This document shows, piece after piece, positions 1-64,000 of a stretch of DNA of 64,000 nucleotides; positions within the stretch are counted from its first letter, which is position 1; each line of letters opens with the position of its first letter. The notes under the pieces are model-generated. The model ran no database searches and was not told the origin of the DNA. It saw only the letters and a program-made list of their open reading frames with translations. This DNA is from an uncultured Eubacteriales bacterium (GTDB lineage Bacteria > Acidobacteriota > Aminicenantia > Aminicenantales > Aminicenantaceae): positions 58,673 to 122,672 of the forward strand of contig CAYNVQ010000011.1 in the NCBI GenBank assembly GCA_964400735.1, given 5' to 3'. The translations under genes were made by a program, and so were the position numbers.

Positions 1-8944: not shown

Positions 8945-10504
8945 TCATCTGTAGGCGATATCGGAAAAATTGATGTTTTTTGTCTTGAAGGTCATGCCCA
9001 GAGCCCTATCCAGATTGGCCAAGGAAAGGATGTAGTCGACCATGGATCTGAGTTCGGCGGAGCGGGCGTCGGCCAGATCGTTCTGGTACTGAAGAATGAA
9101 GAAATTCGTCGATTTGCCGACCTTGAACTTTTCCTGTTCCGCTTCGAGTTTTTTGCTAGCCAGCTCGCGAGCTGCCCGATAAGCTTGAACTCTTTCATAG
9201 TTGATCTCTACATCTCTCACGGCGGTCTTGATTTCTAAAAAGATTTCCTGCTCCTGGTTTTTTAGCCTAAGTTGGGCCTGCTCCAGGGCGAGCCTTGCCT
9301 CTGCGTGTTGGGCCCGGGTGAAGACTGTATTCAACGGGACATCCAGTGTCAAACCGATCGACCAGTTGTTGTACATGAATTTGAAAGCATCTTTGAGCGC
9401 ATTCGTGGCCGCTCCTGGAATCGTTCCCACCACAACGCGGGTTAGAGGGTTGTTGTCGAGATACAGAATTTGGGTTCCTGAAATGCCGGGACTCCAGTAA
9501 GATGCCTGTAAATTCAAGGAAGGCAGGAGTTGATTTTTTGCATAGCTCAGGTTAAGCTTCCGGGTTTCCAGCTCTATCATCGTGGCCTTCAAGTCGGGAC
9601 GGTTGGCCATTGCTGTGGCCAAAGCCTCCTCGATACTTATCGTTTTTTTCTCGAAGACCGGCTTATCGGTGGGGATGATATCGGTCGGCTCCCCTTCTTC
9701 GAAAATGGGGAGGTTGAGGATCGTTTTGAGACGGTCCTGGTTGTTTTTGACCAGACGATCGGCCTGAAGAATATCCGCTTCCCGGTTGGCCACTTCGGAT
9801 TCAGCCGTAAATATTTCGATCGGGGGCAAGGTCCCTACTTCGATTTTCCTTTTGTTCTCTTCCAAAAGGTCTCGGGCCAGCTTTAGCGACTGCCTTTTGA
9901 CATCCAAGTTATCGATGCTGTAGGCCAAGTTCCAATACGCTTCCTCCACCCTGTAGATGACGTCCAGGAGAGTCTGTTGGAACTCTTTCTCGGTGATATC
10001 CCGGTTGTTTTTAGCGATGATAATTTCCCGGCGGTTGATCTTGAATCCGAAATTTTTCAACAGAGGCTGGCTGAAGCTGAAGGTAAGAGTGCTCCCATAT
10101 CTGGGATTGATGGTCTGGAAGCTTCTATTTGTATCGTTTTTATAAGAGTTGAGCGAGAGGTTCAGTGTCCCCCCCGTCGGTATAAGCTGATTAAAATAAA
10201 TCGTGTAGTCATTGTAGGCTACACGAACTTGGTCGGCTGCATCGATCCAGGAATAGGAAGCTGTGTTTGTCTCCCGGTTGTTGTATCCGAAAGATAAGGA
10301 AGGCAGGTATTTTTCCGAAGCTCTGGTGACGGAGGTATCAGCGATTTCCGGATTCAGTACTTCGACAGCGATGCGGAGATTGTTTTTCAATGCTCCGATT
10401 ATGCAGTCCTCGAGGGAAAGAGGTTTTTTATTTTGCTGGGCGAACGTTAGGGCGCTCATAATAAGTAGAAAAGAGAACAATCCGATCGACACTCGCTTTA
10501 ACAT
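8945..10504 (-). CDS. TolC family outer-membrane efflux protein
   Basis: Signal peptide, LSLEDCI..ALKNN, NRPDL, LLPSLNL motifs; in operon with MFP and RND. Confidence 0.93.
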   Translation of the reverse strand: MLKRVSIGLFSFLLIMSALTFAQQNKKPLSLEDCIIGALKNNLRIAVEVLNPEIADTSVTRASEKYLPSLSFGYNNRETNTASYSWIDAADQVRVAYNDYTIYFNQLIPTGGTLNLSLNSYKNDTNRSFQTINPRYGSTLTFSFSQPLLKNFGFKINRREIIIAKNNRDITEKEFQQTLLDVIYRVEEAYWNLAYSIDNLDVKRQSLKLARDLLEENKRKIEVGTLPPIEIFTAESEVANREADILQADRLVKNNQDRLKTILNLPIFEEGEPTDIIPTDKPVFEKKTISIEEALATAMANRPDLKATMIELETRKLNLSYAKNQLLPSLNLQASYWSPGISGTQILYLDNNPLTRVVVGTIPGAATNALKDAFKFMYNNWSIGLTLDVPLNTVFTRAQHAEARLALEQAQLRLKNQEQEIFLEIKTAVRDVEINYERVQAYRAARELASKKLEAEQEKFKVGKSTNFFILQYQNDLADARSAELRSMVDYILSLANLDRALGMTFKTKNINFSDIAYR

Positions 10505-10691
10505 GATGAATCTCCTAATTTTGAATATAATTCACCTATACATATTTTGACGTTTTAATGTCAGGATTCTTTCATTTCCTTCGATATTTTTAGCTACAAT
10601 GAATATACGAACGAGAAGAGCTGTAGTTATACTGGCACGTTTCTGAAGAAAAAAGACGAAGAAAAAGGGAAAAAATGCGATTATCCCTTTT

Positions 10692-10787
10692 TTAGTCTTC
10701 TTTTGAAGAAAGGTAGATGGCATAAACGAATCCGCCGAAGAGGACGGCGAAAACCGCCACCATCATCACTATAGCTTCAATCGTCAT
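10692..10787 (-). CDS. MetS-like small subunit of NSS transporter (31 aa; below ORF-track cutoff)
   Basis: MTIEAIVMMVAVFAVLFGGFVYAIYLSSKED*; single TM with GG motif; overlaps the 3' end of the NSS gene; GGAGGCGG upstream. Confidence 0.85.
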   Translation of the reverse strand: MTIEAIVMMVAVFAVLFGGFVYAIYLSSKED

Positions 10788-12264
10788 GGTCTTCCGCCTC
10801 CTCGTTGCTAACCAAAGAAAGTTTTTTAGTGATCAGTTTGTTGAATACGATGAAGACCGCTAAGGCCACACCCCATTGGAAGAGCACGGTGCCCACCGAG
10901 CCCTTGGCAAGGATGTTGAGCCAATTATCAGGATTGGTCTTGTAGCTGTCCAGAAACCACCAGACCAGCATGGCGACGAGCTGGAGCGGAAGGAAGATTG
11001 TGACAAGGTAATCGAAAACTTTTCCCATTTTGATCTTATGGCCGGTGCTAGTGATGATCTCTTTCCGGAATTTTCGCGGCCCGACTTTAAGCACCATAAA
11101 GATGAAAAAAGAGCCGCTGACCATCAATCCGAGCCCCCAGACATGATCCTGATTGTTGAAGAATCCCATGCTGATAGCCGAGGGAATGCCGAAAACGAAG
11201 CAAGCGGTCCCGACGATCGTGACGGCTTTTTTCCGGGTCAGGCCGGTGTCCATGAAGATGCGGGAGATGAGTTCCAACTGGGAGATGAGTGAGGAAAAGG
11301 CTGCAAAACAAAGAGCCAAGAAGAAAAGAGCGAGAAAGAAACTGCCGGACGGGACTTTGGAAAATAGGGTAGGTATCCATTTGAAAGTCAATCCTTCGTT
11401 TCCCTGGGCCATGATATCCAGGACTTTTTCCTGGGCCATGTTCTGGCCAGCGAAAAAAGCGAACACTGTCGGGATAACGGCTATGCCTGCGAGGACAGAA
11501 GCGATATTGTTGCCGAACCCCAAGCTGGCAGAGGTCAGAAAGGGATTTTCTTTTTTTCGTGAATAGACACCATAGGTCAGCATGAGTCCCCAACCGGCGC
11601 CGGTCGACCAGGCGGCCTGGCTCAGCGCATTGAGCCATACCTCGATGTTCCCCAACTGAGAGAGATTAGGGGAAAACAGAAAGTTCATCCCCTGCGCAGC
11701 ACCCGGAAGACTCACCGACCTTCCCACAGCTATCAGAAGAAGGACGAAAAGAGAGGGAATCAGAATTTTGTTTGCCCTTTCGATTCCTTTGGCCACTCCG
11801 AAATAAATGATGGAACAACCGATCATGATGGCTAGAAAATGAAATGCCAGAGGTCCCCAAGAGGAAGTGAAATTTTCCCAATACTGCAAGGGCTCTTTTT
11901 TGATGAGTCCTTGAAAACAGGTGGCGAAAAAGTACTTGATGCACCACCCCGTGACGACGGTGTAATAAAATGTGATAGCAGCCGTAACGAAAGCCACAAA
12001 GGTTCCCATCCAGGCAAAATTTTTGCCCATCATCTGGCCGAAGGAAGAGATCACTCCTCGCCGGGTTCTTTTTCCGATAGAGAGCTCGATAGTCAAAAGG
12101 GGGATGGCCCAGACAAAAAGAAAAAACATCCATGCGATCAGGAAAGCCCCCCCGCCGTACTGGGAAGCGATCCGGGGGAAACGCCATAGGTTTCCTGTCC
12201 CTACAGCCATGCCCAGGCCGGCGAAAACGATGCCCCAACGGGAAAAAGATTCTTTTTTTTCCAT
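10777..12264 (-). CDS. Sodium-dependent transporter, NSS/SNF family
   Basis: GMAVGTGNLWRFP, GGGAFL, GIERANK motifs. Confidence 0.95.
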   Translation of the reverse strand: MEKKESFSRWGIVFAGLGMAVGTGNLWRFPRIASQYGGGAFLIAWMFFLFVWAIPLLTIELSIGKRTRRGVISSFGQMMGKNFAWMGTFVAFVTAAITFYYTVVTGWCIKYFFATCFQGLIKKEPLQYWENFTSSWGPLAFHFLAIMIGCSIIYFGVAKGIERANKILIPSLFVLLLIAVGRSVSLPGAAQGMNFLFSPNLSQLGNIEVWLNALSQAAWSTGAGWGLMLTYGVYSRKKENPFLTSASLGFGNNIASVLAGIAVIPTVFAFFAGQNMAQEKVLDIMAQGNEGLTFKWIPTLFSKVPSGSFFLALFFLALCFAAFSSLISQLELISRIFMDTGLTRKKAVTIVGTACFVFGIPSAISMGFFNNQDHVWGLGLMVSGSFFIFMVLKVGPRKFRKEIITSTGHKIKMGKVFDYLVTIFLPLQLVAMLVWWFLDSYKTNPDNWLNILAKGSVGTVLFQWGVALAVFIVFNKLITKKLSLVSNEEAEDHDD

Positions 12265-12276
12265 GGTCGAGCCCCT

Positions 12277-12305
12277 AATTTACTCATAGCTGCCCTTTAT
12301 GTCAA
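12277..12305 (-). promoter_or_regulatory. Sigma70-type promoter of NSS transporter (very short leader)
   Basis: TTGACA - 17 nt - TAAATT, 12 nt before ATG. Confidence 0.55.
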
Positions 12306-12485
12306 CATTCCGCGCCTGCCTTCCAAGGTCGGCTTTAAGGTGTCCTCGCATTTATTCGTATCTATCCGGGGAGAAATTGTCAGCTGCAAGAGATCTTCTG
12401 CCGGTAGAAAGGGGAGATCATTGATGGCTTGAAAAGTCAGGCGGGGGGAGGACTTGCTAAGGATGAGGGACAGCCAAATGCAGCA

Positions 12486-13061
12486 TCAATTCTTGATGAA
12501 TTTCCCTCTATAGGCCGTCTTGGTCTGGTTGAAAGAAGATTCCTGCAGCCCTGCTTTGGAGAGCAGCTCTCTAATCTCCTCGACGGCCATCCCGTGCGAG
12601 ATTTTAGTAGGCTCCCAGATGAAAAAGGCACGACCGGGTTTGAGTTTTTGTGCCAGCGCGTTGACGGTGCTTTGTCTATCAGCGGGTGCGATGTCGTGGA
12701 TCACGTGGATGGTGAAGATGAGGTCGAAGGAATTATCGGGGATGTCGAGCTGGCGGATATCTCCTTGGAGGCAGACGACATTTGTATATTTTTCGAGTCG
12801 TTTTTTTGCCCTTCGTATCCAGTAGTCGGATAGGTCGATACAGGTGAGACGCCCGCCGTCTCTGAGATTCTTCAGAACGAACCGGGCCTCAACGCCCCCT
12901 CCGCAGCCGAAATCTAGGGCATTTTCGTAGCCTTCCATTCCAAAGTCATTTATGAAGGGTTTGTAGAAGAGTCCCCCGAGCAGATCCTTCAATTTGTCCT
13001 CCAATCGAAAAAGAAAAGAGGGGTGTTCAAAATCAGGCTGTTTGAACGTGTATTTGGCCAT
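12486..13061 (-). CDS. Class I SAM-dependent methyltransferase
   Basis: ALDFGCGGG, NSFDLI, LKPG motifs. Confidence 0.92.
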   Translation of the reverse strand: MAKYTFKQPDFEHPSFLFRLEDKLKDLLGGLFYKPFINDFGMEGYENALDFGCGGGVEARFVLKNLRDGGRLTCIDLSDYWIRRAKKRLEKYTNVVCLQGDIRQLDIPDNSFDLIFTIHVIHDIAPADRQSTVNALAQKLKPGRAFFIWEPTKISHGMAVEEIRELLSKAGLQESSFNQTKTAYRGKFIKN

Positions 13062-13140
13062 GGTCGACTCCTTTCTTAAATTCTATCTCACTTATTAAGA
13101 CGGCCCAGAAACAAATCTATTGCACTCAAGATGAGATGAG

Positions 13141-13204
13141 TTTGGTGACAGGTTACTAAATTAGTTTTCCTATATAATAAGTAATTTAGTAACCTGTCAC
13201 CAAA
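13141..13204. repeat. Perfect 23-bp inverted repeat (REP-like hairpin)
   Basis: TTTGGTGACAGGTTACTAAATTA - 18 nt - TAATTTAGTAACCTGTCACCAAA, 8 nt past the permease stop. Confidence 0.9.
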
Positions 13205-13212
13205 TTGATTAA

Positions 13213-15567
13213 TTACTCGTAGCGGAGGGAGTTGACGGGGTTGGAACGGGCGGCTCTGACGGCCTGGTAGCTGACAGTGAGCTGGGCGATCAAGATCGAG
13301 ATGGCGGCCGCCAGGATAAAAATCGGCAGCCCCAGACCGATGCGGTAATGATAATCCTGAAGCCATCCCCGCATAAGAAAATAGGATACCGGCCAGGCGA
13401 TGACATTGGCCACCAGCACCCACTTGGCGTATTCCTTGGAAAGCAGCATAACGATTCCCGGCACCGATGCGCCCATCACCTTGCGGATGCCGATCTCCTT
13501 GGTCCGCTGTTCGGCTGTATAGGCAGCCAGGCCGAACAATCCCAAACAGCTTATCAGAATAGCCAGAAGGGTAAAGGTGCGCACCACGGCCATCTCCCGT
13601 TCCACTCCCCTGTACATCCGGTCGTAGTCGTCGTCCAGAAACCTGTATTCAAAGGGAAATCCGGGATTGAAGGCCTTGACCGTTTTTTCGATGTGGGCAA
13701 TGGAGGCAGGGATGTCGCCAGGATTGAGCCTCACGAACAGATACCGGTAGGTCTGAAAGCTTCTGTAGGTCGGATCATAATAGATGATGGCCGGCCCGAT
13801 CTCCCGGTTGACCGGAGTGAAATGAAAATCCTTTACCACTCCGATCACCTGCAGGTGCAGATTTCCCTGCGACAGCCGGGCTCCGATCACGCTGGGCATT
13901 CCCATGATATCGGCAAAGCGTTCGTTGATGATCACAAAACTTAGGGTGTGTCCTGTTCCCGGTCGAAAGGTCTCTCCCTGGGCAAGTTCCATTTTGAAGG
14001 TTTTCATGAAATCGGGATCGACGCCGAAATAGGTCACCAGAGGGCTTACGCTTGGATCGCGCCCTTCCCAGTCCCAATCCTGGCCGTTGTTGTAGACACC
14101 GGTCGGCGAGTGGGAGGTGGCGGTCACGCTCTGGATGCCGGGGTGTTGAAGAAACTCGTTTTTCAAAGAAGGAATGTTGTCGAGCAGTTTGCCCTCTATC
14201 GGGACATACAGAAGGTGTTCCTTGTCGAATCCCAGGTTCTTGTTTTTCATGAAATGAACCTGTTTGTAAATAATTACTGTCCCGATAATGAGTATGACCG
14301 AGAGGGAAAATTGAAGGACCACCAGGGATTTCCGGAACAGAGCTCCCTTTGAATCGGATACCCGCTTTCCTTTGAGGACGGCGACAGGTTGGAAGGAGGA
14401 TAGAAACAGGGCTGGATAACTCCCGCTCAAAAGGCCTGTGGTGACGGTCACGGCCAGAATTCCCAAGATAATGACAGGATCCCAAAAATCTTTCAACGGG
14501 ATAGGTTTGGCCGTTAAATTCCGAAAAAAAGACAGCGAAAGGCGGACGATAAGGAGAGCGACCACCAGGGAGATAAAGGTGAATATCAAAGATTCGCCAA
14601 AAAACTGCCGCATCACCTGTCGCCTCTGGGCGCCCACTACTTTTCTCAACCCCACTTCCTGGGCCCTATGGGCGGATCTGGCTGTGGATAGGTTCATGAA
14701 GTTGATGCATGCGATAACCAGGATAACAAAAGCGATAAGTGAAAATATGCGGATGTTCCCGATTCGGCCCCAGGATTCTAGATAGACTTTATCCAGGGGA
14801 TAAAGAAAAGGTTCGGAGTTGGTGCCGGGATTGGACTGGCGGATGCGGCCGAATATTTTTTCGTTGAATTCGGGGATATCCACATTTTCCGCCACTTCGA
14901 CATAGGAGCGGAAAGCCAGGTTGTACCAGGTGCTCAGGTAGTTTGGCCTCCACCATTTGGTGGTCAGTTCCAGAGGAGCCCAAATATCGAAGCGGATTGT
15001 GGAGTTATGGGGGATGTCCTTCATGACTCCCACTACGCGGAATTCTTCCGTTTTGTTCAAGGTAAGAATCTTGCCCACAGGCTCTTCGTCCCCGAATATC
15101 ATATCGGCCATCGTTTCCGAAAGAACCATGACATAGGGGTTGCCGAAGGCATCCTTCGGGTTGCCCCGGACAAAGGGAAAAGTGAACAACTGAAAGATTT
15201 CCGGGTCTGCCAGCTGGATGCGCTCCTTGAACTGCTTATCGCCGTACTCGAGCAAGTGTTCACCTTGTCCGTTGCTGATCCGCGCGGCGTTCAAAACCTC
15301 AGGGAATTCGGCTTTTAAGGCCGGTGCCAGCGCCGGAACCGACCCGTTCCCCCGGGTGACCTCACTGCCGTAGTGCTGGATGGTACGGACAAGATAAAGG
15401 GAGTCCAGCTTGACATGAAAAGAATCCGTGGCCATCTCGTCCTTCACCCAAAGAATGATCAGAATGCAACAGGCTATGCCCAAAGCCAAACCGGCGATGT
15501 TGATGAAAGAATACCCCTTGTGCCTCTGGATATTCCGGAAAGCGATCCTAAAATAGTTTTTGATCAT
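13213..15567 (-). CDS. MacB/FtsX-type duplicated ABC permease (no adjacent ATPase)
   Basis: MIKNYFRIAFRN, ACINFMNLSTARS, EIGIRKVMGAS, NPVNSLRYE. Confidence 0.95.
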   Translation of the reverse strand: MIKNYFRIAFRNIQRHKGYSFINIAGLALGIACCILIILWVKDEMATDSFHVKLDSLYLVRTIQHYGSEVTRGNGSVPALAPALKAEFPEVLNAARISNGQGEHLLEYGDKQFKERIQLADPEIFQLFTFPFVRGNPKDAFGNPYVMVLSETMADMIFGDEEPVGKILTLNKTEEFRVVGVMKDIPHNSTIRFDIWAPLELTTKWWRPNYLSTWYNLAFRSYVEVAENVDIPEFNEKIFGRIRQSNPGTNSEPFLYPLDKVYLESWGRIGNIRIFSLIAFVILVIACINFMNLSTARSAHRAQEVGLRKVVGAQRRQVMRQFFGESLIFTFISLVVALLIVRLSLSFFRNLTAKPIPLKDFWDPVIILGILAVTVTTGLLSGSYPALFLSSFQPVAVLKGKRVSDSKGALFRKSLVVLQFSLSVILIIGTVIIYKQVHFMKNKNLGFDKEHLLYVPIEGKLLDNIPSLKNEFLQHPGIQSVTATSHSPTGVYNNGQDWDWEGRDPSVSPLVTYFGVDPDFMKTFKMELAQGETFRPGTGHTLSFVIINERFADIMGMPSVIGARLSQGNLHLQVIGVVKDFHFTPVNREIGPAIIYYDPTYRSFQTYRYLFVRLNPGDIPASIAHIEKTVKAFNPGFPFEYRFLDDDYDRMYRGVEREMAVVRTFTLLAILISCLGLFGLAAYTAEQRTKEIGIRKVMGASVPGIVMLLSKEYAKWVLVANVIAWPVSYFLMRGWLQDYHYRIGLGLPIFILAAAISILIAQLTVSYQAVRAARSNPVNSLRYE

Positions 15568-15688
15568 AGCTGTACTTCCTCATAGTTTAAGACGCAAGTC
15601 ACAGAAAAAAGTTGCTCCCCTCGCTTCCATTGTCTTCTTCGTGAAACCATTGTAACATATCCCCGGCATTTCCGCCGGGATAGGTGAG

Positions 15689-17083
15689 ATGAATTACGGA
15701 TGGCTCTCTCTTGTACCGCCTCTTTTGGCGATCGCCCTGGCCTTCATCACCCGCGAGCCAGTGATAAGCCTGGCAGTTGCCTGTTTGATTGGTGTCTTCT
15801 TCATGGGGCAGGGGTTGATCGGGTTTCCCGCTCTCCTGGTAAGGACTTTGGGCAGCGAAGATTTCATGTGGGTCTGCCTGATCGAGATCTGTATCGGGAT
15901 TCTGGTGGCCTTTTATCAGCGCAGCGGGGCTGTCGATATGTTCGGCCGCAGGGTCAGAGGCCTGACCAAATCACGCTCGCAGATCCAGTTTCTGGGATGG
16001 GGATTGGGCCTGTTCATTTTCTTCAGCGATTACTTCAGCCCTCTGTTCACTGGCCCGGTTATGCGGAAGCTGACCGACAAGGCCAGGATCTCCCGCGAGA
16101 AACTGGCTTATATTTGCGATTCGACATCGGCGCCGGTGAGTGTTCTGGCGCCGATCACGGGATGGGCCGTCTACATTAGCAGCCTGCTCATAGGTATAGG
16201 CCCAATAGCGGATAAAAAAGAGGCCATGTCCCTATTCATCAATTCCATCCCCTTCAATTTTTACGCCATTCTATCTGTCTTGATGGTGGCGCTGATCTCA
16301 TGGAAGGTCTTTCCCGAATTCGGCCCGATGAGAAAAGCCGAGCGCCGAGCTGCCGAGAAAGGAGAGGTCCTTCGCCCAGGTTCGATACCGATGATGAGCA
16401 CGGAACTGACGGATCTTGCCGTTTCCGAAAAAGGACGGCCGAACTTATGGCTGAATTTCTTCATGCCTGTGCTAATCGTGATTGCCGTAAACATCGGTAC
16501 CTTCATCGCCACCGGACAAGCGCGGGTTTTGGAAAGCTTTATGTTGGCTACGGTGGTCCTGGGAGCGGTCATGTTCATCCAGGGAATGGACAGCTTGAGC
16601 GGGATAATGCGATCGGTTCTGGCCGGTGTCAAAGGGGTCATGCCGGCCGTATTGATCCTGGGCTTCGCCTATTCCATCAACACGGTGAGCCGGGAGATGG
16701 GAACGGCCCAATATGTCATCGAAGGCAGCCGGGATTGGCTGAACCCCGCCTTCCTGCCGATGTCTGTGTTCATCATCAGCGCTTTTGTCAGCTTCGCCAC
16801 CGGAACATCCTGGGGGACCTTTGCCATCGTCATCCCGGTTGCCGTTCCTTTGGCATTCGAATTCAGCGGAGGCCAGGTCTCATCCTTGGTTTTGACGACC
16901 GTGGCGGCCTCGGCCGGAGGAGGGGTTTTCGGCGACCACTGTTCGCCCCTTTCGGATACGACGGTGCTCTCTTCTCTCGGCAGCGCCTGCGACCTCATGG
17001 ACCACGTCAGGACCCAACTGCCCTATGCTCTTGCCGTTGCCGCTGCGGCCTCTCTTGCCTATATGATTCTAGGTTTGGTTTAA
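15689..17083 (+). CDS. Na+/H+ antiporter NhaC family protein
   Basis: SREKLAYICDSTSAP, FATGTSWGT, GDHCSPLSDTT motifs. Confidence 0.92.
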   Translation: MNYGWLSLVPPLLAIALAFITREPVISLAVACLIGVFFMGQGLIGFPALLVRTLGSEDFMWVCLIEICIGILVAFYQRSGAVDMFGRRVRGLTKSRSQIQFLGWGLGLFIFFSDYFSPLFTGPVMRKLTDKARISREKLAYICDSTSAPVSVLAPITGWAVYISSLLIGIGPIADKKEAMSLFINSIPFNFYAILSVLMVALISWKVFPEFGPMRKAERRAAEKGEVLRPGSIPMMSTELTDLAVSEKGRPNLWLNFFMPVLIVIAVNIGTFIATGQARVLESFMLATVVLGAVMFIQGMDSLSGIMRSVLAGVKGVMPAVLILGFAYSINTVSREMGTAQYVIEGSRDWLNPAFLPMSVFIISAFVSFATGTSWGTFAIVIPVAVPLAFEFSGGQVSSLVLTTVAASAGGGVFGDHCSPLSDTTVLSSLGSACDLMDHVRTQLPYALAVAAAASLAYMILGLV

Positions 17084-17141
17084 TCAGAGACTGTGATCTA
17101 TTTCATCTCCTCAGGATGATCGGTTCGAATAGAAAAAACAA

Positions 17142-19862
17142 TCAATCGTCATCCTCGGGCACAAGGGTTACGGCCCAAGAGGGATAGGGGGCGGCACTTC
17201 CCTTAACAGCGTGCCACAGGATGCGGTTCAGGGTGTCTTCCGGGCAGGCATCGATTTGACGGAAGTTCAGACGGGCGGAAATGCGTGCATGGCGGCGCAG
17301 CAGAGAATCCGCGATCTCTTCCGGGTCAGGATTCATCTGGTCCAGCGGGATTCGATTGGGAACGGATTCGAAGGGCGTGAAATCCGGTGTGGTGGTGAAG
17401 CAGTCGAACATCGGCGTGGCCGTGGCGTCGAATTGGTTCATCGGGGGAAGGCCCAGAATCTGTTCGATGGTCCGCAGCAGGCTGGTCGTGTTGTACTGGG
17501 TGCTGACCACGGCGCCGCGCTTGGTGTACGGGCTGATGCAGTAGGCGGTGGTGCGGTATCCGCTCACGTGGTCGAATCCGTTCTGGGGGTCGTCCTCGAT
17601 TCCGAAGATGACCGTTTCTTTCCAGAAACGGCTATGGCTGAAAGCTTCGACGATGCGTCCGAAAGCCAGGTCATTGTCGGCGACGCAGGCGGCTGGCGTA
17701 GGAGAACCGGCGCGTGTCCCGCTGGTGTGGTCGACAGGCAAACAGATAAGGATGAGCTGTGGCATCTGGCCCTCTTTTTCCCAGGCAGCGATCTGGTTCG
17801 CGATGGAGCGGGCCCTCCAGACATCCGGCACTTCCATGATCCATCCCACCGTGTCCGTGGCGGTAAAGGGACGGATGGTCTCGATCGTCGGTTGGGATGC
17901 GATGATCACTTCCCCATTGCCGTGAAGATATTCCTCCCAGTAATCCTTCCACTGGGGTTTGCCCGGGCGCTCCGGGTCTTTCCACCGGCATTCGGGTTGG
18001 GCGAACTCGCCGAAATTCCAGATCGAGACTTTGTTCCGGAGAGCATTGTCCCAGATGAAACCGCTTGGAGCATAGGCCAGGGCATCGGCCTCATCCGGCC
18101 CCATCCCGTCTGGGTAGCTTCGGGGCCATCCGGCGAACGATCTCTCGAGATAATCGGTCCCGAAGGCAGTGGTGGACCACTGGTGTCCGTCCGCGCTCAG
18201 TATGCCGCAGCAGTAGGTGTTGTCGAGGAGGATGAATTCCCGAACGATCTTATGCTGATTGGGAGTCACCTGCTCGCCGAAGAGGCAGAGGTTCGGGTTG
18301 CCGTTTCCTTCGGGTATATCGCCCATGATCTGGTCATAGGTCCGGTTTTCCTTGATGATGTAGACCACGTGTTTGAACAGGCTGGGCTCGCCGATGCGTT
18401 CGGGAACGGGCCGCGCCGGCTGCCCGGGCCGTGGTTTTTCCACTGTGCGGGATATTCGTTCGCGATGATAGTTGGCATAGACCGCTTCTGTAAACGACTC
18501 TAAATCCTTCTTGTCAGGCGCCGGTACCGGTATAAGAGACAGCGAGCCGTGATAGTGATGGGTATTGAATCCCTTTCCGCCGGTCTTTTCATCTTGTTTG
18601 GGTTCCGTGGGAAGGCCTTTAATGTTGGCGACACAGAGGGTTTTGGTTTCAGGATGGAATACAACGGCTCCCGGGAACCATCCGACCGGAATGAGCCCGA
18701 GAAGCGCGGATTCCCGGTCCTTCGGGTCAAAATTCACTGCAGCGATGGCATTCTGGGTGCCGTTGGCCGCATACAAGTACTTTCCATCGGGTGAAAAGCA
18801 GAGGGCGTTGGGAGAGGCTCCGAAAAGGTCGGCCGGGTTGGCTTTGACCCATATGGTCTCGGCCACCGTGTCCGTCCGGGTATCGATCACGCTGAGGTTG
18901 TCGCTGGCCGCATTGGCGCAGACGATATAGCGGTTATCTGGTGATACCGCGAGTGCAGAGGAGTGGAGGTGAACGAGAATTTCTTTTGTGACTCCTGAAG
19001 CGAGATCGATAACGCTCACCGACCCCTCGTTGGCGATGTGTTTGACGGGATCGACCTTGACCACCGTGCCCCGTCCTGCCGGTCCGGTCAGATCTCCGGT
19101 TTGCGGCCGGCGGCCTCCCCAGTTGCTGACATAGGCTTTGCCATCCAGAAGCCGGACATCGAACGGGGCCACCCCCACATCGAAAGTTTGTGTTACTTCG
19201 TTGGTTTGGGCGTCGATAACCAGCAGTTGGTTTGAGAGGTTGCCGCAGACGTAGAGCGTTTGCCCGTCTGTGGAAAGGGCCAATCCGGCCGGGATTTCGT
19301 TTTCCCGCCTCGGTGCATCGGCCGAAGGAAGAGGTATGGAATGGGAAGGTGCGACTGTACCGTCTTGCGAGACGGAGAAGACCTTGATGCTGCCGTTGAC
19401 ATTGCTGAGATAGATGCAGCTTCCGTCGGGCGAAAAGATGAGGCCGGTGTAGCTCAGCTGGCCCCTTTGGTCGGATTCGAGGATGTTGGTGGAGGAAGGA
19501 TCGGCAGAAGGAAAGTTTTGTTCCTCGGATGGAAGATCGACCCGCTGGACGATTGTCCCGGCCGCAGGATCTATGATGACGAGTTCATGTGTTTTTCCAG
19601 AGACGGCAAGGAACCGGTTGTCGGGGGAAAGCGCAAGAGCTTGGGGGCGCAACCCGGGAAGGGGGATCTGCTTTCCGGCAGGCAGCAGGACTTGGTTGAC
19701 GGGCAAAACTGTCCAGTTCTCTCCGGCCGCACCCGCCTTCTCTATATCCGGATCCGGTGCGTCTTTTCGGCATGTCATTATCCCGACGAGCAGGACCAGG
19801 ATGAATAATAGAGGTATCAAGCTAACTGCGAAACGAATCCTGTTTTGTTTTAAAGACGACAT
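17142..19862 (-). CDS. YncE-like beta-propeller fused to alkaline-phosphatase-superfamily phosphoesterase
   Basis: YVTN-type repeats (YVSNWG, PVGWFP) then HVVYIIKENRTYD, SADGHQW, DNDLAFG, EDDPQNGFDHV. Confidence 0.9.
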   Translation of the reverse strand: MSSLKQNRIRFAVSLIPLLFILVLLVGIMTCRKDAPDPDIEKAGAAGENWTVLPVNQVLLPAGKQIPLPGLRPQALALSPDNRFLAVSGKTHELVIIDPAAGTIVQRVDLPSEEQNFPSADPSSTNILESDQRGQLSYTGLIFSPDGSCIYLSNVNGSIKVFSVSQDGTVAPSHSIPLPSADAPRRENEIPAGLALSTDGQTLYVCGNLSNQLLVIDAQTNEVTQTFDVGVAPFDVRLLDGKAYVSNWGGRRPQTGDLTGPAGRGTVVKVDPVKHIANEGSVSVIDLASGVTKEILVHLHSSALAVSPDNRYIVCANAASDNLSVIDTRTDTVAETIWVKANPADLFGASPNALCFSPDGKYLYAANGTQNAIAAVNFDPKDRESALLGLIPVGWFPGAVVFHPETKTLCVANIKGLPTEPKQDEKTGGKGFNTHHYHGSLSLIPVPAPDKKDLESFTEAVYANYHRERISRTVEKPRPGQPARPVPERIGEPSLFKHVVYIIKENRTYDQIMGDIPEGNGNPNLCLFGEQVTPNQHKIVREFILLDNTYCCGILSADGHQWSTTAFGTDYLERSFAGWPRSYPDGMGPDEADALAYAPSGFIWDNALRNKVSIWNFGEFAQPECRWKDPERPGKPQWKDYWEEYLHGNGEVIIASQPTIETIRPFTATDTVGWIMEVPDVWRARSIANQIAAWEKEGQMPQLILICLPVDHTSGTRAGSPTPAACVADNDLAFGRIVEAFSHSRFWKETVIFGIEDDPQNGFDHVSGYRTTAYCISPYTKRGAVVSTQYNTTSLLRTIEQILGLPPMNQFDATATPMFDCFTTTPDFTPFESVPNRIPLDQMNPDPEEIADSLLRRHARISARLNFRQIDACPEDTLNRILWHAVKGSAAPYPSWAVTLVPEDDD

Positions 19863-19889
19863 GTCGATTCCTCCTCCCGTCAGATCTCT

Positions 19890-19919
19890 ACCTTAATTCA
19901 TGGTTCGAAGAGATGTCAA
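19890..19919 (-). promoter_or_regulatory. Sigma70-type promoter
   Basis: TTGACA - 18 nt - TAAGGT upstream of GGAGGAGG RBS and ATG 19862. Confidence 0.5.
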
Positions 19920-20052
19920 TAAGAAAAAGAGAGTTATTGATTTCAGCCTTTGGGTCATATGAATTTGATGTAGAAGCGGATTCCTCTGCCGAAAATTATC
20001 CGTTCAGGCAAAGAAAGGCAATACCAAACTGAGAAATTCAACAAGCTGACTT

Positions 20053-20240
20053 TTTTCTGAAAATGCAAAAACGATCGAAGTTATCGCTACTTCCAAAGAT
20101 ATATACGCAGATACCGCAGATGCAGGGAGGTTAGCCCTGGTCCAGAAATCGGAGGCTGACTATCTCCTCACAGGGGATACGGAAATGCTCAGGTCAAAAA
20201 ATGCGGTTCGATAGAGATTTTGTCCCCCTCAGTTCTGAGA
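20053..20240 (+). pseudogene. Degraded PIN-domain toxin remnant
   Basis: FSENAKTIEV...D..D...ADYLLTGDTEML then, in another frame, GSIEILSP; resembles the PIN C-terminal ADYLVTGDKDLL...I.ILSP motif; no start. Confidence 0.5.
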
Positions 20241-20279
20241 AGCAACCGGAAAGCTTAAAAACATAAATAATTTGGCGGT

Positions 20280-20771
20280 TTATTTTTTCAGGATACCGGG
20301 AGATACGAGTCCGAGGGGATGATTGTCCGCCGTGTGGGTGGCTTCGATCAGGTATGTTCGGCTGCCGGCGCCGTAAAAAATGGTGTTGACGGTGGAAGGC
20401 CTGCAGTGGACGAACCGGAACCGTTCATTTTCCTTTTCATAAACCTGGATGGTGAGCCTTGCGTTCGGCTCGGCGGTTAAGACGAAACGAATTCCATCTT
20501 TTTCCAGCCTTTTGGCAGCCGGATTTCCATCCGTAACGTCGAAGGCTAAAATTTCGCAGATCCAGCTTTCCCTGAGGACTTCGGGGATCGGGGTGTTGAG
20601 CCTGTGGACGGCTTCCGAGGGTCCGCTTTCCAGCTGCCAGACGGTGAAACTCAGGTTCACGTAGTGGCGTTCCTTTAGACTTCCCGCCCATGAACCGAGA
20701 CCGATGAAAATGGCCATAACCATTGCGACCTGTATCTTTTTCATCCTGTCCTCCTGCTTCATGCGTTTCAT
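20280..20771 (-). CDS. Hypothetical exported protein; likely start 20744 (MKKIQ)
   Basis: GGAGG before ATG 20744; signal-peptide-like N terminus. Confidence 0.65.
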   Translation of the reverse strand: MKRMKQEDRMKKIQVAMVMAIFIGLGSWAGSLKERHYVNLSFTVWQLESGPSEAVHRLNTPIPEVLRESWICEILAFDVTDGNPAAKRLEKDGIRFVLTAEPNARLTIQVYEKENERFRFVHCRPSTVNTIFYGAGSRTYLIEATHTADNHPLGLVSPGILKK

Positions 20772-20915
20772 CTATCTATCTCCACTCTCTATACAAACCA
20801 GCCGCCGTTGTATTCCTCCCCTCCTGCGCAGCGAGGAGTGGATTCAACTGGTCTCCTGCCCTTGAAAAAATATAAGGTTTGTTTTCCTAAGGATTATGCG
20901 ATAATCTGGCTGTAA

Positions 20916-20939
20916 TGGAGACAGAATATTCTGTCTCCA
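20916..20939. repeat. Perfect 24-bp palindrome (REP-like)
   Basis: TGGAGACAGAAT|ATTCTGTCTCCA; weaker relative TTGGGGACAG..CTGCTCCTCAA at 20982-21008. Confidence 0.8.
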
Positions 20940-20981
20940 ATTTCCAGTCATACAAAGATGCTAGATGGGCCATAAAAAAAA

Positions 20982-21932
20982 TTGGGGACAGATTATCCTG
21001 CTCCTCAAATGAGAGAAATGAAGGAAAAAGTTCTCAGGCTAAACCTTTTTACCGGATTGGGCCTTCTTTTAGCTTCGACGGCTCTTCTCGTCCTCTCCGT
21101 TCCTTTTATGAAAGACTGGTTCTATACCTTCGCCTGGTGGTCGTTTATCTTGTTTCTCGACAGCCTCAATTTCCGAATCCATAGGAGGTCTCTTCTCTCC
21201 AGCTCGGTCAAGGAGTTTTTCCTTCTGACTTTTTTCTCGGTTTCATTCTGGTGTATTTTCGAGCTCTTCAACCTGAGGTTGGAGAATTGGAGCTACCACG
21301 GGCTGCCCACGCCTCTACCCGAGCGCTGGCTGGGCTATTTTCTTTCCTATGCGACGGTCATTCCGGCCCTGAAGGAGCTGGAAATTTTCTGGATGGGATT
21401 AATGGGAAAAAAACGGCTGGCCCTTTTTCCTCTAAAAGTGAGCAGTGGCTTTCTCACCGCTTTTTCTTTCTCTGGAGCGATCTGTTTGCTGCTATCCCTA
21501 GCCAGGCCGGACCTTTTCTTTCCTCTTGTCTGGCTGGGCTTCATTTTTCTTCTGGAGCCGGTCAATTTCTCTCAAGGCAACCCCTCTTTGCTGGCCGAGG
21601 CGGAAAAGGGAGAGTGGGGAAGGTTCTGGAGCCTTATTCTGGCCGGCCTTTTGGCGGGAATTCTCTGGGAATTCTGGAATTACTGGGCGGGGTCTCACTG
21701 GAAGTATTCCCTGCCATATTTCGATTTCGTCAGGGTCTTCCATGTGCCTATCCTTGGTTTCACGGGATTTCTGCCTTTCGCCCTGGAAACCTTCGCCGCC
21801 GCCTCTCTTTTTCTTTCTCTGGCCAGGAAATGGGGAAAGCAGAAAGTGGTTCAGATAGTTTTTTTTCCGGCCTGTTTGCTTTTCGACGGCTTCGTTTTTT
21901 TACTCATCGACTGGTTTACCTTCAGGCCCTAG
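20982..21932 (+). CDS. Hypothetical multi-pass membrane protein with internal duplication; start probably 21009 or 21018
   Basis: Two related halves (FELFN..ENWSY and WEFWNY..HWKY); about 8-9 hydrophobic segments. Confidence 0.75.
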   Translation: MGTDYPAPQMREMKEKVLRLNLFTGLGLLLASTALLVLSVPFMKDWFYTFAWWSFILFLDSLNFRIHRRSLLSSSVKEFFLLTFFSVSFWCIFELFNLRLENWSYHGLPTPLPERWLGYFLSYATVIPALKELEIFWMGLMGKKRLALFPLKVSSGFLTAFSFSGAICLLLSLARPDLFFPLVWLGFIFLLEPVNFSQGNPSLLAEAEKGEWGRFWSLILAGLLAGILWEFWNYWAGSHWKYSLPYFDFVRVFHVPILGFTGFLPFALETFAAASLFLSLARKWGKQKVVQIVFFPACLLFDGFVFLLIDWFTFRP

Positions 21933-22158
21933 CCTTCATTTTTTCTGTTTGTGTTGGCCAATTGGTGTTCGGTCGACAGGGCTTTTTCCGGGGGAATGAT
22001 CGCTAGAAAGGTCGCTGCCGCCATCTGAGGATTCCGAACCGGAGGGAAAGACATGCCTGATGGACAAAAATAAATAGAATCTTAGCCCGCACAAATTGGA
22101 AGAGAACCTGGTCTTCTTCGCCGAAATACAGAATACTGTCGGTGCGGTGTTCCTCCTT

Positions 22159-22545
22159 TTATCGCAGGGGTTTGATGTCGAGTATGGGGGTGCTGTCGAT
22201 CATGTCCAAACCCTTGACGGAAATGATGTTTTCCCTGACAGCCGTCACGGCCAGCACCGACATTCCGATGGGATTGGGCCGGAAGGGAGAACAGATGCTG
22301 AACACGCCTTTTTTAGGCCGGACCGGGTCTCCCCGGGGATGCTGAGTAAGGTCTCCGAGGGTAAAAGACCTGCTCCGGTGAAAGTGAAAGATGACGACGA
22401 TCCTCTCCCCCGGTCGAATATCTCTCATTCCCTGGATGTACCTCTTGTCGATGACCAATTCTCCCTCCACATCGGAGACGGTCCAGGAGTTGGGCACCTC
22501 GGTGACTTCGGTGTGCACCGTGCCGATGGGCTTGAGCTTAATCAT
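22159..22545 (-). CDS. TsaA/TrmO-like SAM-binding beta-barrel protein
   Basis: LKPIG, GVFSICSPFRPNPIGMS, GLDMIDSTPILDIKP. Confidence 0.9.
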   Translation of the reverse strand: MIKLKPIGTVHTEVTEVPNSWTVSDVEGELVIDKRYIQGMRDIRPGERIVVIFHFHRSRSFTLGDLTQHPRGDPVRPKKGVFSICSPFRPNPIGMSVLAVTAVRENIISVKGLDMIDSTPILDIKPLR

Positions 22546-23275
22546 GGATGCAGGCCAAAATTTTCAACAGATATTCGGGGCCGGGCCGATCGAAGGTATT
22601 CTGGCTGATGTATTTGAACCGGAGGAGGCCTTTTCCGTCGATGATGTAAACGGTCGGGACGTTTTGTTCGATCTGGCTCCCTCCCCATTCCGTGGTGAAA
22701 AGGCCCAAGCCTTTTGAGACAGCCGCATCCGCATCGATCAGGATGGGTATTGGAAGAGGAACTTTTCCCTTTTCGAATGTATAGCTTTTTGGAAGATACC
22801 GCCTGATCATTTCCATGCGTCTCTTTCCCCTTTCATCGAGCTTTTCGGGCTCGGCCGGATTTTTCCAGTTTTCGATATCCGCCATTTGATCGGCGAATTT
22901 ATCCACCCATTCTTGGACCATGTCCTCAGGATAGGGGAGGACGAACAGGATCTCCAGGTTGTGCTTTTTGCGGACACTCTGGTTGATTTCCAGCTCCGCC
23001 AGCTCGGCATACTGGTAGTTGCACACATGGCACCAGTGGTCTTTTCCGGCCAGTCCCCTGGGAAAAATAAGCAGGACATTCTTTCCTTTGAGCTTGGAAA
23101 GTCCGATTTCTCCGCCCTGGTATACCGGAAGGGTGAAATCCGGCATGGGCTGCAGAACGGAGACCGGCTGGATTTGAGCCGGAACGGATACTTCGATCAG
23201 GATCAGACAGGTGAAGACCAAAACCGTGAGAAATATCCTAACTGACGATTTCATATTCGCCTCCTGATATGACAA
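22538..23275 (-). CDS. Exported redoxin (AhpC/TSA-like); likely start 23254
   Basis: PDFTLP, LKGKNVLLIF, WCHVC, PTVYIIDGKG. Confidence 0.85.
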   Translation of the reverse strand: MSYQEANMKSSVRIFLTVLVFTCLILIEVSVPAQIQPVSVLQPMPDFTLPVYQGGEIGLSKLKGKNVLLIFPRGLAGKDHWCHVCNYQYAELAELEINQSVRKKHNLEILFVLPYPEDMVQEWVDKFADQMADIENWKNPAEPEKLDERGKRRMEMIRRYLPKSYTFEKGKVPLPIPILIDADAAVSKGLGLFTTEWGGSQIEQNVPTVYIIDGKGLLRFKYISQNTFDRPGPEYLLKILACIHD

Positions 23276-23349
23276 CTGAATTTTGCCAAAGACAGCCTAT
23301 CTTGGCAGAAGATCTGCCCGTATCAATCGTTCTCATTTCCGAGACTTAT

Positions 23350-25953
23350 CTATCTTTTTCTACCGGACATCTCCTGTTCGCGGTTGAGCTCTTCGATGTC
23401 CACATCCTGGGAATAATCCCCGATCAAATGCTTGCAGAAGTAGTCGGACCGCAGCCAGAAGAAGTATTCGTTCATATCGCCGTATCCGTGACGCTGGCCT
23501 GGGAAAAGGAAAAAATCGAAACGTTTGTTGGCCTTGATCAGGGCGTTTGCCAGACGGATGGTGTTGGCCGGATGGACATTGTTATCGATGTCTCCTGTAC
23601 AAATCAGCAAGTGCCCCTTCAGGTTTTTCGCCACCTCGGAGTTCTTTTCGATGTCGTATTCGAAGGTAATATTCCCTTCATCATCCACGATCTCTTTGAC
23701 GCCGTGGTGTTTTTCGCTCCACCAGCGGTTGTAGACGTTGTTCTCGTGATTGCCGGACGAAGATACCGCGACCTTGAAGAAATCAGGATAAACGAGCATG
23801 GCGGCAGTGGACATGAATCCGCCCCCGGAATGGCCGAAGATGCCGACTTTATCCAGGTCGATATAGGGATGGCGGGCCGCCAGTTGTTCGATGACGGCCT
23901 TTTTATCGGCCAGCCCGTAATCCCGAAGGTTTCCGTAGCCGTAATTGTGGTACCACTTGGAGCGGCTAGGGTGGCCTCCCCGGTTGCCTACGGTGATGAC
24001 GATGAATCCGAATTGGGCCTGTCGCCAGGTGCGGTCTCCTCTGGTGGAAAAGGATTTATCGACGGCTTCTGTCTGGGGGCCGGGGTACACATAGGCGATG
24101 ATCGGGTATTTTTTCGTTTCATCGAAATCGAAAGGCTTGTACATGACGCCGTAGAGGTCGGTTTTTCCGTCATCAGCTTTGACCTTGAAGGTCTCAGGGA
24201 ATTGGAACCCAATCTCGAAGAGAAGGGATAAATCCGGAGATTCCATCTGCAGGATAACATTGCCGCGGTTATCCCTCAGGGCGGCCTGGGGGAGGGTGTC
24301 CACCCGGGAGTAGTTATCGACGAAGTAGAGATTGGCGTCATCGCCGGAAATCCTGTGGTTGAAGTTATCTTTGTTCAATATCTGAAAGCCGGTTCCATCC
24401 AGATTGACGCGGTAGAGGTGCTCGTAATAGGGATCCTCCTCCTCCCGGCCGTTGGCCGTGAAATAGAGCACCCGGTTTATCTCGTCGATACCTTCGATGT
24501 TTTCACAATGAAAGGGGCCGGAAGTGAGCTGTCTTTTGAGGTTGCCGTCTCCGTCGTAAAGGTAAAAATGGCCCCATCCGTCCCGCTCCGACCAGTGGAT
24601 GAGCTCTTTTCCGTTGGCGATAAATCCCAGGGGGCGGGTTTCCACGTAGGTGTTCAGGCGCTCCTCGATCAGGACTTTCACTTCGCCGGTGGCCGAGTCC
24701 GCGTAACAGATATCGATCCGCTTCAGGTCGCGACTGGTACGGGAAAAATAAACCCTGTCGGGTGTTTCCGAAAGCCACAAGGGAGGCCGGTAATCGTCGT
24801 CGCGGGTTTTGGCCGGATAGCGGGCTATCATGATGCGAATGGTCTGGTCTTTGAACCTGTCGGCATCGACCTTGAGCTTGTTTTTCGTTTCCAGGTCGAA
24901 GATCAAAAGCTCTTCCTGGGGGGCTTCCTTTTCGCCGGGCATGTGGTATTTGTAGGTCTCCAGTGTCGGCCTTGGTTCGGCGATGGAGTTTATCACCCAG
25001 AGGTCCTTGACTTCCCGGGAGTCGTCACGGGTCATGGCGAATTTTTTGGAGTCGTGGGACCAGATGATAAAGGCCGGTTTTCGCTTGTCCTTGTTTTTTT
25101 CCTTATCGACATTGGTCTCACCTCTGCCGCTGAAGCCGTGATAGCTGTAGTACTCTTCCCCGTCTGTGGTCAGTTGGTGCTCCTCGATGGACTCGTCTTT
25201 GGGGTTGTGCTGCCACTTCTCATAGTTTTCCTTGTCCATGTAGTAGAGGTTATAGTGACGGCCGAACACGATCGTCTCTCCATCGGGAGAAATACTCGCC
25301 CAGCGGGGGCGTTCGGGTTCATCCACGAAATCCTCGAGGAGGGTCAGTTTTCCGGCAGCCAGCTCGTATTCGAAATGATGGTACTTTTGGGCCTCTTCTT
25401 TGGCCTTTTCGACCGCGCTTTTTTCTTCTTCCCCTTCCTTTTCCTTTTTCCCTCTCTCCTCCTCTTTCTTCACTTCCTCTTTTTTTTCGACGTCCTTTTT
25501 CTGTTCTTTTTCTTTACGCTTTTCTTCCCGTTTTTCGGCTTCGAGAACGTCCTTGTTTTTTTCCACTTTGAAATAGATGGCGGTGTCGTTTTTGATGAAT
25601 TCGATGGTATTTATGGGCAGATGCTGGGCATCGTAAGGGTCTTTGGTAAACCGCGTCAGCATGGCGGCCATTTTGACATTGTCGAAGATGGGGCGCTTTT
25701 GTTTGCTGGCTGGGTCGACGATGAAAAAGGATTTCCCATCGCTCGTTTCATAGATATACCAGAATCGGTCGCTGTGCTTGAGCCAGTGGGCATCCACATA
25801 GGTGCTGAACACCATCCTTTTCATTTTATTGGGAGTGAAACGGGCTGGCAGCTCGTAGTTGGCCTTAGTGACGGGCGTTTTTTCTGCTCCGAAGCCGATG
25901 GTCGCCCCTAGGAAAAAAACGATAAGAACGAAAGAATAAATTTTTTTGTTCAC
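23350..25953 (-). CDS. S9 family peptidase (DPP IV-like)
   Basis: DPP IV N-terminal propeller; GHSGGG nucleophile elbow, DNNVH, H in GQRHG. Confidence 0.95.
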   Translation of the reverse strand: MNKKIYSFVLIVFFLGATIGFGAEKTPVTKANYELPARFTPNKMKRMVFSTYVDAHWLKHSDRFWYIYETSDGKSFFIVDPASKQKRPIFDNVKMAAMLTRFTKDPYDAQHLPINTIEFIKNDTAIYFKVEKNKDVLEAEKREEKRKEKEQKKDVEKKEEVKKEEERGKKEKEGEEEKSAVEKAKEEAQKYHHFEYELAAGKLTLLEDFVDEPERPRWASISPDGETIVFGRHYNLYYMDKENYEKWQHNPKDESIEEHQLTTDGEEYYSYHGFSGRGETNVDKEKNKDKRKPAFIIWSHDSKKFAMTRDDSREVKDLWVINSIAEPRPTLETYKYHMPGEKEAPQEELLIFDLETKNKLKVDADRFKDQTIRIMIARYPAKTRDDDYRPPLWLSETPDRVYFSRTSRDLKRIDICYADSATGEVKVLIEERLNTYVETRPLGFIANGKELIHWSERDGWGHFYLYDGDGNLKRQLTSGPFHCENIEGIDEINRVLYFTANGREEEDPYYEHLYRVNLDGTGFQILNKDNFNHRISGDDANLYFVDNYSRVDTLPQAALRDNRGNVILQMESPDLSLLFEIGFQFPETFKVKADDGKTDLYGVMYKPFDFDETKKYPIIAYVYPGPQTEAVDKSFSTRGDRTWRQAQFGFIVITVGNRGGHPSRSKWYHNYGYGNLRDYGLADKKAVIEQLAARHPYIDLDKVGIFGHSGGGFMSTAAMLVYPDFFKVAVSSSGNHENNVYNRWWSEKHHGVKEIVDDEGNITFEYDIEKNSEVAKNLKGHLLICTGDIDNNVHPANTIRLANALIKANKRFDFFLFPGQRHGYGDMNEYFFWLRSDYFCKHLIGDYSQDVDIEELNREQEMSGRKR

Positions 25954-26107
25954 TTAAATATCCTCCCTTTTTGGATTCTTGAATGTATAGAGAACCTTCT
26001 GCAGGTGAAGGGATGAAGAAACACGAATCGGCAACATTCGAATAGGCGCATTGAAAAGAAAAAGATTATACTTGTCTTGATGGATGAACGCAACTTGTAT
26101 TCGATGA

Positions 26108-26497
26108 AAATATCATATCGAACAGTTCAGACAAGAATCCCCTTTTTCCAAAGATCAAACACAAGATGTGATCGAACAGTTGAAAAAAGCTTCGTGGGAT
26201 CATAGGTTCAGAGAAACACTCCCCTTTTATCTGAAAATTCTGGTTGATGAAGAAGGAAATCTTCTTGTTATCAGGAGAACGGATTGCCAGGGAGAGGACT
26301 GCCCGACATGTGTTCAGGTCTACTCGCCTGACGGGAAATATGTTTGCGAGACGGGATTGGAAGGAGGGCCTTTTAACCTGACTGTCGATTCCCGGATCAA
26401 AAATATGTGTTTCATCAGCCGTTGGCTTACAGCCATGGTCGAGGTGAAAGATGCCGTGGAATTCGAAATCCGTGTGATCAAGGTGGCTTTTAGATAG
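26108..26497 (+). pseudogene. C-terminal fragment of a 6-bladed beta-propeller protein
   Basis: LPFYLKILVDEEGNLLV...VYSPDGKY; in-frame stop at 26105, no signal peptide or N-terminal part. Confidence 0.55.
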
Positions 26498-26585
26498 ACG
26501 GCTTTTTATGGTCCCTTGTTGCCGTCCTGGTTAGCCGGTCCGTCCTTGCTCAAGAACTGGGCTTTTCCCTCGGATGAACTCTTGA

Positions 26586-26669
26586 TGGGGACGTCTGGTT
26601 TGGAGACACCCTATATTATAGAAGTGTTTTTTTTCAAAAAATAGAGTGTTCCTAGGTGGGATGTCCTCT
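26586..26669. repeat. Imperfect nested hairpin (GGGGAC/GGAGAC type)
   Basis: GGGGACGTC/GATGTCCTC outer and GGAGACACCCTAT/ATAGAGTGTTCC inner arms. Confidence 0.45.
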
Positions 26670-26677
26670 TATTGTTA

Positions 26678-26800
26678 CCCTCGCGGAACGATTCGAGGAG
26701 ACTGGGTTAGGCTGGGCCGGAACCCTCCAGTGTTGTTCAAACCTTTCCTAGTGCTCTGTTCAGCATCGGCTTATTTTTCATCGCGGTTTTTCGGATTCTT
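26678..26800 (-). mobile_element. Diverged inverted copy of the left part of the adjacent MITE
   Basis: 26678-26762 matches the reverse complement of 26891-26975 at 64/85 ungapped; weaker similarity continues to about 26800. Confidence 0.75.
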
Positions 26801-26818
26801 ATAAAAAGGGACAGATGA

Positions 26819-26846
26819 TTGACAAAAAGTTAAATTCCGATAGACT
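26819..26846 (+). promoter_or_regulatory. Sigma70-type promoter of the DUF885 gene, separated from it by a MITE
   Basis: TTGACA - 16 nt - TAGACT. Confidence 0.6.
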
Positions 26847-26849
26847 AAA

Positions 26850-27192
26850 GGAAGCGTTTCCAGAACCGTGACGACATATTTGCCACACTTTGAACAGAGC
26901 ATTAGGAAGGGATTGAGCGACATCGGAGGACCCCGACCCAACCTACCCCAGCCTTCCCGAACTGCTCTTCGAGGGAATCTGACGCAGTCAGACGGGGATG
27001 ATGTATTGAGCATGACTACACAGAAGGGGTGGGGATCAGGATTAACATGGCTGAGGTTCCAGTGGCTCAGATCGGCGTGCGAGTTCCACAGCCGCCGAAA
27101 AGAGCAGTGAGGAAATGGCGTATAAAATCCGACTGGAGAGAAAGCACTTCCTAATGCTCTGGATCTTCGATCACGGTTTTGGAAACGCTTCC
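26850..27192. mobile_element. MITE (343 bp, non-autonomous)
   Basis: 22-bp terminal inverted repeats GGAAGCGTTTCCA(G/A)AACCGTGA (21/22); 9-bp direct repeat TAGACTAAA on both flanks (26841-26849, 27193-27201); inner perfect 15-bp IR (26895-26909/27147-27161). Confidence 0.88.
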
Positions 27193-27231
27193 TAGACTAA
27201 AAGGCAGGGCCATGGAGAGGAGGCTAGTTGG

Positions 27232-28890
27232 ATGCTAAACAGAAATCGTCTAGTCGTTTTATTCTTGGGAATCGGATTGTTGGCGTTTTTTAGCTGTTCA
27301 CCGGGCGAAAAGGAGGTAGCAGCGGCCGGCAGCGGCTCGTATGAGGACCTAGTCGAGCTGTTCAGGAAATGGCGGGAATTCCAGAAACCCGTTATCGTTG
27401 ACGCTGTCCCCGATTATACAGCAGAGGCGATGGCCAAGCAGCATCTCGAGCTGAAGGAATATCAAGCCAGGCTGCAGGCCATCGATCCCAGTTCTTGGCC
27501 CATCTCCCAGCAGGTGGACTATCACCTCGTACGGGCCGAAATGAACGGACTGGATTTCGACCACCGTGTGCTACGGCCCTGGTCGCGGAATCCCTGTTTC
27601 TATGCAGTTTATTATACATCGCCGTCCGATGTCCCGGCTTTGGAAGGTCCCTGGCGGTACGGGACCCTGTGTTTATGGAAGTACTCTTTTCCTCTGCCAG
27701 CCGAACAACTGAATGATTTCAAGATGCATATTCAGGCCGTCCCCAAGGTGCTGGAGCAAGCCAAGGGAAATCTCATCGAGGATGCTGGAGATCTCTGGTA
27801 TTTGGGCGTGAGACAGAAAAAGGAAGAGAGTGGGTACCTGAAAAATCTGGCGCTGCGCCTCGGTCAGCACCATCCTGATCTCGTTCCCGACATCGAGCGG
27901 GCCAAGGAAGCCGTGGATGAATTTTGTTCCTGGTTGGAAGAAAAACAGAAAGACATGGCCGCCCCTTCCGGTATTGGTGTGGAAAATTACAACTGGTACA
28001 TGAAAAACGTCCATCTCTGGCCCTACACCTGGGAGGAACAGTTGGTAATAATGAACAGGGAGCTGGGGCGTTCCATCGCCTCCCTGAAACTGGAAGAAAA
28101 TCGGAACCGCTCCCTTCCTCCGCTCGAACCTCCGGAGAACAGAGAAGAGTATCAGCGGCGTTTCGACGAAGCGGTGGAGCATTTCATGAAATTCATGCGG
28201 GAAAACGTGATGACGCTTCCCGACTACATGGATGATACCCTCAAGCGCACCGTTGGATTTATCCCGCCCGATGGTCTCCGGGATTTTTTTACCCAGGTCG
28301 ATTATCATGATCCTCTTCCTTTGAGATGTCACGGTACCCACTGGTTCGACCTGGCCCGAATGGAAAACGAACCCCATCCCAGCCCGATCCGCCGGGTTCC
28401 CCTGTTGTACAACATCTGGGATTCTCGGGCTGAGGGATTGGCCACAGGGATGGAAGAGATGGCCATGCATGCGGGATTGCTGGATGAGCGGCCCCGAGTC
28501 CGGGAGCTTATCTGGATCATGCTGGCCTGTCGTTGTGCCCGGGGAATGGGCGATCTGAAAATGCACAACAACGAGTTTACCTTGGAGGAAGCTGTCGATT
28601 TCGGTGTGAAATGGACGCCGCGCGGCTGGATGCCTAGGGAAGGGAATACGATCTGGGCGGATGAAGACCTCTATCTTCAGCAGCCCGGATACGGCACGAG
28701 CTACGTCGTGGGCAAGGTCCATTTGGAAAAACTGATAGCCGATTATTCCCGGCTAAAGGGAGAAGATTTCAATTTGAAGGAATTTTTCGATGAATTTCAC
28801 ACCTATGGCATGATTCCGCTTTCGCTCATCCGCTGGGAGATGACCGGCCTCGACGATGAGATTAAAAAACTACTAGGGGACGCTCCTTGA
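27232..28890 (+). CDS. DUF885 family lipoprotein
   Basis: Lipobox-like FFSC; RAEGLA..EE, YLQQPGYGTSYVVGK, FNLKEFFD motifs; GGAGG RBS. Confidence 0.85.
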   Translation: MLNRNRLVVLFLGIGLLAFFSCSPGEKEVAAAGSGSYEDLVELFRKWREFQKPVIVDAVPDYTAEAMAKQHLELKEYQARLQAIDPSSWPISQQVDYHLVRAEMNGLDFDHRVLRPWSRNPCFYAVYYTSPSDVPALEGPWRYGTLCLWKYSFPLPAEQLNDFKMHIQAVPKVLEQAKGNLIEDAGDLWYLGVRQKKEESGYLKNLALRLGQHHPDLVPDIERAKEAVDEFCSWLEEKQKDMAAPSGIGVENYNWYMKNVHLWPYTWEEQLVIMNRELGRSIASLKLEENRNRSLPPLEPPENREEYQRRFDEAVEHFMKFMRENVMTLPDYMDDTLKRTVGFIPPDGLRDFFTQVDYHDPLPLRCHGTHWFDLARMENEPHPSPIRRVPLLYNIWDSRAEGLATGMEEMAMHAGLLDERPRVRELIWIMLACRCARGMGDLKMHNNEFTLEEAVDFGVKWTPRGWMPREGNTIWADEDLYLQQPGYGTSYVVGKVHLEKLIADYSRLKGEDFNLKEFFDEFHTYGMIPLSLIRWEMTGLDDEIKKLLGDAP

Positions 28891-29118
28891 GGTACCACCC
28901 TAGCTTAGGTACTGTCTATCCAGCTAATATTTGGCCCTAAAATATTTTTGGATAAATTGGCTTCGAAGAGAATGTGGATCCTCATTTTCGGAAAAGAGGA
29001 TGGTAAAAAAAGACCCGCTACCACATATCGGGATCATGCTCTTTAAGATAATCGGGAGGTCCCTCAAGGAACTTTCACCTATTGCCCAATAGGGTGGTAC
29101 CTGAAGGAGCGTCCCCTA
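28874..29118. mobile_element. MITE/REPIN-like element (about 245 bp)
   Basis: 29-bp IR TAGGGGACGCTCCTT(G/C)AGGTACCACCCTA (28874-28902 / 29090-29118, 28/29); possible TA duplication; internal hairpins. Confidence 0.8.
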
Positions 29119-29172
29119 ACCGATGTCCACAAGTCGAGGCCGTACTCCTCCTTTCCAGGCTAGAGGTGAGAG

Positions 29173-31596
29173 ATGGTCAGAAATTATTTAATCGTCGCTT
29201 TGAGAAATATCCGGAGGCACAAAGGATATTCCCTGATAAACATCGTGGGACTTGCCGTAGGGATCGCCAGTTGTCTGTTGATCCTGCTCTTCGTGCGCAG
29301 TGAATTGAGCTATGACCGTTTTCACGAAAAGGCCGATCAGATTTTCAGGGTTGGCTTCAAGTTCCATGTCGGGACCAACCAGTTCGACGCGGCGCTGGGG
29401 CCCTGTCCTTTGGCCGGAGCGCTGTCGAGGGATTTTCCAGAGGTGGAAAAAGCGGCCAGGATTTTTGCCAGGCAAAGCCGCGGGGGAGACGTTTTTGTCC
29501 GTTACGGAGACAAGCGATACAAAGAGAACCGGTTTCTCTGGGCGGACCAGGCCCTTTTCGATATTTTGTCTTTCCGATTCATCGAGGGTAATTCCGAAGA
29601 GGTCCTCACCAAGCCAGGTTCTGTCGTTCTGACCTCAGAGGCAGCCGAAAAATATTTCGGCCAGGAGGAGCCGCTGGGAAAGATGCTGGAACTGGAAGAC
29701 GGATCGCTCTACATGGTCAAAGGAGTGACCGAAGCCTGGCCGGAGACATCCCACTTCCACTTCGATTTCCTCGCCTCGTTTTCCAGCCTTCCCAAGAGCA
29801 AAGATCTGGATTTTTATGATACAGCGGTTTTCACCTATATCCTTATCCGTAAGAATGCGTCGATCGAGCAGCTCGAGACTAAATTGCCAGAGTTTTCCGG
29901 CAAGTACATGGCCCCGGTCATCGAGAAGATCATGGCGGTTTCCTATAAAGACTTTTTGGATTCCGGGAACTTTATCGGATTCATGACGCAGCCTCTCCTC
30001 GGCATCCATCTTCACTCCGACTGGCAGAATGAGTTGGAACCCCAGGGGAATTTCAACACTGTGATCATTTTTTCCGCCATTGCCCTTCTCATCCTCGTCG
30101 TGGCCTGCATCAATTTCATTAACCTGACCACTGCCCGCTCATCCCAAAGGGCCAACGAGGTGGGAGTGCGCAAAGTAGTGGGGTCCACGCCGAGACAGCT
30201 CGTCCGGCAATTCCTGTCTGAGTCTATCTTCTTGAGCTTTATCGCCATTATGCTGGCCATGATTTTGGTCGAGCTCTCCCTTCCGGTGTTCGACACTCTG
30301 GTCGGGAAGGAATTCTCGGCTGCGTATCTTCAGGATTGGACCTTCCCTCTAGTTATGATCCTGGGCGCCCTGGGCATCGGAATTGCAGCCGGAAGTTATC
30401 CTGCCTTGCTGCTGGCGTCCTTCCGCCCCGTTGACGTGTTGAAAGGAAAGGCTATTTCCCGCTCAAAAGGCCCCAAATTTCGCAACGTACTGGTGGTCTT
30501 CCAGTTCTGTGCCTCGATCTTTCTCTTGGTGGGGACAACCGTAATCTACAACCAGCTGCACTACATTCGGGACAAAGACCTGGGATTCCAAAAGGAGCAT
30601 GTGATCGTCATCCAGAGGGCCGAGAAACTCGGTAAGCAACAGAGGGCTTTCAAAGAAGAGCTCAAAAGGAATCCCGACGTGCTCAGTGTGACGTTTACCG
30701 ATTCGCTTCCGCAAATGCTGCTCGAGGCCAAGGTTTTCCAGAAAGAAGGAGAGGGGAGCGGCGAGAATAATACCTTTATCACCATTACGGCTGACCTTGA
30801 CTTTCTCGAGACCTATAACCTTCGGGTAATAGAGGGAAGATATTTTGAACGGGAGCGATCTTCTGATTCTTCGGCCATCGTGCTGAATGAGGCCGCGGTG
30901 AAAGCGCTGGATTTGCAGAATCCTTTGGAACGGCGACTCATCCTGGTAGGCCTTAAAAGGAAACCGATGGACATCATCGGCATCATCAATGATTTTCATA
31001 TGGAACCGCTTCATGTCGAGATCGGCCCCACAGCCGTCATCTTGAGCGGAGAGAAACCGGGAGTTCTGCTTTCGGTCCGGGTGCGCCCGGGGAATCTTCC
31101 AAAAATCCTGGGATATGCGCAAGAGCAGTGGAAGCGGTTCACCAACAACCAGCCCTTCGAATATGTCTTTTTCGATGACCTATTCAATTCGATCTACAAA
31201 TCCGAGATCCAGGCAGAAAAGGTGATCACCGCTTTTGCCTGTCTTGCCGTTTTTATCGCCTGTCTGGGGCTTCTGGGGCTCGCCTCTTACACCTCCGGGC
31301 AGCGCACAAAGGAGATCGGCATCCGCAAGGTTTTGGGGGCGACTATATCCGGAATCGTCCTGTTGTTGAATAAAGATTTTATCAAATGGGTGTTGATAGC
31401 CAATTTTATTGCCTGGCCCTTGGCCTACTATGCGGTGAACTCGTGGCTGCAAAACTTCGCTTACAGGGTCAGGCTCAACCTCTGGATGTTCATGGGAGCA
31501 TCAGTCGCAACTTTGGTTATCGCCCTGCTCACGGTGAGTTACCAATCTATCATGGCGGCCCTCGGAAATCCGGTCGATTCCCTCCGCTATGAATAA
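29173..31596 (+). CDS. MacB/FtsX-type duplicated ABC permease
   Basis: NYLIVALRN, ACINFINLTTARS, EIGIRKVLGA, NPVDSLRYE. Confidence 0.95.
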   Translation: MVRNYLIVALRNIRRHKGYSLINIVGLAVGIASCLLILLFVRSELSYDRFHEKADQIFRVGFKFHVGTNQFDAALGPCPLAGALSRDFPEVEKAARIFARQSRGGDVFVRYGDKRYKENRFLWADQALFDILSFRFIEGNSEEVLTKPGSVVLTSEAAEKYFGQEEPLGKMLELEDGSLYMVKGVTEAWPETSHFHFDFLASFSSLPKSKDLDFYDTAVFTYILIRKNASIEQLETKLPEFSGKYMAPVIEKIMAVSYKDFLDSGNFIGFMTQPLLGIHLHSDWQNELEPQGNFNTVIIFSAIALLILVVACINFINLTTARSSQRANEVGVRKVVGSTPRQLVRQFLSESIFLSFIAIMLAMILVELSLPVFDTLVGKEFSAAYLQDWTFPLVMILGALGIGIAAGSYPALLLASFRPVDVLKGKAISRSKGPKFRNVLVVFQFCASIFLLVGTTVIYNQLHYIRDKDLGFQKEHVIVIQRAEKLGKQQRAFKEELKRNPDVLSVTFTDSLPQMLLEAKVFQKEGEGSGENNTFITITADLDFLETYNLRVIEGRYFERERSSDSSAIVLNEAAVKALDLQNPLERRLILVGLKRKPMDIIGIINDFHMEPLHVEIGPTAVILSGEKPGVLLSVRVRPGNLPKILGYAQEQWKRFTNNQPFEYVFFDDLFNSIYKSEIQAEKVITAFACLAVFIACLGLLGLASYTSGQRTKEIGIRKVLGATISGIVLLLNKDFIKWVLIANFIAWPLAYYAVNSWLQNFAYRVRLNLWMFMGASVATLVIALLTVSYQSIMAALGNPVDSLRYE

Positions 31597-31601
31597 ATGT
31601 A

Positions 31602-31718
31602 TCGGGGATAGGATACCTTGGTCCTAAATTAGGTAATGGTGCAGTTGGGGCTGGGGGATCCCGGAACCATTCTCGGCCTCCATTTATGGAAATAGATGCA
31701 AGAGTATCCAATCCCCGA
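31602..31718. repeat. Inverted repeat right after the permease stop (REP-like)
   Basis: TCGGGGATAGGATAC (31602-31616) / GTATCCAATCCCCGA (31704-31718), 14/15. Confidence 0.6.
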
Positions 31719-31957
31719 ATCACAGGGCCCCCGAAATACGATAAGAGAGACGGTTGAGTCGGCAATAAGGCGGAAGGAAGCTCTATGCAATCAGGGGGAA
31801 GGAGCTTTCTGCTTTGCATAATCAAATTTTTGATAATATAATATCCCATTAAATTACCCGGATTATTCGTTAAAAATGCTTATACCATGTTCTATTATGG
31901 CAAGGTCAGGGATTTATCCTGATGTTGATGTAAATTTTTTTAAATAATTCAGATTTA

Positions 31958-34618
31958 TTGAAAATGAGAGATACAGATAGAAAAAAAGGTGCCTTTTTCC
32001 TGGTTTTAATTGTTGTTTCATTGGCAAATGTCTTGATTTCCTGCCGCCAGTCTCAAACGCAGTTTCCCGCTTTATTCCGCTTCATCGATCATCTCGAAGA
32101 GGCCCACATTGTTGTGTCCCCATTGAAAAGTCTGAAAGATAATTTTGTGACGGTCCAAGAAGACCTGTCAGGAAAATGGATGCCGGTTCCTGAATTGTCG
32201 AACGAGGAACTGAAGGCCTGGGCTGCGCCCACAAAACATCCGGTTTTGTCTTTCGATGAAACAATACAACCAGAAGGAGCGAATCTTTTCCAAGACCAGA
32301 AAGAAGTGGTTTTTTCCGAAGGCGGAGATGAGGAAAGGCTTACCTGGAAATGGGCGAAGGTAAATAAAACCAGAACTTCACAAATGCTCCCAAGTTATAA
32401 TAAGAAATTGAAGTGTTCTATCCTCAATCGTAAAAAGACCATATCCTTTTATCAGATTCTTCCCAGCAGTGAGATTGAAGTAAGAGTTGTGGCGAAGAAA
32501 GGAGCTAACCTCCCAGAAAGCCCGTCTGTAGCACTTTATTTGAATGGCCAATTCATTGAATCTCGGACCGTCAAATCTCATAAATACACGACGCTGTATT
32601 TCCGTGCTCAAGTGGAGCAAAAACTATATAAAATCGAATTCAGGTATAGAGGGCAGAAAAATATTGGACAAAAAACAAATAATATCGATATACACATAAA
32701 GAACGTCAGAATATCAGCCCCCCATGATATGATTCTCCTGAGCATCCCTTCTGGAGAGGTGCCTTCAGCCCAGAAAAGCTCTTACCGGTTGAGCTATCTT
32801 TCCCAACAGATCCAAAGGGATCGAAACAACAACTTCACCTTGGATTTCCTTCTCTCTTTATACCGGACGGCTTCACAGGATCAAATTCATGATCTAGGAA
32901 TCGCAAAAAATCCGTATTCCATCAAGAAAAAGCTGATCTTTAAAGAATATGCCTTAAATTCTCTTTTCGCTCCCCCTGAAAGTGTCATCGTTTTCCCTCT
33001 GGATCTTCCTTCCGATAGTGTTTTGGAATTCGGCTGCGGAATCCTGGAAAAAACTTGGAATAGACCAAACCACAGCGTAAAATTCCAAATCTTTCTAGAG
33101 GAGGACGGTAATCAACATGAGCTATACTCCAAGATTTTGGATCCTTTCCTCCGAGCTGAAGATAGAGATGTAATATCCCGAAAGCTTGATTTATCTCCAT
33201 TTGGAGGAAAAAAGGTTAAAATATCCTTTCTTACCCAAGCGCAAAATCCCGATACAGGGCAGAAGGGGCTATCTTTTTGGTACAATCCTCTGCTTTTCCA
33301 GAAAAAAGACAGCAAGAAACAAGATGAAATAAATGTAATACTCATTTCGCTGGATACGCTGAGAGCTGACCATCTGGGGTGTTATGGATACAAAAGAAAC
33401 ACAAGCCCGCATATCGATACTCTAGCTCAAGATAGTGCTGTTTTTCACAATGCTTACTCCCAATCTCCTTGGACCTTGCCATCCCACACTTCAATGTTGA
33501 CCGCGCTCAACCCTTACCACCACCAGGTATATCTTGCCGAAGAAAAGATGCACCCCTCCATCATAACCGTGTCTGATATCTTGAGAATCAACCATTATTA
33601 CTGCGGAGGCATAACCGCTGGCGGCTATGTCAGCGAAAAATATGGCTTTGCCAAAGGTTTCGACAGTTACAAGGGGGAAAGATACATTCCCTCCTCTGCA
33701 GATGGTGCCCGACAGATCTCATTGCATTCCCAAGACTGGCTGGAGAATAATAAAGATAAAAAATTCTTTTTGTTTCTGCATACTTATCAAATCCATGATC
33801 CTTATTTTGCCCATAAAAACATTACCGAATCCTATGTGCAGGGACCTTTAATATGGGAAAAAATGCCTTTAGCTGAATTCCTGCGAAACCAGCCGGAAAA
33901 AAGAAGATATCCTTTTTCAGAAGAAGAAAAGGCAAATCTTGTGGGGCTTTATGATGGGGAAATAAGATACACGGACGAAGTCCTCATTGGTCCCATGATT
34001 CAAAAATTGAAAGAGCTGAATCTCTATGACAGGACCATGATCATTCTCACCAGTGATCACGGAGAGGAATTCTATGACCATAGCAGCTGGCTTCATTCCC
34101 ATACCCTCTATGATGAATTGATCAATGTGCCTTTGATCGTCAAATTTCCTGAATCAAAGTACAAGGGAAAAAGAATATATCCGATTGTGCGTTCCATAGA
34201 CATCATGCCTACACTCCTGGAAGAGGCTGATATTGACTACTCTCCATTCGAGTTAGATGGAAAGAGCCTCATGTCAATTGTCAAAGGCAAAGAAAAAAAG
34301 AATAGAGTTTTCATAAGTGATTTTACCCATAAAGGATCGGAAAAACTGCGGCCGGCAGTGGTCGCAACCAATAGGGATTTGTATAAGATTATTGTAAACA
34401 GAAGGAGCTCTCCTCCTAAAATCCTCCTGTTCAACCTGGAAGACGATCCCTTAGAGAAGACAAGTCTGGAGGGAACAAACAGCAAGCTTGTCCGGGAGCT
34501 GTTCAGCTCGATTCTGGAACATTATCAGAACTTCGAGCCGATTAAGGGGAAAAGCCAAAAGGTTATTATTGATAAGGAATTGAGGGAGAGGCTGAAAGCT
34601 CTCGGCTACATCCGTTAA
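31958..34618 (+). CDS. Sulfatase-like hydrolase/transferase with large N-terminal region, probable lipoprotein
   Basis: NVILISLDTLRADHL, SPWTLPSHTSMLT, HDPY, YDGEI, TSDHGEEF, LKALGY; LISC after hydrophobic N terminus. Confidence 0.9.
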   Translation: MKMRDTDRKKGAFFLVLIVVSLANVLISCRQSQTQFPALFRFIDHLEEAHIVVSPLKSLKDNFVTVQEDLSGKWMPVPELSNEELKAWAAPTKHPVLSFDETIQPEGANLFQDQKEVVFSEGGDEERLTWKWAKVNKTRTSQMLPSYNKKLKCSILNRKKTISFYQILPSSEIEVRVVAKKGANLPESPSVALYLNGQFIESRTVKSHKYTTLYFRAQVEQKLYKIEFRYRGQKNIGQKTNNIDIHIKNVRISAPHDMILLSIPSGEVPSAQKSSYRLSYLSQQIQRDRNNNFTLDFLLSLYRTASQDQIHDLGIAKNPYSIKKKLIFKEYALNSLFAPPESVIVFPLDLPSDSVLEFGCGILEKTWNRPNHSVKFQIFLEEDGNQHELYSKILDPFLRAEDRDVISRKLDLSPFGGKKVKISFLTQAQNPDTGQKGLSFWYNPLLFQKKDSKKQDEINVILISLDTLRADHLGCYGYKRNTSPHIDTLAQDSAVFHNAYSQSPWTLPSHTSMLTALNPYHHQVYLAEEKMHPSIITVSDILRINHYYCGGITAGGYVSEKYGFAKGFDSYKGERYIPSSADGARQISLHSQDWLENNKDKKFFLFLHTYQIHDPYFAHKNITESYVQGPLIWEKMPLAEFLRNQPEKRRYPFSEEEKANLVGLYDGEIRYTDEVLIGPMIQKLKELNLYDRTMIILTSDHGEEFYDHSSWLHSHTLYDELINVPLIVKFPESKYKGKRIYPIVRSIDIMPTLLEEADIDYSPFELDGKSLMSIVKGKEKKNRVFISDFTHKGSEKLRPAVVATNRDLYKIIVNRRSSPPKILLFNLEDDPLEKTSLEGTNSKLVRELFSSILEHYQNFEPIKGKSQKVIIDKELRERLKALGYIR

Positions 34619-34652
34619 ACACAGATATGCAGATCCCTAGATAAAAGCATGC

Positions 34653-37571
34653 ATGAAGCTAAAAGTTAAGGGAAAAGGTGTCATTTGGGTCTCACTGGCC
34701 TATTTTTTTATCACTTTAATCTTTACCTATCCCCTTATTTTCAATATCAGCTCCCACATACCCGCTTACGGGAAAGGGGGAGACGCCCACAGCTTCCTCT
34801 GGAACAGTCGGAATTTCAAAGAAGCTCTGGAAGAGCCGACGCATAATCTTCTCTCAACTTCCTCAATCCTTTACCCCTTTGAGCCAAATTTGACTTTCCA
34901 TACCTATGACATACAAAGAAATTTTTTTGTCTTTTTGTTTTCGAAGTTTATCCCGTTTATTGCCTCTTTCAATTTAGTGACAATTCTGATGTTCACCTTC
35001 TCTGGAGTAGGAGCCTATCTGCTTACTCTTCGTTTCGGATGCAGCCGTTTTGCCGCTTTTTTAAGCGGCTTCATTTTTAGCTTCTGTCCCTTTAAAATGG
35101 CCCGTCTCCTTGCCCACTATAATTTTGCGGATACCGCCTTTATCCCATTCTTTATCATTTTTTTATACACAGCTTGGAATGAACGCAGATTGTTGCCAGC
35201 TTTTGCCGCCGGTGTCTCTCTCGCTTTCATCGGCTACGGCAGTTATTATTATCTGGTCTTCGCTTTCCTTTTTATGGCTTTTTTTATTCTGTACTATGGC
35301 TTTCCGCCTGCTGCCCAATTCATCAGCAAGAAAAAATTATCGAGGAAAAAAAGGCGAATCTTGAACTACTCTCAGTATCTTCTTTTTGGCCTATCGGTAT
35401 TTCTTTTCTCGGTGATCCTGATCCGCGGGTCTATTCGCTTTTTTCGTTCTGATGTGAAAAATGCCAATGGAATCTATCCGCTTTTGATCGCTGCTCTTCT
35501 TTTAAGCGTGTTTTTTCGCTTCCGGATTAACCTCAGCCATTTCATTTCCTCAGTTAAAAAAAGGCTTCATTCTCTCTATCGGGATAAGACTCTATTCACA
35601 GTTATCATTATCATCCTGGTTTTCCTTATTCTCTTTATGCCTATTTTGATTAATCTATTTAAATATCATGAAGCCTATTTTGTTAAAGAGGGGGCTTACG
35701 GCAACTCTCCTGAAATCACAAAATTGGTAACACCCGGTCCTGATTCCCTGCTTTATAAACGCGTCTTCAAGCTCGAAGAATACGGAATAGAAAAAATTAT
35801 ATTTCTTGGTTTTGTTGTTCTCCTTGGAGGAATTTATTCAATATTCTTGGCTAGAGGAAAGCCGGAGATAAAATTCTGGCAGGTTATTGCACTGATATTT
35901 ACAGTTCACTCTTTAGGGCCCTATCTTTTGGTTGCAGGTAAAAAAATCATTTGGCTGCCCTTTCAAATCACGCATTCTCTTCCTTTTTTTTCGGCCGCAC
36001 TGAATCCCGCCAGGTATATCATTATCTCTATGCTTGCAATGGGAATCCTTACTGCTTATGCAGCCGATGACATCCTTTCGAGGCTTAAACAGAAAAAGCA
36101 TAAGAAATGGCTGTATCTGGGATTTTGTGCGCTCTCATTAGTGATGATCGGAGGAGAATATGCCACCCTCCCTCTGCATATGTTCAGTCTCCGCCCTCAT
36201 GAATATTACCAGGAAATGGCCCGTGACGATGAAAACTATTCTCTTTTGGAACTTCCCTTTTCCATTTCCTCCAAAGGAAAAACTTTTGGAAAAAAAGAAA
36301 GGCTTGGATTGTATCAATATTATCAGACCATCCATGGCAAAGCTCTGCCTACAGGATGGCTCGCCAATCTTCCCTTTAAAATATTTGATTATTACAGAAA
36401 TGTGAGTTTTATTCCCAATATAGCTTATCTTCAGGAGTTGACCACAACGATTTCCCCAAAGACACTGAACTCTCTGATACTTCCGGATCCACAGTTCTGT
36501 TTATACCTCAACCTCTACAACATAAAACAGATCAACATCCACCGGGGGGCCATCAAAGCCTATGGGATTAGATGTTTAAAGAGCTATTTTAAAAAACAAT
36601 TTAAAGGAGTATTAAGGTACAGCATCAGAGGTAAAGACAATCTGATTATTCTCAAGATTCATTCTGATTTGGCCAAACCTTTTCTGGGGGAAAATCTTAT
36701 TGCTAGGGAAAAAGCTTTGGCCTTGACCGAAGGATGGTCCAGATGGATCTGGTATCAAGGAAAATTCGGGAGATGGGTGATAGCCAAAGATGCCAGTCTT
36801 CTGTTCTCAACTCCTGAAAAGAGGAGCTTCCGGCTGGAAATCGATTGTCACACCCCAGAATTCGCTCCAAATAAAAAACAGGTGCTGGAGATCCGGCTCA
36901 ATTCTTCTCTAGTAGATAAATTTTCGTACTCTGTAGATGCGGCCAGAAGTGTCACATTGCCGCAAGAGCTGGTGAGGCCTGGCTCAAACGTCATCACCTT
37001 CCATTTTCGGGATATGTTTAGGGTGCCTATTGCCCCCACTCCTCCCTATCGGATAGGCCGGACCGACACATATTCTCCAGTGGATATCGAAGCCGCCAGC
37101 AGCTCCAAAGCAATCAACTTCCAGGGAATGGGGGTATTGTTTCCCTTGAGAGTAGGTCAGCAGCGGATATATAATAAATTCAAGGCAGGTTATAATATTT
37201 TTGTGGTGAATGAAAAAACCGGAAAAATTCTTGCCCATAGATCCTTTGATACTCATACCCATGGAGAAGATTCCCGAGGCATGTCGACCTTCATCGGAAA
37301 AATCAAGGCTGGCAGAATCGTGATAGCCATAACCTGGGGAAACGCCTTTGCCTTACTTTCGGATGAGGCCGTCGCTGCCCTGAAGACGATAGGAGCACAA
37401 AAAGACATAAGGCAGTGGCCTGGATATTGTCACACAATTATCGGAGTAAAAGGAGCGAATCCTGGAGAGGCTATGGAAAAATTGAACCTTAATAAAGCAA
37501 CGCTTCTGGTCGGTCAATATTCCAACGCAGATAAAGTTGCGGCCTGGTTTAATTCTATAAAGATGTTTTGA
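34653..37571 (+). CDS. Multi-TM GT-C/YfhO-like membrane protein with C-terminal ILEI/PANDER-like domain
   Basis: GDA..FLWN, YPF.PNL.FH, LGPYL, PARY, YYQT.HGK motifs; C-terminal GYNIFVVN..SFDT..GRIV..ALKTIGA..IIGVKG..PG. Confidence 0.75.
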   Translation: MKLKVKGKGVIWVSLAYFFITLIFTYPLIFNISSHIPAYGKGGDAHSFLWNSRNFKEALEEPTHNLLSTSSILYPFEPNLTFHTYDIQRNFFVFLFSKFIPFIASFNLVTILMFTFSGVGAYLLTLRFGCSRFAAFLSGFIFSFCPFKMARLLAHYNFADTAFIPFFIIFLYTAWNERRLLPAFAAGVSLAFIGYGSYYYLVFAFLFMAFFILYYGFPPAAQFISKKKLSRKKRRILNYSQYLLFGLSVFLFSVILIRGSIRFFRSDVKNANGIYPLLIAALLLSVFFRFRINLSHFISSVKKRLHSLYRDKTLFTVIIIILVFLILFMPILINLFKYHEAYFVKEGAYGNSPEITKLVTPGPDSLLYKRVFKLEEYGIEKIIFLGFVVLLGGIYSIFLARGKPEIKFWQVIALIFTVHSLGPYLLVAGKKIIWLPFQITHSLPFFSAALNPARYIIISMLAMGILTAYAADDILSRLKQKKHKKWLYLGFCALSLVMIGGEYATLPLHMFSLRPHEYYQEMARDDENYSLLELPFSISSKGKTFGKKERLGLYQYYQTIHGKALPTGWLANLPFKIFDYYRNVSFIPNIAYLQELTTTISPKTLNSLILPDPQFCLYLNLYNIKQINIHRGAIKAYGIRCLKSYFKKQFKGVLRYSIRGKDNLIILKIHSDLAKPFLGENLIAREKALALTEGWSRWIWYQGKFGRWVIAKDASLLFSTPEKRSFRLEIDCHTPEFAPNKKQVLEIRLNSSLVDKFSYSVDAARSVTLPQELVRPGSNVITFHFRDMFRVPIAPTPPYRIGRTDTYSPVDIEAASSSKAINFQGMGVLFPLRVGQQRIYNKFKAGYNIFVVNEKTGKILAHRSFDTHTHGEDSRGMSTFIGKIKAGRIVIAITWGNAFALLSDEAVAALKTIGAQKDIRQWPGYCHTIIGVKGANPGEAMEKLNLNKATLLVGQYSNADKVAAWFNSIKMF

Positions 37572-37979
37572 TTGACTCTTTTCCCTAGCTACTGACCAGA
37601 CTGGTTTAAATGTGGGATTTTTTCTCTGGGATATCGGGGAGTGGACCTTACGAAGAAGTGGAGGATTTGGATTAGCCTCTAAGGAAAGGAAACACAAGAT
37701 AGGGCGCTTTACATGATATCTTTTTCTTGAAGAATCTGAATTTCGTTTTCTGCCTGAGTCCAGCCGTTGAGGTTTTTTTCGCCTATTATGTTAAACCTTA
37801 TCCATACGCCTTGAAAAATATCGAATAGGGCCAAGGGGCCTCTCGCTTTTTCCTGACTTGACATATTTTTGAGTCTTGATTTAAAATTGCCTGCGGTTGC
37901 TGGATGAGAAAATCGAGACAAAAGTCACAATCGAACATCCCTGCTAAAAATAGAATTTGTATCCTTAGAAGGCATAACC

Positions 37980-38471
37980 ATGGCCATTGAAAACTTTACT
38001 CTTATCGTGAATGGAAAAAAGCGAAAAGTAAAGGCAAATCCTGATGATCCTCTTCTTTGGATTCTAAGGGATAACCTTAATCTTACTGGCACAAAATTTG
38101 GCTGCGGTGCTGGGGAATGTGGTGCCTGTACAGTTATCATAGATGGGGTGGCCCGCCGATCCTGTCAGGTATTGATGAAGTACGCATCATCTGGCCAGCA
38201 AATCCTTACTATTGAGGGCCTTGGAACAAAGAATAATCTTTCACCTCTTCAGCAAGCCTTTATCGAACATACGGCCTTCTGTTGCGGTTTTTGTACCCCG
38301 GGAATGATTATGACAGCTACAGCCTTATTGAGGATGAATCCCAATCCTTCGCAGGAAGAGATAAAAGATGCGATGAATAATAACCTATGCCGCTGCGGCT
38401 CTTATCTCAATATCCTTGAGGCCATAGAATCAGTCGCGAAAAAAACAGCCATGAAAGACCAGCAAAGATGA
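37980..38471 (+). CDS. (2Fe-2S)-binding small subunit (IorA/CoxS family)
   Basis: GTKFGCGAGECGACTV, CGFCTPG, NLCRCG. Confidence 0.96.
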   Translation: MAIENFTLIVNGKKRKVKANPDDPLLWILRDNLNLTGTKFGCGAGECGACTVIIDGVARRSCQVLMKYASSGQQILTIEGLGTKNNLSPLQQAFIEHTAFCCGFCTPGMIMTATALLRMNPNPSQEEIKDAMNNNLCRCGSYLNILEAIESVAKKTAMKDQQR

Positions 38472-40603
38472 GTATGTCACGCCGCCAGTTTCTTGAGACG
38501 CTGGGGCATTCCTATCTCCTCTACGCCTTCCGTTTTACGCCGGTTGCTGGAATCCAAGCTGAACGACAAAATTCTCTGAGGGATGATACCGAAGATTTTG
38601 AATGCATGAGCATTTCTCCGGACATTGACTTCATAGATTGGATCGTTTTTGATGAGAACGACAATGTGACCATATTTACTGGACGGACAGAGCTCGGGCA
38701 GGGATTGAAGACAGTCCTTACGGCTCTTGTGACTCAAGGATTAGAGATCCCCAACGAAAAATTGACTATCATAATGGGAGATACGGATCTCTGTCCGGAC
38801 GATGGGCCCACGACCGGGAGCTGTGCAACAAGAGAGGTTGGCTGGGGGTTCTGGCTGGCGTGCAAAGAAATCCGCAATGACTTGGTTCTGCGTGCAGCGA
38901 GATTGCGTGGGCTGCAAGCAGAAGATCTTGAATTCCGTCAGGGAGGAATTCGCCATAAAAAAGATCCTGGCCTGATAATCAGACCCTCTGAGCTTTGTCA
39001 CGGGGATGTCGTTTTAATGGCAGTGGATCCTCATGATAGCTTGTCAAAAGGAGAGGGATATACCGATAGAGGGCTTTATAACGTCAATGCCAAGCAAATT
39101 GTCACAGGGAGGCTTAAATATGTCGGAGACATGAAGCTTCCAGGGATGTTTTATGCAGATTGGCTCACGCCTGCTTATCATCCGCTTCAGACCAGTCTTC
39201 TATCGGCCGATCTTGAGGAAGCAAGGTCAATCCCGGGAATAGAAATGGTTGATGTGAGAAAAGGACGGGTTGTCGCCATTGGAAGACGGTACCAGGATGT
39301 CATGAGAGCTCTCAATGTTGCTAAAGCCAAATGGTCTATGCCCAAACGGCCAAAGAAGCTGCGAGTTGAAGAAGAAATAAGAGAGAGAGCAAGGCTAGTG
39401 GAAATCAAAGAAGAAAGTGGAGATGTCGATATCGGTTTGAGAAACAGCTTTAGGACTGTTTCCGAAACTTACACCACTCAATACACGACTTGGGCTCAGA
39501 TTGAGACGGATAGCGCATTAGCCAAGCCAGAAAACAGTGGGAACGAAGTAACAGTTTGGGCGAGCTGCCAGTATCCCCATAAAGTCAAGCAACTAATCGC
39601 TCGCTATCTTCAAATTTCAAATTCTTCTGTCCATGTAATCGGAATGCCCGTAGGCGGCGGATTTGGGGGAAAGATTGTTAGCCCGGTAAGCCAGGAGGCT
39701 GCAGATCTGTCTAGAATGGTCGGAGCACCTATACAATTGATATATAGCCGGAAGAATCAGGTTCAGCTGAGAGGAAAATACAAGATGGCATGCGTCGTCG
39801 ACTTGATAACAGGTGTCGGAACAGATGGCAGAATTCTCGCCCGCAAGGTTGACATTTATCAGGATGTGGGCAATGGAACAACGGGAACATACGCTATCCC
39901 CAATGTTTTAACGAGGCTCTATCAATCAAGATGGCCATTTGCTAGGGCTATTAGCCGCGGAACAAGCTTTGTTCAAACCTGCTTTGCAACAGAGAGTCAT
40001 ATAGATATGGTGGCCGCATCTATGGGCTTTGATCCCTTTGTATTCCGACGGATAAATGTTCGGTTTCCTGCATTTATTAATCTGATTGACGCCTGTGCTG
40101 AAATGATCGGTTATGATAATTACCAACCTTCCCCTGATGAAGGAATTGGCATGGCTATCTGCCATCATGGAGGCAAACAATTGGGTGCTGTGTCTGCTGA
40201 AGTGGCGGTTGATCGTTCAACAGGCAACATAAAAGTCAAGAAGATCTGTGGAGCCTTTGACATCGGAACCATCATCAATAGAAACACAGTTACAGTCGGA
40301 ATCCGGGGAGCCATTATTTGGGGACTTGGATATGCCTTATCCGAGAGGGTCAACTTGGATGGACACAGTTGTTATACAGAGTATTTTAATGACTATCGTA
40401 TTCCCCGTTTTTCCGATATCCCACCGATTGAAATAGCCTTTCTGGATAACTATAATCCTGGGGCACCGAGAGGCTGTGGAGAAATGCCGATGATTCCCAC
40501 GATTGGCGCCATTGCTAACGCTGTTTATAGGGCTGTCGGTATCAGATTCTACTCAACTCCCATCACGCCCGACCGGGTTCAAAAGGCTTTGCAGAGGATA
40601 TAA
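38468..40603 (+). CDS. Xanthine dehydrogenase-family molybdopterin subunit (IorB-like), Tat-like signal
   Basis: MSRRQFL; ELGQG, GGGFGGK, FATESHID, GCGE..IP..AIANAV; ATGA overlap with Fe-S gene. Confidence 0.93.
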   Translation: MSMSRRQFLETLGHSYLLYAFRFTPVAGIQAERQNSLRDDTEDFECMSISPDIDFIDWIVFDENDNVTIFTGRTELGQGLKTVLTALVTQGLEIPNEKLTIIMGDTDLCPDDGPTTGSCATREVGWGFWLACKEIRNDLVLRAARLRGLQAEDLEFRQGGIRHKKDPGLIIRPSELCHGDVVLMAVDPHDSLSKGEGYTDRGLYNVNAKQIVTGRLKYVGDMKLPGMFYADWLTPAYHPLQTSLLSADLEEARSIPGIEMVDVRKGRVVAIGRRYQDVMRALNVAKAKWSMPKRPKKLRVEEEIRERARLVEIKEESGDVDIGLRNSFRTVSETYTTQYTTWAQIETDSALAKPENSGNEVTVWASCQYPHKVKQLIARYLQISNSSVHVIGMPVGGGFGGKIVSPVSQEAADLSRMVGAPIQLIYSRKNQVQLRGKYKMACVVDLITGVGTDGRILARKVDIYQDVGNGTTGTYAIPNVLTRLYQSRWPFARAISRGTSFVQTCFATESHIDMVAASMGFDPFVFRRINVRFPAFINLIDACAEMIGYDNYQPSPDEGIGMAICHHGGKQLGAVSAEVAVDRSTGNIKVKKICGAFDIGTIINRNTVTVGIRGAIIWGLGYALSERVNLDGHSCYTEYFNDYRIPRFSDIPPIEIAFLDNYNPGAPRGCGEMPMIPTIGAIANAVYRAVGIRFYSTPITPDRVQKALQRI

Positions 40604-40640
40604 AAGTTGAAATATCGAGCTCAAGGTCACGGAGTTCCAG

Positions 40641-41207
40641 ATTAGACAATACAAGAGGGTATTTTTCTATCTCATATTCCTCATTTCATGCAGTTTTTTA
40701 TCTTCCAATCTGCAACAGGATATCAAGGATTCTCCCGGGCTTTTGAGCATTTTCCACAGCGATTTTCCTGGGCCGAGCAATTGCCAAAGGTGCCACACAC
40801 CGGAATTTGCAGTGGATGACGAAAAATGCCTTGCTTGTCATTCAGAGATAGGCTCGCGCATTGCTTCAGGTCGGGGTTTCCACAGAGATAAGAATCATGT
40901 CTGTTCACAGTGCCATCCCGAGCACAGGGGAAGAGAGCGGAATCTAATGAATATAGATATCCAGAATTTTGACCATAGCCAGACAGGGTACATTCTTAAA
41001 GGAGCTCATCAAAGCATTGAAGATTGCAGTGCCTGTCATAGAGAGGATAACTCCTATCCTAGGGAAAGGACTCGGTCTTTTCTTCTGATGGATTCCCGCT
41101 GCATCTCCTGCCATGGATCTCCTCATCCTGGTAACCAGGATAATTGCCAAGCCTGCCACAATCAGAAAAGCTGGTGGGTCGATATCTGGGTTTCGTCCGA
41201 TTTCTGA
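40641..41207 (+). CDS. Hexaheme cytochrome c; start uncertain (ATT 40641 or TTG 40743)
   Basis: Six CxxCH (CQRCH, CLACH, CSQCH, CSACH, CISCH, CQACH); frame open upstream to 40611 and encodes a signal-peptide-like stretch. Confidence 0.88.
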   Translation: MRQYKRVFFYLIFLISCSFLSSNLQQDIKDSPGLLSIFHSDFPGPSNCQRCHTPEFAVDDEKCLACHSEIGSRIASGRGFHRDKNHVCSQCHPEHRGRERNLMNIDIQNFDHSQTGYILKGAHQSIEDCSACHREDNSYPRERTRSFLLMDSRCISCHGSPHPGNQDNCQACHNQKSWWVDIWVSSDF

Positions 41208-42496
41208 TGAGTAAATTCTGTATCGCGTTCATTATCGTCTTTTCATTTATTGCGCCCTGTTTTGCGCAGGAGAATGGGGCATCTGACAATTTATACGTGA
41301 GAGGTGTTTTTTATCTGGACTGGTCTGGAATTAATTATGAAGGAGAGCAATTTTTCAGTCAGTTAGGCGTCCGAGTTAATCTAGAAATGTTAAATCGACG
41401 CGGTTCAGGATGGACTTTGAAGTTAAATGGACGAAATCGTTTTCAGTTATCTCAGGAGAAGCGCAATCAGGTTATTTTTTATGACGCCTACCTAAGTTAT
41501 GAAAAAGCAGAAACCCCAATGTATTTTGCTGCAGGACAGATGAACCTGTATGACACAGCAGGCATTGGACAGCTATTGGGAGGTGCTTTGGGATTTAAGC
41601 CCACCTCCAATCTTTTGATTGGAGGGTATGCAGGACTGGAATCCGATGTCTATATCAATCGTTTAGAGAAGAGTCATCAAAAATTCGGAATTTTTGCCCG
41701 ATACTTGGGAGAATTAGGAAAAAGATTGTCGTTCAGCTATAACCATATCCGATATTCAGGAATGACAGAACAACAATATCTTTATTTCGCCGGCATGTAT
41801 CCCATAAAAAAGCTCCTGGTTCTGTATGGAAATCTGGAATTTCAACTTGGTTCAAACGTACAGAATAGAGATAGGCTATCCCGGCTTTTTCTAAACATGC
41901 GTTTCGATCCCTTCTCAGTGATCGATGTAATTGCCTTTTACAGCTCAGGCAAGGGGTTGGATTTTCACCGATATGTTTTGGAAAGATCTCAAGATCCAAT
42001 CCTCAATGATCAGCAGCTAGAACGATATTACTACTCCACTCAATTCGGGCTTCGGTTGAGCATAAAGCCGTCTCAGGATGTACGCTTTTATCTTTCCAGA
42101 CAAGAGAGCGAGCAGAAGGACTATCGAATCCACAATCATTCCTGGATTTTTGGCGGTGCCGTTCAAGATATTTTAAAAACCGGGGTCTCGTTTTATGGAA
42201 ACTATAAAAGCAATCGAGGCGAGATATCCGAATCGGATTCCTATTATCTTTCCATCAGCAAAGACTTTGGCTCGCTTTCTTGGAACCTCAGCTTTTCCAA
42301 CACCTACAATTGTCTTCGATTTGATCATACATTTGATGGCCCTCAGCTTATTCATCTTGATGATTACAAAACAGCCTCCACATATATTTTCCTCGTTTTC
42401 AGCCGTGCCTTTGCCGTGTCGTTGGAATATGAGTACTTCATTCAGGAGAAATTGAATCAACATTTGTTCTTTTTGAGGTTAATTTATAGAAAATGA
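41207..42496 (+). CDS. Probable outer-membrane beta-barrel (porin) protein
   Basis: ATG 41207 overlaps cytochrome TGA; signal peptide MSKFCIAFIIVFSFIAPCFA; alternating aromatic/hydrophobic strands; ends LFFLRLIYRK. Confidence 0.72.
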   Translation: MSKFCIAFIIVFSFIAPCFAQENGASDNLYVRGVFYLDWSGINYEGEQFFSQLGVRVNLEMLNRRGSGWTLKLNGRNRFQLSQEKRNQVIFYDAYLSYEKAETPMYFAAGQMNLYDTAGIGQLLGGALGFKPTSNLLIGGYAGLESDVYINRLEKSHQKFGIFARYLGELGKRLSFSYNHIRYSGMTEQQYLYFAGMYPIKKLLVLYGNLEFQLGSNVQNRDRLSRLFLNMRFDPFSVIDVIAFYSSGKGLDFHRYVLERSQDPILNDQQLERYYYSTQFGLRLSIKPSQDVRFYLSRQESEQKDYRIHNHSWIFGGAVQDILKTGVSFYGNYKSNRGEISESDSYYLSISKDFGSLSWNLSFSNTYNCLRFDHTFDGPQLIHLDDYKTASTYIFLVFSRAFAVSLEYEYFIQEKLNQHLFFLRLIYRK

Positions 42497-43947
42497 CGGG
42501 ATATCGAGTGAAAAGGCAAGGACCAAATAGAATCCAAATGATTCCGAAAAAATTGATTCTTTTCCTATCCCTTGTCTTTTTTCTTTTTTGGTGTGCGGCA
42601 CTAAAAGGAATAGCGCAAAAAGAGCAGGATAAACGTTGGTCATTCGAGACTCATGACCAGACCAATTTCCCCCTTACTGGAAGACATCGAACGGTTCCCT
42701 GCAGGGAATGTCATTGGAACAATGTTTTTGAAGGAACTCCCACAGTATGTGAAGTATGCCATTGGGATCGACGGAAAGATGATCGCTATCAACTCAGGCT
42801 TGGAACTCATTGTGCCGATTGTCACAACACGTTTTCATGGAAAAGCGTACCGCCCGATAATTGGAACCATGGGACAATCGTCGGATACATGCTTCGTGGA
42901 GAGCACCGGATTCTCGACTGCGTCGAGTGTCATGGAAAAGCCGGTTTTGACGAGAACATCGTTGAATGCTACGGCTGTCATAACGATGATTTTCAATCAT
43001 CCCGCAATCCAAACCATCAAGCTGCTGAATTTTCCGTCAATTGCTGGACTTGTCATCTTCAAGAATACAGTTGGGAAGGGGCAAAATATTCCCATGATTT
43101 CTATCTTTTAAAAGGGATGCATAAATTGGCAAAATGCTCTGACTGCCACAGCACCGACATGTACAAAGGGCGGCCATCTGCATGCATTTCTTGCCATCTT
43201 CAGGACTATAACAATGCCCTCAACCCGGACCACCTTGGATTAGGATTTCCCACTGAATGTGAATCGTGTCATGGTTCAGACGCTCAAGGGTGGGAAGGTC
43301 CAGTGTTTTCCCATTCGAAATTTCCTTTAAAAGGAAAACATAGGCTGACCCAGTGTGCCGATTGCCACAAGATAGGGGTCTATGAGGGACTCCCTTCAGA
43401 ATGTGTATTTTGCCATCTGGATGATTATTTGAATGCAAAAGATCCCAACCACAAACAACTGGGATTCCATACCGACTGCGAGATCTGTCATGGTACGGAT
43501 GCTGCCGGCTGGAAAAATTCTTCCTTCAGCCACAATTCAATTTGGTCTCTTCAGGGCGCCCATACACGTTTGGATTGCATAACGTGTCATCAAAAAGGCC
43601 GAAACCTTCCGCGGGATTGTTTCGGCTGTCATGTAAAAGAATATGACGCTTCCACAGCTCCTGACCATAAATCCGCAGGCTTTCCCTCTACATGCGAGAA
43701 CTGTCATCTTCCTTCCCATAGATTCTGGACTCAAAGCCAATTTAGGCACCAAATTCCAATAAAAGATGGTAAACATGCTCATTTGAGCTGCGTCGATTGC
43801 CATTTGTCTGCTAACTACAGAGATTTTTCTTGTCTGAATTGCCATGCCCATGAGAAAAGGCGTATGGACAAGAAACACATAGAGGTATCCGGTTATGCTT
43901 TCAGCAGCCAAGCCTGTCTTGCGTGCCATTTGCAGGGAAGAAGGTAA
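42493..43947 (+). CDS. Multiheme cytochrome c (18 CxxCH)
   Basis: 18 CxxCH counted; repeating module (F/Y)xLxGxH-CxxCH-CxxCH-PxH-CxxCH-W; N-terminal signal. Confidence 0.93.
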   Translation: MTGYRVKRQGPNRIQMIPKKLILFLSLVFFLFWCAALKGIAQKEQDKRWSFETHDQTNFPLTGRHRTVPCRECHWNNVFEGTPTVCEVCHWDRRKDDRYQLRLGTHCADCHNTFSWKSVPPDNWNHGTIVGYMLRGEHRILDCVECHGKAGFDENIVECYGCHNDDFQSSRNPNHQAAEFSVNCWTCHLQEYSWEGAKYSHDFYLLKGMHKLAKCSDCHSTDMYKGRPSACISCHLQDYNNALNPDHLGLGFPTECESCHGSDAQGWEGPVFSHSKFPLKGKHRLTQCADCHKIGVYEGLPSECVFCHLDDYLNAKDPNHKQLGFHTDCEICHGTDAAGWKNSSFSHNSIWSLQGAHTRLDCITCHQKGRNLPRDCFGCHVKEYDASTAPDHKSAGFPSTCENCHLPSHRFWTQSQFRHQIPIKDGKHAHLSCVDCHLSANYRDFSCLNCHAHEKRRMDKKHIEVSGYAFSSQACLACHLQGRR

Positions 43948-44328
43948 TCGTTTTCTTTTTGCTGTGGATTTGATGCTGGCCAAAATCAAGGTGGCTTTGG
44001 AGGGAGAGACTATCACTTCGTCCAAATAACAACAAAGTGCATTTCAGTTTGACGTTTTGATCGCCACTCCCTTTTCATGGCGATAATTTTTGACCGAACT
44101 ATAAATAGGCCGAAAAACAGGGAAAATGAAAGATATAGAGTGTTCACCGCTGCGACAGAGGGTTTGAGATGGCCCACAGTTCAGAGAGCGCCCGGAAAGC
44201 TTGCTGCAAGGCGAGTTTTGAGCTATTGTGCTTCCGATTAGGACCGAGTCGAAGACAGGAGTTATGAGATTATCAGAGACCAATCGATAGCGGAAGTCCT
44301 GAAGTGTTGGGAAATCCAGCTTGGCAGA

Positions 44329-45222
44329 ATGCGTGCGGATATTCCGATAGCCGGGAGTCCGGACCGGAGCGAATATCGGACAGTGGTTGAAGATAGGGAA
44401 CAAAACCTATTTATTCTCGAGAAAGTATTCGCAGAAACGGTGACGCACAAGAAGAAGATCGCTCGAACCCTCGCTTTTCTCGGGGAAAAGGGCCTTCATC
44501 AAGTCCGGTCCTATCTCCCTTGGGAAATGGATGAATACATAGCCTGTTGGAAAAATAGTTTTTGGCAAATCGTCCCCTATGTCGAGGGCATTCCTCTCCT
44601 GCGGCCTGGTTACGCTTTTGAAGGTTGGAGGGGACCTGTTCTGGCCGATTTTTTGATCGAACTTTGGGATAAGTCCCAAGATGTATCGCTTTTCGATAAA
44701 TCTTTTCCTTTCTCCATCGTCTCCTTTATCCAGGACTTCGAGGGTAAAATGGGACGTTATGAGCCCCTCTTGTACAAGCGAATTCAGCCGGCCTTGGAAT
44801 TTTTAGATCGGGAATTCATGAAAGTCCACGACAGTCTCCCCATTCGCTTCTGCCACGGGGATTACCATCCCCTGAATGTGATCTGGTCTGAGTCGGGGAC
44901 ACGGTCGGTTATCGATTGGGAATTCCTGGGTTATAAACCCGAGATCTACGATGTTGCGATGCTGATCGGCTGTCTGGGGATGGAAAAACCGCAGAGTCTT
45001 ACAGGGGATCTTGTCTTCGAATTCGTGGGACGCCTCAAAGAATCCAGCCTTATTGCAGAAATCAGCTGGTCCTTTTTGTTTGAATTTGTTTTGGCGCTGA
45101 GGTTTGCCTGGCTGTCGGATTGGCTCAAACGACGTGATGCTGAAATGATCGACCTCGAGGCGATCTACATCCGGCTCCTTCTCGAAAATCGCAACATCTT
45201 CACCCGTTCCTGGGGAATCTGA
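44329..45222 (+). CDS. APH / type II homoserine kinase-like phosphotransferase; true N terminus may extend upstream
   Basis: HGDYHPLNV and VIDWE motifs. Confidence 0.88.
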   Translation: MRADIPIAGSPDRSEYRTVVEDREQNLFILEKVFAETVTHKKKIARTLAFLGEKGLHQVRSYLPWEMDEYIACWKNSFWQIVPYVEGIPLLRPGYAFEGWRGPVLADFLIELWDKSQDVSLFDKSFPFSIVSFIQDFEGKMGRYEPLLYKRIQPALEFLDREFMKVHDSLPIRFCHGDYHPLNVIWSESGTRSVIDWEFLGYKPEIYDVAMLIGCLGMEKPQSLTGDLVFEFVGRLKESSLIAEISWSFLFEFVLALRFAWLSDWLKRRDAEMIDLEAIYIRLLLENRNIFTRSWGI

Positions 45223-45443
45223 TCTTTGTTTGTTTTCTCAGACCGAGCGAATAGACCATTCGCTTTTGCTGCACTTATCCACACATTTCCTGCACGGGAT
45301 AAAGTCCACACGCTTCATGTCTCCGTTTTTTTAATTTGACTCGGACCTTTAGCTTTGGTATGAAGGAAAAAACGTAACAAAAATATATTTGCTTTGGACG
45401 AAAAAGAAGCATTGCCGTGAAAGGAACTAGATAAAGGATTGAA

Positions 45444-46901
45444 ATGACAGGAGAGATCAAATCCATTTCAAATCCTCGCCTCAATCTGAATATCCTTAGC
45501 CCTGAGGATGTTCGAAAGATTCATGCCGCCACCTTGGATGTCATCGAATCGGTGGGAGTGAAGTTCCCCTCTCAAAAAGCGATGAACATATGGGAAGAAC
45601 ACGGCGCTTACGTCAACAAAAGCACATCTGTTGTGAAAGTTCCGGGTTACATCATCGAAGAGTCTCTCAAAAAAGCACCACCTGCCTTTATTTTATTCGC
45701 CCGGAATCCTGACCAGGACCTTCCTCTAGACGGCAATCATGTCTATGTGGGCACAGACGGCTGTGGAGTGGAAACGATCGATATAGCGAGCGGCGAACTG
45801 CGCCGTTCTTGCCTTGAAGATGTTGCAGAAATCGCCCGTGTGGCTGACTGTCTTGAGCAGATCGCTTTCAATTGGGTGCCTGTTTCTGCTCAAGATTATC
45901 CGCCTGAATCGAGAAGTCTTCACGAACTCCTGGCTATCTGGCGAAATTCTTCCAAACACGCGCAGACGGAAAGCATCTATTCTGGACGAGAAGCTCGCGC
46001 GGCTGTGGAGATGGCTGCAACAATTACTGGCGGAGAAAAAGCCCTGCGCAAGCGACCGCTTCTCTCTCTTACGGAATGCACCATTTCCCCTCTTGCCCAA
46101 GATAGGGGCAGTTTAGAGGCTGCTCTGGTGGCTGCGGAAGCGGGTATTCCGGTGGGTTTCATGACTATGGCCTCCTGTGCCTCCACCGCACCTACCACTC
46201 TTGCCGGGAATCTAGTTGTCGGAAATGCAGAGGTTCTAAGCGCTCTGGCTCTGATTCAGTTGGCCTACCCCGGCTCGCCCGTGTTTTATGCCGCTGCCCA
46301 AACGGCCATGGATCTACGTACCGGTGGCTACACCGGCGGAGGGCCAGAAGATTTCCTGTTTGGGGCTGCAACGAATGTCCTCTCTGACTTTTATGATATC
46401 CCGCTCTCTATGGGCTCCTTTGCCACCGGGGCCAAAGAGCCGAACTGGCAGGCCGGTATCGAAAACAGCCTCTCCACATTGATGGCCTCATTGACCATGT
46501 CGGATATGCTTCTCGGAGTTGGGCTGCTCAACGGCAGTTTGATCTGGTCGTTCGAACAGATGATCATGGACTGTGAAATATTCGATATCATTCACGACAT
46601 GATGAAAGGCATCGTCGTCAATGAGGAAACCTTAGCCTTGGATGTCATCCGGGAAGTCGGGCCTGGCGGTCATTACCTCAGCCAAAAACACACCTTGGAG
46701 CACATAAAGGAGCTGTGGATCGCAACGTTGATGGACCGCCGCCCCTACAGTGAATGGATCAAAAAAAGGGACAATGCGCAGGATTGGGCCCGGGAAAAGG
46801 CAAAAAAAATCCTGAGAACTCACAAACCCGAGCCTCTTGATTCCAAGGTAGAATCGGAGCTAAAAAGGATCATTCGATCGTTCGAAAAAAACTATGCATG
46901 A
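45444..46901 (+). CDS. Trimethylamine methyltransferase (MttB) superfamily protein, non-pyrrolysine
   Basis: IHAATLDVIE.VGV, P.TLAG.LV..NAE.L, QAGIE, LALDVIREVGPGGHYL; no in-frame amber. Confidence 0.92.
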   Translation: MTGEIKSISNPRLNLNILSPEDVRKIHAATLDVIESVGVKFPSQKAMNIWEEHGAYVNKSTSVVKVPGYIIEESLKKAPPAFILFARNPDQDLPLDGNHVYVGTDGCGVETIDIASGELRRSCLEDVAEIARVADCLEQIAFNWVPVSAQDYPPESRSLHELLAIWRNSSKHAQTESIYSGREARAAVEMAATITGGEKALRKRPLLSLTECTISPLAQDRGSLEAALVAAEAGIPVGFMTMASCASTAPTTLAGNLVVGNAEVLSALALIQLAYPGSPVFYAAAQTAMDLRTGGYTGGGPEDFLFGAATNVLSDFYDIPLSMGSFATGAKEPNWQAGIENSLSTLMASLTMSDMLLGVGLLNGSLIWSFEQMIMDCEIFDIIHDMMKGIVVNEETLALDVIREVGPGGHYLSQKHTLEHIKELWIATLMDRRPYSEWIKKRDNAQDWAREKAKKILRTHKPEPLDSKVESELKRIIRSFEKNYA

Positions 46902-47398
46902 AAATCCCGCCGAGACCATAGCTATTGAGCCCTTTTTTTGAGTCGTTCAATCCTTTAACTGAGCTGAGATAATCTTCGTTCAGTCTGCCAGGGGAGTGAA
47001 TCGAGGAAACGGGCGAAGAGTGTTAGGGCCGATTCGGAGGGACAAAACCTCATGTTCCCCCATCCATTCCACTCTAGGTATACGAAAAGTGAACAAAAAA
47101 AATGCATTTTAAAATTTTCTTGGAATAAGAGGAGGGCGTGATTAACTTCCCTCTATTTAGTACTGAAGTACCAGACGAACTTGATCATAGCCACGGTCTT
47201 GTTGATGTGGATCCGCCCTAAAGGCTCGAGCGTATCTCCGAACTGGTTGAAAACTAAGTAGAGGCTCGCCCCCGGCCCAAAGAGAAATCGAAAAAGTTCT
47301 GGGCCTCGAGGAAAAACCGCCGTTTTTCCGGATAAGAAATGGAGAAGCGGATGAAGTTGACATCATGCCTCATAAATTGATATCCCTTCTTAAGGGAT

Positions 47399-49966
47399 TT
47401 GAAGGGGATAAAATTGGCCAATACCTGTCCCAAATGTCATTTTGAAAATCCAGAGGGAACACGTTTCTGCGGAAATTGTGCGACTTCTTTAACTTCTTCA
47501 GAAAAAGATTCTGTTGCCCGCACGGCAACCATGGAAACACCTCTCGAGGGATTCGCCAGAGGATCGACATTTGCTGGACGGTACGAGATCATCGAAGAGC
47601 TGGGCAGCGGAGGCATGGGAAGGGTCTATAGAGTGGAAGACAAAAAGGTAGGGGAAGAAGTCGCTCTCAAAGTCATCTTTCCTGGAATGGCTGTCTCCTC
47701 AAAGACCCTGGAAAGGTTCCGTAACGAGCTGAAAGTAGCGAGGAAGATAAAACACAAAAATGTCTGCCAAATGTTCGATCTCGGGGAAGATGCGGGAATC
47801 TATTTCATCACAATGGAGTATGTACCAGGGGAAAACCTAAAAAGCTTCATCAAGAGGGCGAAGCGTCTGGACATAGGATCAGCCGTTTCTCTGGCCAAGG
47901 AGATCTGTGAAGGTATGGCAGCCGCTCATAAGCTGGGCATTATCCACCGTGATTTGAAGTCGAGCAATATCATGATCGACGATGAAGGGGAGGCCCGGAT
48001 CATGGACTTTGGGATTGCCCGGTCTCTTGAGTCCAAGAAACTTACAGGCGAAGGCAAGGTTGTGGGGACCCCACAGTACATGTCTCCAGAACAGATCAGT
48101 GGAGAGGAATTGGACCGAAGGTCGGATATTTACTCGTTCGGGATAATCCTCTATGAGATGTTGACCGGGAATGTTCCTTTCGACGGGGATACCTCTTTAG
48201 CCATAGCCTATCAGCATAAAAATGAGCCGCCTGTAAATCCACGCGATTTCAATCCGCACATTCCAAACGATTTGAGCCATTTGATACTGAAATGCATGGA
48301 AAAAAACAGAGAAGAGAGATACCAGAGCGCCGAGGAACTGTTCTCTGAACTCACCAAGATCGAGGGAAAAATACCCACAGGCGAAAAAGCCATTCCCGAG
48401 AGAAGATCAAAGCTACGCCTGAAGCGCAGGAGAACTCGACTCCAGTCTGTTTTGTGGCCGGGCCTTATTTTTACCGTTTTTGTCATGATCTTTGGGTATA
48501 TTTATCTGAACCGGATGTGGCAAACAGAAAGCACGAAGTGGAAAAATTCTATCGCGGTGCTTCCTTTCGAAGATAAAAGCGAGGCAGGAAATCATGATCC
48601 ATTATGCGAGGAAATGACGTTCTCTCTCATCACGAATCTATCCAATTGCGAGGGATTGAAAGTCATCCCATACCGCTCCGTCAGCCTCTATGGAGAGAAA
48701 ACAAAAAGCAATAAAGAGATCGGAGAAGAATTTGGCGTTAACACGATTCTGGTGCCTTATCTGAAAGTAGAGAGAGAAAAAATCCAGGTCCGAGCCCAGC
48801 TCGTTAATGCAAGCCAAAATTTTGTCATCTATACTTTTGAAAGAAGCTGTGATGAGGAAAAAATTTTTGAGTTACGGAACGATTTGTTCTTGGATATATC
48901 AAACCAATTGGGAGTGAAACTCACTCCAGAGAAGTTAAGTGGATTCACGAAGAGAGAACCCGAAAGAATCGAGACTTATAATTTTTATATAATAGGCAGA
49001 CACTTTGATAAAAAATATTCTGACCTGGAGAATGAAAAGGATTTTGAGGCAGCCGTCCAGAATTATGGAAAGGCCATCGAAATAGAGAAGGATTTTGCCC
49101 TAGCTTATTGGGGCCTAGGCAATGTCTATCATACCCGCTTTGTCAGCAGCGACGATTCAGAATGGATGGATTTCGATTCGATGAAGGAGAATTACACAAA
49201 GGCTTATCAAATCAATCCCGAATTACCAGAAGCGAATGTTGGGCTTGGGTGGGCCAATTTTTATGTAGGGGAATGGGATGAAGCCTTCCTGTATTATAAG
49301 CGAGCCTTTGAGTTGGGGAAAAATAATGCGGAAATCATTTATCTCGTCGGAGGATTTTTCAAAGATATCGGCTTATACGATAAAGCGATTGAATTGTATT
49401 TGAGAGCCATATTGATCGACCCTGTAAACCCAGACTATCGGGATTTATGCGCCTATTGTTACATGAATATGGGAGAGTATGAGAAAGCAGCGGAGCAAAT
49501 TCAAAAGGCATTGGAGTTCGACCCAGAAGACACATACTTCCGTCTTTTTTATGCGCGACAACTCATCATGATGGCAAAATATGATGAAGCCGAACAAGCT
49601 ATAGCCCAGGTTGAAAAGCAAGATGCAGACCTTCTTGAAATCCAGTATGTTCGCGCTTATAGATTTGCAGTCGGGGGAGACAAAGAAAAAGCCCTGGCTA
49701 TCGTCCGTGATCTGGATCCTTATGAATTTACCGCTCTAATCGCGCCCGTCTATTCCATTTTAGGAATGAAGGATAAAGCCATCGAAAATATCCAAGATGT
49801 CATCAAGAATGGCTTCTTTAAAGTGAAAACGTATCCTTATACCTATTATTCCCTGATAAAGAATCGTTTTTTTGACAGGCTTCGAGATGATCCGCGTTTT
49901 CAGAAGATCGTCAAGGAGGAAAAACAGAAATATCAAGAAAGGCTAAAAAAATATTCTGACTTATGA
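47399..49966 (+). CDS. Ser/Thr protein kinase with Zn ribbon, TM helix, TolB-N-like domain and TPRs; likely start TTG 47414
   Basis: CPKC..FCGNC; GSGGMG, VALK, HRDLKSSN, DFG, GTPQYMSPE; SIAVLPF; TPRs; LRDDPRF. Confidence 0.95.
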   Translation: MKGIKLANTCPKCHFENPEGTRFCGNCATSLTSSEKDSVARTATMETPLEGFARGSTFAGRYEIIEELGSGGMGRVYRVEDKKVGEEVALKVIFPGMAVSSKTLERFRNELKVARKIKHKNVCQMFDLGEDAGIYFITMEYVPGENLKSFIKRAKRLDIGSAVSLAKEICEGMAAAHKLGIIHRDLKSSNIMIDDEGEARIMDFGIARSLESKKLTGEGKVVGTPQYMSPEQISGEELDRRSDIYSFGIILYEMLTGNVPFDGDTSLAIAYQHKNEPPVNPRDFNPHIPNDLSHLILKCMEKNREERYQSAEELFSELTKIEGKIPTGEKAIPERRSKLRLKRRRTRLQSVLWPGLIFTVFVMIFGYIYLNRMWQTESTKWKNSIAVLPFEDKSEAGNHDPLCEEMTFSLITNLSNCEGLKVIPYRSVSLYGEKTKSNKEIGEEFGVNTILVPYLKVEREKIQVRAQLVNASQNFVIYTFERSCDEEKIFELRNDLFLDISNQLGVKLTPEKLSGFTKREPERIETYNFYIIGRHFDKKYSDLENEKDFEAAVQNYGKAIEIEKDFALAYWGLGNVYHTRFVSSDDSEWMDFDSMKENYTKAYQINPELPEANVGLGWANFYVGEWDEAFLYYKRAFELGKNNAEIIYLVGGFFKDIGLYDKAIELYLRAILIDPVNPDYRDLCAYCYMNMGEYEKAAEQIQKALEFDPEDTYFRLFYARQLIMMAKYDEAEQAIAQVEKQDADLLEIQYVRAYRFAVGGDKEKALAIVRDLDPYEFTALIAPVYSILGMKDKAIENIQDVIKNGFFKVKTYPYTYYSLIKNRFFDRLRDDPRFQKIVKEEKQKYQERLKKYSDL

Positions 49967-50580
49967 TTGAAATCCCTTTTGAGGGAATTTACATAAAAAG
50001 AGTGTGTTCATTTTTTTTAGCAAAGGAGGGTAAAATGTCTTTTCCCAAAAAATCTTTTTTTCGACTTACCTTAGTCCTTCCTCTGGTTATTTTGCTTATT
50101 TTTACATTCTGCTTGCTGAAGCAGGGGGAGAGTGCGGAACAGCGAGGATCAGGAGAAAAGGTCAATTTGGCCAAATACGAAAAGGACTTTATGGCCCATT
50201 TGGAGGGGCTTTTCAGTGAACTAAGAGCACATTTTATGGATGGTGACTTTGAAGAAATGGCCGATCTGCTGGTCGATAGGACCGTTCTTTATATGCCAAC
50301 TGGAAAAAGAATAACGACGAAAGGTGAACTATTGACTTTCCTCAAGGAGAGAAAGAGCCCGGATGTTTTTGATTTGCGCTTCACTTTGGAGTTTAGCAAG
50401 GTGTTTATGGTGGCTGAACCGATAGACAGAGGTATGGACACAATTGATGCCATCGGTCATTCAATAATCACCTACCACATAATAGAGAAAAAGGGAGAAG
50501 CCATAACGAACACCACTGGTTCTGCGGAATACGATGCGCCGCATCCGAAAAAGTGTGTGTGGGGCAAAACTGAAGGATAA
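49963..50580 (+). CDS. Hypothetical exported protein, possibly NTF2/SnoaL-like; likely start 50035
   Basis: AAGGAGG before ATG 50035; N-terminal TM; F..GDFEEMADL....L..P.G..I pattern. Confidence 0.6.
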   Translation: MIEIPFEGIYIKRVCSFFLAKEGKMSFPKKSFFRLTLVLPLVILLIFTFCLLKQGESAEQRGSGEKVNLAKYEKDFMAHLEGLFSELRAHFMDGDFEEMADLLVDRTVLYMPTGKRITTKGELLTFLKERKSPDVFDLRFTLEFSKVFMVAEPIDRGMDTIDAIGHSIITYHIIEKKGEAITNTTGSAEYDAPHPKKCVWGKTEG

Positions 50581-50642
50581 TCATCAACGACTTGAACACA
50601 GAAAGCTTGTCCGTCATTTTTTCCCCTTGGAGAAATAGGTAT

Positions 50643-52190
50643 TCATTTTTCGAGTGCACGGCGTATGAATTCTTCCACATCCTTGTGGAGCTTTTGATGG
50701 GCGGTTTTGCGGACATACATCATGTGCCCTGATTCATAGTAGGTCATGGTGATGTTCTTTTGCAGTTCATGGGCCAAGTCCATGTGGGCGACGGTGTAAT
50801 CGGCGTCGAAATAAGGTGTGGCGAAATCGTAATATCCACTGGCGATGAGGACCTTTAGCTGGGGATTTATGTGCATGGCCTGGCGCAGTATCTCGGCCGT
50901 GTTGAGGTAACCACTGCCGTCCGGTTTCAAGGGCCAGGGCTGTACTCCTGCCAAATAATTATAGGGGAGGTCATTTTCATACCCCAAGTCCCTGCGGATG
51001 TAGTCGTTGATCAAGGCCACGTAGGACCCGATGACGATCGACCAGCTCTGGTCGAAATCGGGAGCTTCACCGGCCGATTCCCGGTCGATACCTGTATACC
51101 GGGTATCCAGTCTCCCCACAGTCTTTCCCTGATCGCGAAGGAGTTCTTTGTAAAAGCGGTTTTCCGTGACTCTCATGTTCGAGCGCTCGAGGAATTCCTC
51201 CGATAATCCGGTGAAAGAGGAAAGTTTCTTGATGATTTCCGTTCTTTCGTCTGGATCGAGTTTGTTTCCTTTGAGGAGCGCCAGAGCAAACTCATTGAGG
51301 GCGAAATCTTCGGCCTTATCCAGAGCCTGCCTGAGATCGCCCGATAATTCCGGCGCCAGCTTGCCGTGATACCACGCCGCGGCTGTGTAGGAAGGTAGGA
51401 ACATGATGTAAGCCATGTCGTTCCCGATGCTCCAATCGGTATTCTGCCAGTTCAATACCACAGAGATAAGGATCACGCCGTTTAAAAACATCCCGTAACG
51501 GGTCTGCAGATGGTTGGCCAAACCGGAAACGCGGGTTGTGGCATAGCTTTCTCCGGCCAGAAACTTGGGCGATAGCCATCTTTTGTTGCGGGTGACGTAA
51601 AGACGGATGAATTCGCCCACAGACTCGACATCCTTCTCGAAACCGTAAAATTGGGCGGGGTCCTCTCCTGGCGTGGCCCTGCTGTACCCAGTTGATATAG
51701 GGTCTATAAACACCAGGTCGGCCAAATCCAGGACACAGAATTCATTGTCGACCAGTTTTCCGGGAGGCGGGAGCAGGGGAAAGCCTTCATCGTCCAGGAG
51801 TGATTTTTTGGGCCCGAATGCTCCCAGATGGACCCAAACAGCCGCGCCTCCTGGCCCTCCGTTGAAGCAGAACATGATCGGTCTCTGGGACGGATCCTTA
51901 ACCCCATCTTTGTTGTAGGCGATATAAAAGATCGATCCCTTGGCTTTTCCCTCCTCTGTTCTCAACAGAATAGTGCCGGCCGTGGCTGTATAGTCGATCG
52001 GCGTTCCTTGGAGAACGATTCTGTGTTTGGTGACCGAGGCCGTCTCCTTTACCGCGTAGGAATTTTTTCCCTCAACCAGTTTGGGAGCCGGGACCTCTTT
52101 AGTCTGCTGAATGGGAAAAGCTTTTGACCAAGGGATGAGAGCTGCCAACACAAAAAAGACACAAAAACTCATCGCCCATGTTTTCTTCAT
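50643..52190 (-). CDS. Serine carboxypeptidase S10 family
   Basis: FNGGPG, GESY, GYYD.ATP, SGHMMY. Confidence 0.95.
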   Translation of the reverse strand: MKKTWAMSFCVFFVLAALIPWSKAFPIQQTKEVPAPKLVEGKNSYAVKETASVTKHRIVLQGTPIDYTATAGTILLRTEEGKAKGSIFYIAYNKDGVKDPSQRPIMFCFNGGPGGAAVWVHLGAFGPKKSLLDDEGFPLLPPPGKLVDNEFCVLDLADLVFIDPISTGYSRATPGEDPAQFYGFEKDVESVGEFIRLYVTRNKRWLSPKFLAGESYATTRVSGLANHLQTRYGMFLNGVILISVVLNWQNTDWSIGNDMAYIMFLPSYTAAAWYHGKLAPELSGDLRQALDKAEDFALNEFALALLKGNKLDPDERTEIIKKLSSFTGLSEEFLERSNMRVTENRFYKELLRDQGKTVGRLDTRYTGIDRESAGEAPDFDQSWSIVIGSYVALINDYIRRDLGYENDLPYNYLAGVQPWPLKPDGSGYLNTAEILRQAMHINPQLKVLIASGYYDFATPYFDADYTVAHMDLAHELQKNITMTYYESGHMMYVRKTAHQKLHKDVEEFIRRALEK

Positions 52191-52398
52191 GATCTTATCT
52201 CCTCCATCTGTTGACTTTTCTCTAGTCTACCATACCGGAAATTTTTGGGAAAAGAAAATATGAATAAAAAAATGTTGCTTAAAGGACAGTATACTCTGGC
52301 CTTATTCATAATGCCATGACACAGTATGATTGATTCATTGTCGTTAGGCTAGCGCCTTAGTATGTCGGGGCGGCTGGCTGGCCGGGCATGAGAATGGG

Positions 52399-54609
52399 TT
52401 ATATCCTATTCAAGGAATGAAGGAAACGGCGGCAGGCTTGAGTCGAATCGAGGAAAAATCGGGCATGGGTGGTAGCATATCCTATCTTTATCGAGAAGGC
52501 TCCCTCCGGCAGAGCCTTGAACAGATCTTCATCTGTCCAGTCGTCCCCTATGGCCAACACAAAATCGTAGGCATCTGTCATCAACAAATCGCGGGCTGCC
52601 TGTCCCTTATTGATCCCCCCTGGCCGGATTTCGATGACCTTTTTTCCGTGCATGAGCTGCAGGTCCGTATTGGCGAGAAATTCGTTAAGATTGTCGAATA
52701 GTTCGTGGGAACGAATCTCTCCGAGCTCGGGATTGGCTTTGCGGTAGTGCCAGGCCAGACCCAATTCTTTCTCTTCCACGAACGATCCAGGCACCCTCGT
52801 CTCGTAGGTTTTCAGGATGGGCATCACTTGTGTCTTCCAGTCGGTCTTCACGGTCTTTAGGGCTTTCCATCCGGAATTTTTGCCCAGCCGGATCCACGCG
52901 CCATGCTCGGCGACTAGGGAACAGGGAAGATCTCCCAGCCACTGTTCCATGGTCGAACGGTCGCGACCGCTGATAATGGCCACTTGATTCTTCCTCTTTT
53001 TTGCCAAACCGAGCAATAGCCTTTTTAGTTCCATATCGGGCTCGGCATCTTCGGGTTTCTTGGCGAAAGAGATCAAGGTCCCATCGTAATCGAACATCAA
53101 AAGACGTTTTGAGCCTTCCTGGTAGTCGGAAAGAAGCTTTTTCTTCCATTTATCGGTCAGCTTCCGGTGTTCCCTTTGATACTTCCGTTTTTTCATTTCT
53201 TCCATACCGGAAATGAAGCTTCGGGTCCAGTGAAAAATATCATAGTCGATGATGCGCTGCCGCATGGTTTTCATCCTCCGCGCCTGTTCCTCTTTTGGCA
53301 TTTCCAGGGCCTGAACGAGGGCGGTGACAATATCTTCTCTGCTGTAGACATTCACCACAAGAGCCTCGCCCAGTTCAGCTTCGGCTCCAGCGGTTCCGCT
53401 CAGGATCAGAACTCCTGAATCATCTGTCCGGGAGGCCACATATTCCTTGGCCACGAGATTCATTCCATCCCGTACCGGGGTAACCAGGGCGATATCCGCG
53501 ATGGCATAGAGGGGCAGAAGCCGTTGAAAGGGAAAAGAACGGTACAGGTAAAAGATAGGCATCCAGCCTGGGGTCCCGAATCGTCCGTTGATTTTTCCCA
53601 CCAAGCTTTCCACTTCCTGTTTAAGGAGGATGTAATCCCTGACCTTGGTCCTAGATGGGACGCAGAGCATGATGTAAACCAGCTTCTCCCGCCATTCTGG
53701 GTGGCGGGAGAGAAAACTTTCAAAGGCCTGTAGCCGGTGAGGGATCCCCTTTGAATAATCCAGCCGGTCGACGGAGAGAATGACTTTTCGATCTTTTTTT
53801 TCGATGGCCTTTTGGAATTTTCGAATATCTTTTTGAGTCGATTCCTCCTGAAGCAATTTCATGATGTTTTGAGCGTCGACTCCCATAGGAAAATTATCGG
53901 CCAGGACGATACGGTCGCCGAAGGAGACGGCCCCGAATTTATGTTCCAGTCCCTTCAGGCGAAGAACACTGCTCAAAAAATGTCGGGCGTATTCGTAGGT
54001 ATGGAAACCGACCAGATCGGATCCCAACAATCCCTCCAGCACTTCGTTGCGCCAGGGCAGTATGCGGAAAATCTCTGAAGAGGGAAAAGGAATATGAAGA
54101 AAGAAACCGATGTCACTTTGAGGGAAATAGGTCCGCAAAAGATGAGGAAGCAGCATCAGGTGATAGTCGTGGACCCAAAAGGTATCCTTTTCTGTGGATA
54201 CTTGAATGATCTTTTTAAAAAATTTTTGGTTGACTCGCTGGTAGGCCTCCCATTCGGGCTTTTCGAAGGTGCAGTAGCTGGTAAAATAATGGAAAAGTGG
54301 CCAGAGAGTCCGGTTGGAAAAGCCGTAGTAGTATCTATCGATTTCGCTGCGGTTCAAAAATATAGGGAAGCATTTATGCTTTTCTCTCAGCGTCGATTCG
54401 ATGATTCTCTGTTCTTTGCCGCTTTCCGGAATACAACCCGGCCATCCGAAGAAAATGACCTTTTTTTCTTTATGGAGTGCCCTTAATGCGGTAGCCAGGC
54501 CGCCCGGGCTCGGCTGGATTTCAAGCTTTCCTTTTCTTTTGGAGATGCTGACAGGAAGCCGGTTGGATACGATAATGAGCCTGCCTGATTGTTGCTTTGT
54601 TGAAGACAT
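52399..54609 (-). CDS. Bifunctional trehalose-6-phosphate synthase/phosphatase (OtsA-OtsB fusion)
   Basis: [31 protein letters not shown]; HAD domain [14 protein letters not shown]. Confidence 0.96.
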
Positions 54610-54802
54610 GGTGCCTTGTTAGTTTTAGTTTAACCTCTAAACGGGAAAAGTTCAAATCTCGTCAGAGCCAGGCATTTCCAAAACCGTGATGATTTTCGAT
54701 CTGGAAGGGAAGCTGAAGAGGAAGCCATCCGGAGACGAGCGGGCATGGAAAGTAAGCTTTGCTGGCAGGTTGGAGAGCGAGCCGAGGAATAAGCAGGTTT
54801 TA

Positions 54803-54890
54803 ATTGATTTGGTTTACAAATCAATGGGGGATCCAAGGGGGCATGACCCCTTGGTCGCAGGGCAAAGCCCGAGAAGGGGCAGTTCCCCCT
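54803..54890. repeat. Cluster of four adjacent hairpins
   Basis: ATTGATTTG-5-CAAATCAAT; CCAAGGGG-6-CCCCTTGG; GGGC-3-GCCC; AGGGG-6-CCCCT. Confidence 0.65.
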
Positions 54891-55157
54891 CCAAGGAGTC
54901 GATGGGGAAAAACAGCGGGCTGACGTTTCAGCTACGCTGATAGTTGCTTTATCACGGTATTGGGAATGCTTCTCTGAGCCAGTCCAGAAATGTAATCTAA
55001 ATTTGAGAACAGAGGGAAATGTTCGATCCCGATAACGCTGTCCTCGATGCTCTGATTCGCAGCTTGATTTTAGGTCCTCGAGGCATTCGAGACGCGTCTA
55101 TAAACAGGAGAGATAATAGGGCGAGATGTCCAGCTAGCTGAAATTTCTGTTAAAAAG

Positions 55158-56702
55158 TTAGGATAATGTAAAAAGCGATTCTAAATCTTTCATACGTCTT
55201 GGGCCCCGCAATTTTCTTATGGCTTTAGCCTCGATCTGTCTGACGCGCTCTCGGGTAACCTTGAATTTCTGACCCACTTCTTCCAGCGTGTGTTCGTTAC
55301 CGCTTCCTATCCCAAATCGCATTTTCAAAACGGCGGCCTCCCGTTCGTTCAAAGACCTCAGAACTTTTTCGATCTTTTCTTTTCGGTTCGTCCGGATGAA
55401 TACATCATCGGGCGCAAGTGATTTATTGTCCTCGATAAAATCCTTTAATGAGCTGTCTCCATCCTCTCCGATCGGCGTTTCGATGGAGACGGGCACCATG
55501 GCGATCTTCATGATCTTTCTCACTTTTCCGACAGGAAGTTTCATCATTCTGGCTATTTCTTCTTGTGTCGGCTCTCGGCCGTTTTTTTGAACCATGAGCT
55601 GGCAGATTTTATTCATGCGCATGATGGTTTCATTCATATGCACGGGAACTCTTATCGTCCGTGCTTGATCGGCGACTGCCCTGGATATGGCCTGCCTTAT
55701 CCACCACGTGGCATAGGTTGAAAATTTATATCCCCTCCGGTAGTCGAATTTATCTACGGCTTTCATCAGTCCCATGTTTCCCTCTTGAATCAGATCCAGA
55801 AATTGGAGGTTGCGGTTCGTGTATTTTTTAGCGATAGCAACGACCAGACGTAAATTTGCTTTGACCAATTCCTTTTTTGCCTGATGGGCAATAGATTTTT
55901 CATGATAGATCAGCAGCATAAGGCTACCTAAAGGGCCGATATCGAGCCCAATGTCTCTTTTCAATTTTCTCAATCCCTTTTGGACTACCGCTATTCTGGC
56001 GCTGTATTCTTTTTTTTTGTTGGGACTCCTTGATCTTTGTAACAGAAGCCTTGCCTCTTCTTCAGTTTTGACGAGCTTCAGGATAATTTCGAATTTTTTG
56101 TAGAGTTCCTCCGCTATCTCCTCGAAAATGAATGGCTTAATACGGGTTTTCTCAATCAGTTCTATGATACGGATAACAAGACGCCCCCTTTCGAAGGCGT
56201 TCTTTTTCCTTCTGGGGATCGTCCTTAATTGAGTGGCTAAATCTTCAATCCTCTTGATAATAGATACAATCCGGTTCTTTTTATCCTGGTCTCCTCCCTC
56301 AGTCAGATCTTCCTCGCTATCGTCGAAAAACCGATCGATTATATCCGGATTTTCCTTTACCTCCTCATAGATCCGGTCTATTCTTTTGGTCAACAATCTC
56401 GTTTGGGCGATGGCCTTGATTATTCTTAGGCTGCTTTTTTCGATCCGTTTGGCGATCATCACTTCACCATCCCGGGTGAGGAGCGAGGTTTTTCCCATAT
56501 CGGCCAAATAAAGCCGGACTGGATCCGTAGTGTGTTTGAGACCTTCGATAGGAAAGCCGTTGTTTTTTTGAGCGAATTTATTTTTCTGAAGATGGAAAGA
56601 TTTTTGTTTTCCATTGGCGGAATCGACAAAATCATCGAGATTCATTTCAAAATATGGATTGTTCAAAAACAATTGCTTCGGTCGTTTTTGATTTTTTCCC
56701 AT
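55158..56702 (-). CDS. RpoD-like sigma70 factor (paralog lacking an obvious region 1.1)
   Basis: [54 protein letters not shown]. Confidence 0.93.
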
Positions 56703-56717
56703 TTTCCTGCTTGTCCT

Positions 56718-57110
56718 TCAATCCCTCCAGTTTTGGAAGGCGCTTTTGCTTTCCTCTATGGTCGCTTTCACTGCCTGGCGTTTGGATAAGCCCTCTTTGA
56801 GTTTATCCGATATTTCTCTCGTAAAAATGGCACGCAACAGAACGATATTTTCTTCATTCGATTTCAAGGTGTTTTGGATGACGCTCTTATTTTCGTCATC
56901 CATTTTTTCCAGCATTCCTTTCAGTTTCGGATGATTTATGGCCGATAGATAGCAAAGCTCGTAGACGAAAGCAAAGACATCTTTCAAGGATTTTTTGAAG
57001 GATTCTCGAGGCTGTCGCTCAGCCAAATTTTTGGCGGAAAAGCCTTTGGAAAAGGTGGATTCAACATCCTCCCACAATTCACCTAAAAAAGTTTCGAACG
57101 TACAAGCCAC
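56718..57110 (-). CDS. Hypothetical protein (130 aa)
   Basis: Co-oriented ORF filling the gap between USP and sigma factor. Confidence 0.65.
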   Translation of the reverse strand: MACTFETFLGELWEDVESTFSKGFSAKNLAERQPRESFKKSLKDVFAFVYELCYLSAINHPKLKGMLEKMDDENKSVIQNTLKSNEENIVLLRAIFTREISDKLKEGLSKRQAVKATIEESKSAFQNWRD

Positions 57111-57154
57111 CTCACCGTCCTTGACCTTTTCAGGATCGAATTTTTTTTTCAGCT

Positions 57155-57622
57155 TTACCCTTTCCTTTCTAAGGGGTTGCGAACGGTTAGGATCGGCACC
57201 GGAGAGATATGAGTGAGTTTTTCTGTCACCGATCCCAAAATGTGCTTTTTCCCGCTTTTCATCCCATGACGCGATATGACGATGAGATCGATTCTTTCTT
57301 TTTGTGCCTGTCGGACAATTTTTTCAGCCTCATCTCCGTGAGCGACCTTGATGTGTTTTTTCAAATCATTCCCGATTTTTTTATCGATTACCTCTTCGAG
57401 GGATTTTTCCGCCGAGGACTGAGGATTTTCGACATAGGCCGCAACGTTGAATGGAGATTTATCCTCTGGAGCTGGAGCAAACGGCGGGAGTGCAGGAATT
57501 ACATGGATGAGGAAAAGTTTTGGCGCAAATTGAGAGGCCAGTTCTTTTGCGGTTTCGAGCGCTTCATAAAATGGTTCACTGAAGTCGGTCGGCAGCACCA
57601 TTCTTTTAAGGGGTAACACCAT
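57155..57622 (-). CDS. Universal stress protein (USP family)
   Basis: LPTDFS, DLIVISRHG, LGSVTEK, PVPILTV; GGAG before ATG 57622. Confidence 0.92.
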   Translation of the reverse strand: MVLPLKRMVLPTDFSEPFYEALETAKELASQFAPKLFLIHVIPALPPFAPAPEDKSPFNVAAYVENPQSSAEKSLEEVIDKKIGNDLKKHIKVAHGDEAEKIVRQAQKERIDLIVISRHGMKSGKKHILGSVTEKLTHISPVPILTVRNPLERKG

Positions 57623-57946
57623 GTGTCTCCAATAAGCCTCCGCAAACCTTTTGTAAGCCTTTCCCCATAAGAAAAATGCCCGGAAAAGACATTTTGGGAG
57701 GGACAGGAAGCAGATTAAATAAATTTCAAAGCCATTTTCAGTCATTCTCTCACATATCCACTCTTAAATCAAATCGTATTCATTGACGGGAATCGTTCTT
57801 GTTGCCGTGATTGTTTTTTTTAGGATGCGGGGTGCTCCAGTGAGGAAGCCCTTCTTGGCGAGCGGAAATTGAAAAAAAATACTGTCACACAGGATGCAAT
57901 TCTGTTTCTCAAGATATCGATCATAATAAAATGGGGACATTAATTC

Positions 57947-58003
57947 GGGGACACATAACATAATTCCGAAGCTTGTGGATAAAAAGATAAGTGATGTATC
58001 CCC
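57947..58003. repeat. REP-like inverted repeat just past the stop of the upstream minus-strand gene
   Basis: GGGGACACATAAC / GTGATGTATCCCC (11/13); extra GGGGACAT at 57933. Confidence 0.55.
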
Positions 58004-58005
58004 TA

Positions 58006-64000: not shown

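Follow-up and report, generated by a model that had tools for sequence, protein, structure and literature searches.

A Molybdenum Dehydrogenase Encoded Beside an Outer-Membrane Barrel and Multiheme Cytochromes in Aminicenantia Is Probably Connected to an Outward Electron Route

Organization of the Locus

The window analyzed here is a stretch of 64,000 nucleotides (contig CAYNVQ010000011.1) from the genome of an uncultured sediment bacterium of the class Aminicenantia. Between positions 37980 and 43947, five genes on the forward strand encode, in this order, an IorA-like small subunit, an IorB-like molybdopterin subunit, a hexaheme cytochrome c (cyt6), a predicted outer-membrane β-barrel, and an 18-heme cytochrome c (cytN). 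An earlier note on this DNA had described these genes, and all of its elements were found at these coordinates: the genes overlap by ATGA at 38468 and at 42493 and by TGATG at 41205, as read directly from the sequence, a start from the ATT at 40641 gives the 37-nt gap that it named, and, as it had claimed, no FAD-binding-subunit family occurs among the 39 called open reading frames (ORFs) of the window. Relative to the 84%-identical relative L099, all five genes are under purifying selection (dN/dS 0.10–0.22, dS ~0.7); because the set furthermore recurs in other genomes and in metagenomes, it represents more than a chance arrangement. The G+C content at 32–44 kb (0.41–0.47) is lower than in most of the window.

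The intergenic region before the first gene comprises 408 nt and includes a candidate promoter-like site at 37858..37887 on the forward strand (TTGACA, 18 nt, TAAAAT; 11/12), ~90 nt upstream of that gene, and a terminator-like hairpin upstream of this site (37828–37841). A second candidate at 40428..40456 on the same strand (TTGAAA, 17 nt, TATAAT; 11/12) is located within the 3′ end of iorB. Promoter-like sites in the region number 10, against 12.4 ± 3.8 in shuffled sequences, i.e., not above chance, and both sites are therefore candidates at most. The second site is possibly the cytochrome-barrel module's own promoter, which would fit the variable gaps between the IorB and cyt6 genes among relatives (21–519 nt) and the opposite-strand gene inserted between IorAB and the module in locus L113.

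The Molybdenum Enzyme

The IorA-like subunit (37980..38471, forward strand; 163 aa) comprises two [2Fe-2S] domains (Pfam Fer2_2, 4.7e-32; Fer2, 6.7e-10) without a signal peptide; its NCBIfam matches all fall under the equivalog cut-offs, and its dN/dS relative to L099 is 0.10. The IorB-like subunit (38468..40603, forward strand; 711 aa) matches MoCoBD_2 (2.5e-42) and MoCoBD_1 (1.8e-40), and these Pfam matches bear out the 2Fe-2S and molybdenum subunits of the earlier note, whose RRxFL signal is present as the N-terminal twin-arginine motif RRQFL, with R5, R6, and F8 invariant in 12 orthologues. The best solved relatives of IorB are the alpha subunit of 4-hydroxybenzoyl-CoA reductase (8.7e-33), PaoC, and the ALDH large subunit, and the large subunit of the membrane-bound aldehyde dehydrogenase 8gy3 is matched at 1e-30. 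The domain order is permuted, residues 62–171 being aligned with PDB residues ~453–578. Judged from its sequence, IorB looks active, because its catalytic-site motifs are conserved (GGGFGGK, and the Glu of GCGEM aligned with PaoC GVGEL), its dN/dS relative to L099 is 0.12, and the genome of the window has genes for TatC and for cytochrome c maturation by system II. The MoaA C-terminal domain, MoaC, MoaE, and MoeA were found neither in this genome nor in four relatives of the same family that have the same operon, and the canonical molybdenum-cofactor pathway was thus not found in five genomes of the family, all 83–92% complete; XdhC was not found in the genome of the window, which that search covered.

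An IorAB-like deoxyribose dehydrogenase is described in Pseudomonas simiae, and a cytochrome c of the same operon is proposed there as its electron acceptor (PMC6365646). As far as these descriptions go, this enzyme and 8gy3 are likewise two-subunit, FAD-less molybdenum enzymes whose IorB-like subunit bears a Tat signal; the partner in that type is one membrane-anchored cytochrome c leading to the respiratory chain, whereas a hexaheme cytochrome, an 18-heme cytochrome, and a barrel are encoded here.

The Cytochromes and the Barrel

The cyt6 gene (40641..41207, forward strand) encodes, from the ATT start, a product of 188 aa that has a Sec signal peptide, the six CxxCH motifs expected from the earlier note, seven other His residues, and a Pfam match to Paired_CXXCH_1 (5.1e-6). 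ATG, GTG, and TTG are all absent between the stop TGA at 40608–10 and a TTG at 40743. The ATT lines up with the Met at which 20 homologues start, and the ATT together with a GGAG 6 nt upstream is kept in the window and in the two relatives nearest to it, L099 and L100, both of which have an additional in-frame ATG four codons upstream of the ATT, where the window has ACG. The Cys in the lipobox-like LISC is not conserved among homologues.

In the product of cytN (42493..43947, forward strand; 484 aa), a signal peptide is followed by six triheme modules of ~72 residues, in which the CxxCH spacings repeat as 16/25/32; all 18 claimed motifs were counted. The protein has 22 other His and 4 Met residues, 24.6 residues per heme, and a Pfam match to Cytochrome_C7 (1.6e-15), and phmmer gave no solved relative. 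In homologues the heme number ranges from 9 to 24, being divisible by three in 34 of 35 ORFs, and reaches as many as 36. Because of its heme density, a His number sufficient for bis-His ligation of all hemes, its c7-like triheme modules, and a module number that ranges from 3 to 12 among homologues, cytN looks like a wire at the sequence level. Neither cyt6 nor cytN bears a conserved lipoprotein signal or surface-exposure mark.

The gene between them (41207..42496, forward strand) encodes a 429-aa protein that has a signal peptide and no CxxCH motifs, for which Pfam and NCBIfam, including MtrB_PioB, give no match. An AlphaFold2 model based on 32 sequences (mean pLDDT 75.9, pTM 0.67) predicts an N-terminal helix and then 22 long strands, and the product that the earlier note regarded as a probable β-barrel is accordingly modeled as a 22-strand barrel of the outer-membrane type. 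Foldseek yielded 364 PDB matches at E ≤ 0.001, and among the matches listed, all are outer-membrane barrels. Residues 29–429 of the model match the barrels of TonB-dependent transporters over ~340 residues (Z 19.8–16), with 337 residues aligned to the PirA barrel by VIA-align (Z 19.8, rmsd 4.5), although the resemblance concerns only the modeled fold, since sequence identity to these receptors is 8–12%. Unlike TonB-dependent transporters, the protein lacks both a plug domain and a TonB box region, and the match begins past the plug in every receptor listed. Plugs of TonB-dependent receptors are roughly 130–160 residues long. Because the barrel lacks the plug that the matched receptor barrels enclose, its lumen is predicted to be free and wide.

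Recurrence in Relatives and Linkage to IorAB

Barrel and modular cytochrome constitute an unnamed module that 40 of the 251 Aminicenantia genomes sampled contain, in most cases with no IorAB. Of 59 barrel loci, 56 have a cytN homologue after the barrel, the remaining three ending ≤235 nt from it, and 50 have a cyt6 homologue before it. IorAB adjoins the barrel locus in 11 of the 59, 41 of which are determinable (eight upstream, three directly downstream of cytN, with gaps of ~35–55 nt) and is absent within 2.7 kb in the other 30. The set of cytochrome, barrel, and cytochrome is hence an autonomous module that does not need IorAB. Viewed from the enzyme, the association is closer: the IorB orthologue clade occurs in 11 of 251 genomes of the class, all 11 of them also barrel-positive (40/251 overall), and among 45 metagenomic loci with an IorB at least 50% identical to that of the window, 22 are linked to the module, 5 are free-standing, and the other 18 are too short to be judged, i.e., IorAB adjoins the module in 22 of 27 determinable loci. 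Gene order follows two families, IorAB being upstream in f1 and downstream in f10 (cyt6-barrel-cytN-IorA-IorB), and the two orders fall in separate deep clades of the barrel tree; in the IorB tree, linked forms occur across the entire orthologue clade, with stand-alone forms nested inside it. The earlier note had named two findings that would speak against its idea, a product at 41207–42496 that is not a barrel, and IorAB and cytochrome genes that are transcribed separately and not syntenic elsewhere; neither was encountered, because the product models as a barrel and the synteny recurs.

These patterns bear on whether the neighbors might have no common electron path, their closeness arising from shared regulation or genomic-island transfer while each serves separate partners. 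The autonomy of the module in most loci, a sister IorAB group (54–57% identical) that stands alone, the separate transcription units of IorAB and the module in L113, and the lower G+C content of the region would suit such a reading. It is nevertheless quite unlikely, given that the adjacency outlasts the change of gene order between families, the tandem duplication of IorAB in L111, and the loss of cyt6 (cytN stays beside IorAB without cyt6 in L012/L085, L103, L109, and L137), that the IorB clade is confined to barrel-positive genomes, and that IorAB, without FAD, depends on a cytochrome to take its electrons, of which the adjoining genes offer no other. Of the earlier claim that IorAB is wired to a conduit, a functional link to the cytochrome-barrel module is thus supported by synteny elsewhere and by co-occurrence, whereas IorAB is no fixed part of the module.

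Comparison With Known Systems

DmsAB belongs to the DMSO-reductase family and functions as a terminal reductase at the cell surface, which it reaches through Tat and type II export. In the accounts available, the DmsEFABGH system of Shewanella oneidensis is an extracellular DMSO/iodate reductase that receives its electrons from an MtrAB-type pair, with a modular electron path (PMC11302344, PMC9732548, PMC9048795). As described there, DmsEFAB is the closest precedent, with a Tat-type molybdoenzyme, a multiheme cytochrome, and an outer-membrane barrel in one cluster, and the f10 order, from cytochrome, barrel, and cytochrome to IorAB, resembles dmsE-F-A-B. The remark in the earlier note that the combination was not known as characterized therefore has to be narrowed, although it holds insofar as the precedent involves another molybdoenzyme family and the reductase direction: the enzyme here is of the xanthine-oxidase family (MoCoBD, two [2Fe-2S]), which is normally substrate-oxidizing, and, unlike in the MtrAB homologues DmsEF, the barrel has no MtrB_PioB match and the cytochromes carry 6 and 18 hemes instead of the 10 there. 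Modeled on this precedent, IorAB might be moved to the cell surface after Tat export and exchange electrons through the conduit, either oxidizing a substrate that does not enter (electrons inward) or acting as a reductase fed from inside. The Tat-dependent DmsAB, encoded with DmsEF and working outside the cell, the mirrored f10 order, and two secretin genes in the genome would be in keeping with this, yet it is decidedly improbable: the secretins may belong to pili, IorAB bears no secretion mark apart from the Tat signal, and enzymes of its type are described as oxidizing periplasmic dehydrogenases (PMC6365646).

As in MtrCAB, PioAB, and MtoAB, genes for an outer-membrane barrel and heme-dense cytochromes adjoin, and by analogy the same principle, a barrel-sheathed cytochrome, is proposed here. 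By contrast with these systems, neither barrel nor cytochromes have a sequence-family match, there is no lipoprotein surface cytochrome, and the triheme repeats of cytN vary in number. MtrB has 26 strands, whereas 22 are modeled here. PCC3 of iron-oxidizing Proteobacteria, which was described as a porin with two repeat-rich, many-heme cytochromes proposed as wires (He et al., 2017, PMC5566968), is similar in combining a porin with two repeat-rich cytochromes with few residues per heme, in a comparison by description only. Furthermore, six deep-branching barrel loci encode a membrane protein of ~300 aa with a weak Ferric_reduct match, resembling the inner-membrane protein described for PCC3; no such protein was found in the window or its genome, and IorAB occupies its place in the window.

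4-Hydroxybenzoyl-CoA reductase works reductively in the cytoplasm and needs low-potential ferredoxin and extra cofactors. As the best solved match of IorB is this reductive enzyme, the conduit might instead import electrons from Fe(II), a cathodic mineral, or a partner cell, with IorAB acting reductively; porin-cytochrome systems can run inward, according to the PioAB/MtoAB and PCC3 proposals (PMC5566968), and Aminicenantes have been proposed as iron oxidizers from cyc2 (PMC7005843; 10.1101/2020.09.22.307553). Alternatively, the conduit would serve Fe(II) oxidation and IorAB would be another donor to the same periplasmic pool. Electron uptake is extremely improbable: IorB has a Tat signal, whereas its reductive relative is cytoplasmic and ferredoxin-dependent, and bis-His c-type hemes would presumably be poor donors for such reductions.

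Proposed Electron Path and Its Place in the Aminicenantia

Substrate oxidation by the molybdenum dehydrogenase is probably connected to an outward electron route, because the dehydrogenase and barrel/cytochrome genes adjoin here and in relatives. IorAB would be a two-subunit hydroxylase/dehydrogenase of the xanthine-oxidase family without a FAD subunit, exported in folded form to the periplasm by means of the Tat signal on IorB, and would oxidize a small soluble substrate such as an aldehyde, aldose, or N-heterocycle. Electrons would exit through the two [2Fe-2S] clusters to c-type hemes rather than to flavin or NAD, the acceptor being the neighboring cyt6 and, above all, the 18-heme wire cytN, the invariable partner of the plug-less barrel. 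With cytN, and possibly cyt6, in the barrel lumen, electrons would cross the outer membrane to an extracellular acceptor, e.g., a mineral of Fe(III) or Mn(IV), humic matter, or a partner cell. The earlier note had proposed flow in this direction or the reverse, bypassing the quinone pool; both direction and bypass are putative. For this path as a whole, from periplasmic IorAB to the extracellular acceptor, our confidence is evenly balanced. Counted against it are the IorB-cyt6 gaps of up to 519 nt, the promoter-like site inside iorB, the stand-alone sister group, the opposite-strand gene in L113, the 30 of 41 loci without IorAB, the missing surface signals, the non-canonical start of cyt6, the molybdenum-cofactor genes that were not found, and the periplasmic location described for the triheme-domain cytochrome GSU1996.

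The last point concerns the nearest described architecture to cytN: GSU1996 of Geobacter is a single chain of tandem triheme c7-like domains, with one His-Met heme per domain, which is described as free in the periplasm and discussed as a capacitor (PMC10138318). Unlike GSU1996 as described, cytN has His residues enough for all-bis-His ligation and is encoded beside the barrel. IorAB might accordingly feed cyt6 and cytN as periplasmic carriers or a capacitor for periplasmic or inner-membrane reductases, while the barrel passes no electrons and acts as an outer-membrane anchor or scaffold for cytochromes, or as an ordinary channel. The lack of a surface-localization signal on either cytochrome, the IorAB and 18-heme cytN of L117 without a barrel within 6 kb, and described enzymes like IorAB whose partner is simply a cytochrome c of the periplasm or membrane (PMC6365646) are in agreement with this reading. 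It is unlikely, as the pairing of barrel and cytN in 56 of 59 loci, by overlapping or abutting genes, is hard to explain if the barrel is unrelated to hemes, and as the modeled barrel is wide, with 22 strands and no plug.

The outward path would fit an electron-export repertoire suggested by the genome of the window, which encodes CbcL-like multiheme-cytochrome b fusions and contains 20 ORFs with three or more CxxCH motifs. In this organism and its class, the barrel with cytN, and often cyt6, would constitute a general Aminicenantia conduit, and IorAB would be an optional, lineage-specific input to it, alongside the quinol-linked cytochromes of the cell.

An IorAB-Type Molybdenum Enzyme in a Five-Gene Cluster

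Five genes in one orientation occupy positions 37980-43947 of the window, and their description in the earlier note, including domains, heme counts, and junctions, is right in every detail by ORF prediction, Pfam searches, and direct reading. Gene 1 (IorA, 37980-38471; 163 aa) carries two [2Fe-2S] domains as in the small subunits of xanthine-oxidase-family enzymes, with Fer2 and Fer2_2 both above their Pfam gathering cut-offs, and gene 2 (IorB, 38468-40603; 711 aa) matches MoCoBD_1 with 139 bits and MoCoBD_2 with 145.7 bits. The domain order of IorB is permuted, as in IorB-type proteins, and its GGGFGGK motif and the Glu of GCGEM line up with the active-site region of PaoC and 4-hydroxybenzoyl-CoA reductase; the aligned Glu is presumably the catalytic base. 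Flavin-subunit families are absent among the ORFs of the window, in agreement with the claim that the enzyme has no FAD subunit. Every match of IorAB to NCBIfam equivalogs lies far under the cut-off (for example, 247.8 vs 994.6 bits), and because no such cut-off is reached, the substrate cannot be named. The N-terminus of IorB holds the twin-arginine motif RRQFL at residues 5-9, in which R5, R6, and F8 are unchanged in all 12 orthologues compared, and TatC is found in the window's genome. Compared with an 84%-identical relative (L099; dS ~0.7), dN/dS is 0.10 for iorA and 0.12 for iorB, and the three genes that follow give 0.13-0.22, indicating purifying selection throughout.

Regarding the surroundings, G+C content is 0.41-0.47 over positions 32000-44000, compared with 0.49-0.57 in most of the window. 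In L099, synteny extends from the operon to the sulfatase and ILEI-domain genes that precede iorA, and the genes downstream are different ones. Downstream in the window, an APH-family kinase gene (44329-45222) lies just upstream of a gene for an MttB-family methyltransferase homologue of 485 aa (45444-46901; Pfam MTTB, 5.6e-90), which is a non-pyrrolysine member because it contains no in-frame stop.

Two Multiheme Cytochromes and a Plug-Less Barrel

The remaining three genes, referred to here as the module, encode a hexaheme cytochrome (cyt6, 40641-41207), a barrel protein of 429 aa (41207-42496), and an 18-heme cytochrome (cytN, 42493-43947), with CxxCH counts of 6, 0, and 18, respectively. 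The junctions within the operon, read directly, are ATGA, TGATG, and ATGA. No ATG, GTG, or TTG lies ahead of the signal peptide of cyt6, and in an alignment with 20 homologues an ATT codon takes the place of their start Met. This ATT and a GGAG 6 nt upstream of it (40629-40643) are kept in the two closest relatives, which have an additional ATG four codons further upstream where the window has ACG; judging from these alignments, the conserved ATT is most likely the start codon of the hexaheme gene.

CytN matches Pfam Cytochrome_C7 and consists of six repeats of ~72 residues with three hemes each, at 24.6 residues per heme and with 22 further His residues. Of 35 cytochrome ORFs that lie downstream in related loci, 34 have a heme number divisible by three; the numbers range from 9 to 24, and deep-branching loci reach up to 36. 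Cyt6, cytN, and the barrel all carry ordinary signal peptides. A lipobox-like LISC sequence suggested that cyt6 might be a lipoprotein, and this candidate was rejected since the Cys is not conserved among homologues; no conserved lipobox Cys is present in the homologues of either cytochrome. Searches by phmmer found no solved relatives of cytN, and the best cytochrome match of cyt6 among solved structures, an MtrC-family protein at E 0.07, is not meaningful. The AlphaFold2 model of cytN, built without hemes, is unusable (pLDDT 48.2).

The earlier note had regarded gene 4 as a probable beta-barrel, and structural modelling bears this out. AlphaFold2, run with 32 sequences, gives a model in which the signal helix is followed by 22 long strands (mean pLDDT 75.9, pTM 0.67). 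Foldseek matches this model to 364 solved chains at E <= 0.001, with outer-membrane barrels in all matches listed, and the same holds for the 50 of 50 VIA-align matches listed (top Z 19.8). The best of the latter are the 22-strand barrels of TonB-dependent receptors, including PirA (Z 19.8, rmsd 4.5, 337 residues), and in every receptor listed the match begins past the plug domain; because of this, gene 4 is predicted to be a receptor-sized barrel without a filling of its own. In receptor barrels of the TonB-dependent type, the enclosed plug domain has roughly 130-160 residues, about as many as mature cyt6, and a cytochrome may reside inside the lumen of the present barrel. No hydrophobic helix is found beyond the signal peptide of the barrel.

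Sequence comparisons place the barrel less firmly. Amphipathicity scans are weak, one giving 7 strand-like segments and the other ranking gene 4 2nd of 39 window ORFs by beta/alpha moment ratio. The window protein has no Pfam or NCBIfam name, and NCBIfam is empty for the barrel family as well. One homologue (P0110) reaches Porin_4 at 27.4 bits vs the cut-off of 27, three other homologues fall below it, and the window protein is unmatched. The barrel family profile aligned by hhalign with four Porin_4 proteins gives an insignificant probability of 1.5%, and after addition of distant relatives a moderate 75% (E 2.5e-5), confined to the last 147 columns at the C-terminus. Against sequences of solved structures, the profile has 0 matches, and the broadened profile one at E 1.1. 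Distant relatives of the barrel carry N-terminal AMIN or SPOR domains, and the homologues with organism names come from Candidatus Aminicenantes metagenome-assembled genomes. An apparent cytochrome-barrel fusion of 1007 aa (P0131) was rejected: it reads through from one gene into the next, and the signal peptide of the barrel lies inside it.

Two arrangements of these parts have to be weighed. In the preferred one, cytN would act as a wire sheathed by the plug-less barrel and would carry electrons across the outer membrane. Alternatively, the wiring may be confined to the periplasm with the barrel as an anchor, which would fit cytochromes that have ordinary signal peptides and no lipobox Cys and would leave the plug-less, receptor-sized lumen without a use; we regard this arrangement as unlikely.

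The Module Occurs Without IorAB

A scan for barrel loci with one genome per species yielded 59 loci. Downstream of the barrel, 56 of these have a cytN homologue, and the remaining three end <=235 nt past the barrel; upstream of it, 50 have a cyt6 homologue. The barrel is present in 40 of 251 sampled genomes of the class, all within 3 of its 14 families. IorAB is absent within 2.7 kb on both sides in 30 of the 59 loci; a further 18 are not long enough for a call. The loci without IorAB are flanked by unrelated genes, i.e., DUF5916/CBM9 genes, peptidases, a glycoside phosphorylase, and regulators. Ten of them (L022, L023, L028, L030, L035, L037, L038, L041, L052, and L056) have a co-oriented DUF5916/CBM9 gene of ~700-730 aa after a 9-12-heme cytochrome, and in that clade its product may also belong to the module. 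Furthermore, six deep-branching loci (L042, L045, L049, L051, L057, and L024) encode a membrane protein of ~300 aa with a weak Ferric_reduct match, cytochromes of 23-24 and 21-36 hemes, and an extra ORF of 427-525 aa between the barrel and the cytochrome; no such membrane protein is found in the window's genome.

The window's genome (G000) contains a second cyt6-barrel-cytochrome set (C10:64034-69952; L093 7038-12953, minus strand) without adjoining IorAB, in which the barrel is 60% identical and the third gene encodes 21 hemes. This set lies 342 nt downstream of the gene for a multicopper oxidase of 683 aa. The oxidase was rejected as a conserved partner of the second set, a homologue being nearby in one other locus only (L046). 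Elsewhere, the genome holds 20 ORFs with >= 3 CxxCH and a large respiratory cytochrome cluster (G000:C8:112000-134400; L094 and L095). This cluster comprises two CbcL-like fusions of multiheme cytochrome and b561 with 11 and 19 hemes, a Rieske/cytochrome b pair between 17-heme NapC/NirT-like and 9-heme proteins, 8- and 10-heme proteins, a decaheme protein of 302 aa, and the ResB/CcsA genes of system II cytochrome c maturation. IorAB would be an optional input to the conduit, which would otherwise be fed by the quinol-linked cytochromes of the cell.

Linkage of IorAB and the Module

The association of IorAB with the cytochrome genes recurs elsewhere, contrary to the refuting outcome named in the earlier note: they are syntenic in 11 of the 59 barrel loci and in 22 of 45 metagenome IorB loci. 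In the 11 barrel loci, IorAB is located upstream as in the window in 8 and directly downstream of cytN in 3. IorB orthologues (>= 51% identical) occur in 11 of the 251 class genomes, a twelfth match being a 35% paralogue, and all 11 genomes fall among the 40 that are barrel-positive, a co-occurrence that is not a formal statistic because the genomes are related. In the IorB tree, a long branch separates the orthologue clade from other IorB paralogues, and after removal of 7 duplicates the clade holds 17 distinct sequences: 7 of the upstream type, 4 of the downstream type, and 6 stand-alone. The stand-alone sequences form nested groups; the upstream order is found in family f1, to which the window's genome belongs, and the downstream order in family f10. 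A quick tree of the barrel places the two gene orders in different deep clades.

A metagenome scan with the IorB alignment yielded 79 loci, 45 of which encode an IorB >= 50% identical to that of the window. Module genes lie downstream of IorB in 15 of the 45, with cyt6 first in 11, the barrel directly next in 3, and the 18-heme cytN directly next, with no barrel, in the last. The module is upstream of IorAB in 7, 5 are stand-alone, and the other 18 do not extend far enough to show an arrangement. One of the 7, L111 (19-8136), has the dehydrogenase duplicated beside the module: after barrel-cytN come two IorA-IorB pairs in tandem, with identities of 59% and 61% to the IorB of the window. Genome and metagenome counts are not independent because some contigs are identical, e.g., L108 and L032. 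In the 34 loci with IorB < 50% identical, no module genes are found. Of the module genes, cytN alone occurs in all linked loci of sufficient length to reveal it.

Gene neighbourhood also allows that IorAB and the module are adjacent without sharing an electron path. The gaps between IorB and cyt6 in relatives extend from 21 to 519 nt, an opposite-strand gene of 609 aa separates IorAB from the module in L113, and a promoter-like site lies inside iorB of the window; in comparison with shuffled sequences, neither promoter-like nor terminator-like sites exceed expectation. Set beside the recurrence of the pairing in two gene orders and its restriction to one IorB clade, mere adjacency appears improbable. 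An Rfam search of 37400-44400 (E <= 1) found no family, including cofactor riboswitches, apart from one chance lncRNA match. The sequencing runs with most of the stretch are two DNA runs from one sediment study, with no RNA run listed.

Comparison With Known Systems

MtrB_PioB matches neither the barrel of the window (E <= 0.01) nor 32 family members (E <= 1), the MtrA-type family matches neither cyt6 nor cytN, and no structural match to MtrB is among the VIA-align matches listed. Furthermore, MtrAB, PioAB, and MtoAB require a decaheme MtrA-type cytochrome, whereas 6 and 18 hemes are encoded here. The proposed working principle is that of the porin-cytochrome complexes, yet all tested features of MtrAB membership are absent. 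The Pcc (OmbB-OmaB-OmcB) and Ext clusters of Geobacter comprise a porin, a periplasmic octaheme cytochrome, and an outer-surface lipoprotein cytochrome. Compared by this general make-up only, the Pcc set differs from the present genes, whose cytochromes lack a conserved lipobox Cys and have other heme numbers.

PCC3 (He et al., 2017; PMC5566968) is described as combining a porin with two high-heme cytochromes rich in repeats and a conserved diheme-b-like inner-membrane protein of ~300 aa. Compared by make-up, the window encodes a predicted porin and a repeat-rich high-heme cytochrome and lacks the membrane protein; the ~300-aa membrane protein of the six deep-branching loci is reminiscent of it, and their layout resembles the published one. 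The architecture of cytN resembles that of the triheme-domain "nanowire" cytochrome GSU1996 (PMC10138318). For IorAB-like enzymes, a cytochrome c partner is also known, in that case a single membrane cytochrome (PMC6365646). Four systems with 8-13-heme cytochromes in Acidobacteriota and Verrucomicrobiota are described in a peat preprint (10.64898/2026.05.27.727921), in other orders.

The earlier note did not know the combination as characterised. This stands for the specific pairing, which is unreported in the literature found, and not for the general principle, since Shewanella dmsEFABGH also joins a molybdoenzyme to a porin-cytochrome pair; its enzyme belongs to another family and works in the opposite catalytic sense. 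The shared combination raises a surface location of IorAB, as in DmsEFAB, which we consider distinctly improbable. No account of the Aminicenantia module, or of a xanthine-oxidase-family enzyme beside a porin-cytochrome cluster, was found in the literature searched; related clusters may still appear in supplementary tables, namely those of PMC5566968 and preprint 10.64898/2026.05.27.727921.

Regarding other porins of the class, L178 (1210-2436) and L180 (1153-2376), from genomes G135 and G161, encode Porin_4 proteins with an N-terminal CxxCH, i.e., Cyc2-like fused cytochrome-porins, and these fit the published occurrence of cyc2 in Aminicenantes (PMC7005843).

Molybdenum Cofactor Supply

Pfam searches of the window's genome (4.49 Mb, 17 contigs, 82.6% complete) for canonical cofactor synthesis genes gave no match to MoeA_N, MoaC, the MoaA C-terminal domain, MoaE, or XdhC. 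Four f1 relatives with the same operon (83-92% complete) likewise gave no MoaA C-terminal domain or MoaE, and two of them gave no MoeA_N or MoaC. These five f1 genomes (G000, G129, G237, G248, and G249) are incomplete and cannot prove gene absence, and they keep several xanthine-oxidase-family enzymes. In family f10, MoeA_N is present in 3 of 3 genomes and MoaC in 2 of 3; a tblastn search with the cofactor gene cluster of one f10 genome gave nothing in the window's genome. Either the pathway lies in unassembled parts of the five genomes, with one region missing from all five assemblies, or the cofactor is obtained in another way, e.g., scavenged. If the pathway is truly missing, members of sediment communities would be expected to share the cofactor.

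Proposed Electron Path and Perspective

Taken together, a Tat-exported, FAD-less molybdenum dehydrogenase would oxidise a substrate in the periplasm and pass the electrons to the heme module, and from there through the barrel-sheathed cytN to the outside, with IorAB as an optional source; the chances of this whole reading are about even. A broader proposal is held only tentatively: an undescribed Aminicenantia conduit, composed of a plug-less 22-strand barrel threaded by a cytochrome of 3-12 triheme modules, may serve as a socket for periplasmic dehydrogenases, into which the FAD-less molybdenum hydroxylase clade of two families plugs for extracellular discharge past the quinone pool and the inner membrane, and the f1 enzyme, which is under purifying selection, may be kept without its own cofactor synthesis by scavenging from the community.

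Anoxic sediments are rich in Aminicenantia, which have been called iron reducers or oxidisers from generic marker matches only (PMC12740246; PMC7005843). The latter label would suit an inward flow of electrons, which is hardly to be expected. With the module, a barrel-cytochrome set of unnamed family, and its specific dehydrogenase, a concrete and conserved machine that lends itself to testing can be assigned to Aminicenantia. For studies of how heme wires cross membranes, the triheme wire of variable length and the 22-strand barrel without a plug are simple parts. If the wiring is real, it would constitute a short circuit from periplasmic oxidation to the cell exterior, allowing electron disposal without investment in a respiratory chain, and would bear on the coupling of fermentative bacteria in sediments to minerals, humics, or partner cells.
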